From Azolla caroliniana (taxonomy: Eukaryota > Plantae > Polypodiophyta), in the NCBI GenBank assembly GCA_043228905.1, contig JBHGNT010000018.1, forward strand, positions 5,394,001 to 5,458,000: a stretch of DNA of 64,000 nt. Direction: 5' to 3'. Within the stretch, counting starts at the first letter, position 1. Each line of letters begins with the position of its first letter. Below, piece after piece: positions 1-64,000 of the stretch. Below the pieces are notes generated by a model. It was not told where the DNA came from. It ran no database searches and saw only the letters and a list, made by a program, of their open reading frames with translations. A program made the translations under genes and the position numbers.

Positions 1-3000
1 TGGCCAATCCTTCAGCCTTCCATCACATGCCTTCGCAAGTGCTTTGACAATCGGACTATGTCCTCGTTCGATTTTCCCGTTGGCTTCTGGATTGTATGCC
101 GTTGTCACTGTTAACCGAACTCCATGTTTAGTGAAGAATTCCTTAGCTTTATTAGAGTCGAGTTCTCCCTGATCCACAATCACTTGTCCTACGCACCCGT
201 AACTGCAAAACACTTCTTCCAAAAGGAATTGGCATACCGTAGAACACGTTTTCCTCCGTAGCGCCCGACCTTCTACTTGGTTTGTGAAATCTTCCCGAGC
301 TAACACCAAGTACTTCTTTTGTCCGATCCCGGTTGGCATGGCTACAATATCGACCATACATTTGAAGTTGATTGTTGGTGAGAATGTCGGATGTAACTCA
401 TCTCGGTGTCGAACTTCGGAGTAGATTTGAAACTTCTCGCAGCTTTCCGTGAAATCCGCTATATCTTTGTGCATGTTCTTCCACCAATATTTTTGTTTGA
501 TTTTCACAAAAGTTGCCCATGTTCCTCGATTTCTAGCCCAATCAGATTCGTGAAATTCGGACATTATCCGGTTTCGTTGCTCTTTCGTCCCGACTACTCG
601 AAGTGGTATGCCATCTGATCTTTTCGGCTCTCTCCATAGTAATCCACTTTTCAAGAAGAACTTTCGGACTTGCCGCTTTTTACTTCGAATCTCGTCTCTC
701 TTCTCTTTATTGTCCGATGATTCCTCGATTTCTTGTAGCACTTTCCCGATCAGCAAGCTTTCTCCCTTGTATTCTTCTTCCCGGAATTCTCGGATTACAT
801 TCACCCGGCATATGTGCTCTGAAGCAAAGTAGTCTTCGGAAACTTCTTCATTATCGGATTCGGTTATGTTATCTCCGAACCACGCCCTTGATAACATATC
901 CGCTACCGCGTTGTCTTTTCCGGAGATGTGTCGTACCTCCGGATTAAGCGACTTAACATATGCAATCCATCTTAGCATAGCCACATCCGGTATCGTGCAA
1001 CACCGCATCATCTCGAGTATCGGAAGACAATCCGTTTTGATCACTACTTCGGCTCTGATTAAATAATCTCGATCCGATTTGATTGCTGACACGACTCCCC
1101 ATAATTCTCTTTTAACTTGTGCATATCCTCGTTGCCTTTCGTTAAGAACCTTCGCTCTGAATCGGATTGGATATCGCGAACCTTCCAGATCGGCTTGATT
1201 GATGACCCATCCGATTCCGGTTGGACTTGTGTCAACCGTTACTATGATCGGTTGGTCAAACTTCGGCTTCTTTAGTGCTTCTGCCCTCCGTAGTGATTTC
1301 TTGAGCTTCTTCACGGCTTTGGTATGCTTCGGTTTCCATTCAAACTTCTTACCCTTCCGCAACAAGTGATAGACTGGGTCCGCTATATGTGCATAGTGCG
1401 GAATCCATATGTGGTAAAATGCACATGCTCCAAGAAACCTTCAAACTTCGGATTGTGACTCGCATACTTTTTTCATAGCTTGAATCGCGTCGAATTTGGT
1501 TGGTGACGGTCTTCGGCCGTAGGGCCCACATAGATGTTCGACTACCAATATTTCTTCTTGCCCGAATGCTGATTTCTCACTGGAAAGTGTTAGGTGCACA
1601 TCTTCTAACTTTCGAAGCACTTTCTCGCAATCGCGAATATGGTCGACTACGAACTTTCAGCATCCCCGATCATCCATAGTTTCATCTTTTTCTTCTACCA
1701 CGCATCCTTTCATTGGAATGTAATCTAGGAACTGCATCGTTATCTTCGGAATGCAATCTCGAAGCACCTTGTTCATCGCATTCATCATATGTGCGACCGA
1801 GTTCGTCGCGCCTTGTGGTAGCGTACACATCCGGACTAATCCTATCGGTGTCGCATGGTAGTGATGTCTCGGCTCTTCACAGCTAGTTGGAATTGGTCAT
1901 ATCTGGAGTATAGGTCTTCGATGGAGTATATCGCGTGACTGGCAAATGCTTCCGCAAATTCGTCTACTATCAGACCAACTCCGGAGTTCCGGATTGTGAC
2001 CTTGTTCACCGGTTGCAAATCTTGAATAAATCGGAGTGACCCATTCTTCTTCGGAACCGTAAACCATCGATTTGAGTACGGAGCATTTGATGGCTCTAGA
2101 ATCCCCATCGCCACCTTCTCCTTGAGCAAGTCGATGATTTTCGGAATATGCGCCCGTGGCATCGGAATTGGCTTCAAGTTCCACAGCACATGGTCAATCT
2201 TGAAGATCACCATCGGCTCCACTATCTTCGGGTCAGCGCATCCTATTTCTTTCGATGTAAATGCAAATGCTCTCCCATGTCGCTCTAGCATCCCACGGAA
2301 TCGTTCTTCTTCATTCTTTAATAGGAACCCACCTCCACCGATCCGAAGTTTCTTCCGGGTCTCATCCGTGAAGGCATGTCCGATATCCATGGACTTCCGA
2401 AGTGTCGGATCCCCCGAGACTTCTTTCCTCTTTTGTTCGCTATTTGCGAGTAACGGTCCCGCGACCGGTTTCACTTTCTTCTCCACGGTCTTGTATTTCG
2501 TACTTACCATCGCTTCTTCTTTGCGGAGCGCATCTGGCCCCATTTTCACAATGATCTCGTACATCTTGACCGACTCCATCGGAATTACCCGGTTTCCCTG
2601 GCTTGTATCTTCCGCACGTTCTTCAAGCCGTTGTAGTGTGCTCCCATAGAACACCTCTTCGACTATTCCCACGATTTCTTCGTCTTCTTTTATTATTGAT
2701 GCCGACTATAACTTATCCTTCACTTTTCGGTATTCTTTCTTCATTCCTCCGGTTACGGCCGTGTACGTGGATGCCCCATTCGGACCTATTTGTACTTGTT
2801 TTGCACCGAGAGGTTTCTTCCTGTGTGGGGTATCAGGGCTTCTCGGACTATCACTTCCCCACTCCGCAACAGTCCGCTCTAAAAATCCATTCTTGTTTGG
2901 GACAAGAGCTCTCTCTTGTTCCTTTCATGATTTGCCGGCACCGTTAGGAATTGGACGGATTTCCCTTCGTTTTGGCTCTGAATTCGTGCAAAAGCTGCAC

Positions 3001-4936
3001 TGCTATCGAGCACCTTCGTCTCCATCCGTGATGCCGTGATAAAGGGTTGCTCGAGGATCACGGAGTGTGAGACTTCGTCTTGTATGAAGAAATTTTGGTC
3101 GATATCGACATCCCTAATCTTCACCGTCACATCCGGACAAGTCGCAAATAGATCTTCCATTGCTTTAGTGGCCGCCCGGATCTTCCATCCATGATTGGTG
3201 TTAATAGGCCACTTCCCCTTCTGGTAGAACTCTTTGGACATCAAATTGATCTCCGATCCGTGATCAATCAATGCTATCACGGGCTCTTTGATGTTGCCGA
3301 TTCGGGCCGGAGACTCCATAGTTGCACGGCCCAGTGTGGCTTTGTATAGTGGGAATTCGGAATCTCGTCCTCCACTTCGGTGTCGTTCATCAGAACGGTA
3401 TTTGCATTCACCATTGGTGCATTTTCCTCCGTAGTTTGTCTTTTCCTTTTTACGAGATCCACAAGAAGATCATGGAACTCTTTTTTTGCTATTCCGAGTA
3501 GTTCCCGAAACGAAAAATCTACCCGGCTATCAAGGATTCTCACCTCAAACACCTTTTTCAAGTCCGTTTGTTGTTCGATATCTGAGGCGAGCATGAATGC
3601 CGGAATCGTTCTTCCTTTCCCTCTTCCGTCGGAGTTCCAACTCTCCGGTGTCTTCGATGGTCCAGCCGCATCCTCCGTGCGTCGCCGCTTCTCGTCCACA
3701 TATACCTCATGTAATTGACATAGGGCGTATACGCTATTCTTATCGACGGGGCATTCCCATCCCGTAGCTTCCTGGATGCCTTCCGTGGTGCTTCGGATCT
3801 CGTTAGAGTTGGTTTTCTTGGTGTTTTCTAGCACTACCGGCCAAAAAGACACCTTTGCTCCCGATGACTCCCCGACACATATTCCCGTGGTTGTCGCGTA
3901 ATTGCTCTTCGCCGCTATTTCCTCCTCTAGGACCTTCTTCATGCCACCTTTTCGGAAGTTCAGTTGGAGCGGCTTCCGAGAGTCCATCGAATGAATCCGA
4001 TTTCCCACGTAGTAGATAAGATCCTGTCGTAGCGCTTCCTTGTGCTCGTCGCAATCCCTCCGATCATGTTCGGTGCTATCGCACCATATGCATCGACGGT
4101 CCATATACTTGGAACTTGTGGGACGGTCATCTGACTTCTTCACCATCACGATTTTTAATTTCTCCATCTCCTTCGGCAACTGCTCCACCGTAGTTGCGTC
4201 GATTCCCTTCTCAGTTGTAGCTTCCCGAGCCCACGGTTGATGGTCTTCCAACCCGGATCTCGGTTTCGGAATCGGTTCCGAAACCCTCTTTTCTTCGTTG
4301 GCAAGCCATTGCCCCCTCTTTGTGTATCATGCGATGATATCCCGCACGCTTTCCCATGTTTCGGTGAGGCCACTCTCGGTAGTCGTGTCCTCTAGAAGCA
4401 CTCCAAGATCCTTCCGGTCCCAGACGTCTACAGCTCGTAAGAACATGATAACTTTGTCTGGTGCGAGGATAGCTTGATCTCTCGCAGACAACCTCCCGAA
4501 CCGACTTTGGAATGCTGAAAACACATCGAGGACCTTCATCCCCTTGTCCGGCGATTCTACCCAATCCTTGAATCCTCTCCGCGTTGCCTTGGAGGAGCCC
4601 TCGATAGCAAACGTGGTCTTTAGCGCCTCTTCAAATGCTTCCCACGTTGGATTTTATTGTCGTAGCCCGTGGATACTTGCTTGAAGCTCGTCGGTAGCCA
4701 CCCCGTTGAAGGATGCCACTTGCAGTCCTTCCGAAATCCCGCACCATAGCATTTCCGCCTTGTAGTCCTGAAGATAGCGAGATACGTCCTTCCCGTTGAA
4801 TTGCCCGATCCGTTGCACGAGCCGCTCTAATGCCGCTGATATGTCCGACATCGCAAGTTCTTCTTGAAGCATCCGCTCGAACATCATCATCATGTTGTTA
4901 GCCTCCGGTTGATTTTCCATCTCCTTGCCACCCGTG

Positions 4937-4954
4937 TTCACGTCGGGTTCACCA
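4937..4954 (-). promoter_or_regulatory. Primer-binding site complementary to tRNA-Trp 3' end
   Basis: Minus strand reads TGGTGAACCCGACGTGAA, 2-4 nt after an LTR-like ...TGACACA end; matches the plant tRNA-Trp 3' end (TTCACGTCGGGTTCA-CCA) as recalled. Confidence 0.8.
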
Positions 4955-4956
4955 CT

Positions 4957-5810
4957 TGTGTCATGCCTCACGGCTCCGGATCGTTGCGTGAGTCGGGTGG
5001 GAACCGCTGGGGTTTTGGACTAGGAGGAAAGAAAATTCTAAGGCAATTAAGAATATGAAATATATTGTAAGAAAGAAAGATATGAAAAACTCGTGAATCT
5101 CACGAGTATAGTGTATTAGTGAGTACTCAAATTAAGAGAGAAAAAAATAGTTAGCAAGCTCGTGGATCCCACGATTATATTATATTAATCAACCCTTGTA
5201 AAATAATCAACAACCTCTATACATCTTTCTCTCTTCCTTATATAGTGTTGGAAGAGTCTATGTTTATCACATGCAAGCATCATGCTTTCCTATCTTTAGT
5301 TTTCATGCACACTGCATGTGCATGATTAGCTTTCTAACTCATCTTTTCTTTTTTTAATTTGAGTGTCTATGCATGAATAACTTTTTTGTACCATGCATGT
5401 CTAGAATATTTACATGGGATAAAGTTTAGTATAACTTTAAAATTCATAATACGCTAGTATAATGATAAGGCTTAACATTATTAACATGAAGGTGCAAGGT
5501 TCGAATCTTGCCCTATGCATGTAATATATAATTTTATACTTTCTTCTATTTACAAATATGTCTCTTCATCTGGTGAGAGACTCTCACCGGCCTCCTTCAT
5601 CCGGCTCTTGCCGGTTCTACTTCATCTGGTTCTTGCCGGTTTTCTTTATCTGGTTTTTACCGGATCCTCCTTACTGGCCCTCTTCGTCCGTTTCTCACCG
5701 ACTCTCACCAGCCTTCTTCATCCGACTCTTGCAGGTTCTCCTTACCGGTTTCGGTCCTCACCGGTTCTTCCTTCCGGTTCTCACTGGGTACTCCATATCC
5801 TATCCGGAGA
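4957..5810 (-). repeat. Probable 5' LTR of element H
   Basis: Adjacent to the PBS; minus-strand TATA (CTATATAAG) near 5237-5245; U3 with repeated GGTGAG/AACCGG motifs at 5560-5810; no clear TG terminus at the outer end. Confidence 0.6.
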
Positions 5811-5982
5811 AACCAAAAATGTAATTTTTCACGTAGTGTGTGAATTACACTACGACAACGGCACTCGACAACGTCAAGAAAAGAAAGAGAAGAAACACGC
5901 CATGATAGTGACGACGACGTCGACGGCCAAGAACCAATGACGATAGATGAAGACGACAACGACAACAGCAACAGACGGCGAC

Positions 5983-5986
<4 letters not shown>

Positions 5987-6039
<53 letters not shown>
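5987..6039. repeat. (GA)n microsatellite
   Basis: About 26 GA units directly abutting the LINE fragment. Confidence 0.95.
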
Positions 6040-6043
<4 letters not shown>

Positions 6044-7900
6044 TACCTCAACTTATTCATCCATCTCAATATGGTTTTATTACAGGTAGAAATATATTGC
6101 ATAATGTTTTGAATGTTCATATGGCTACCAATTATGCTCAACATACACATCAAGAAATGGTTATGGTGCAATTAGATTTGGAAAAATCATATGATCATAT
6201 TAATTGGTCTTTCCTCTCATGTGTGATGTATAGTATGGGGTTTGGTTCTCGTATGTGTCGACTTATCTTTTTGCTAGGGCAAAATGCGATTTCATGCGTG
6301 ATGCTTAATGGCGGAGTTACTCCGAAAGTGTTTCTTACTAGATCCATGCAGTAAGGATGTCCACTAAGCCCATTGTTATTTGCTATTGTTACACATCCTT
6401 TGTTAGTAATGTTGTCAAATCTTGCGGCTAATGGTGATATTGTGGGTTTGCATCTTCCTTCTAGTGGACAATTGGTGGCACAAGCATTGGCTGATGATTC
6501 TTTTATGTTTTTACAAGCCTCAAAAGAAAATCTTGAAAGGAGTATGCAAGTTTAAGATCAATTTGCTTTGGCTTTAGGGTTGTATATAAATTGGAGGAAG
6601 TCTCGCCTTATTTCTTGTATGGATCTAGTGATTTGGAATGTTTGGGATGGCGAGGGTCAATGATTACACGAGGATCAATTTATCAACAGTTGGGTTATCC
6701 ATTGGGTGTTGATGTTACAAATGTTCAATTGATTGATTGGATTGGTAGTAAATTGAAGGACAAATATATGTATTGGAAGTCTCAATTATGGCCCTTTCAT
6801 GTATAACTCAAAGTGGTGCAATGTATCTTGATACCTATGTTATTATATTTTTTGTCTTTACTACCTTCGACTAAGAAGGCATTACAAAACATTTTACAAC
6901 CTATTTGGTTCATGTTGTGGCGGAAGGGAGAAATGATGGGATGGATTTCATAGGACCATTTGGCTACTCCTAAATGGTTAGGTGGTGCAGCAATATTGGA
7001 TTTGGAAAGGCATTTGATGGCTCGTAGATTTGCATTATTACGAGATATATGTAAACAAGATCAACCATGGATATCTATGATGCAATATTTTATTAAGCAT
7101 GAAGGATTGGTGCACGGGAAAACAAAGATTCAAGCATCCTGGTGGTCATTACTCAATGGAAGTATTCCTCTAAAGATTCGACATTCTGTATTTAGACAAC
7201 ATTTGGTAAGATCATGGTAAGATGCATTATCTCTTTTTGAATGGGGACCCTCAAGTGATCGAGAATATTGTAATTCATTTCAAAATGAATTGCTTGTTTC
7301 TTCTCGAGTGTTGTTTTGGCATGGGAAAGAGAAGTTGAGATATCAATTCAATTGTTTATTTCGATTGGGGATTCTACATTTAGAAAATGTGGTTGATAAT
7401 GAATCTCAAAGATTGTCGGATTTTGAAGATGCCAAGCGATGGTAATTTCCCCCCCAAATTATAGATTTATTTGGGAGAAATTACAAGATATACCATTGTT
7501 GCAAGGATCTTTGCCATTGAAAACAAATTTTGCACCTTGGGTGGATTGGCGGTTACAAGATCGTACACGCTTGTTACAGATCACTACAAATATATTGTAT
7601 CATCATGTGATGACATCATTATCTTGGTTATCTCCTAATGCAGCAAAGATGTGGAATGTATGTAAGTCAGATGCAAAGTGGTGGAAAATATTACAACGTA
7701 GTTGGCATTCCCATCTACCATTTCGTGCAAAGGTATTCATATGGAGAGTCATGATTGGTGGGCTGAAAACCTATATAAAGAAGCTTAAAGGTATTCTCAT
7801 GTGGAATTTTTGGATGTTAGAGCAATTGGGGATCATTTCCTCAAATGCATATTCCGGTTTTTTAATAGCATTACAGAACGTCTCTCTCCCTACATAGGCA
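6040..7900 (+). mobile_element. 5'-truncated, degenerate LINE (L1/Tx1-like) ORF2: RT plus zf-RVT region
   Basis: LIHPSQYGFITGRNI, QLDLEKSYDHINWSFL, (RQ)GCPLSPLLF, ALADDS, PKWLGG, LPFRAKVFIWRV motifs spread over several broken frames. Confidence 0.88.
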
Positions 7901-8507
7901 TATAATAGGTAGAGGAGACTAAGAAGTATTGTAACTAAGTGGATTTTACATACAATTAATATAATAGTGTGCTTTTACAAAGATAGATAGATAGATAGAT
8001 AGATTATATTATCGTCTTCGGAGGTCAAATATGACCTATGAGACCAAAAATATTACATTTCACGTGATACGTGTGAAAGTGAGTAGTGACTCTCGATGTT
8101 CAAGAACTTTACCAATGATTGTTGCAATCGAGAGTGCACATTCTGGTTGTGAGAGGAATTCATGCAAAGATTGGGCTTGGTCGAAGAGATGTGGAAAGCA
8201 TGGTCAAATATGATCAAAGGCAAAGCATTGTATCAAAGTGTGATACTTAGACTCGCGTACTTGTTTAGTGCAAAGTGTGCATAGCCGACCACTCTCATCA
8301 CTTATGCCCCATCACCCTGTTTCACATCGCAATGCATGTGAGCTAAGTCGCATGGAAGCAATGGTTCAAATGGCAGATAACAGTATGGGCTCTAACATGT
8401 ATCGATGTGTACGATTTCCTCGTTCCGCAAAGAATATAGTTTTGTAGTTAGGTGCAACATGTGTAGTATAATGTGTGAAGCGCGAGCCTCCGCATTTGTC
8501 CCATGTC

Positions 8508-8541
<34 letters not shown>

Positions 8542-8849
8542 ACCACACTGTGGCAAGGGCAACCTTCTAGCAAGGATTTTTTTGTATTCTAAGGTTGCCC
8601 TTGCCACATTGCTACTTTTGAAGTAGTTTTGATAGCAAGGTTTTTTTGTATTGTTATGTTGTTTTAATATAACATACAATTACGAAAAAAAGAGAGAGCA
8701 CCACACTCAATGGAGTAAAATGTGTGAATCTAAGAACTTCAAGAGAGAGAATGAGGACTAGCTCCTCCGTATGTAAGGCCCGAATATGGCCATTGGGACT
8801 AGTCTTTGGTGGCTAGTGGTTGCGTAAACGCGTGCGTGTCTACTTGAGC

Positions 8850-9396
8850 TAACAATCGGCAACGGTTCGGTTCGGTTCGGTTTGGTTTGAGAGGGTCCAA
8901 ACCGAACCGGTTTGGAACCGAACCATTTTAAAATGTTGAAACCTGAACCAAATCGAACCGTTAAACATTTTTCAAACCGTTAAACCATTAAACCGTAAAA
9001 ACCGCGGTTTCGTGGTTCGGTTTCGGTTTTCAACATAGGTCAAATTTATTTTATTTTATTTTTAAATTTATAATATTTCATTATTTAGAATTTTTAGAAT
9101 TTTTAAGATGTTTCTAAAATGTGAGAATAAGAGTAAAAATGAAAAGATTGTTTAAAAACAATTTTTAAAAATTTTTAGAATTTTTTCAATTTTTTTTTTA
9201 AAATTAAAAAAATTAAAAATTAAAAACCGTTAAACCGTTTAAACCGCGGTTTTTGACTGCTGAAACCAAACCGAAACGAACCGTTTAAAAAAACCTAAAC
9301 CTAAACCGAACCGAACCGAACCGTTGAAACCGTTAAGCCGTTAAACCGCGGTTTCACGGTTCGGTTCGGTTCAAACCGAACCGTTGCCGATTGTTA
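8850..9396. mobile_element. Non-autonomous hAT-superfamily element (MITE-like, 547 bp)
   Basis: TIR TAACAATCGGCAACGGTTCGGTT / AACCGAACCGTTGCCGATTGTTA; perfect 8-bp TSD ACTTGAGC (8842-8849, 9397-9404); dense subterminal AACCG/CGGTT repeats; AT-rich centre. Confidence 0.93.
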
Positions 9397-9477
9397 ACTT
9401 GAGCAAGACCTTGGGGGACTTGGACCTCGTCACTTGGGAAATGGAAGAACTGATGGAATTGATTCATTCATTAGAAA

Positions 9478-10770
9478 ATGGCAATTACCCCTGAACAAGC
9501 ATTATCAACGAATAATAAAATTGATGAAGATATGACATTTGATTTAATCTTGGGTGCCTTACTAGATTTGTGGGACACTTTTGTCACCACACATGGAAAT
9601 GATGACACTTCAAACATGAAGAACATAATCCTAAAAATGAAAAAGAGAAGAGATCCTTCAAGACTAACGAGCCTTTGAGTCATCCATCCTCTCTCGTTCA
9701 GGTCCCCAGTGGTCCCTCTCATGTAGCATATGTACATGCGTAGCTTCACGACGTGGAAGGAACACACGAATTTTGTTATGATTTTTACCCATTTCCTCAA
9801 ACTCCACCAAACCCATGCAACAATTTATCACTCAACTAAAAGAGAAGTTTCCATTGAAGTATCTTGGACCATAGAACATTTTCAAGGCAAAAAAGTCACA
9901 CAATAAAATAAAGGATACACTCTCTCTATCTCAAAGGAAATTGGTAAAAGAAATTCTCCAAAAATTTGAGATGGTAGAGTGTAAACCTATCTCCACACAG
10001 TGACCATAAATGATAGTCCCAGATTCCACACCAACCTCAAGATCTACATTTGGGATGGTTTTCACTTTTATAGGTGCAACAATTGCTTGATGAACTAGAA
10101 CACAATCTTTTGTTGCACTTTCGAGTACTAAAACTGAGTACATTAATGCAACCCTTACTGCAAAAGAAGGCCTCTAGATAAGGAAAATCATTGAAGACCT
10201 TGATATCTTCGAACTAAAAGAAATGAAGATATTTTGCACTAATTAATCAAACAAACATATTCGAGCTTGTCATCATTTATCAGAGACTTGGTTGAAGCAA
10301 AAGTGATGTCACTTGAATACACCTCTCCCACAACCATGTGGGCTGATTTTCTCACAAAACCCATACCATACCCCCAGCAAAAGGCATTGGATATGTTGTT
10401 CCAAGGGTAGGACTCAAATTAGAGAAATCAAACAAATTGGTTGTTTACCTTAAGTTGGGGTGTTAGAAGATTTAATATTAGAATTACTACACACTAATAT
10501 GTATAAATAACAGATATTAAATAAAAACGACAATAAATAATTTAAGAACTTATTCATGTAAGATTGGTTCACAATGAACATCTACCTGTGAAATGATAAT
10601 TTAGTCTCTCATTTTTATTCAATACACAAACCTATATATATATACAATTATTATTCTTTGTTAGATAGTACCTTAAATTCCTAAAAGTCCCTTATTCTTC
10701 TACAACTATTTACTATGAATCTCCCTTTGTGCAACTTGCTTGGCTTGTTTGTCTTAGAGGGAGTAGTCCC
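9478..10770 (+). mobile_element. Highly decayed Ty1/copia remnant (gag, RT and RNase H fragments, PPT, probable 3' LTR from 10461)
   Basis: IDEDM..LIL..L...WDTFVTT gag-like segment; KFEMVECKPIST; VALSSTKTEY; WADFLTKP; AAGTTGGGG followed by TGTTAG at 10461. Right boundary uncertain. Confidence 0.65.
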
Positions 10771-10856
10771 AACTTAGACTATCATACAAATAGCTTCTCT
10801 GCATTGGATAAGTATTGTCAAGTCTAAGCTCAATCTCTAAGGTCTGATGAAGCTAG

Positions 10857-13499
10857 CTACCTTACAGAGAAAATCACATCCGATTCTGCCATGTAGGATT
10901 GCATATTTGCAGAGTTGCTACTGCTTTGATAGCCTACTAAGACCGCACTTGGAGCCGGGTACGGAGGGATCCCAATGTCGTCTCCAATTCCTTCGAAGAG
11001 CTGAAGAATTCGCAACATGGATGGTCGCAATTCGGGCTGATATTGGACACACCAGAGCCCGATCTTAAGGACATGGATTTTCTCAAGGTTTTCAGCATAC
11101 TTATCTGATTGTACACTATCTGATACTAATTCCATTTCTCTGTTGGGGATGCCAATATTCTCATGATCATGCTCATCAATCTGACCCTGTGGATGCTCTT
11201 CCCTGTCAACGGTCTCTTCTTCTTCTCCATTTGAAATGCTCACATCGATATGGTCGCCTGAAATGAACTTGTATGCCCAATCCACAAGGGTTTCATCATC
11301 ATTCCCTCTCTCATGGAACCCCCTCACAAGCTTAAGCAGCACCATGCCATAGCTGTAGACGTCCGCTTTAGATGTGATCTCGACGGTTTTCAACCATTCA
11401 GGCGCTATGTAGCCCCTCGTTCCTCGTGCACCCGACATGTGTAGATTGCTCCTCACCTCTTCTAGCTGCCTCGCCAATCCGAAGTCGGCCACTTTGGGCG
11501 TAAAACTGCGGTCTAAGAGCACATTCTCGGGCTTAATGTCACAGTGCAATATGTGTGGCTTGCAGTCATGGTGAAGGTATGCAATGCCTCGGGCCGTTCC
11601 TACCGCTATGGAGTATCGGACCGCCCATGGGAGAGGCTTGGGTTTTCCGGAGAGGAACCTGGCTACCGATCCATTCTCGATGTATTCATATACCAAGATC
11701 CTCTTCCCGGGAGCTCGGCCTCCGCCTCCGATGGAGTAGCCCACAAGATCCACTAGATTGACATGATGGATCTTGCCAAGAGTGCTCACTTCTGCTCTGA
11801 ATTGCCTGTCAGCTTCTCCATGGCTTGCACCCATGGTGTCTTTTAGCACCTTCACAGCAACAGGGAGCTGCTTTTCTTTTGCTTTTTTCTCATTCTCCAT
11901 CACCACTATGATTCTGCCTTTGTATACTTTCCCAAAGCCCCCTTCACCCAACAACTCACTGAAATTCTGAGTTGCCTCTACCAGCTGATGGTATGTGAAC
12001 TTAATCGGCCCACCATCGCTCACTACCCTCACACACTCATCCCTTCTCATCTTTCGGAGTATCATGTCACCATATCCTGTTGTCCACATTATGATGGAAC
12101 CGACGACTAGCAATACTACGATGAGAGCCGCCAGAATTGCCCCTATAACTGCCCCTTTCTTGGCCCCTCCTCCTCCATCTTTAGTAGCTCCTCCTAAAGA
12201 TGGAGGAGGGGACACCAACAACTTCATCAGTAGAGTATTGGCATTTGTGGTATGGCCATTCATGAGAAGGTGTGTTTTTTGATTACCCTTAATGAAGCAA
12301 GTTTTATCGCCCTGCCTATATGATGCCACGATGCAATCGCAATTATCCAGGCATAGTTTCTTGCACTCGTCTATATCATTAACGACTGGGCTGGTTAAGT
12401 CAAAGTAATTATAGTCGCTATGCTCATTCTGTACCATGGATAAGGACCCATTACGATCCGATTCACATATGCCGCTCAAGTTCAAGTTATTATTATAGCA
12501 CCCGCGAGAAACAAGCTGAGAATCCACAGGTTGATAACCGACCGGACAAGTGCAAGTTAAAGAAGATTCATTTGTGTCTTGGTGGCATATGCCATATGCC
12601 CCACAAGGGCTTCCCAAGAGGCATTTGTTGCTGATAAAATACCATACCTTGTCCCATGTAGAATGTGAAGCATTCCAAGCGTAGATACTCAGATTCCCGT
12701 CAGGATCTAATCGAAGCATGCTCATGGGCATGGATGAATTGTCTAGATATGTTCTCCCTCCGTTTCGGGTAAGCTCGAAACTTTTTTCGCTCACATTCAT
12801 GTATGCATATATGTAGATAAAATCCACATTACTGGCACTATCTAATGCGTGTAGATAAACATTCGTGTACTCATCGGTCTGAAGATGGAACCTTCCGGGG
12901 GGACCATAGGAGCTATCATTTGGCTGAGATCGCAATAGATAAGACTTATCCACTATGATAGAAGATAGTGGATTAATAGAAGAACTGTCTCTTGGCCTCA
13001 CTACCAGAGTGTCTCTTAGGTCCGAGAAGCTCTGCCACAGTATAGTTTCCATGGTCTGGTCAAGAAGCTGTAGGTTTCCAGAATTTTGAAGCTTTGCAAA
13101 GGAAGCTTTGGAGATAGAGGTACTCCAAAGTATGGATTGATTGTTTGCATCCGAGAGCTCGAGGTTTCCATTACTAGTGAAGTTGAGAGTAGCTCCTTGT
13201 GTGACACTAGGGGCAGAGATGGAAGGCCACCATAGTGGAGTTAGATTAGTGTCGGCAGTGACCCAAATGCAAAGAAGGAATTGGTCGAGGCCGAGGGATT
13301 TGAAGCCGAAAGTGAGGGTTCCGTTGTCGGAGAGCCAGAATCCGGAAGAAGAGGAATTAGTGGAAGCATTGGTGTGAGTTGAGAAATGGGCATTTCCGGC
13401 CTGATACAGTGGTGTTGCAGCCAAGGCTCCATGGAAGCTAGAGAGAAACAGAGGAGGAGGGAGGAGGAGGAGGAGGAAGAAGAGGAACATGGGAGCCAT
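10857..13499 (-). CDS. G-type lectin S-receptor-like Ser/Thr kinase (RLK1), 880 aa, intronless, non-RD
   Basis: Signal peptide, B-lectin (GNLEL..LWS..LQNSGNLQL..LWQSF), S-locus glycoprotein region (LRLDPDGNL), EGF (C..PCGAYGIC..CTCP), PAN (CKKLCLDNCDC), TM, kinase GEGGFG/VAVK/HCDIKPEN/DFG/APE. Confidence 0.96.
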   Translation of the reverse strand: MAPMFLFFLLLLLPPPLFLSSFHGALAATPLYQAGNAHFSTHTNASTNSSSSGFWLSDNGTLTFGFKSLGLDQFLLCIWVTADTNLTPLWWPSISAPSVTQGATLNFTSNGNLELSDANNQSILWSTSISKASFAKLQNSGNLQLLDQTMETILWQSFSDLRDTLVVRPRDSSSINPLSSIIVDKSYLLRSQPNDSSYGPPGRFHLQTDEYTNVYLHALDSASNVDFIYIYAYMNVSEKSFELTRNGGRTYLDNSSMPMSMLRLDPDGNLSIYAWNASHSTWDKVWYFISNKCLLGSPCGAYGICHQDTNESSLTCTCPVGYQPVDSQLVSRGCYNNNLNLSGICESDRNGSLSMVQNEHSDYNYFDLTSPVVNDIDECKKLCLDNCDCIVASYRQGDKTCFIKGNQKTHLLMNGHTTNANTLLMKLLVSPPPSLGGATKDGGGGAKKGAVIGAILAALIVVLLVVGSIIMWTTGYGDMILRKMRRDECVRVVSDGGPIKFTYHQLVEATQNFSELLGEGGFGKVYKGRIIVVMENEKKAKEKQLPVAVKVLKDTMGASHGEADRQFRAEVSTLGKIHHVNLVDLVGYSIGGGGRAPGKRILVYEYIENGSVARFLSGKPKPLPWAVRYSIAVGTARGIAYLHHDCKPHILHCDIKPENVLLDRSFTPKVADFGLARQLEEVRSNLHMSGARGTRGYIAPEWLKTVEITSKADVYSYGMVLLKLVRGFHERGNDDETLVDWAYKFISGDHIDVSISNGEEEETVDREEHPQGQIDEHDHENIGIPNREMELVSDSVQSDKYAENLEKIHVLKIGLWCVQYQPELRPSMLRILQLFEGIGDDIGIPPYPAPSAVLVGYQSSSNSANMQSYMAESDVIFSVR

Positions 13500-15099
13500 G
13501 AGAAAGATTATTATGTCTAAAGAATTGGCATCAGAGTCGGGTCTAATGGAGCTAAAAGAGAACGACTAGCCTCCACCTAACAATGGTCGTCCAACAAACA
13601 TTAGTCTCTCCCTTTCTTGAGTGAGTGGGCCTCCACATAAGATAGAACTATTGAGTCCCTTTTGGGATTTGTATATATGTACCATTCACAGCTGTAAAAT
13701 TTTTGTAAGTGCTGGAAAGAGCTTTGTTTTAGAAAAACAAAAACAAAAAAAAGAAGAGTTGGGAAGAGGGAAGGCATTGATGGATGGTAACAGGAGAGGC
13801 ATGAGAAGGAGAGAGTGTCTGGACTATGAATACAATAGACAAGCGTGTAATTCCCTCTCCGATTCCATGGGATTCAATTCAATTGATGAAAGTGGAGGGA
13901 GTCGGGACTCTTTTGCATGTAATAAATGATTGTGCCAACAAGAAAAGCCATGAAAACTTTTTCGTTGCTTGTATTAACATGATGAAGCTTTTTTGTTCTT
14001 TTTTTCGTTAACATGTATATATTCACAATCCAGATAATGAAGGCCTTTTTTAAAAAAATTTGCATGTGTGGCCGTGGGTTTTCCTTTCCAAGCTCATGAT
14101 TGACAATGTCGGCCAAAGCCCTAGGCAGCAACAGAAAGTAAAAGTGTGCCCCATCTAGAGAGGGAGATTTGTTCGTCTAGCATGGAATGGACATCGTAAC
14201 TGCAAGGGTGCCTGTATAGAGACAATCAAAATATTCTCCACGCAAGCAAAGAAACCATAATGTCTATAAAAAAGAAGATCTTTTAAAAGAAAGGAAATTC
14301 ACTTTGACAAACTATCCTATAAATGGGAACATTATAAGGCCTTCTTAGGTTGATTCCTCATGGAAATATTCTTTTGTGTTTTCTCATTCCCAAGCACATG
14401 AGATATATAGATCTTCATTTTAAGAGACTCTACAATTGTAAGTTATATAACCAATGTGTAAGTACCTCGGCACTTGATGACTAGATAGTAAAAACCTAGT
14501 TACATCCTTTTCTCGGTTGTTTGGGCCCAAAATAACAAACTTGTAGTACGCATTTTGCGGTAGACTTTTTATGAACCACAAGTATGTAGACGAAATACGA
14601 CGATTTTCTTTCGTCCCCATAATGATACTCTTGTCTTCATGTGTAAAAGCTTCGATCGCATTGAATGCATTGAATGCGTTTCTAACCAAATCCGCAAGCA
14701 GCTAGACCCTAGTTAATGCACAAATAGTTTAAAAAAAACATAGAGAGATCGATCGACGTTTGCGCAGAATTCCAAACTCGTTGGATGCGTGTACTCGTAA
14801 CCTTCTTGTGCACCACATGTAGTTAGGAGTTCTTATGGATTGAATGTTCTCCTGAATCATTTCAATTCACTCATGCAATCAATTCATTCGTTCAATTATT
14901 CATAAATCATTCATTCATGAGTGGAAAGCAAGAGTAATCTTTGGGTCTAGGAGGAGTGGAGTGTGTTTCCCTCCTCTCTATCCAATGATCAATCCATCAT
15001 GAGAAGAAAAAAGATAGTCATAAAAGGGCACTCTTTCTCCAGACACCAATACCATGCACTTCATCACTATCTCATCTCTCTCTCTCTCTCCACTTCCTC

Positions 15100-17688
15100 A
15101 TGGGAGCTCCCCTGTTTCTTCTTATTCTTCTTCCTCTGTTTCTCTCTACCTTCCATGGAGCCTTGGCTGCAACACCACTGTATCAGGCCGGAAATGCCCA
15201 TTTCTCAACTCAGGATGATTCTTCCTCTAATCCTTCCTCCAATTCTTCTTCCAGCTTCTGGCTCTCCGATGACGGAAGCCTCACATTCGGCTTCAAATCC
15301 ATCGGTCTCAATCAATACCTTCTCTGCATTTGGGTAACTGCCGATATTAACAGAACACCGCTATGGTGGCCTTCCATCACAACCCCTAGTGTCACACAAG
15401 GAGCCACTCTCAACTTCACAAGCAATGGAAACCTCGAGCTGATTGACGCGAACCAATCCATGCTTTGGAGTATCTCTACCTCCAATGCTTCCTTTGCAAA
15501 GCTCCAAAATACGGGGAACCTACAGCTTTTCGACAGCTCGACGGAGAATTTGCAATGGCAGAGCTTCTCGGACCTCCGAGACACTCTGGTGGTGAGGCCA
15601 AGAGATGACGGTTCATTAACTTCTATAGTAGTAGATAAGTCTTATCTATTGCGATCTCGACCAAACGATAGCTCCTATGGTCCCCCCGGAAGGTTCCATC
15701 TTCAGACCGATACGTACTCGGTCGCGTATCTACGTGCATTGGATGTTGTCTATAATGTGGAATTTATCTACTTATATGCATATATCAACACAAGCCAAGG
15801 TGTTTTTGAGCTTAGCCGAGGTGGAGGGAAGACATATCAAGACAATTCATCCATGCCAATGAGCGTGCTTCGGTTAGATCCCGACGGAAATCTAAGGATC
15901 TATGCTTGGAATGCTTCACATTCCACATGGGACAGAGTATGGCAATTTCTCGACAACCAATGCCTCTTGGGAAGCCCTTGTGGGGCTTATGGCATATGCA
16001 AAGAAGACACAAATGGATCTCCGACTTGCACTTGTCCGGTCGGTTATCAACCTGTGGATACTCAGCTTCTTTCCCGCGGGTGTTACAATAGTTTGAACTT
16101 GAGCAGTCTATGTGGTAATAATTATAGTAATGGATCATTATCCATGGTCCCCAATCAGCAAAGTGATTATAATTACAATGACTTGACCAACAAAGAAGTT
16201 ACCGATATCGAGGAGTGCAAGAAACTATGCTTGCAGGAATGCGATTGCGTGGTGGCATCGTATCGGCTGCATGATAAGACATGCTTCCTTAAGGGCAATC
16301 AAACAACGCGGCTTCTCATGAATGGCTACGCCACGAATAACAATACTCTATTGATGAAGCTGTTCGTGCACCATCCGAAAGGAGGGGTGGAGAAATGGGC
16401 AGTTATGGGGGCAGTTATCGGGGTTCTCTTCGTAGCTATGCTGGTTGTAATAGCCACCATAATGTGGCGGTCGAAGGCAACAACAAGAGACCATGGATAT
16501 GTCACTGTGGTGGGAGATGGTGGGCCCATAAGGTTTACATATGACCAGCTGGTAGAGGCAACTCAAAATTTCAGTGAATTGTTGGGTGAAGGGGGGTTTG
16601 GGAAAGTATACAAAGGCAGAATCACAGTGGTAATGGGGAATGAGAAAAAAGCAAGTGAAAAGCAGCTCCCTGTTGCTGTGAAGGTGCTCAAAGGCACCAT
16701 GGGTGCAAGCCAAGGAGAAGCCGAAAAACAATTCAGAGCAGAAGTGAGCACTCTTGGCAAGATCCATCATGTCAATCTAGTCGATCTCGTGGGCTACTGT
16801 ATCGGAGGAGGGAGATCTCAGGGGAAGAGGATCCTGGTATATGAATACATCGAAAATGGTTCGTTAGCCAGGTTCCTCTCCGGAGAACCGAAGCCTCTCC
16901 CATGGGCGGTTCGATACTCCATAGCTGTAGGAACTGCTCGAGGCATTGCATATCTTCACCACGATTGCAAGCCACACATAGTGCACTGTGACATTAAGCC
17001 TGAGAATGTGCTCTTAGACCATGAGTTTACGGCGAAAGTCGCGGACTTCGGATTGGCGAGGCGGTTAGAAGAAGTGAAGAGCAATCTACTGATGTCGGGT
17101 GCACGAGGCACAAGGGGCTACATGGCACCCGAATGGTTGAAAACCGCCGAGATCACATCGAAAGCAGATGTCTACAGTTATGGAATCGTGCTGCTTAAGC
17201 TTGTGAGGGGATTTCATGAGAGAGCAAACGATGATGAATCCCTAGTGGATTGGGCATACCAGTTCATTTCTGCAGCCGAAAAAAGTCAGGACCATAAGGG
17301 ACCGAGCATTTTAAATGGAGGAGAAGATTCTCCCAACAAGGAAGAGAATCCAAATGGCCACATTCATGAGCACGAACTTGACAAGATCGAGATTCCGAGA
17401 GATGAACAGGAACCAGTAGCAGTTAGTTTGAAATCGGATAAGCGTGACTACGAGAGCCTTGAGAAAACTCGGGTGCTTAAGATCGGGCTATGGTGCATTC
17501 AATATCAGCCTGAATCACGACCGACCATGTTACGGATTGTTCAGCTCTTGGAAGGAAATGGTGAAGACATTGGTATCCCGTCTTACCCGGCTCCGAGTGT
17601 GGTCTTAGTAGGCTATCAAAGCACTAGCACCTCTACAAATATAGCTTCCTACATGGCAGACTCAGATGTGGCCATCTCTGCAAGGTAG
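15100..17688 (+). CDS. G-type lectin S-receptor-like Ser/Thr kinase (RLK2), 862 aa, intronless, non-RD
   Basis: Same domain order and motifs as RLK1; full open reading frame; divergently transcribed from RLK1 across a 1.6 kb spacer. Confidence 0.96.
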   Translation: MGAPLFLLILLPLFLSTFHGALAATPLYQAGNAHFSTQDDSSSNPSSNSSSSFWLSDDGSLTFGFKSIGLNQYLLCIWVTADINRTPLWWPSITTPSVTQGATLNFTSNGNLELIDANQSMLWSISTSNASFAKLQNTGNLQLFDSSTENLQWQSFSDLRDTLVVRPRDDGSLTSIVVDKSYLLRSRPNDSSYGPPGRFHLQTDTYSVAYLRALDVVYNVEFIYLYAYINTSQGVFELSRGGGKTYQDNSSMPMSVLRLDPDGNLRIYAWNASHSTWDRVWQFLDNQCLLGSPCGAYGICKEDTNGSPTCTCPVGYQPVDTQLLSRGCYNSLNLSSLCGNNYSNGSLSMVPNQQSDYNYNDLTNKEVTDIEECKKLCLQECDCVVASYRLHDKTCFLKGNQTTRLLMNGYATNNNTLLMKLFVHHPKGGVEKWAVMGAVIGVLFVAMLVVIATIMWRSKATTRDHGYVTVVGDGGPIRFTYDQLVEATQNFSELLGEGGFGKVYKGRITVVMGNEKKASEKQLPVAVKVLKGTMGASQGEAEKQFRAEVSTLGKIHHVNLVDLVGYCIGGGRSQGKRILVYEYIENGSLARFLSGEPKPLPWAVRYSIAVGTARGIAYLHHDCKPHIVHCDIKPENVLLDHEFTAKVADFGLARRLEEVKSNLLMSGARGTRGYMAPEWLKTAEITSKADVYSYGIVLLKLVRGFHERANDDESLVDWAYQFISAAEKSQDHKGPSILNGGEDSPNKEENPNGHIHEHELDKIEIPRDEQEPVAVSLKSDKRDYESLEKTRVLKIGLWCIQYQPESRPTMLRIVQLLEGNGEDIGIPSYPAPSVVLVGYQSTSTSTNIASYMADSDVAISAR

Positions 17689-18120
17689 GTAGGTTTAGCT
17701 TCATGAGACCATCAGGATTTGTGAAGAGCTGAAGAAGCCATTCATGTGCAACCATGCTATCTTGTATCCTGTACTAGTAGACACCTCTGTTGTATGTTTA
17801 TTTTTGGGGGGCTTTGTCTGTGTGTGTTGCTTGAATTCTGATTGCATCAGAAACGATAGCATTGGGAATCTGGTTTGTGATTTAGACTGTTGAATAAACC
17901 ACTTCTTGATTTAGATATCTCTTGCCTCCTTCCATCCCTTGAATTAGGACTTTTTGACTACTCTTGTGTGCAGACATGGAACTAGATCTTTTGAAGCCTT
18001 TTTGTTTGTGTGCACATATGGAAAAAGTCTAGCATCCGCAAATTCAGAAGGACTACCAAAAAAAGTGCTCTTATTTGTGTTATTATTTAAAAGCTATGTT
18101 TCTTTGGTTCTCGGTGATTC

Positions 18121-18200
18121 ATAAAACAAAGAACAAATAAAGACATTAATTGTTACGGGCATAAAACAAAGAACAAATAAAGACATTAATTGTTACGGGC
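18121..18200. repeat. Perfect 2 x 40 bp tandem duplication spanning the flank/LTR junction
   Basis: ATAAAACAAAGAACAAATAAAGACATTAATTGTTACGGGC twice. Confidence 0.92.
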
Positions 18201-19521
18201 ATGACCATATAATATCCCGTGGTGAGAATTTACCGTAGTATTACATACACGTGGATAAGTGTGAGGGTTAAACGAGAGTGTAAAGAAGGGGAAGATTACT
18301 TTTAATCCTCCGGATTGAGTCAACCCATTAGGCCAAGTGTGAACTTGCCTGGGGGCCTTGGGTATCGCTATAAATAAGAGGTCTAGCTACCCTCATTTTA
18401 TCATCTTTTGATTACGTTGAGACTCTGTTTCGTGGTGGTTCAACTCTTGTAGTGAGCGCGCTAGCACCAGGTACGACTCGACGCCACGACGGTGGTATGG
18501 GACGCTGATCGAGGCTCGAGTTCATCTCGATCCCTTCGTTCGGGGGTGGTCGGGTGGATCAACACCCTTCTTTCTCGCTCTCCTTTCTATATATCATTCT
18601 TTTCTCCTTATCATCCGCTTACATTAGATCATATCTCTAATAGTTGGTTTCAAAGCTCATGTTCTAATGTTTCTTTTGTTGTCTTTTGTCTTCTTGATTG
18701 ATGGTGATCAATCGATGTGCGGTTGGCCTTGATCCAGACAGTGTCAGGGCCAAAGTTAGGAACGAGTTTTAAAATAAAGAAGAGAATGGGAAGCGAAAGA
18801 TATGAGAGAGATAAGAAGAATTCGTAACCATACATGATCCCCAATTTGAAACTTCGGTTCCTTTGGTGAAGAGTCAAGACGGTGACAATCTGTGGCTTTT
18901 TTGTGTGTGGCTTGAGCAGTTTGCAAATGTTGAGAAAGTGCAACATGCACGTCTTGGAGTTGACGCAGACGATCTTCAACAGCAGGATTTTTTGAGATTT
19001 TTGGATGTGCCATCATTGTCCAACGAGGATGATATCCTATATTTGCAAAAAATGGAGTATACCATGTTGAGGAATGAACTGAATTATTGTATACAAACTC
19101 TGCAAAGTGCAAAAAATCCACCCAATCATCCTGTTGGTAATTGATGAAACACCGAAGATATTGCTCTAATGTTTGATTTGTTCACTCGGTTTGACCGTCA
19201 CTTTGTGGATGATAGCTTGACGAAAGTTTACAGGAAATTTTGAGCATCTCAAGCAAGTGTTTTTAGAATTTTGAGATGAATTGTGGGCCACAATCACTAA
19301 TGATGTCATTTGGAAGACCATGAAGCCGAAATACTTCTTTCATAACGATGTCTACAGTTTCTTTACTGTTGATGGTTTTTGTGCATGGAAGAAAATGTGC
19401 CATCTTTGTGAATTGATCTACTATAGTGAGAATAGCATCAAAACTCTTCAAAATTGGAAGATCTGTAATAAAATCCATCAAGATGGATTTCCATGGACCA
19501 ATAGGAATTGGCAATGGTTGT

Positions 19522-22349
19522 TGTTAAGACTTGGGAAGGCAAGAGTGGTTGCAATGCAGCGGAAGGTGAACGTATGTGTGTGTGTGTGTGTAACAACAGA
19601 GAGAGAGAGAGAGAGCTGAAGAGACAAAGATAGACAAAAGTGTATCAAAACATTGACTAAGTTACAATGAGTTGGTTTATATACCAAATAAGCTAGGGCA
19701 AGCGCCCTTTCTACTATTTACAAAACTAGCCTGGAATGTCCATGAGCTAGTGTGAAACCTATCTATGGGAAGTTGAGTTCGATTCTCAACACGCCCCTTC
19801 GAACACAACTTCCATTGTCGGAAAGTCGTTCGGTTCGTACTTCGACTTGTCTAGTCGGTTGTATTGCATATTGCGTATTGCGTATTGTGTATTGCGTAGC
19901 CTATCCGTGTTGCGTCTGCATCTGCGTACTCCCCCTCAAGCTCGACAATGTGGACGTCGTGAGACCAAGATCCGATGCAAATTGCCCGAGCTTGTCGATG
20001 CCTAAGGCCTTTGTAAAGATATCAACGACTTGTTGGTGCGTGCTGATGTGTTGGAGGTCAATTTCTCCGGCCTAAACGCACTCGTGGATGAAGTGGTAGT
20101 GCACTTCGATGTGTTTAGTTTGCGCGTGAAATACGGGGTTACGCGCGAGGTAGATACTGCTCATGTTGTCACAGTACAGGCATATTGGATCTTTGATGGG
20201 TACGCCCAGATCTTTTAGTATACGCTTAAGCCATACAACTTCGCATGTGGCGACTGTCGCGCCCTTGTATTCGGCTTCCGTGCTCGATAGTGCGACTGTC
20301 GGCTGTTTCTTGTTGCTCCAGGAGATCGCTCCGTTGCCGAGGGAGAAGACGAATCCTGATGTGGATCGTCTATCCGCTTTGTATCCTGCCCAGTCCATGT
20401 TTGTGTACCCTTCAAGTCGAATGGTCGTATTCGACTTATACAAGATGCCATAATCCACTGTTGTGTTAATATACCGTAGTATCCTCTTAGCGCAATTGAG
20501 GTAAAGGTTTCTTGGGTTCTACATGAATTGGCTAACTAGGACGACTGAATAACTGAGGTCGGGTCGCGTAATGGTTAGGTAGATTAGACTGCCGATCAGT
20601 TGACGATACCGAGTCGACTCGCTCGCGGTCGTGCCAGAACTGGCATCACTCTTGAGATTATGTTCAAGAGGGGTAGTCACAGGTTTGCACTCTGTCATTC
20701 TGAACTTGTAGAGTAAGTTGAGAAGGTAGTGCCGTTGTGAGATCATGATCCCGACTGGTGTCCAAATTATTTCAATACCTAGAAAGTAATGAAGTTCGTG
20801 CAGGTCCTTCATTTCGAATATGCCGAAAAGAAGTGATTTAACTTTGTTAATCTCGGCGAGATCCTTTCCTTCGATAACTAAGTCATACACGTATAGAATG
20901 ATGACTATTGGACTATCCGACTCATTTCGGATGTACAGAGATGTATCGGATTTTGACATCCGAAAGCCGACTTGGTGAAGATACTGCCTGATCTTTGAGT
21001 GCCAAGCACGCGGTGCTTGTTTGAGGTTGTAGAGTGGCTTCTTGAGTCGGCATACGGCGTGCGGATGATTACGCGATTCGAATCCGGGTGGTTGTGTCAT
21101 ATACACCTCTTCTTCTAGCTCTCCTTGGAGGAAAGCGTTTTTCACGTCCATCTGATGGAGGTGCCACCCTTTTGCTGCTGCTAGCGCGATTACGATTCGT
21201 ATTGTCGTCATCTTTGCCACCGGGGCAAAGGTTTCTTCGTAGTCTACACTGTGTGTCTGTGCGTAGCCTTTTGCAACAGGTCGTGCTTTGAAGCGATTTA
21301 CGGAGCCATTGGCATTGTGCTTCACCTTGTAAATCCACCTACAACCAATTGGTTTCTTGTTCGGGGGGTGAGGAACGAGATCCCATGTCTCGTTTTTGCA
21401 TAACACTTCCATTTCCTCATTCATCGCGTTGACCCATCACGGATCCTTTGCAGCTTCGGTAAGTGTTTCCGGTTCCCGTACTGACGCTACCTTCATCATG
21501 AATGCGTAATGATAGACCATGTACTCGTTGTAGCCGTAGCGGTTTACAGGGTTCTTCTCGCGCGCGGATCGGCGTGGCTTGTCCTTTGTGGATTCTAGGG
21601 GTTTCTTCACGCCGTCGGTGTGGATGTCAAGGCCTTCGAACTCACTGTCAAGATCGAAATCGTCTTCATACTCTTGCATTTTCGCCTTGCCTTTGTCTAA
21701 CAGTGGACTTGCCCGAGATGTGCTTTTATCACTTGGGGCCTCTTGCGGTCCACTCAGCCGTGTCGTAGTTGGGTTGTCTTTGAACATCTGCGTGAGCCGA
21801 TCCTCAGCTTCTATTCTTATTTCAGTGTCATCCGCGTCGAGCGGAGTTGAAGTATTCTTTGGTGTGTACCAGGATGCGTATTCATCGAAGACTACGTCTC
21901 GACTTGTTCGAACCTTACGGGTAGATGGATTGTAGCATTTGTACCCCTTTTGTTCGAGTGAGTATCCTACAAGGATACATTTCTCCGACTTTGGGTCAAG
22001 CTTTTGCCGCGTATTGTTGGGAATATGTACGTAGGCGATAGAGCCGAAAATGCGGACATGCTATTAAGACTTGGGAAGGCAAGAGTGGTTGCAATGCAAC
22101 GGAAGGTGAACGTATGTGTGTGTGTGTGTGTGTGTAACAACACAGAGAGAGAGAGAGAGTTGAAGAGACAGAGATAGAAAAAAGTGTATCAAAACATAAA
22201 ACATCCAACGTTGACTAAGTTACAATGAGTTGGTTTATATACCAACTAAGCTAGGGCAAGCGCCCTTTCTACTATTTACAAAACTAGCCTGGAATGTCCA
22301 TGAGCTAGTGTGAAACCTATCTATGGGAAGTTGAGTTCGATTCTCAACA
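19522..22349 (-). mobile_element. Ty1/copia deletion derivative (element C) inserted in the integrase of B
   Basis: LTRs 19522-19791 and 22062-22349; TSD GTTGT (19517-19521, 22350-22354); RT (QMDVKNAFL, LKQAPRAW) 20519-21424; RNase H (VALSSTEAEY, TKHIEVHYHFI) 20072-20458; PPT GAAGGGGCG. PBS, gag, protease and integrase core are absent. Confidence 0.93.
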
Positions 22350-25184
22350 GTTGTAATAACCCATATGGTCGATGTTGTGGAATCTTTGACCGACAACACA
22401 CATCAAAACTACGAACATAATCTTCAACAAACTCTCGAAGGTGAGGCCACCTATAGTTTCGAGAAACTAGCTCCAAAGTTTTGTGGATTCCAAAGTGCCC
22501 AGCCATTGGGTTGTCGTGACAATATTGCATTACTTGAAGTCGAGATGAACCATTTGGGACATACAAAAGAGTGTTGCGTAAAAGTAAACCATTATCCCAT
22601 TTAAATTGGTTATAATCTTTACGAGGATTCTTGGAGCTTGAAGAAGAAGCGCAATCTGAAATTATATGATTCAATACATCTTGAGCAAATTCATCAAAAA
22701 TGATATCTGTTCGGATTGAATCAAGAAGACTTGAATCTTCATATGCTTGAGAGGCATTAATAGTTAATAGTCATAACCGATTAGGCCCCAAGACGATTTG
22801 TTTTTGATGATCAAATGTGGGTTCTCCTGGTTGTGGAGCCAAATAAGATCATTGTGAGAGAGTATCGGCCTTTCCTTGTTGAACTCCTGGGCGATATGTG
22901 ATAACGAAGTCAAAATGCGTTAGAAACTGTGCCCAACGAGCTTGGCGGCGACTCAAGACTCTAACACTTTGAAAGTATGTGAGGTTTTTATGATCATTGT
23001 AAACAATGATTTGGTGGGGAGAACATTCTAAGAAATATCTCCACTGTTCAAACGAGTCTATAATGGCTAGAAGCTCTTTGTCGTGAATCTCGTAATTGAT
23101 CTCTACAACTTCGAATTTGCGTGAATGCAAAGCAATTGATGTAGCTTCCCATGATCTCCTGTCTATGACAAGATACTTCCTAGTGCAAAATCAGACGCAT
23201 CCACCTCGATGATAAACAATTTTTCTAGGTCAGCATGAAGTAGAATTGGAGCAGAAGTGAATGCGCTCTTTAGGCTTTCAAAAGCATTGGTTGCACTAGA
23301 ACTCCATGTGAATGACTTGTTCTTTTGTGTAAGCTTTGTGAGAGGCATCACAATGTTTGAATAATTCTTGATAAATTTGCAATAAAAATTTGCAAATCCT
23401 AAGAAACATTGAACATCACGCACTGAACGAGGTGGTTGCCAGTTTAGAATTGTCTGAACCTTAGATGGATCCATAGATATACCTTGTTGTGAAACCACAT
23501 ACCCCAAAAACTCCACGTGGTTTTGATCAAAGCTACATTTCTCAAGTTTGGCATAGAGCCCATATTCTTGTAAGCATTGGAAGACTTGGCGGACATGTAT
23601 GTCATGCTCTTCTTGAGTTTTTGAGTAGATCAAGATTTCATCAAGATATACTATGGTGAATGAATCCAAAAAATCGCGGAAAATATCATTCGCCATGTGT
23701 TGAAAAACCGCGAGCGCATTCATGAGACCAAAAGGCATAACTATGTACTCGAAATGTCCGTATTGAGTACGGAATGCTATCTTCCATTCATCTCTTGGAC
23801 GTATCCGAACAAGGTTATATGCACCTCGAAGATCTAGCTTCGTGAAAACTTTCGCTCCACTAAGATGCTCTAGTAAACTCGAAATCAAGGGTAGAGCATA
23901 TCTATTTCGAACTGTGATTTTGTTTAGACCTCGATAGTCCACGACCAGTCGTAGAGATCCATCTTTCTTCTTGACAAAGAAGATGGGTGCACCAACAAGG
24001 CTTGTAGAATGTCGAATGAATCCATTTGCTAAGTGCTCGTCTATATACTCTCGAAGGGCCTTGAGTTCGGAAGGTGATAGATTATATATTGGGCCCCATG
24101 GTGGCTCTTTCCCAAGTTGTAGATCGATAGGTCAATCATAAGGCCGATGGTTTGGGAGAGAACTAGCTTTAGCTTTGTTGAAGATGTCTTCAAAATCCAA
24201 GTACTTGGTAGGGAGGGGAGTACTTGCCCCTTGTGAGCTAGAGGATGGGTTTGCTATTACTGCAAAGACAAACATTTCATTTGTTTGCCCGTCTTCTCGT
24301 AATTTTTGTAGAGAGATGATCTAACTAGAGAATTGGAATGAAGATTCTCACTAATACTTACTTGATTTACTTGTCGTTTTGGCCTATGTGGGCATGTGAT
24401 CACAATGTGTCCTGAACCACCACAATACAAACATAGACGGTTTGCTCGATGTCTTTGCTTCTCAGCTTCAGATAAAGGCCCTCGACGACGTGTTACATCG
24501 AACTCCATTGGACTTGGACCACCTGATGGAATCATGTGTGAAGTTTGGGTAGTGCTCATAGGTGTCGAGGCTACTACCGAAGCATATGTTTGATTCGTTC
24601 TTGGTCATGACATTAATTGACGCTCCGAACGTCGCTCGAATAAGCGGTTGTCACATCGCACTGCACGACTTACCGCTTCTGTAAGTGATCTTGGATCTTC
24701 ATGAAAAGTGAATAGCAAATCCTTTACATCACTTCTTAGTCCATAGCGAAATTGATCCATTAAGGCTTCTTCATCCCACGGAATATCACAAGCTAGGAGG
24801 CAGAAATCTGTGGCATAGGCAGAGGCAGGACGGTCCCCTTGACGCAGTCTTCGAATCTTGTTAATCGCTGTTCTAACACTATCAGTGTCTCCAAAGTTTG
24901 CTTGAAATTCTCTAATAAAACCTTCGAAGTCTTGGAGAAGAGGAGACTTCTTTTCTAGTAGTGGTGCAAACCACGCTAATGCAATTCCTGTTAAGAGGGT
25001 CCCAACTAGTCCAACTTCAGGTGCATCAGTCAAATACCTATTAGGGTGCATATAAATTACTAGATGTACTTGGTTTAGAAACCCTCAAAACTATGATCGA
25101 TTACCATCGAACTTCCCAGGCAAACAAATCTTCGGTTCTTTGGGAGAGGTTTGTTGCATTGAAGCTTGTTGATGAAGAGACCAC

Positions 25185-25847
25185 TGTCGTGATGTGGCGT
25201 GTTTAATGCGAGAAAAAGTGAAAAATTGAGGATACATGCACATTACACAAATACTTGTAAAAATGAAAATAATAATAAATAAACCTAGGACATGATGGCA
25301 CTGAGTGCATATTGAGGGTTGCAAGTAAGATTTGAACCTTGCATGTCTAAGATAAGAAACAATGATCATACCACTAAATCTACTACTACATGCTTTACAT
25401 TTTGTATATTTTCTTTTCATATTCAGTATTTCATAGGTAGCAAACAATCAAAACCGTGTACACAAAACCATGGTTTTTAGCCCATGGTTTTGTGCATGTC
25501 ATAAGAAAAACCATGTGCACAAAACCATGGTTAGCCCATGGTTTTGTGCATGAGACAAGCATGGAGAGACCTATAAAAGCCTCTAGTAAGGGTTGTGTAA
25601 GGGGGGGCTCAATAGGTGATAATCACCACCGTCTTCATCATCATCAATATAAAATTCTTCTTATAATTATACTTCTATTGTTCATCTTCTTTCATCTTTG
25701 ATACTTCGTATTGTACTTCTTATAATCATCAATCTTTTGATCTTGTCAAGGGTAACATTGTTTCTCAATAACTTGGTAAACGTCCTCCCTGGTCAGAGAC
25801 CCCGGTGGTCCCGTTCGAGTGACACACGCACGCGCATCTTCGCGACA
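25185..25847 (+). mobile_element. Solo LTR (663 bp) inserted in the gag of B
   Basis: Termini TGTCGTGA...TCGCGACA; 4-bp TSD CCAC/CCGC; removing it restores the gag frame (QLETTLR-SLHQQA); TATA CTATAAAAG near 25571; AAAACCATGG..CCATGGTTTT repeats at 25455-25550. Confidence 0.85.
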
Positions 25848-26099
25848 CCGCAATGTTGTTTCGAGTTGCGATACACGTGTCGATAACTCATCATATTGTT
25901 GTGCCTTTTCTATGCTTACTTGTTGCAAATCTCCAAGCAATCGTTGATTCTCTTGTTCTAACGCCACAAACTTATTTGCGAGATGCTCTAGTTCAGAGAC
26001 GACTCGAACATACTCTTGCTTGCTAACTGACTCCATGGAGAGGATAACATTTGGCAATATTCTCAAGGAGAAGGAAGGAAGGAGAAGAGAGTGAAAGAG

Positions 26100-26146
<47 letters not shown>

Positions 26147-26725
26147 AAGGAAGAAAGAGAGAAGGTAGGAAAATTCTGGTTCAAACTGTCAAGGCCAAAG
26201 TTAGGAACGAGTTTTAAAATGAAGACAAGAATGAGAATGTTAACTCTTCGGGCCGGACAATGGCCTAACACAGGGTGTCTACGTGAGACACTTCACCAAA
26301 GGGTGTTACGACAACCGGATTAGACTTCAACGCTTAATCCGACTTAGTTAAGTTACTTATTAGGATCGTCTTTCATAACACGCGTAAGATATAACAATTA
26401 AGACAGAACGGCAATTAACACAGAGAGATAACAACGCTTAAGCTTTCATTAATAAACCGCCCTCTATCACATTGTATCCGGGCCTTTAAATAGGTTTCCG
26501 GTCTATATTACAAAACGGTGCCATCCGCACCTGTTCGGGATTGGTCCGGATCTGGAACGGCATACCGATTCCGGTCCGTCCGTCCACACTCATAGCTTAA
26601 TTACAACCACATTCCTACTACTTAATTAGCTCTCCGTTTCCCACTCTGGACTCCTTTGCTGGCCGGTAACACCTGGCACGCCCGTGGGACAGTACCTTGT
26701 ACGTCGAATCCACAACCGACCCTTG

Positions 26726-29500
26726 CTATTCTTCGTCCAAAATGTCCAGAATGATTTGTTCGAGAGGCTCCAATGGTTCATCTGGAAGTGGTTGTTGTTG
26801 TTGTTGCTGTTGCTGCTCTGTTGCTGTCTGCTGCGGTTGATCCGTTGGTGGTTGCTGCGGCTGCTCCTCCGTTTGTGGCTCTGACACCGGCGTCTCCGTC
26901 GTTGCTCCCTGCGTCGTAGTGGTCTCCGGTTGACTGGTTCCCGGCTGGCCCTCAGCCGGCGACGGTTCCTCATCACTAAGGTTAACCGTTGTCGCTTCCC
27001 GTGCTTTTTCTTCCCGTACCCGGGACCGCTCGTAGCTTTCAAACTGGATTTGAGCGTCCAGCCTATCATCGTCCAGCTGAGCTACGAGCTGCCTGACCTG
27101 CACCAGCTATTCATCTGCCAGGACTTGGAAGTCGTCGGCCAGCTCGTCCTGTATGGCGGTGAAGTCCTCGGAAGTCAACGTATAATAGTCATCTCCTTCC
27201 TTCCGCCAGTTTGCCACATCCGTCCGTAGCAACTGGAGTTCCACCGCGTTTTGTGCCCACTTTGTCCACCATTTTACGGAGCTTTCATCAATCAAGTGTT
27301 TCGTCTGATTCAGCCATGCCCGGAGGATGGATTGAATCCGGCTCGTTCCCAATTGCGATTTGGTTTCCGCCGCTTGCCGTTCCTCCTTCAGTTGTTTGAT
27401 GATTTTGACGTTGTCCTCCGCCTGCGTCTTGTAATGCGTCAATTGCCTTTGATATGTACTTTGTAATTTCTGCAATACTGTTGACGCTCTCTCTTTGTCT
27501 TCCTGCTGCTACCTCTGGAGCTCCATCCGGACCTTCTCCGCCTCTTCCAAGCGTCTTGTATTTTCCGCCCGTTCGTCGGCGATCGCCGTCGCGGCCCGAT
27601 CAACTGCCTGCTGGAGCTCGGCCATCCGTTCTTTATGCTCCGTTTCCAGCCGTTTGTAGTCCCGGTGCAGGTGCTCAAAATCATCCGTCTTTTGCTTGAG
27701 CCGTGCGTTGATCTGACGACGGGCGTGGTCCTCGCGGTCCTTCTGCTGGCAGAGCTCTTCCTTTAGCCGTTCAATCTCTGTTTCCGCCGTTTTCCGCAGC
27801 TTGTCCTTTTCCTGCAGCACTTTGTCTTTCTCCTCCTTTAGCCGGTCGTACGCTTGATGGCCTTTCCGAAGGCTCTCCTCTGCCCGGCGGAGGTTCTCAG
27901 CAGTCTTCTTTAATTCGGCTTCGGCCGCCGTCTTCAATTCTCGTTCACGGCTCCTTAGCGCTTCTTGTGCGGCAAGTTCCTCTTTCAATTCCGCAAGCTC
28001 CCGAGCTTGCGCCGTATCTCTCGCCGGAACGGTTTCCGTTGCCGGGGTCCTATTGCTATACAGATCGTTCCGTTTCTTTATTCTGTACACTTATCGGAGT
28101 CACTGGTGATTGGATCCGTATTTTGGCCATCTCTGTCGTGACCTGATCCAAATCTTTTTCAAGGCACTGGATTCTGGACCGGGCTGTCTCTAGTTGTTCG
28201 GTTGTGACGAGCAACCGTTCGCTTTGCGCTCTTTCTTCCGCCTCTATATACCCCACTGCTCCGGCTATCTGTTCGCCTATCCACCGGAGCCACAGGCTAC
28301 CGGTGCCTTGTTGTGCTTGTACGGAGGTTTGATAGATGGGCTCACTTGTAGAGGGGTGGTCCCGCCTGGTTGCGCAGAGTTGCAGTTCCTTTTCTACCCG
28401 TGGACCATCCTGCTGTCATGGTTCCCCTTGCGCTTCTTCTTGGCTGACCGAGGGAGGCTGCAGTGACCTTTTCGGCTCTGGCGGGATGGGATTTGTCGGT
28501 GTTGCCGATGGTGCCGGGGCTTCTGTTTCTGGTGCCATCTGCACAGGTTCCGGTTCCTTCCTTGGCGTCGGAGTCTCAGTATGGGTAGCCGGTGTTCCCT
28601 CTATCTGAGGGTCCGAACGTTTCCCGGCTGCCTCAACGGTCCTTGCCGACGACCGTCACTGGAGGTGCTCCGTAGGCTCCTCCTCTATTTCCTCCTCCTG
28701 AGCTCCGGCATTGAGTTTTGCCGCCAAGGGGTCCGCTTCTCGATTCACCGGTCGGCGGAGTGTGACCTTTACAGGCCGTGCCAGTGGTTCCTCCTGCGCC
28801 TCCGTTGGGCGCTTCCGGCAACCGCTTCCTGTTGCCGCCTGTTCTGCATCCGCCGCCTTTCCCTTAGTGGCTTCGAGGCCAACAGTTGTTGCCGTTTGGA
28901 AGCCGTCCTTGATGTGCTGTCCGGCACTCTTCCTCGCTTCTTGGGCTGGACGGTCTAAACGGGTGGCACCAGCAAGGTGAGCCACTGCGTTACGGCGTGC
29001 CATATCCTTCGTCCGTCTCGGCCTTCTTTGTCGTCTTTGCCTCTGACGATCTCGATCGCCACACACAACCCGTCTGCAATCAATACCGGCCAATCCACCT
29101 TGATCCCTTCATAGGTGGCGATGATCATCCCTGCCCGGTTCTGCGGCATGACAGGGGGTCTAGGGTATACGTGGCCGTATTCATGGAGCACACGAGCAAT
29201 TTCGCGGAACAACATATCTCCGCCGCCCTGTGTCCAGTAGCCCTTGCTGGCTAGAGAGTACTCACCAAAATACCTGATGAGTTGCTCCGGGGTTGGATTG
29301 TCGATCGTGAGTATGCCTCCCTCCAGAAGGCCTGTTAACGCTCAAATCGCCTCTGCCGTTATGACCTCTGTATCGATTTCCTTGATCACTTTGTCGGCTT
29401 CTTTGTGTGGCGGTACTTCCATCATCATCAAGAAGCCCTCGAGCCCATGTTGCTTTAGCCATGTCTTGGCGGCTTCCAACAACGTTTGCGGGTCCATCTC
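26726..29500 (-). pseudogene. Extra (env-position) ORF of element E, frameshifted: globular N-terminus, Pro-rich linker, long coiled coil, Gln-rich tail
   Basis: Same-strand ORF fragments 29342-29719, 28955-29215, 28056-28256, 27509-28090, 27107-27475, 26726-27103 between integrase and 3' LTR; heptad-rich E/K/R segments. Confidence 0.75.
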
Positions 29501-32500
29501 TGTGTCGGGGTCAGATTGCGGTGACGAGGATGGATGGTGATGAGAACGGGGTTGAGAAAGAGAGAGTTCAGAAGGCGGGGGTTCTCTGTGCGCAGGTTCT
29601 CGTCTGATGATCTTGCAACGTTTCGGTGCTTCTGTGCTCCTGGGTTCGCGAAAGTAGAGGGTCTCTACGCGCAATGGTTTTTGTCTGTGCATTCTAGCGC
29701 CTTTTTCGAGTTTGTGCATGTCGCGTACTTAAAATAGCATTATGTCCTGTGGTGGCGCTTTAAATGCCCACTACGTACCTTTTCGCTCCACGCTCTTTCA
29801 TCCATTCATTCCTCGCTTTTGCATGATTGGTTTTTTTTTTTTTTTTTCAGTTATTATTATTATTAGTGTCACGTCACATGTCCGTTGGTCCTCCCGGACC
29901 CTTACCGGCCTCATTCTCTCCGGTTCCCGGCTTGCCGTCTCTGCCGTCTTGGTGGTTGCCGTCGGTCCTTTGCTCAAACGGGTTCTTAGGCATCGGTCCT
30001 CTATATGCCTTTAACCGGAATCCGTTGACCCATTTGCCCAGCACTTCGCCGGCAAGTGTCCCCAACTGGTAGGACCCATTATACTCCCATGTTAGCCAAT
30101 ATGGTCCGGTCCATCTAAACCTTGGTTTACCCGGCATCTTGCCCATCCGGGCTTGGAATACTAACACCGGTTTGCCGATTGCAAACATTTTTTCGTTACC
30201 TTTCCTGTGCCGGTCGACGAATGCTTTCCGTCGCCGTTGCTTCAATTCTAAATGTAGGATGCTGGCCAACCGTTGTTCCTCCAACTCACACAGCGCTGTC
30301 AACCTTATTGTCTCCGACTCCTTCTCGTTCAGCCGTTCTCGTAGCTAGATCCGTAAGCTAGGTACTTGAAATTTTACTGGCATGACCGCCTCGAGTCCGA
30401 ACGCCAACCGGAACGGTGTTGTTCGGATGCTCGTTTTGTATGCCGTCCGGTATGCCCAAAGCGCGCTATGTAGCTTTGTGTCCCAATCCGTCCGGTTCTC
30501 GTTGACGATCTTCCGAAGGATGTTCTGGAGCGTCTTGTTTGTTGATTCCACTAATCCGTTCGCCTGTGGATAGTAAGGTGTGCTTCGTTTGTGGACCACG
30601 ACATAGAAGGTCGTTAGGTTTTCCACTACTTGTCCGAGAAAGTGCCCCCCTTGGTCACTTATCAATTCAATGGGGCATCCGTAACGACACCAGATGTACT
30701 CATATAGAAACTTTGCCGTTGACGCAGCGGTGTTATCCCGTAAAGCTTTGGCCTCCACCCATTTCGTGCAGTAATCCGTAGCAACGATAACGTACCGATT
30801 ACCCGTTCTCATTGCCGGTGGCTTGAACGGTCCTACAAAGTCCAGCCCCCACTTTTGGAATGGCTTGAGTGGTAGTACCGGCTGGTGTGGCATACGAGCC
30901 TGCTCCGTTGGCTGGCCCATTCTCTGGCATAGGTCACATTCTTTTGCGTACCGTACCGCATCTCTTAATGTCGTTGGCCACCATAGGCCACTTTGCCATA
31001 TTTTTCTGGCGGTCGCATCTCCGGCATAGTGACCTCCGGCAACTCCGCAGTGGGCTTCCCTCAGTATCAGTTCCTTTTCATCGTTGCGCACCGCCCGTCT
31101 CCATATGCCATCAGCGCCCTTGTGGTACAGTGTGTCTTGCAGTAAGCAGAAATGTCGGCTTTGTACCGCCAGGCGTTTCCGGTCGTCCCGGTTCAGCTCT
31201 TCCGGAGGCAGTCGTGTGCTCAGAAACTGGTGCATATTTGTGAGCCACTTGTTTTCCTGGGCCACTGTCTCATCTGTTGTCGTCTCCGTAGTGACTCGAA
31301 ACAGCTCCGCATCCGAAAACTCATCCGGTACTCCGTCACCCGTCTCTCCGGACTCTAATCGTCTAATCGGCTTAAGTAATCCGCTACGACATGCTGTATA
31401 CCAGGTCGGTGGAATATTTCAAACTCGAACTCCTGTAACAATAAGGTCCACCGGGCCAATTTGCCGGTGAGTGACGCTTTGGACACCAGGTAAAGGAGTG
31501 TCGAATGATCTACATGGAAGGAAAACTTCCTCCCCAATAAATAGTGCCGAAACTTTGTCACACTGTAGATCATTCCTAGAGCTTCCCGTTCCGTAGTAGA
31601 GTAGTTCCGTTCTGCTTGGGATAGCTTCTGGTTGGCATAGTACACTGGCTGGTACCACTTTGGTTTCGTAAGCTGCATCAGTACGCTTCCGATTGCGATG
31701 TTGGAGGCGTCCACGAACACGTGAAATTCTTTACTCCAATCTGGAGGTTGTACTACCGGTGCCTGCGACAATAGTACCTTGAGGGCCTTATACGCCCTAT
31801 CCTCAGTATCGGTCCACTGGAATGGGGTCCGATGTACGACGGCATGCAACGGTGTAGCCAGGTCGGCCAAGTATCGGAGCATCCGGCTGTGCCACCGGAT
31901 CTGGCCTAAGAACCGGCTCAATGCCTTTGCCGTTCCCGGCGCCGATGCTTCTAATATGGCTTTCACTTTGTCCGGGTCGACTGCAATACCTTCTTGGCTC
32001 ACGATATGTCCTAATAAAGTTCCACTGGACACGCCAAATACACACTTTGCCGGATTCAAGCTTAGCCGATACGCTCTACACTTTTCTAAACAAAGACGGA
32101 GGTGCTGAAAATGGTCCTCCTCCCGGCTATAGACGGCGAAATCTGCATAAAAGCCAGTATATATTCACCAAAGATTTCCATGATGATTCGTTGAAACGTT
32201 GCCGGTGCCGTTTTGAGTCCGAACATCATCACCACGGCCACAAACACCCCCCATTCGGTGACGAATGCCGTTTTCTCCTGGTCGTCGGGGTGCATCCGGA
32301 TCTGATTATACCCACTGAATCCATCTAGGAAGCTATAGACCTCATGGACGGCGACGGCATCCAACACTCCATCTGTGAACGGAAGTGGAAACGCATCCGT
32401 TACCGTAGCCGCATTGAGTTTCCGGTAGTCCACGCAAACTCGAATTTTTCCGTTCTTCTTCGGTACGACTACGATGGGGCTCAGCCATGTCGCTTTCTTT

Positions 32501-33759
32501 ACCGAACGGATAAAGCCAACTCTTAGCAGTTTGTCGATTTCTTCCTTGACCTTGGCAGCATAATTGGGATTCATCCGGTACCGTCTTTGTGCCACTGGTT
32601 TTGCGTCCTTGCTCAAGTGCACTTGATGCTGGTATAACTGAGGGTCGAGTCCTCGCATATCTTCGTATGACTAGGCGAACACATCCCGGAATTCCGTGAG
32701 AAGTGTTATCATCGCCGTTTTGTCTTCGGACTTCATCTCCTTGGCGATGTGCACCGGTTTTGCTTCGTCCGTGGTGCCTAAATTCACCTCTTCCAGTTGC
32801 GATGCTTTTACGCGCTATGAAACGGCCATTTCCCGTTCCAACGCTTCCTGCGCTTGCCGTAACTCCCGGATTGCGTCTTTATCCGGTTCTGTTTCCGCCT
32901 CTTCCGGTTGCGGTAAGTATGGTGCTACGGCTTCGGTAATGTCAATTTCGAAGAGGGGTATGATCTTCGGGTTTTCCTGCAGGTATTGAGCTTCTTCTTC
33001 GTCCGCTAACCCTTCTAGCATGTTGACGCATTCCGCATACAACGGTGTACATTCCTTGCCAGTGCTCGTCCTTGGCTGTGTTGGTACCCGTACCTTGGCT
33101 TTTCCTCGCCGGAAGGTAATTATATTTTTTCGCCAATTCTGTTTGATATGTGCCGTTTTCAACCATGGCCGCCCCAACAATAGCGGGTGTGCGCCTTGTG
33201 CCTGTAATTGTAGCACTACGGCCGACATGTGAAATGTATGCCCGCCGACGGTGACTTCTAATTTCCGTATTAATCCTGTCGGCCGCACTGAGCTTGTATC
33301 GTCCATCCGCAACCAGAACGGACACGGCTCCCACTCGTGGATTCCTAGGTCCTCACACATTCGGAGGCTTATTACATTTACCCCAGAGCCTCCGTCTATA
33401 ATTGTGCCGGGGAGTTCTTTCCCTTTTACAATGGCAGTGATTACCGGACTGCTGGTGTCTACCACTGTTGGTCCCTCCTCCGGATTCGAGAAGAGTACCG
33501 GTGCCGGTGATGGTTCTCCTGCCGTCATGGCCGTCTTCAGTCCTTCCGTGAATCTTGGCACGAGTTGTAGGCGTCTTCCTAGTGGTAACGTAATCTGGCA
33601 TTCTTGCAACGCCTGCCATGTCTCGTTCTTGGAGTGACTACCGCCGGCAAGCCCTGTGTCATGAACAGTACTGAGACAGAGAAGGAATCAGTACTAAACG
33701 AAGGATTAGTACTACGAGAGGTGTGAACTTCTTCGAGAGAAGGGAGAAGTGAGTGAGAC

Positions 33760-33798
<39 letters not shown>

Positions 33799-34087
33799 GA
33801 TGATAAGAAAGATATTTATTATATGAAGAGAATATACAACGGCGGCTAAAAGGCTTAAGACTGGCGTTGAACCAATTTGGTTCAACATAATGCCTAGTGC
33901 CCTCTTTTATAGTGTTTTCAGGAGTAATCCTGAAGCTTCTAGAATGTTCCAGAGAAATCTGGAATATACACTAATTTCCTATAATAAAATGTAAATGAAA
34001 ATAATATCCTACGTATTACAATAAATGTTCTAATGGTCAAGAGCTCGACCCATATAACCTAAGGTCATGGGTTCGAGTCTTGCCATA

Positions 34088-37000
34088 TCATGACACTATC
34101 CCCCCTTTAAAACGACGAGTGTCACGAGTCGTCTTGGATTGAGGACCCGGTTTGTGTGGATATTGACGATGGAAGTCTTCAAGAAGAGCACGAGCATTGG
34201 TTACATTCTCGATCGGTTCCCAAGTACGTTCGCTGGGACTATAGCCTAGCCAATCGACTAGATAGTAGAGCTTGTTGCGAACAATCTTGGAATCAAGGAT
34301 GGCGGCAACCTCGTACTCCGGCCCATCTTCAAGCTCGATCGGGGGTGGAGGTTGGATAAGACGTTCTGGGATGGTGCTCTCGTGGTAGGGTTCGAAGAGA
34401 GAACTATGAAACACCGGATGTATCCGAAGTTGAGGAGGTAGATCGAGACGAAAAGCGACATCATTAATCTTTCCAATAATACGGAAAGGACCTAATCGCC
34501 GATAATCCAACTTCTCACATGGGCGAGTAGCCTTGATGTGTCGTCGTAGCAGCCACACCCGATCTCCAATATTAAAACTAGATGGAAGTCGATGACGATC
34601 CGCGTAGACCTTGTGTGTTTGTTGAGCTTGCTGGAGATGAGTAGATAAATCTGCTTGTATCTTGCGTAACCGCTCCAAACGATCCTCCGTGCACGGATTT
34701 GTGGACACCTCTGGGGTTTCAAATACACTCCACCGGGGGTGACATCCCGTATAAGCATAAAATGGCGTAACTTTAGTGGATGCGTGGATAGAGTTGTTAT
34801 AGGCAAATTCGGCGAAGTGGAGAATATCTGCCCAGTCGTCCTGATGATAGCTGAGAAAGCACCGCAGATACTGCTCCAACGTTTGATTTGTTCGTTCAGC
34901 TTGGGCGTCAGTTTGTGGGTGGTAGCCGGAAGAGAGGTTACAAGTGACCTTGAGCATGTTAAAAAGGTGCTTCCAGAATTTTGACACGAACTGGGGTCCA
35001 CGATCGCTGATGATACTATCGGGGAGTCCATGATGCCGACATACTTCACGCATGACAATTTCGGCAGTGTCTTCACTGGAGATCTCCTTAGTACATGGCA
35101 AGAAATGAGCCATCTTCGTATATCGATCGACCACCGTTAGAATCGCATTGAACCCCTTAGAGACTGGAAGATCTGTGATGAAGTCTAGAGCAATGGATTG
35201 CCACGGCTTGCTTGGAATTGGTAATGGTTCTAATAAACCATATGGATGATGCCTTGGCATTTTCGCTCTGCAACATGTATCACAAGTCCGAACAAAATCC
35301 TTGACAAATTGTCGCATACAGGGCCACCAGAATGATCGTTGTACTAAATGTAATGTTTTAGTACTACCAAAATGCCCAGCTGTATATGTGTCATGACAGT
35401 TTTGTACTACTCGAAGCCGGCAAGAACCATTAGGAACATACAAAAGTTCTTTAAAGAAGAGTAATCCATCATGGTATTTGAATTGCCGATAGTCCGTACC
35501 TGGTGGTTGCGACTGTGAACACGACGTTCGAGAGGGATCAATTTGTGCTAGTATAGCTTGGGTGAACGCATCTGTCTTCAATTCTTCACGTATGGTATCG
35601 ATAACGCGGGAATCCATAGGCATGTCAAAGATTTGTGTTGCTTGTAGTCGTGCCGGTCCCAAGATGACTTGTTTTTGGTTATCGAAAGCTGGCTCGCCGG
35701 GACAGGGTGCTAGATACGAACGCCGTGATAATGCATCTGCCTTCCCTTGGTGCCTCCCCGGACGATATGTAATTTTGAAGTCGAAACGCGTGAGGAAGTG
35801 GGCCCACCGAGCTTGACGTCGATTCAGCACACGAGCATCCTGAAAGTAGGCAAGATTCTTGTGGTCACTAAATATGGTGACTGGATGAGAGGATCCCTCC
35901 AGAAAATGCCTCCATTGCATAAAAGAATCCACTATTGCCAATAGCTCCTTATCATGAATTTCGTAGTTGATTTCGGCGGCATCAAACTTGCGTGAGTGGA
36001 AAGCCACAAGATGTAGCTTTTCATCATTCCCCTGTTGTGACAGAATGCTCCCCAATGCAAAATCCGATGCGTCAGCTTCGATAATGAATGGCTTCTCCGG
36101 ATCGACATGAGCTAGAATTGGAGCCGATGTAAATGCTTTTTTAAGACTCTCGAAAGCCATGTCCGTTTCTTCAGACCAGATGAACGGTTGTCCCTTCCTG
36201 GTAAGTTGTGTGAGAGGTAGAACGATCTTTGAGTAATCTTGTATGAACTTCCGGTAAAAATTGGCAAAGCCTAAGAAGCATTGCACATCCCGTACCGAAC
36301 GCGGAGTCTGCCATTCTACCACCGTTTTGACCTTAGCTGGGTCCATGGAGATGCCTTCTGACGAAATGATGTAGCCGAGAAATTCCACTTGGTTGCACCC
36401 GAAACTACATTTTTCTAGCTTTGCATACAGACCATGTTCTCGAAGTCGTTTTAGTACTAATAGTACATGAGAATCATGTTCTTCTTGGGTCTTTGAATAA
36501 ACCAGTAGATCATCCAAATAGATGATCAAACAATCATCCAATAGATCTCGGAATATATCATTAGCCATGTGCTGGAAGACTGTCGGCGCATTAGTGAGGC
36601 CGAACGGCATGACAGTATACTCGAAGTGCCCATATCTGGTGCGAAACGCAGTCTTCCATTCGTCTCTTGGTCGGATCCGTCCGAGGTTATATGCTCCCCG
36701 TAAGTCGATCTTCGTGAAGAACCTGGCACCATTGATCCGTTCTAAAAGACTTGAGATAAGGGGAAGAGCATACGTATTCCTGATTGTAACCTTATTCAAG
36801 CCACGGTAATCTACAACGAGACGAAGCGATCCATCTTTTTTCTTGACGAAGAAAATGGGCGCACCGGCTGGAGATTTCGAATGCCGAATGAAACCATTTT
36901 CCAAATTCTCCTCTATATAGGCCCGAAGGACTTCCAGCTCGGTTGGTGACAAATTGTAGATCGGTCCCCATGGTGGCTCTTTTCCCGGTTGTAAATCGAT

Positions 37001-37680
37001 GGGGCAATCGTACGGTCGATGATGAGGAAGTGTGTTGGCTTGTACTTTATCGAACACATCGGTGTAATGACGATACTTCTCGGGAAGTTGAACGGTGGAT
37101 TCTTCTTTAGTGGTGTTGGAGGGGTTTACTGATATTGCAAAGAGGAACATTTCCTCCTTGTGCCCTTCTTTACGCAACTGACGTAGCGAAATGGTTGCCA
37201 TCTTCTGAGTTGACCCTTGGGTTTGTCGACACCGGATTTCTCTTGTTCTCCAATCTATGTCAGGGTTATGTAACTCGAACCACGGTAGTCCTAAAACTAT
37301 AGGATGTTCTGGGATACTAATAATATTAAATGATACTACACATGCTAAGTTATCTAGGACAATATTAATGGGCTCTGACTCTTCTAGGATATTTCCGGAA
37401 GCAATGGGACGTCCATCAATGACTACTACAGAGGCTGGACACTGGAGTTTTCTTAGGGATATCTTATGAGCTTGAGCAAATTTCTTATCCATAAAGCAAG
37501 AGTTAGCTCCGGAATCTAGGAGTGCTAGGACATGTACTGGAGGGGTACTTTTAGTACTAACTATTACTTGGGCTACGAATACATCACTAACTTGCTTAGT
37601 GGGAATGGAACCACTAATGGGTTGCACAGATCTAGGGCTGTCCAACCAAACGGCTCCTATTTTGGCTGGACTTAGTCGTT
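34088..37680 (-). CDS. pol: Pol of element A (PR-RT-RH-INT-chromodomain), in the -1 frame relative to gag
   Basis: Open frame of over 1185 aa: ALLDSGA, YLDD, EADASD, HHCC zinc finger, SDRG, GPF, chromodomain YEVAAILDS..YLVDWLGY..TWEP. No in-frame ATG at its start. Confidence 0.95.
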
Positions 37681-38823
37681 TAACTCTTCTTCTAACTGAC
37701 TAAGGACATCAAATTTGTTTGCTAGATCTAGGATATTAGTACTATTAGGACTATCAGATATCCCTACTGAAATAGGCTTGGATTTAGTACAATTAGAACT
37801 AGCGACTATTTGGTTTACCTGTCTTCTTGGCCTATGGGGGCAATTTATTGCGATATGTCCTGGTCCACCGCAGTAAAGACATAGTCGATTTGTACGGCGT
37901 CGCTGCTTTTCTTCTTCGGATAATGGCCCTCGACGACGTGTAGTGTCAATCTCCATCGGAGTCGGAGTATTCGTTGGAGGCGCATTATATGACTCCCTCG
38001 GAAAAGGTCTTGCTACCATTGAGGCGTAGGTGGGCTCTGATCTTGCCCTTGGCATCTGTAGCTGTCGTTTCGAACGTCGCTCAAAGAGGCGGTTGTCACA
38101 TCTCACCGCGCGACTGATTGCTTCTGTTAAGGACTTTGGCTCTTCGGGGAAGGTCAAGAGTAAATCCTTGACGTCGTTGCGTAAACCATAACGGAATTGC
38201 TCCATCAACGCTTGATCATCCCAAGGGATATCGGCGGCGAGTAGGCGAAAATCTGCAGTGTATGCGGAGGCTGGACGGTCACCTTGGCGTAATCGCCGGA
38301 TTTTGTTGATTGCGGTCCTGATGCTGTCAGTATCTCCGAAACATGCTTTAAACTCACCTAGAAACTCTTCAAAATTGTTGAGTAACGGAGATTCCTTTTC
38401 TAATAGTGGAGCGAACCATGACAACGCTGAGCTACTTAACAAAGTGCCTACTAAACCCACTCGTGATGCATCGGTGGGATATCGGGAAGGATGCATTTGA
38501 ATAACTAATCGTACCTGGTTAAGGAACCCTCTAAACTGTGATCGCGTTCCATCGAACTTCGTGGGAAGGCCAATCTTAGGTTCTTTATGAATCCCTTGTG
38601 TTCCGGGCCCGTGTTGTTGCATCGCTACGATGGTGGCTTCGAGTTGTTGCACGCGTAACGCAAGTTCCCCATGCTGTTGTTGCGTTTGCTGCTTTTCTAA
38701 GGAGATTTGCTGAAGATCCCCCAGCAACCGTTGGTTTTCTTGTTCCAAAGCATGGAACTTCTCCTTCAAGCATTGAAATTCTGAGAAAACAGATTGATAT
38801 TCTTCAGCGCTAACAGTGGCCAT
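37672..38823 (-). CDS. gag: Gag of element A (383 aa; coiled coil, sushi/PEG10-type capsid, CCHC knuckle)
   Basis: EPKIGLPTKFDGTRSQFRGF, LRQGDRPASAY, LCLYCGGPGHIAINC. Confidence 0.93.
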   Translation of the reverse strand: MATVSAEEYQSVFSEFQCLKEKFHALEQENQRLLGDLQQISLEKQQTQQQHGELALRVQQLEATIVAMQQHGPGTQGIHKEPKIGLPTKFDGTRSQFRGFLNQVRLVIQMHPSRYPTDASRVGLVGTLLSSSALSWFAPLLEKESPLLNNFEEFLGEFKACFGDTDSIRTAINKIRRLRQGDRPASAYTADFRLLAADIPWDDQALMEQFRYGLRNDVKDLLLTFPEEPKSLTEAISRAVRCDNRLFERRSKRQLQMPRARSEPTYASMVARPFPRESYNAPPTNTPTPMEIDTTRRRGPLSEEEKQRRRTNRLCLYCGGPGHIAINCPHRPRRQVNQIVASSNCTKSKPISVGISDSPNSTNILDLANKFDVLSQLEEELND

Positions 38824-39000
38824 AGGATGAAAGAAAAGAGGAATAAAAGATTAGTAGGACATGAGAGAGACAGAAGGTAGGGAAAATTGGTTCAAACTAT
38901 CATGAACAGTACTGAGACAGAGAAGGAATCAGTACTAAACGAAGGATTAGTACTACGAGAGGTGTGAACTTCTTCGAGAGAAGGGAGAAGTGAGTGAGAC

Positions 39001-39051
<51 letters not shown>

Positions 39052-39894
39052 GATGATAAGAAAGATATTTATTATATGAAGAGAATATACAACGGCGGCT
39101 AAAAGGATTAAGACTGGCGTTGAACCAATTTGGTTCAACATAATGCCTAGTGCCCTCTTTTATAGTGTTTTCAGGAGTAATCCTGAAGCTTCTAGAATGT
39201 TCCAGAGAAATCTGGAATATACACTAATTTCCTATAATAAAATGTAAATGAAAATAATATCCTACGTATTACAATAGATGTTCTAATGGTCAAGAGCTCG
39301 ACCCATATAACCTAAGGTCATGGGTTCGAGTCTTGCCATATCATGACACCCTGCGGTGTTCTCCTTTTGCTGCTGTAAGTCTGTGACATTCTGCTCGTTT
39401 GCTTTCTTTACCCATTCCGTTGCTTGTTTCCAGATGGTCTCCTGCGTCTCCCATTCTTTGGCCATGCCCTTCGACCTTGTGGTCACCTGCTGCAGGTCTG
39501 CCACCTTAGGGACTACCATATTTACCGCCGGTCGTTTTTCATAGCTCTTCACCAGGCATTGGTTACTATAATGGCCTTCCTGTCGGCAGTAATAGCAGTA
39601 GGCTTTCCGGGCATTGCTAGATTCGGCATTGTCTGTTGTACCCGGGGCAGGTCCTACGATACGCGCGGGGTTTTGTACCGGTTGGCTACTTGGAGCTCCT
39701 TGTTCCGGATCCCGAGGGTAGCCGCCTTTTTTAAAATGCCGTTTTTTGTTATAGCTCTTCTTATTACGGTACTCTTGACGGGGTTGCCCGTTATATCTGC
39801 CGTATTCCTCCCGTTGTTGACGATACCCGGGGGAGTGCTCCCAGTCGTACTGTTCGTATCGTCTATCGTAATCCTGGTACCGATTATGCCGGTC

Positions 39895-40020
39895 ATAGTT
39901 CTCTCGCCGATCACCGTACCGAACATCATTTTCCCGTTGATCGCCATACCGGACATCATTTTCCCGTCGCTCGCCATACCAGACATCATTTTCCCGTCGC
40001 TCGCCATACCGGACATCCTG
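39895..40020 (-). repeat. 30-bp coding minisatellite in the gag of E (DVRYGERREN x ~4)
   Basis: CGCCATACCGGACATCATTTTCCCGTCGCT unit repeated about four times. Confidence 0.88.
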
Positions 40021-42450
40021 TGCCGGTCGGTCACGATCCATTCGCCGCCAGCGTTCGTCTTCTTCATCCCGACTGCTGCGTGGCTCAATTTGTCGGACGG
40101 GCGGTGCTTGCCGAGTCAACAGATTATACTCGCACCTATCCGTCGTATGGCTCTTGGATTGACAGATTACACATTGCATTCTCATAGTGCATTCTAGAGC
40201 CGAGTGTCCGGAATTCAAGCAGGTTGTGCACTGTATTGCTTGCCGAAACCGGAGGTCTTCATCGGATGGTAACGCCCGTTGAAGTGCGCCCAGTGTGAGC
40301 CAGGAGCTTGTCTTTTCCATCTCTTTCACCCGGTCAATGACCTGGTCGATGGTACTTGTGCGGAAATCGATTACCGTGCAAACCGTGCGTAGGGGTTCCC
40401 GGAGCGCGTTTAGGAATATCGTCCGTAATTCCTCCTCCGAGGGTGCACGGGCAAGCTGACTATGCATCCGTTGAAACCAGATGACAAATTGGGGAATGCT
40501 CTCCCCTGCCTCTTGCCGGATGGTATAAAATAAGCCTACCATTATGGTCTGGTCCACCTCCTTTTGAAAAAAATGCATGAATTTAGCTTTTAAATCTGCA
40601 AAGGTGTTGATGGTAGACGGGTCCTGTGTCCGGCGCCATCTTGTTGTTGGTCCCTCCAATGTGACGCCAAATTCCGCTATCTTAGAGCGTTCTTCTTCTT
40701 CTGGGGTCAATCGCTGGGACACATGGTTGGCTTCCCATGTCTGTTCAAAGGCGTGAACATGAGCTTCCGCGTCCGGATCATCTCTATACTTGGAGTACTG
40801 GAACGGCATGTCGTCGTCCGGTATCGGTGCACGGGCTGGTAGTGTTGGTGCTCGTTCCGGAATTTTCTCCGGTGTCGGTGGTCTTTCCTGATTTGATTCC
40901 GGGGTCGGTTGTTTCTCTTCCTTTGGTGACGGAGGCCTCTCCTCTTCGACTTCCGGTGTCGGAGGTCGTTCTTCTTCTGCTGGTTCCGGGGGTTCCAGCA
41001 ATAGCACTTCCGGTTCCGGTTCCGGTGTCGGTAAGGTATCCGATCCTTCGTCCTCCGGTCCGCCCGGGGTTTCATTGCTGCTACGGTAGTTCGTGTGCAC
41101 GTTGTATTCCCCTTCGGAGTCCGATTCATATGCTGAAAAGGCCTCTGCTTCGCCTTCTCCGTTTGCCAACGTGTGGAGAAGGGATTCGGTTTCCCGGAGG
41201 CTGCTTAGGCTGCTGCCGTCGTCCGGGTGCGATGTTTGCTGTAACCAGAGGGAGTCCTCCGCTACTCTCCGGATTACGTTGGAAAACGAGCGATCCACTC
41301 TAATTTCCTGCGCCGCTTGCTGGAAAGCCTCGCGTCTCCTTTGCCTTTAGGCAAGGCGTCGAGTTCGATCTGTAACCAGGTCGTGCGTTGATCTAGACAT
41401 CCATCCGTGCCGTCGTTCGCTACAAAAACAGGAATCGTGGTCACCAAAAACTGTGTTAACTCTTCGGGCCGGACAATGGCCTAACACAGGGTGTCTACGT
41501 GAGACACTTCACCAAAGGGTGTTACGGCAACCGGATTAGACTTCAACGCTTAATCCGACTTAGTTAAGTTACTTATTAGGATCGTCTTTCATAACACGCG
41601 TAAGATATAACAGTTAAGACAGAACGACAATTAACACAGAGAGATAACAACGCTTAAGCTTTCATTAATTAACAACCCTCTATTACATTGTATCGGGGCC
41701 TTTAAATAGGTTTCCGGTCTGTATTACAAAACGGTGCCATCCGCACCTGTTCGGGATCGGTCCGGATCCGGAACGGCATACCGATTCTGGTCCGTCCGTC
41801 CACACTCATAGCTTAATTACAACCACATTCCTACTACTTAATTAGCTCTCTGTTTCCCACTCTGGACTCCTTTGCCGGCCGGTAACAGAGAAGCGAAAGA
41901 TGTGAGAGAGATAAGAAGAATTTGATAATGTATTAACAACGAGAGCAATGTTTACAAGAATATGACGAAGACTGGCGTTGAACCAGAATGGTTCATCAAT
42001 AGTCAAATACATGTTTATATAGCATGGTTTGGATACATGCATGCTTGCCACCTCATAGGCATGCATGATCGCCACTTGGCATTCATGCAAGAATGGCCCT
42101 TGGCAATCATGCATTAGCCTATGCAAGGTGGTGACATTTCAATAGTATTATTATATGTATTTCCTATTGATTAATAGAATTTATTATTTAATATATACAA
42201 TATAATGTATCCAAATGGATGGGTTGTATGCCTTCTTTGAGGAGGTCATGGGTTCGAATCACCATAAAGCTTATTGGGTTTCGTATACACATGACAGACA
42301 ACGATCAACAAAGGAACTGCGATAATCGTTCTTGTTTTTTTTTCTATTTTTTCTTCTCCATTCTAATCATGTATATGGTCATATTTAATTGTTTTTTCAT
42401 TAACTCAATGATGTTGTAGTGGTAATTAATTGGTTATATAAAACGTTTAC

Positions 42451-42710
42451 ATATGTGCACGAGGTCAATACCTCATTTGATATATATTTTATATGTGATT
42501 AGTGACGTATGCGTACGAGGTTAATACCTCAATTACGTATTGCGTTCACAAACATATGTTACGTTTGCGTATGAGGTCATTACCTTGATTTGTATGTAAA
42601 TGATATGCGTTTGGTGTTGTATGCGTATGAGGTCAATACCTCAATTGCGTATTATGATTAACCCTTATTTTTAGATGTTTCGTGTGCGTAGAGGGTATAT
42701 GCCTCGATTA
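42451..42710 (+). repeat. Array of five palindromic ~27-bp repeats with variable spacers (period 56,56,56,62)
   Basis: GAGG-N6/7-CCTC cores at 42461, 42517, 42573, 42629, 42691, each preceded by TGCGTAY-like sequence. Confidence 0.8.
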
Positions 42711-43897
42711 TGTATCTCGATTACATCATTTTTGGCTATTTTATATTACGATTTCTTTTATATATGTATATGTGATCATGTGTATACGTATTTGATCGTA
42801 TAGATGTGATAATATACATATGTGTATATAAGTTATTACGTGATTTGAATATCGAATGTTTTCCTTTTCGGGGAAAGGATCTTGGTGTCCGTCCTCACAT
42901 TTTTGTGAGAATGGCATTGTCATCATCTCTTTTTCAATAAATTTTTATTGTTGACATCCACGTTGGTGACTTCGATTTCGTTACGTAATGAAACAATCTT
43001 AGCCACAATGGTGTTGAGAACGTAGGGCTTGACCCACTTGATGTGAGGTCGCTCTTATGACACACATATCCAACATCCCTCCCTCATTACATGGATACGA
43101 TGCCACCATGAGATCATTCTTACGAAAGACATTCGTAATGACGTAACCATGTGATGGGCCACGTGAGCCTACTACGAAAAGAGGGCTCATTTGTCTTGAC
43201 CATTAGGTTGCACTTGGTGTATGCCATTGTAATTATGAGACTTGAGGTTAGGTAACGTACCAACAAAGTTTGTGGTAAACGAGGGGGAAATAAGGACTCT
43301 TGACATATATGTTTCTTTTAAAAAACCATATATGGGCAAATGCCTCACATATCTCTTATATGCATTAAATATTAAACATTCAAGAAGAGCAACCTACTTG
43401 GTTGGCTCAAGTGTTTAATCTATTTGTTCTCGAGGTCTCAAGTTCAAATATGACCAAGAGCATACAACATCGTTGATACATATGATTATAACACATGTTT
43501 AGACTTGAGGTCTAAGTGTAGTTCAGGCTCCTCATAATAGGACTTAAAGAGCCGAAACCACATATGTGGGCACGGAAACATAGTTTATTGTTAACATTTT
43601 TTTCATGTATAAACTATTCATGATGCAAACATACATGGTTGAGCCTTGGGGAGCTGCCATGAAAAAATCGATATAGAGATCAGGGAAAGACATTAATTTG
43701 TCACCCCCATGGTTTTTAAAACACCTTTGTGTTACCATAGTAACCTGATCTTCAACCTCATCTCATACGTCTAGAGGGGTATTGACGTGAGATCATGATA
43801 TCGATTAATGTTTGCCCATGATAAGTTTACATCACGACATGATGTTATGACTATTTGTCTGACCTTATCCTATTTCTTTGCCAAAAATAATCATTCA

Positions 43898-46800
43898 ATG
43901 GCTCAAAATAACGACCCGATGTCATCCGCTCAAGCAGAAGGAACTCAAGGAAATCCTCTTGGACAAATGTCCATTGAGATGTATTTTTCACAAATAAGCC
44001 AATACCTTAGTTTCACTGCTCAACAGATGACTGAACTTAAGTAATCTCAAAGTGCTCTCGAGGCACGTGTCATTAGTTTACAACGTGAGACTAATAGACC
44101 TAATGAGCGACAGGGTGAACCATCGTTTGTCGTTAAGCTATTTACGGGAGAAAAAAAGGAAAGAACCGAAGAAGCAATCTGCACGTGGCTGGGCCGATGG
44201 GAGTCTCATTTTGAGCTCTATCCCATGCCAGATAGTACGAAGATTGCATATGTCGGCCGAGAACTAGGGGGTAAGGCTGCCGCCTGGTGGCATGGGCTCC
44301 GTACTTTGGGGAAATTGCCCGATACCTTGACAAATTTTGTCACAATTTTCAAGGGCCAATTTCTGCAACCTCCCTCTCGAACCGAGGTAGCACAAAGCTT
44401 TAATGAACCTCTCTAGCAGGAAGTTTTCCTCGCTAGAAGACTATGTCTACCATGCTAGAACCCAAATCCAAAAATCGGGTCTAGAAGGGGACAATTGGTC
44501 AATAACTTGTTTTGTCAATGGCATCCCCAATTCGGACTATCATGTGATAGTGCACGATAAGGAGCCAAAATCCTTTGAAGAGGCCGTTGAAATAGCTCTT
44601 CACTATCAACACACTTCGAAGAAGGACCACAACAAACCCAACAAAGCGCCCGGGACTAAGCAATCACAATTCGCTGGGAAACGGAAGACACCCAACGAAT
44701 TCATGGATCACGATTGTAAGCGACAACATCCTTTTTGCGTATTCTGCAAAAAGAAGGGTCATACAAAAGAGCAATGTCAAAAGCTCCAACGGAAAGAGCA
44801 CGATAGCAAAGCTAAAGTTGTAGACTATAAAGGTCAGATTCCTAATGGCCTTCAGGTCTATACACATTATTTAAGTAATTGTCAATGTTCTTTCCCTCAC
44901 TATGTATTGGGTCCCAATGATTTACTACGTGCAAACGGGTATATCAATACATCTCCCGTACAATTTTTGTTTGATTCGGGAAGCTCACACAACTTTGTGA
45001 ATGATCGTTTGGTTCAGATATGGGGAATCCAACCCACCGTAAGTGATCACACCTATACGGTGCACTTGGCTGATGGAAGAGTACAATACATGAACGGGGG
45101 GATTCATTCATTAGGAATTTCTATTGATACTTATATAGAGGAAGTAGACTTCCATGTAATGAATCTTTGTACCACTGATTTAATACTGGGTTATCCCTGG
45201 TTCTATAATAAAAACTCTTCTTTATCTATTGATTGGGTTCATCATTCAATAACTTTTGTACTGAACGATTGTACTCATTTTATTCAATGTGTAAAAAAAC
45301 AATCCCTCTCAATTGTTTCCTCTCCATCAATATCCGAGTTGTCTTGTTCTACTCTATTTTATTGTGTACTTGATCCAGACATTCACGTTTACAATATCGA
45401 TAATGTCTCAGTTCAATTAATATATTTTGAACAACAAGAACTTGATGAAATCTTAAATGATTTTTGTGATGTTTTTCTGAATGAACTACTAGATGGGTTA
45501 CCTCCTAAACGTAATATAGACCATCGTATAGATATTGTACCTGGTGTTGCACCAAGAAGTATACCTCCTTATCGCTTAAGTCGATCCGAAGAGGATGAGG
45601 TATCTAAGCAACTCAAGGACTATTTACGAATGGGTTATATATGTTATAGTAAATCTCCATGGGGTGCACTTGTTCTCTTGGTAAAAAAGAAAGAGGGCAC
45701 ATGGTGTATGTGTATTAATTACCGACGCTTGAATAAAGTGACGATCAAGAATTTATATCCATTGCCCCGGGCTGACGATCTAATTGACCGTCTCCAGGGA
45801 GCTCGGTATTTTACGAAACTTGATCTCCGTACATGCTACCATCAAATTCGTATAAGTGAGGACGATGTCCCTAAAACGGCATTTCGTACGCGCTATGGCC
45901 ATTATGAGTTTTTGGTTATGCCTTTTGGTTTGACCAATGCTTTGGCCACATTTCAACAAGAAATGAATGACATTTTCCGAGAACAACTTGGAAATTTTTT
46001 CGTTATTTTCTTGCATGATATTTTAGTTTATAGTCGTACATTAGAAGAACATTCTAAACATGTCCACTTTGTTTTACAAACATTGCGCGACAAACAGTTT
46101 TATGCGAAGATCTCAAAATGTGAGTTCTTCAAGAAATCAATTACTTATCTTGGAAATCTCATAACCGAATGAGGAGTTGAAATTGATCCTTCTCGCATCG
46201 AGAAAATCAAGCTTTGGCTCACTCTTCATAATATTCGAGAAGTTCGATCATTCCTTGGTTTTGTCGGGTTTTTGTGAAAATCCCTTCGTAATTACTCCCA
46301 ATTGACAATGCCGTTTACTGATTTTCTAAAAGGTCAAACGCGTAAGTCTACAAAACCTATTGTCTGGAATGCTACACTAGACCTCGCCTTTAAGGAACTC
46401 AAGGACTTGGTGTGCAAGGCTCGTTCACTTCTTTTACCCGATCCTTTAAAACCTTTTGAGGTTGAAACCGATGCAAGCGATTATGCTATAGGTGTTGTCT
46501 TATATCAAGATGGTAAACCAATAGCATTCGAGAGTAAGAAACTTGATTCTGCTCAATGTCCATATACCGTTCAAGAAAAGAAATTATTTGCAGTTATACA
46601 TGCGCTCAAAACATGGTGCCATTATCTTTATGGAAATTTACTGTGGTAACTATGGACCACGAGTCCTTGAAATATTTTTGTGACCAACAAGACCTGAAAG
46701 GTCATAAAGCACGATGGGTTGATCTCATCCAGGACTTTGATTTTTCCATACGATATCGTAAAGGTTCCATGAACACTGTCATTGATGCACTAAGTCGCAT

Positions 46801-48250
46801 TCGTGAAGTTAACGTGCTTAGCTTCACTGAAATAACTTCAGATCTCTATGATCACCTTCGAAGAAAGTACCTGATGACAGCTATTTTGCAAAATACTGGG
46901 CAAGAGTTGAGTCTGGAACAGACACCACCGCATCCTCGAAGGAATTCTTCCACATTGCTAATGGTCTGCTCTACCGTAATGGGAAGGTTTGTGTTCCAGA
47001 TTTTCCTGAGGTCAAAAAGAGAATTATTTTTGAATGCCATGATGCACCCTCAGCAGGGTACCCTGGAATACATTGTACACTCGTTCTCATCTCCACTCAA
47101 TTCTATTGGCCTAAGATGCGTCCTTACATACATAACTATGTGAATAAATGTCACCAATGTCAGGTTAACAAAGCTGAGCGACTTAAAGCCGCAAGACTTT
47201 TACATCCCTTGAACATTCCCAATAATAAGTGGGAAAGTATATCCATGGATTTTATTGTTAGCCTTCCTCGTACCCAAAAAGGTCATGGTGCCATCTAGGT
47301 TGTGGTTGATAGACTAACTAAAATGGCCAAATTTATTGCTACTAAAACCACGATAACAACTCCTGAATTGGCTTACCAATTCGTTGAGGAGTTATTTCGT
47401 TTTTATGGGTTACCGATGGATATCGTGAGTGATCGAGATCCAAAGTTTACTAGTGACTTCTGGACGCAAGTCTTTAAGAAGTTAGAAACTACATTGAGCA
47501 TGAGCTCTATGGATCATCCTCAATCCGATGGACAAACAGAACGAGTAAATCAAATTATTGAGGACATGCTTCGAGCAGACGTTGGTACAAAACGAACAAA
47601 ATGGGAACGTTATCTCCCAATTTTGGAGTTTGCTAATAACAGCTCCAAGCATACATCGACGGGATATAGTCCTTTTATGTTGATGTATGGTTTTTAGCCA
47701 CGAGCCCCAATTGATGTTAATATACATCATGATGAGTTGCGAAGTACGCAAAACTTTCTTCGAGATATGCAAGATATGTTGCATATTGCATGAGATAATA
47801 TAAAAACCGCTCAAGATAGAGCACGTTTTTATGCCAATCATCATAGGCAACCTCATGTATTCAACCCTGGACAGAAGGTATTTTTACGTGTACCTCACAA
47901 TTCTAAGACATTGTCTAAGGGTAAGTGCGCTAAGTTAGCTCCACGGTTTTGTGGACCTTTTATAGTCCTCAACCGCATTGGGTCATCAACCTATCGTCTC
48001 GCTCTTCCTGATGGTGTTGAAATTCATCTAGTTTTTCATGTGAGTCGTCTAAAAGAACTTCTAGGTTCTGGCGACAATACAGTTACAACTGAAACTCTGG
48101 TTACTTCTGAAGAATTATCTTCTAAACCACATGTACCAGAAAGAATTCTCGATGTTAAAACAAAAAAATTACATACTAAAGAAATCCGAGAATTTAAAAT
48201 AAAATGGATGGATAAATCAATAAAAGATGCCACATGGGAACGTGAGGTGA
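43898..48250 (+). pseudogene. Broken gag-pol of element D
   Basis: ORF pieces 43808-44044, 44403-46172, 46302-46649, 47116-47697, 47911-48258; RT motif mutated to FLHD; multiple stops and frameshifts. Confidence 0.9.
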
Positions 48251-49671
48251 CCATATAATATCCCATGGTGAGAATTTATCGTAGTATTCCATACACGTGG
48301 ATAAGTGTGAGGGTTAAAAGAGAGTGTAAAAAAGGGGAGGATTACTTTTAATCTCGGGATTGAGACAACCCATTAGGCCAAGTGTGAACTTGCTTGGGGG
48401 CCTTGGGTATCGCTATAAATAAGAGGCCTAGCTTCCCTCATTTCATCATCTTTTGACTACGTCGAGACTTTGTTTCATGGTGGTTCAACTCTTGTAGCGA
48501 GCGTGCCAACATCAAGTATTACTCGACGCCACGACGGTGGTATGAGACGCCGATCGAGGCTCAAGTCCGTCTCGATCCCTTCGCTCGGGGTTGTCGGGTG
48601 GTTCGGCACCCTTCTTTCTCTCTCTTCTTTCTATCTATCATTCTTTTCTCCTTATCATCCGCTTACATTAGATCATATCTCTAATATTAATGTTAAAGGA
48701 CTAAAAACAACCCAGTAATAATGTAAAAACATAACACACACGTGCACACACACACACAAGCTATTCTATAAAAAGGTATACCAAGAAGCCATTCGAGGTC
48801 TCATTCTCAATGTCAACATGGAATCATGCCATTGAAGTTCTCCAACTTCCTACCAGAACAAGCTTTAAAGTGGAAGAGATCGTCGAAACTTGTTACGAGA
48901 ACAAGCTTTTGAAGAAGAGATATTTGTACTAGAGTTGGCAACAACAAACAAACAAGCTTCGTAGTGATTTATCCAATGATGTTCAAGATGAACGTCATGT
49001 TCAATCATTATGGTTAACCAAGGAGATCGTTATGCTAGACACAATAAAAGGGAGATGTTTTATATTATCAAGCATTTGAGATTAAGAACCAGATTAAGCT
49101 CTGAGATATTAACCATTTGATGGTAGTAGAGTTGTTGATTCATCAAAAATTACACCTCAACTAAAAATGAATTTATTTCATGTCTCATCATAGAGTTGGT
49201 AAGCTTTATATCCATGAACCTCACCATATTTGACAAAGATTATTTTGTTTGCCAAAGCATGGTAGTTTGTTTCTGTTCTTCTTAGGCACATGTGTAGGTA
49301 GAACATCCAAATATTTTAAGATATTTTAATTGTGACTTTTATCCATGTCATAATTCATATGCTATCGTTAATCCCCCTAATCTGGTATTACAGTTAAGAG
49401 TGGTTACGGTTAACATGTCTAGACAAATATCAGGCCTCTATCCACAAGTGGGGATGGAGGAGCCAAAAGGTACTTCATAAGGGTTGTTTTGTCAAGTTAA
49501 GTCTCAAACGTACGAACTTCCAGATCGATTAAATCATTTACACCAATAGACCATAACATGTCCTTAATATAAACATTTTGCTTAAGTAATAATAATAACG
49601 TTTCCTCATCGAGGAAATATTATTGTTTTTATTGTTTTTTTTTAATATACATATAGTTATGTTCTAGCTAG

Positions 49672-52255
49672 CTACCTTGCTGAGAAAATCACATCGGATT
49701 CTGCTATATAGGAAGCTATATTTGTAGAGGTGCTACTGCTTTGATAGCCTACTAAGACGTCATTTGGAGCCGGGTACGGAGGGATCCCAATGTCGTCACC
49801 GATACCTTCGAAGAGCTGAAGAATTCGCAACATGGATGGTCGCAATTCGGGCTGATATTGAACACACCAGAGCCCGATCTTAAGGACTCGGATTTTCTCA
49901 AGGTTTTCAGCATGCTTATCTGATTGTACTAGGTCCACTTCTCTGTTGGGGATGTCAATATTGTCAAGATCATGCTCATGCATCTGACCCTGTGGATGTG
50001 GATGCTCTTCTTCCCCATTTGAAATGCTCTCATCGTTATGGTTATGGTCGCCCGAAATGAACTTGTATGCCCAATCCACAAGGGTTTCATTATCATTTCC
50101 TCTCTTATGGAACCCCCTCACAAGCTTCAGCAACACCATCCCATAACTGTAGACATCTGCCTTGGATGTGATCTCTACAGTTTTCAACCATTCAGGTGCT
50201 ATGTAGCCCCTCGTTCCTCGTGCACCCGACATGTGTACATTGCTCTTTACCCCTTCTAACCGCCTCGCCAATCCGAAGTCAGCAACTTTCGGTGTAAAAC
50301 CACGGTCTAAGAGCACATTCTCAGGCTTAATGTCACAATGCAATATATGTGGCTTGCAGTCATGGTGAAGGTATGCAATGCCTCGGGCCGTTCCTACAGC
50401 TATGGAGTATCGAACTGCCCATGGGAGTGGCTTCGGTTCTCTGGAGAGGAACCTGGCTACCGATCCGTTCTCGATGTATTCATATACCAAGATCCTCTTC
50501 ACGGGAGCTCGGCCTCCTCCTCCGATGGAGTAACCCACAAGATCGACTAGATTGACATGATGGATCTTGCCAAGAGTGCTCACTTCTGCTCTGAATTGCC
50601 TGTCAGCTTCTCCATGGCTTGTACCCATGGTGTCTTTTAGCACCTTCACAGCAACAGGGAGCTGCTTTTCTCTTGGTTTTTTCTCATTCCCCATTACCAC
50701 TATGATTCTGCCTTTGTATACTCTCCCAAAGCCCCCTTCACCCAACAACTTACTGAAATTCTGAGTTGCCTCTACCAGCTGATGGTATGTGAACTTAATC
50801 GGTCCACCATCGTTCATTACCCTGACACAGTCATCCCTTCTCATCTTTGGGAGAATCATCGCGCCATATCCTCTTCTCCATATTATGATGGAACCGACGA
50901 CTAGCAACCCTACGATGAGAGCCGCAACAATTGCCCCTATAACTGCCCCTTTCTTCACCCCTGCTCCTCCTTTAGTAGGAGAGGACACTAACAATTTCAT
51001 GAGTAGAGTATTGCCATCTGTGTAGTAACCATTCATGATTAGCCCTGTTGTTTGATTACCCTTCAGGAAGCATAATTTATCACCTAGCCTATAAGATGCT
51101 ACAATGCAATCACAATTATCCAGGCATTGTTTCTTGCACTCCTCTATATCATCAACGAGTTGGTTGCTTAAGTCATTGTAATTATAATCACTATGCTCGT
51201 TCTCGACCATGGATAAGGACTCATTCTCACCCAATCCGCAGAAACTGGTCAAATTCAAGCTATTATAGCACCCCAGGGAAGCAGATTGAGCATCCACAGG
51301 TTGATAACCAACCGGACAAGTGCAAGTTAAAGAAGATCCATTTGTGCCTTCTTTGCATATGCCATAAGCCCCACAAGGGCTTCCCAAGAGGCATTTGCCA
51401 TCGTCGAATTGCATTACCTTGTCCCATGTAGAATGTGAAGTATTCCAAGCATACATCCTTAGATTTCCGTCAGGATCTAATCGAAGCATGCTCATGGGCA
51501 TGGATGAATTGTCTCGGTATGTTCTCCCTGCATCTCGGGTAAGCTCGAGAACACCCTGGCCAGCATTGAGGTATGCATATAAGCAGAGAAATTCCACATT
51601 ATGGACAACATCCAATGCACGTAGATAGGCGACCGAGTACACATCGGTCTGAAGATGGAACCTTCCGGGGGGACCATAGGAGCTATCATTTGGACGAGAT
51701 CGCAATAGATAAGGCTGATCTATTACTATAGAAGATAATGAACTAGTAGAACTGTCATCTCTTGGGCTCACCACAAGAGTGTCTCTGAGGTCCGAGAAGC
51801 TCTGCCATTGTAAATTCTCCATGGTGGCATCGAAAAGCTGTAGGTTCCCTGTATTTTGAAGCTTTGCAAAGGAAGCATCGGAGGTAGAGGTACTCCAAAG
51901 CATGGATTGGCTTGAGTCAATTAGCTCGAGGTTTCCATTACTCGTGAAGTTGAGAGTAGCTCCTTGTGTGACACTAGGGGTAGAGATGGAAGGCCACCAT
52001 AGCGGAGTTCGGTTAGTGTCGGCAGTCACCCAAATGCAGAGAAGGAATTGGTGGAGGCCGAGGGATTTGAAGCCGAACGTGAGGGTTCCGTTGTCTGAGA
52101 GCCAGAAGCCGGAAGAAGAGGAATTAGAGGAAGCATTGGTATGAGTTGAAAAATGGGCATTTCCCGCCTGATACAATGGTGATGGTGTAGCAGCCAAGGC
52201 ACCATGGAAGCTAGAGAGGAGCAGAGTAGGGAAAAGGAGGAGGAACAAGGGAGCC

Positions 52256-52257
<2 letters not shown>
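49672..52257 (-). CDS. G-type lectin S-receptor-like Ser/Thr kinase (RLK3), 861 aa, intronless, non-RD
   Basis: Complete SP/B-lectin/SLG/EGF/PAN/TM/kinase architecture; kinase half closest to RLK1. Confidence 0.96.
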
Positions 52258-52298
<41 letters not shown>

Positions 52299-52301
<3 letters not shown>

Positions 52302-52452
52302 TAGCTCACTTGGTAAGGTTGCCCAATGGAGACCAAGTGGTGATGGGTTCAACCCCTACATTCCACGATGGCATCTAGTGAATTAAGAGTATATGAAGTA
52401 TATAAATAGAGAGGTGAGGGAATTGGGTTTCGAACCCATGACAACAATAAAA
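52299..52452. other. ~155 bp tRNA-like (SINE-like) insertion inside a (GA)n tract upstream of RLK3
   Basis: A-box TAGCTCACTTGG and B-box GGTTCAACCCC on +; second B-box GTCATGGGTTCGAAACCC on - (52425-52442); flanked by (GA)n; absent at the homologous RLK1 position. Confidence 0.6.
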
Positions 52453-53334
52453 GAGAGAGAGAGAGAGAGAGAGAGATTATTATGTCTAAAGAGAAAAAGC
52501 GCAGCAATATCCCATGGAACTGAAAGACAACCATCAGATTTCATCCAAAACAAACCATAATGAAAGATGAAGATTTTTTTACAAGAAAGGAAATTCAGGA
52601 TTAGAAGGCAATTTAGGTCATGGGAAGGGTCTTTTGTGTTTTCTCACTTCGAAGCACATCAGATATGTATATAGATCTTCATTTGAAGAGACTCTACCCT
52701 TGTGAGTTATATAACCAATGTGCAAGTAGGTTTGCACTTGATGACTAGATAGATAGTTAGAACCTAGTTATATCATCCTCTCGGTTGTTTAGGCCAAAAA
52801 TAACAAACTTGTAGTAGGAATTTTGCGGTAGGCTTTTTGTGAACCACAAGTATGTAGGCATAATATGACGATTTTCTTTCTTTTGCCCCCATAATGATAC
52901 TCTGTCTTCACGTGTAAAAGTTTCGAGGTTCTAACCAAATCCGCAGGCAGATAGACACTAGTTAATGCAAAAATAGTTAAAAATACATAGCGATATTGTC
53001 CGAAATGTCTCAATCAATCATTCAATTCATTCATTAGTTCGATCAATTTATTCATTCAAATCATTTATTGATGAGTGGAAAGCAAGAGAAATACAATCCA
53101 TGAGAACTCCTTATTACATGTGGTGCATAAGAAGGTTAGGAGAGTTCTCATGGATTGGATGTCTCCCCAATCATCCAATTCATTCATTCGTTCAATCAAT
53201 TTATTCATTCAAATCATTCATTGATGAGTGGAAAGCAAGAGAAATACAAGGATCAATCCATGAAAACAAAAAAGACTGTCATAAAGGGCACTCTTTCTAC
53301 AGACCAATATGTATGTACCATGCACTTCATCACT

Positions 53335-53379
<45 letters not shown>

Positions 53380-53386
53380 CTTCCTC

Positions 53387-55642
53387 ATGGGGCCTCCCCT
53401 GTTTCTTCTTCTGCCTCTGTTTCTCTCTAGCTTCCATGGAACCTCTACTGCAACACCATCACCATTGTATCAGGCCGGAAATGCCCATTTCTCAACTCAG
53501 AATGATTCTTCCTCTAATTCCTCTTCTTCCGGCTTCTGGCTCTCAGAAAATGGAACCCTCACGTTCGGCTTCAAAGCCCTCGGCCTCGACGAATTCCTTC
53601 TCTGTATTTGGGTGACTGCCGACACTAACCGAACTCCGCTATGGTGGCCTTCCATCTCTACCCCTAGTGTCACACAAGGAGCTACTCTCAACTTCACGAG
53701 TAATGGAAACCTCGAGCTAATTGACTCCAGCCAATCCATGCTTTGGAGTACCTCTACCTCCGATGCTTCCTTTGCAAAGCTTCAAAATACAGGGAACCTA
53801 CAGCTTTTCGATGCCACCATGGAGAATTTACAATGGCAGAGCTTCTCGGACCTCAGAGACACTCTTGTGGTGAGCCCAAGAGATGACAGTTCTACTAGTT
53901 CATTATCTTCTATAGTAATAGATCAGCCTTATCTATTGCGATCTCGTCCAAATGATAGTTCCTATGGTCCCCCCGGAAGGTTCCATCTTCAGACCGATGT
54001 ATACTCGGTCGCTTATCTACGTGCATTGGATGTTGTCCATAATGTGGAATTTCTCTACTTATATGCATATATCAACACAAGCCATGGTGTTTTCGAGCTT
54101 AGCCAAAATGGAGGGAATACATATCGAGCCAATTCATCCATGCCAATGAGTGTGCTTCGATTAGATCCTGACGGAAATCTAAGGATCTACGCTTGGAATG
54201 CTTCACATTCCACATGGGACAAGGTATGGCAATTTTTCGACAACAATTTCACTACAACTATATTGACAAAGATGTTTGTATCCCATCCAAAAGGAGGGTT
54301 GGAGAGATGGGCAGTTATCGGGGCAGTTATTTTGGTTCTTTTCGTAGTAGCTATGCTGGTTGTCATAACCACCATAATGTGGCGGTCGAAGACTACACGA
54401 GACCATGGATGTGGAGCGATGATTTTTGGAAAGGTGAGAATGGGTGAGTATGTCACTGTGGTTGGAGATGGTGGACCCATAAGGTTTACATATGATCAAC
54501 TGGTAGAGGCAACTCAGAATTTCAGTGAATTGTTGGGGGAAGGTGGATATGGGAAAGTATACAAAGGCAGAATCATGGTGGTAATGGGGGATGAGAAAAA
54601 AGCAAGTGAAAAGCAGCTCCGTGTTGCTGTCAAGGTGCTTAAAGGCACCATGGGTGCAAGCCATGGAGAAGCTGAAAAGCAATTCAGAGCAGAAGTGAGC
54701 ACACTTGGCAAGATCCATCATGTCAATCTAGTCGATCTCGTGGGCTACTGCATCGGAGGAGGGAGATCTCAGGGGAATCTGAGGATCTTGGTATATGAAT
54801 ACATCAAAAATGGTTTGTTAGCCAGGTTCCTCTCCGGAGAACCGAAGCCTCTCCCATGGGCGGTTCGATACTCCATAGCTGTAGGAACGGCTCGAGGCAT
54901 TGCATATCTTCACCACGATTGCAAGCCACACATAGTGCACTGTGACATTAAGCCTGAGAATGTGCTCTTAGACCATGAGTTTACGGCCAAAGTCTCGGAC
55001 TTCTGATTGGCGAGGCGGTTAGAAGAGGTGAAGAGCAATCTACTGATGTCGGGTGCACGAGGAACAAGGGGCTACATGGCACCCGAATGGTTGAAAACCG
55101 CCGAGATCACATCGAAAGCAGATGTCTACAGTTATGGGATTGTGCTGCTTAAGCTTGTGAGGGGATTTCATGAGAGAGCAAATGACGATGAATCCCTTGT
55201 GGATTGGGCATACCAGTTCATTTCTGCAGCCGAAGAAGATCGGGACCACAAGGAATCAAGCATTTCAAATGGAGGAGAAGATTCTCTCAACAAGGAAGAG
55301 CGTCCACATGGTCAGATTCATGAGCATGATCTGGACAATATCGAGATTCCAAAAGGCGAACAGGAACCAGTAGCAGTTAGTTTGAAATGGGATAAGTGTG
55401 ACGACGAGAGCTTCGAGAAAACTAGGGTGCTTAAGATCGGGTTGTGGTGCATTCAATATCAGCCTGAATTGCGACCATCGATGTTACGGATTGTTAAGCT
55501 CTTGGAAGGAAATGGTGAGGACGTAGGGATCCCTCCGTACCCGGGTCCGAGTGTGGTCTTAGTAGGCTATCAGAGCAGTAGCACCTCTACAAATATCCAA
55601 TCCTACATGGCAGACTCGGATGTGGCCATCTCTGCAAGGTAG
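53387..55642 (+). pseudogene. Disrupted G-type lectin RLK (RLK4): in-frame loss of EGF+PAN and nonsense codon in DFG
   Basis: About 125 codons missing near 54250 relative to RLK2; GGA>TGA at 55004-55006 (DF*); downstream kinase continues in the same frame to 55642. Confidence 0.9.
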
Positions 55643-56438
55643 CTACCTACTAGCTAGGTTTAGCTTCATGAGACCATCATGATTTGTGAAGGGCTGAAGA
55701 AGCCATTCATGTGAAACCATGTTATCTTGTATCCTGTACTAGTAGACACCTCTTTTGTATGTGATTTTTGGGGGATTTGTGTGTGTGTTTGAATCCTGAT
55801 TGCATTAGAAATGATAGCATTGGGTATCTGCGTTGTGATTTAGACTGTTGAATAAACCACTTCTTCATTTAGAATCTCTGCAACCTTCTATCCCTTGAAT
55901 TAGGACTTTGACTAATCTTGTGTGCAAACATGGAACTGCATATGGAAAGTGTTTAGCATCAGCAAATTCAAATTCTGAAGGACTACCAAAAAAAGTGCAC
56001 TTATTTAAAAGCGATGTTCAATCATAAGAAGAAAAGCAAAAATCAAAACAGAGAATAAAAAATAAACTTATAAGTTATAGCTGTGTAATGGAATGAGTTT
56101 TTTTGTCAAAAAAAATAAAATGCTACCCATTACTTACGAAGAAATACAGGAGGTATCATATCTACACGGGCCAGGCCTAATATAGAGCTCCGTGGTTTCA
56201 ATTAACACTAAAAATGTGAATCCTAGAGTAATCCTTATAGAGTCTAGGGATGGTGGGTGGATGTCGCATGGGGGGAGTCCTAGGTGAGAAGAGCTATTTC
56301 GGCGGGAGATTGCACCATTGTATATTGTCGCATTGCAATCGCAACATTAGCATTCCACTCCAATTCAAAATGAAGGTTGCCCGTGCCCTGGATGTTGAGT
56401 CCATTTCGCCTTGAATATCTTCATATGACCCACGAAGG

Positions 56439-59400
56439 TGTTGGAAAATATAAGGAAAATAATATTATAAAATAAATAAATTGTAAAAATAAAAGTATGA
56501 TATGAAAAGTCATACCACTAACGATTACAACTGAACAAGTAAAGGACACACATGTCCTATAAAGAGATATGCACGCCTCTCTATAGATTAGTATAGAAAA
56601 GGAATCAATTTCTGAATTAAAACAAATTTTATCTCTCTTTCTCTCTATCTCCCTATCTCTGTTGTTTTACATGGTATCAGAGCGGGTTCCCTATTCTACC
56701 ATAGAAAAATCAGAGTCTGTAGATCAAACTTTCTACACCGAAACAACAATAAATAAGAGAAAATCAAAGAACAACCATATACAACTTTCTACACAAAATA
56801 ATAATATACATATCTCAGAATAGGCCAGAACCTTTACCCCTTCTAAGGCCTGCACACTCTTGTTTTTCTTGAACAAATAACCTTTAGTAGCAAATGGCTC
56901 AGGCAACATCTTCATCCCAAAACTTCATGTATAGGAAAACAACCATTAGCAAATTGAATAACACAAATTATCGAGTTTGGAGTAGCAAAATGACTCTCCT
57001 TTTCAAACAATTGAAATTATGGGCAGTAGTTTTGGGAAATCAGTCCCTCCGGATGGAATCCGGTGATGAATGAAGAGGACCTGGTGATGAATGAAGAGGA
57101 CCCGGTGAGAACCAGAAGAGAGACATATCTATAAATATGTTTCTTTGAGTAAGCCTATTGAGGTTATATTTGTAAATAGCCCTAAGTTCATATAAGTATA
57201 AATATGACTTAGGGCAATAACTTTAAAATGACGCATTAGTTGTTGTTGTTGATATATATTGTTGTATAGAGAGAGCGACAGAGAGAGAGAAAGTGAGATA
57301 CAAAGAAATACTCTGTTGTAACCGCCAGTTGGCGAAGAAACAGAGCTCGAGGTCGTTGCCTCTGAGTCTCTGATTGTACCCTCTTTTCTTCATAGTGATA
57401 GTTGGAGTCTGTGGGCTCCCGTGGTTTTTTCCCATTCAGGGTTTTCCACATAAACATCCTGTGTACTCTCTTTTGTGTGTACGTCTATTCCCATTCCTGT
57501 ATTGCTCTCTTATTGCAGTGATTCAAGACTCGGTTGTGGCCAAGCAATATTCCGCGCTATTCCTCTCAATCTAGTATCAGAGCCAATAACACAGAAAATG
57601 GAAGAATCGTTCGGCGGCATGTTCAAGCTTACCAGCTCCAACTACTTAGTGTGGAAGTCGAAGATGAGGGATATGCTGGTGGTCAAAGATCTTTGGTTGC
57701 CGGTTCAGCTCGAGGACAAGAGACTGGATAAGATCGACGCCACAGTGTGGGAGGTGATGCACATGAAGACGACGACATTCATCCGGTGCTTCATCGACAT
57801 GAGCATGTACAACAACTTCAATGAAGAAAGTAAGGCTCATGAACTCTGGGAGAAGATCGACATCATGTTCCAGAACAAGAATGTTGTTAACCGAGTTTCG
57901 GTATTCCAGAAGCTAGTGAGGCTTCGGTACCAAGACGGCTCCAGTATGGCAGAGCACATGAATACCTTCCAGGGGCTTATACATCAAGCAACCTCGTTAG
58001 AAGTACCTCTCACCAAAACTGGGACAAATAGGGGCCGAGGTCAAAGTCAAGGGGAAGGCCCACGTGCTTCTATTGCAAGAAACCGGGACACTTCCAGAAG
58101 AACTATCGACATTTCCAGGAAAAGAAGGAAACCGGCACCACCGATTTGAAGAAGAGTTTGAACCAAAACGGTTCAGACCGGAGAGGCCCGGATCGGAAAG
58201 GAATGTCGGCGATTGCGACAAGTAAAGAGGAACTGATGCTCATTACCGAGGAGAATGAGTTAAACCTTGTCGGCGACGAGACAACGTGGGTTGTCGATTC
58301 CGGAGCATCGTTTCACCTGACACCGGATCAGAGATACTTCTCATCCTACACAACCGGTGATCATGGTTGTGTCCGGATGGGGAATGAAGGGACATGCCGA
58401 ATTATCGGCATAGAGATGTGTTGTTGACAACATCAATCAGATGCAAGTTGCTATGGAAGGATGTTCGACACATTGTGGAGGTTCGACTGAACCTGATATC
58501 AGCCAACCGACTAGATGATGCTGGCTACATGGGTAGCATCCGGAACGGAGTCATGAAGTTCAACAAAGGGAGCCTAATAGTGCCTCAAGCCTGGAAGGTT
58601 AACACATTGTATCTGATGAATGCCCGGATATGTCGGGAAGAAGTGAACGTATCATCCGACACTGCCGGTGAGTTGTGGCACAAAAGACTATGTCACATGA
58701 ATGAGAAGGGGATGAGGAGGCTTGCCGAAAACAACCTCATTTTGGTGAAGGACGTGCAACTTGAAAAGTGCACCAATTTCTTGGCCGGCAAGAAAAACCA
58801 AACCTCCTTCCGGTCAAGAACACCGATGAGACGGAATGCACCACTGGAGCTGGTGCATTCCGATGTGTGTCAAGTGGACACGAAGTTAGATGTCGGATCG
58901 CAGTACTTCGTGATGTTCATAGATGATCATAGCCGGAAGTTGTGGTTCTCACCGTTGAAGACGAAGGATTAGGTGCTATCCATCCTCAAGGAGTTCCACA
59001 TGAGAGTGGAAAGAGAAACCGGCCGGAAGCTGAAGGTTCAAGCAGACAACGGAGGAGAATACCGGGGGCAGTTTGAGGAGTACTGCCAGTAGAAGGGAAT
59101 CTAGCTCGAGTTTACCGTGCCAAAGACGTCGGAACTAAACGGGTTGGCCGAAAGAATGAACCGAACCATAATACAGAGAGTCCAGAGCATGCTGGCACAT
59201 GCCAAGTTACCCAAGACGTTTTGGGTTGAGGCGCTGACGATGGCGACCTATGTGATAAACAGATCACCCTCAGTACCTTTGGGAGGAGACTCACCTCAGA
59301 AAGTATGGACCGGTAAAGATGTATCTTACCGGCATCTGAAGGTGTTCAGGTGTCTCGCATATGTGCATGTTGCAAAGGACAAGAGAGCAAAGCTGGATCC

Positions 59401-62400
59401 GAAGTCCAAGCCATGCATATTCCTTGGATCAGCGATGATGAGTTCGGTTACCGGGTGTGGGATCTGGTTGACAAGAAGGTGTTCCGGAGTCGGGACATAG
59501 TCTTCATGGAAGACAAGACCATTGCCGATTGGGAGTTGGAGACAAAGGTGATGAACTCCGGATCATCCAATGAAGACCGGTTTGAGGACACAAGGACTTA
59601 CCCGGTTGAGAACCGGATGTTAGCCGGTAACTGGATGACACTCGAAGAACTGGCCGGATATGGACAAGAAACCGAACCGACCGAAGAAGAAGAAGATACT
59701 GAAGAAGGCTCTGAACTGGACCTTCACAATGAAAGACTTGGATCCGGAAAGACAGATATTGGGAATGCACATCATTCGGGACCGATTGAAGAAGCTATTG
59801 TGGTTGTCACAGGAGAAGTACGTGACAAAGGTGCTTCAAAGGTTCAACATGTCGGAGGCAAAACCGGTCGGATTGACACTTCCGGCAAACTGCAAGCTAT
59901 CCGGGAAACAAAACCCGAGGACAAAGGCGGAGAAGACGGATGTGATGAAGATACCATATGCTTCTGCCATACGCGATGGTATGTACCCGGTCGGATATCG
60001 GATATGTAGTCGGAGTGGTAAGCCGGTTCATGAGCAATCCCGGAAGAGAGCATTGGAACGTGGTCAAGTGGATACTCCATTATCTGAAAGGCACCTCGAG
60101 TATGTGCCTCCAGTTCGGCTCCGGTAATCCTCAACTTGACGGATTCACTGATTCGGATATGTCGCCTGATGCGGATACCAGCCGGTCTACATCCGGATAT
60201 GTCATGACTTATGTAGGGGGAGCTGTTTCGTGGCAGTCGAGGCTGCAAAAGACGGTTGTGTTGTCAACCACGGAAGCGGAGTACATGGTAGATGTGTAAG
60301 CCGGCAAGGAGATAATCTAGATGAAGGACTTCATTGGAGAGCTAAGAATCAAATAGGAGGAACACCAGCTCTACTACGATAGTCAAAATGTCATCCACCT
60401 TGCAAAGAACGTGACCTACCATTCTCGGACGAAACATATCCAGCGGAGGTACCACGGGATCTGGGAGAGAGTAGAAGATCAAGAGTTCGTGCTCACGAAG
60501 ATCCACACGAAGGAGAACAGGTCGAACATGTTAACCAAGGTGCTGACAACTGACAAGTTGGACGCGTGCCGAAAGCGGATCGAGCTGACAAGACATCCCA
60601 TGCCGGAGTGAAGGGGGAGATTATTGGGAAATTAGTCCCTCTGGATCCGGTGATGAATGAAGAGGACATGGTGAGAACTGGAAGAGATCCGGAAACCGGA
60701 GGAGACCCGGTGAGAACCGAAAGAGAGGCATAATTGTAAATATGTTTTTTTGAGTAAGCCAATTGAGGCTATATTTGTAAATAGCCCTAAGTTCATATAA
60801 GTATAAATATGACTTAGGGAAATAACTTTAAAATGACGCAATAATTATTGTTGTTGATATATATTGTTGTATAGAGAGAGCGACAGAGAGAGAGAGAGTG
60901 TGTGTGTGAGATACAGAGAAATACTCTGTTGTAACCGCCGGTTGGCAAAGATACAGAGCTCGAGGTCGTTGCCTCTGAGTCTTTGATTGTACCCTCTTTT
61001 CTTCATAGTGATAGTTGGAGTTTGTGGGCTCCTATGGTTTTTTCCCATTTAGGGTTTTCCACGCAAACATCCTGTGTACTCTCTTTTGTGTGTACGTTTA
61101 TTCCCATTCCTGTGTTGCACTCTTATCGAAGTGATTCAAGACTCGGTTGTGGCCGAGCAGTATTCCGCGCTATTCCACTCAAGTAGTTGAGGGCACGGAG
61201 ATACAACCCAACACGTTAGACCCAAACTACCCTGCATGGGAAGAAAAAGATCTAGCAGCAAAGCAAGAAATCATGTCAAATTTGGAAGACTAGCGAACTG
61301 ACGGATCAAAAATTGTGTCACTGCAAATGACATGTGGATCGACTTGAAGAACGAATACGAACCAACTATAGATGGAAACCAGGTCATGACTCTAAACTCA
61401 TTAGTCATTCATAAACTCATGGAAACGCAAATTAGATGACTATCTTATGTCCGGAGTAGAGATCGAATCAGAGTTGCAAAGGCTCTTTCTATTAGGTGCA
61501 CTACCACCATCTTGGAGCATTTTTGTGACCACCCAAAACTTCAATACAAACACAACTCTCATTGACTTGATTAATTGTGTACGACAAGAAGAAGCCATGA
61601 AAATGGCATGTCGTCCTGAACAGACACAACACACATAAGCAATGATAGCATACCGTAGCAAACAACCCTATCAAAACCAAAGAACAGAATATAGTCCTAG
61701 AAGCTTTCTTGAAAACTCTAGACCACAAATCGAAGGCCTCATGTTCTCACAATATTTCTGCACCATCTGCAAGAAATTTCAAACAATCAATGTAGGCTTA
61801 GACAAACCAGAAATAAACAATCATATCAAAGACCCAAATCATCTCGAGTAGAAGTCCATCTAGCTAAAGAAGTTCCGGAAGACGACTCATACCCAACCGA
61901 AACAAACAATGATTCAGAAACAAATGGCGATGGCTATGACGACCTCATGCAAGCTTTTCTTGCAGAAGCTTTAACTACATGAATCAATGCTATACAAAAA
62001 TTAGACAACACTTGGTACTTCGATACCGGTGCCACGCATCATATGACAAATAATAAACAATCTATTAGAAATTATAAACCCTTATGAACACCAATTCTTG
62101 TTTATTTGACAACAATGGAAGCCGAAATGCATTAGGAAAAGGGGATGCCAACCTTCTCCTACAAGAAAATCAACTCCTCATTGTAAACAATGTCTATTTT
62201 GTTCCTGGAATTACAAAAAATCTATTATCTGTCTGTCAAGCAACCAAAAACGGTACATCCATAAAATTCGAAGAAACATATGCACAAATTAAGCATAAAA
62301 CTCTTGGCGGATAGACAACTAAATACATCTATAAACACCTAGATGAAGGGTTATACCGCATTCCATGCAGACCCGTGACTACCACATTAGAAGCATACTA

Positions 62401-64000
62401 TACATCGACAAACGAACAATTTCGTTTAACAAATTTGTGGCACCGTCGACTCGCACACACACATTTACAAGCAATAAAAACTATGCAACTACATAACATG
62501 GCATTAGGCCTTCCAAAAGCCCATCTCACAAATCTGAAAATTTGTGAAGGGTGCATTCTTGGAAAAACGTCCGAACATAGTTTTCCATGCCGACAAACCA
62601 CAAGGAGTCGACCACTGCAACTTGTCCACAACGATCTCTGTGGCCCTTTTCCTACAAAATCAATTAGTGGATCAGTATACTTCATAAGTTTTATTGATGA
62701 CTACAGTAAATTCATTGTTATCACCTTCCTAAAAGCTAAAAACCAAGCTCTATCTGGATTCAAGAATTATCTCTCTCTTGCTGAAAATCTAACAAACCAA
62801 AAACTTCAATTATTACAAACGGATGGAGGAGGGGAGTGCCAATCAAACGGATTCATAAATTTCTGCAAATCACAAGGAATCCACCATCGAAGGTCTATTC
62901 CACACACACCTCAACAAAACAGTACTGCAGAAAGGAAAAACAGAAGCCTATTAAACGCTGCTCGCAGCATGTTACATGCTACAAAACTAGAATCGAAGTT
63001 CTGGGAAGAAGCCATTGCGATAGCTTGCTACATTCAAAATCGAATCTACCACCACTCCCTAGGCTTCCTTACTCCGTTTGAACTCTGGTATGGACATAAA
63101 CCTCATCTCCAAAACTTGAAAATATTTGGTTGTCTTGCATTTGCTCACATATCAGATACGAAAAGAAAGAAACTTGATCCAAAAGCTAAGAAATCCATTT
63201 TTGTTGGCTATGGTGATGCCCATGGCTATAAAGCCTACCGCTTATATGACCCAAACACAAACACATTCTTTTTTAGTCGAAGTTTCCTCTTTGATGAAGA
63301 TACAATTCTTCAACAACACAAATGTTCTACAACACTTTCACCAACAACAGAAAATAATCAGCACAATCAGGAGGTAGTCACTCAATGGCGGCTACAACTT
63401 GATGAAACCTACTCACATTATATGCACCAAGTTCCCATTACCACTGATCCTACACCGTCCTCTATCTCCTTCACCATAACGCCCCCCTCACATCACCCAT
63501 TCTCTTATGCTGAGTACAGCTCCACACACTCGGGCACCACCTCTAAACCATTACATAGTCCAAAATTTTCCTCTTTGCATCAAGAAAATAGAACCATGCC
63601 ACCTAACAAAGGTGCAATGAACAGTCACGACCTCATCCCACCACGACACGTAGGACACCGTGATCATCCTCATCCATCTGTGGTTGAAACAGAAAATTAG
63701 CAACATGAGACATCATCGCCATTCTCTAGCTCTACATCAAATTCACATGGCACACATGAACCCTTCATCCACGTTTACTCTCGGCAACCATCCACGCGTT
63801 CACATACAAATTCCAAGATAAATACTTCCCTTATAAAACTAGACTTCCCTAACACCCAACAATCACACACTTCTGACAACGATACTACACCCCCTAGACG
63901 CTTTAGACCACTATGTGACATCTACCAAGAATTGGACAACCTTGAGTGTCACTTTAGCAACCTTGATAATGGTCACACATTCAATCTTGACTAGGACAGT
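56439..64000 (+). mobile_element. Ty1/copia element F (5' LTR, PBS, gag, PR, INT; runs off the window end), interrupted by element G
   Basis: LTR TGTTGG...TTTTACA 56439-56671; perfect iMet PBS TGGTATCAGAGC 56672-56683; gag from ATG 56894 (KLNNTNYRVW..LWAVV|EG); WYFDTGATHHMT near 62012; integrase ORF 62375-63700 (LWHRRLAH, LQTDGGGE, AERKNR, SH3). Confidence 0.92.
57030..61181 (+). mobile_element. Ty1/copia element G (Tnt1/Tork-like) with internal deletions, nested in the gag of F
   Basis: LTRs 57030-57568 and 60622-61181; TSD AGTAG (57025-57029, 61182-61186); PBS TAGTATCAGAGCC 57572-57584; PPT AAGGGGGAGA 60611-60620; WVVDSGASFH, LWHKRLCH, AERMNRT, STTEAEY. The N-terminal RT including YVDD is missing near 59700. 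Confidence 0.92.

Follow-up and report, generated by a model that had tools for sequence, protein, structure and literature searches.

A mirror-image site of tRNA-Arg(TCT) type stands in place of the polypurine tract (PPT) across a clade of Ty3/gypsy elements, one copy of which lies in the 64,000-nt stretch of Azolla caroliniana DNA analysed here (hereafter, the window). It is the plus-strand primer that fixes where U3 ends in integrated DNA (PMC3185511); the sequence standing 2 nt from U3 in all readable members must therefore define it. Judging from sequence comparison, it is reasonably probable that a second host tRNA-Arg anneals to the minus-strand cDNA and primes the plus strand. With the same moderate confidence, an abundant plant Ty3/gypsy clade would start both DNA strands from host tRNAs at mirror-image bipartite sites, without a polypurine primer generated by RNase H. 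Very probably the primer is either a host tRNA or a tRNA mimic encoded by the element itself, and each of the two would be an undescribed route of plus-strand priming.

Layout of the element

The element (26238-41887) carries two 434-nt LTRs, identical at 420 of 434 positions without gaps, with a GAGAA target duplication on both outer sides. Its minus-sense orientation, proposed in the first-pass annotation, was confirmed: Gag, RT, RNase H and integrase, all interrupted by stops or frameshifts, and a TATA-like box, CTATTTAAA, lie on the minus strand. The features are listed below in window coordinates.

26233-26237, no strand: target-site duplication GAGAA, left copy
26238-26671, minus strand: 3' LTR, 434 nt, TG...CA, 420/434 identical to the 5' LTR
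26672-26673, plus strand: 2-nt spacer separating tRNA site and U3; reads CC in the window and CA in about 95% of the depth
26674-26690, plus strand: antisense PBS; first-strand cDNA complementary to the last 18 nt of tRNA-Arg(TCT), minus one base
26691-26703, plus strand: looped-out hairpin, 13 nt, between tRNA positions 58 and 59
26704-26716, plus strand: second box; complement of the T-loop of tRNA-Arg(TCT) and of its 5' T-stem strand
26717-29873, minus strand (sense): region of the 3' extra ORF, broken; without a Pfam family at cut-off or an internal G-rich tract after pol
29874-33656, minus strand: pol in several frames (stops, frameshifts), with protease-like region, RT, RNase H and integrase
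33657-39348, minus strand: nested chromovirus with its own CCCTG duplication and an ordinary G-rich PPT, foreign to the host element
39349-41346, minus strand: gag (PF03732)
41415-41446, minus strand: 5' PBS TGGTGACCAC, starting with TGGTGACCACGA at 41446, then a short hairpin and a CGAAC box
41447-41453, minus strand: 7-nt spacer between LTR and PBS; the minus strand reads CA-CAGTTTT-TGGTGACCACGA
41454-41887, minus strand: 5' LTR, with the TATA-like box at 41709-41701
41888-41892, no strand: target-site duplication GAGAA, right copy

The domain order is Gag-PR-RT-RH-INT, where RT, RNase H and integrase were assigned by Pfam, and the protease, which gave no Pfam match, by a DGGS motif only. 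The catalytic D-E-D-D motifs of RNase H are present. Named relatives of the RT/RNase H region, at 43-56% identity, come mostly from liverworts and a fern, which makes a non-seed plant the likely host. The PBS-like sequence reported after the 5' LTR was found again, and its TGG-led block is conserved; it sits 7 nt from the LTR, beyond the 0-5 nt of the Neumann 2019 criterion.

At the opposite end, the plus strand reads LTR-TAACA, then CC, then TGGCACGCCCGTGGGAC (26674-26690), the geometry that had been described from the letters alone. The reported lack of a PPT next to the 3' LTR also held, the longest purine run in the adjoining 40 nt being 4. A clean tract is likewise absent on the plus strand before the other LTR, where the best 12-mer has 10/12 purines, is A-rich and lies 12 nt off the LTR.

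A 30-nt tandem repeat in gag (39886-40035) encodes repeated RRENDVRYG(E/D) units. The nested chromovirus, inserted between gag and protease, is near-intact, with a chromodomain and a Gag with DUF4939; we take it to resemble the Tcn1 type, and a decayed relative of it lies at about 22784-25141. The window also contains a divergent, intronless pair of S-domain receptor kinase genes (B-lectin, S-locus, PAN and kinase domains; about 900 aa each, 80% identical) at 10857-17688, repeated as a block 38 kb away (about 49666-55649), where the second gene is broken. A Copia element at about 57031-61182 has LTRs ending in CAA and not of the TG...CA form, a GTAGT duplication and a PBS that is a variant of the tRNA-Met type.

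Match of the site to tRNA-Arg(TCT)

The conserved block at the 3' junction spans about 45 nt (26668-26712), compared with the 17 nt first described. The sequence TGGCACGCCCGTGGGAC is the complement of the last 18 nt of a tRNA-Arg(TCT) gene (L083, from a bacterial MAG, used as a non-host stand-in) minus one G. The match resumes past the 13-nt hairpin, the following 13 nt being complementary to T-loop and T-stem. In the Rfam alignment, the missing base corresponds to the acceptor/T-stem junction and the hairpin falls between positions 58 and 59. In tRNAs, position 58 usually bears m1A, and an 18-nt retroviral PBS ends there. The first-pass identification as tRNA-Arg is thus borne out, with a non-host tRNA as reference, and its link to the Tat group is not.

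Two tRNA genes were retrieved by patterns built from the site: L083 and L081, the latter from a phage contig. Neither is from the host; both are tRNA-Arg(TCT) according to ARAGORN and tRNA according to Rfam. Independently of the retrieval pattern, both carry the TCT anticodon and end in CCA directly after the pattern. One pattern search of viral contigs gave two matches, one tRNA-Arg(TCT) and one non-tRNA; in these contigs, no relative of the element was found, and no match to the first site pattern or to the long pattern for the 5'-PBS tRNA. In the predicted duplex between the site and the stand-in tRNA, about 30 of the last 36 nt are paired, at -58.5 kcal/mol versus -25.8 +/- 3.9 for 300 shuffles (RNA parameters), an energy that is partly circular, since the stand-in was retrieved with a pattern derived from the site. 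A rough estimate, which assumes about 60 tRNA ends, puts the chance that 10 nt match one of them within 6 offsets at about 3e-4, and that of a 17/18-nt match with one gap at about 3e-7.

The motif is not itself a tRNA gene: neither the window nor any of 37 related loci contains a tRNA according to ARAGORN, and Rfam gave no tRNA match at 26000-28000. A literature search with the motif letters found no plant tRNA or PBS listing. We presume that a plant tRNA-Arg with an end matching the site exists; the 13-nt sense PBS matches in two related loci, L014 and L035, point to a tRNA with such a 3' end in related hosts.

Conservation in public runs

Contigs of 4 public runs, among them a leaf metagenome and runs under two organism labels, were aligned over 26400-27000. 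Summed depth peaked in bin 26673-26693 in 3 of the runs, and this bin was among the top ones in all four; its depth was in each run 9 to 19 times that of bin 26715-26735, a ratio which is not a copy number. Among the variants listed for the four runs, none of at least 5% fell within 26674-26708. About 95% of the depth at position 26673 is A, and at 26709 between 25 and 32% is C, an allele with which the G:T wobble to the tRNA becomes a Watson-Crick pair. Contigs have loose ends before 26668-26674 and behind 26712-26718, so that subfamilies with other LTRs and other internal sequence carry the same block. At the 5' PBS, conserved to about 41429 in the four runs, the fourth base of the window (T) is the minority allele: 97-98% of the depth reads TGGCG, not TGGTG, in every run.

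Related loci and integrase tree

An integrase profile search yielded 511 confirmed loci, out of an estimated total of 2500, and the best 80 were retained. The motif was searched in all of them; 34 were mapped in detail, most of these ending before the 3' LTR, and the 3' junction was readable in 11. In 6 of the 11 the tRNA site lies exactly 2 nt before TGTT, namely L007, L012, L014, L028, L053 and L033, with integrase identities to the window element of 80, 89, 79, 70, 86 (partial) and 59%, respectively. L007 and L053 are near-identical in integrase, and the seven sites, window included, therefore represent about five lineages. The junctions of L012 and L028, found upstream of the coding part, are linked to their integrase by the contig alone; L028 is rearranged. 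The longest purine run at the seven junctions is 3-4, and none of them shows a PPT. Three further motif matches were discarded: L015 (inside an ORF, with no LTR following), L076 (no LTR following) and L035, where the match is the 5' PBS of a neighbouring reversed element and the locus' own 3' junction is missing.

The remaining 5 of the 11 readable loci have a G-rich tract at the LTR: L054, L065, L075, L079 and L040, with 43, 44, 42, 45 and 47% integrase identity. For L040 and L079 the far LTR end could not be bounded, and the tract of L040 is weak (run of 5). L050 and L060, labelled as PPT-bearing in the tree, are not counted among the five, their tract lying right after pol and their 3' LTR outside the contig.

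In a tree of 42 integrase rows, which are unnamed loci, the window element and the six site-bearing loci are all to one side of a branch supported at 100/98. The site/PPT state requires a single change, a value as low being reached in 1 of 500 shuffles. Resolution at the root is poor. The simpler polarity is that the tRNA-site clade lost the PPT, since PPTs are present on several outside branches. The antisense site is thus conserved, and the PPT absent, beyond the window copy, a point that the first-pass annotation had proposed to check; an ordinary tract, which it had named as refuting, was found in relatives only outside the clade.

Two observations concern the region after pol. In four outside relatives (L040, L050, L054, L060) a second, internal G-rich tract lies just after the pol stop; none was seen there in 9 inspected members of the tRNA-site clade, which have A-runs or nothing at this place. 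Long sense extra ORFs of 936-1170 aa, partly coiled-coil-like, follow pol in L014 (1381-4890), L007 (1542-4403) and L053 (916-3723); they match no Pfam family at cut-off, and the corresponding region of the window is broken (about 26717-29500).

Plus-strand priming: host tRNA or self-made primer

The reading that we prefer, priming of the plus strand by a host tRNA, would proceed as follows. As tRNA-primed LTR elements all do, this one would start from a tRNA annealed to the 5' PBS of its sense RNA, and RNase H would clear the RNA off the cDNA after strand transfer. In the folded cDNA the first 9-10 bases of the site are predicted to be unpaired (in the window element, L007, L053, L014 and L012) and could serve as a toehold. 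The tRNA-Arg(UCU) would then pair through its last 18 nt, its T-arm pairing beyond the hairpin, which would be looped out at 58/59. RT would extend the CCA end across the 2-nt spacer into U3; finally, RNase H would strip off the tRNA, leaving the 2 nt to be trimmed by integrase.

Some features count against this scheme. A conserved one-base deletion and the 13-nt insert make pairing with the tRNA imperfect, and a tRNA on DNA is itself a substrate for RNase H. In favour of the scheme, the base missing from the other sites is retained in L033.

A possible alternative, which we hold to be clearly less probable, is that the primer is made by the element itself: its RNA, a T-arm-like hairpin joined to an acceptor strand ending in CCA, would mimic a tRNA, survive RNase H, be cut after CCA and act as a non-purine PPT, so that no second tRNA would be necessary. 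Such a primer would already be in place, like a PPT, and PPTs have no common consensus and are not necessarily all purine (PMC3185511). The sense RNA of the site is predicted to fold as a stable hairpin (-11 to -19 kcal/mol), which adjoins the last 10 nt. The inner stem of the hairpin, whose covariation also counts for the host-tRNA scheme, changes in step among members (GTAC/GTAC, GGAC/GTCC, GCGC/GCGC): 94% of the cells are paired, 4 pairs are altered on both sides, and the covariation score was reached by none of 500 shuffles, with the structure read from the same sequences that were scored and L033 aligning poorly there. However, the T-stem contains an A.C mismatch in the majority allele (26709), its cells are 71% paired with no compensatory change, and L033 has no T-arm likeness. 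A self-made primer also leaves unexplained the exact identity to one isoacceptor across 59-89% integrase identity, while the 5' PBSs of the same elements differ. Persistent identity to a single isoacceptor favours an outside partner; the stable predicted hairpin and the imperfect match favour the mimic.

Variants of the site bear on the same question. In three high-coverage contigs (L007, L014, L053) and in the majority allele at 26709, the changes are for the most part wobbles of G:T or U:G type, on the side of the cDNA (3/4 in the core). Over all sites the tally is even, with 3 changes of cDNA type, 3 of RNA type and 1 transversion. L012 (451-457) and L033 (10315-10321) have CTA instead of CCA, which would mismatch the second-last base of the primer, and L028 has a further C>T in the site; these changes offset much of the wobble argument for a host tRNA. 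The C>T changes fall in low-coverage or decayed copies, and those of cDNA type in high-coverage contigs or majority alleles. The CTA in L012 and L033 and the C>T in L028 may thus represent decay in old or low-coverage copies; alternatively, CTA may be a subfamily trait. The 3' LTRs of L012 and L033 both begin with TGTTGATCGGCC.

The 5' PBS and the two ends of the element

The 5' PBS occurs in three forms within the clade, TGGCGACCAC (window family, L001, L012), TGGCACGCC (L014, L053, L035) and TGGCAATCC (L033), with the 3' site unchanged. In the window element (41415-41446), L001, L012, L014, L053 and L035 it is short, at 10-14 nt; behind it come a spacer, in many cases a hairpin, and then a CG[A/G]AC box that complements the T-loop of the tRNA. 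This suggests an extended bipartite PBS. The box lies 28-34 nt from the start of the PBS in 6 of 7 cases, and this layout of short PBS, spacer and box is that of the 3' site. With a pattern made only of the 7-nt end of the 5'-PBS type and the T-loop, the match was overlapped by a tRNA at 38 of 62 phage loci, of type Arg in 26, Asp in 6, Trp in 3 and Ala, Ser and Glu in one each, which lends weak support to tRNA-Arg. The nearest PPT-bearing relatives have TGGCGCCG-type PBSs, which we take to be the tRNA-Asp type of Athila.

In the clade, CA is followed by C at either end. This, together with the shared layout of PBS and box, fits an origin by inverted copying of the U5-PBS junction. In the tRNA-priming scheme the site would likely have arisen once, by an inverted copy of this junction taking the place of the PPT-U3 junction, helped by the inverted termini of the LTRs.

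The first-pass annotation had also suggested that the element might replicate from the transcript of either strand. In this case the antisense transcript would be the packaged genome RNA, the site at 26674 the first-strand PBS and that at 41446 the primer site of the second strand, with a tRNA at both ends. The 3' site does have the more textbook geometry (2-nt spacer, 17/18 nt), and it matches over a longer stretch. The TATA-like box nevertheless shares its strand with gag-pol, and replication from either strand is disfavoured, since the relatives with a PPT carry their PBS in this 5' position too, behind a similar T-rich spacer. We regard an antisense genome as improbable.

Even less probable is that the tRNA-like 3' end pairs with the element's own 5' PBS, for circularisation or self-priming of the minus strand, the plus strand being primed otherwise. 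The two ends are of the same tRNA type in L014 and L053, where 11 and 8 nt, respectively, could pair, but in the other 3 of the 5 elements compared (window, L012, L033) possible pairing is limited to 1-3 leading bases. The ends do not covary; the 5' PBS varies independently of the 3' site, and pairing between them is therefore not required. The U3 boundary and the fixed 2-nt spacer would also be left unexplained.

A one-off tRNA capture, a copying accident or an assembly artefact, to which the decayed state of the window copy (broken pol, nested insertion) could point, is the least probable explanation, given a block conserved in runs of two organism labels and a leaf metagenome, and in six loci with different LTRs, and seven readable junctions of the clade that all lack a PPT.

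Classification and comparison with known systems

The sequence features place the element among the non-chromovirus Ty3/gypsy elements, with OTA-like traits. A chromodomain is absent from the window element and from L001, occurring only in the nested chromovirus. Membership of the Tat group, whose tRNA-Arg PBS the first-pass annotation had invoked, is not supported by Pfam, which found no archaeal RNase H in the window pieces or in the intact 1937-aa polyprotein of L001. With the OTA superclade, Athila and Tat/Ogre/Retand (PMC6317226), the element has in common the 5-bp target duplication, the long internal region, the extra 3' ORF and the lack of a chromodomain. It agrees with Athila in lacking an archaeal RNase H, and does not have the tRNA-Asp, -Asn or -Ala PBS dominant there. 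According to PMC6317226, tRNA-Arg is a dominant PBS type in TatIII and Ogre and is common in Retand. Thus the element differs from Tat in the archaeal RNase H, from most Athila in a PBS that is not of tRNA-Asp type, and from both in having no PPT. Traits of Phygy and Selgy are not shared: the target duplication is of 5 bp rather than 4 bp, and a 3' region of about 3 kb is found, versus coding sequence nearly filling the internal part.

Canonical LTR elements such as Ty3, Ty1 and HIV-1 share with this element the LTRs, the target duplication, a 5' tRNA PBS (here a putative one), the RT, RNase H and integrase, and a primer end abutting U3 (PMC5371799, PMC3185511). They prime the minus strand with a tRNA at the PBS and the plus strand with an RNase H-resistant PPT (PMC5371799, PMC3185511), whereas here the PPT is replaced by a bipartite tRNA site of opposite polarity. 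Bipartite PBSs engaging acceptor stem and T-arm are also described for Ty1 and Ty3 (PMC5371799, PMC3185511); in Ty3, unlike here, the second half of the PBS is located within U3 on that same RNA and functions in priming of the minus strand. Tf1/Sushi, Tcn1, TAR and copia, which are self-primed or half-tRNA-primed (PMC6317226, PMC5371799), show that priming signals are replaceable in evolution, but the changes in these elements affect the minus-strand primer, and here it is the plus-strand primer that is replaced. Helenus TRIMs are likewise LTR elements with tRNA-derived sequence; their tRNA-like part, however, is a promoter within the LTR, and they are non-autonomous and retain both PBS and PPT (PMC10886601). 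Three types of primer for the minus strand are described in the parts of PMC6317226 that were covered, where no substitute for the PPT appears. No description of a tRNA site in place of a PPT was found in the literature covered, which included few subscription journals; the large supplements of PMC6317226 might list such elements.

Significance

In the sources cited, priming of the plus strand from a PPT is treated as a step common to LTR retroelements (PMC3185511, PMC5371799, PMC10886601). A high-copy, successful clade without a PPT would show that this step is replaceable, and would be a natural system for studying what RT and RNase H require in a plus-strand primer. The missing base and the 13-nt insert are built-in barcodes, by which a single sequencing experiment would separate a tRNA primer from a self-made one. 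Annotation tools that orient or validate elements by PBS or PPT would likely mis-orient or drop the members of this clade. If priming by a host tRNA at both ends is true, reverse transcription in these elements would be symmetric, and a rule common to retroviruses and LTR retrotransposons would be broken.
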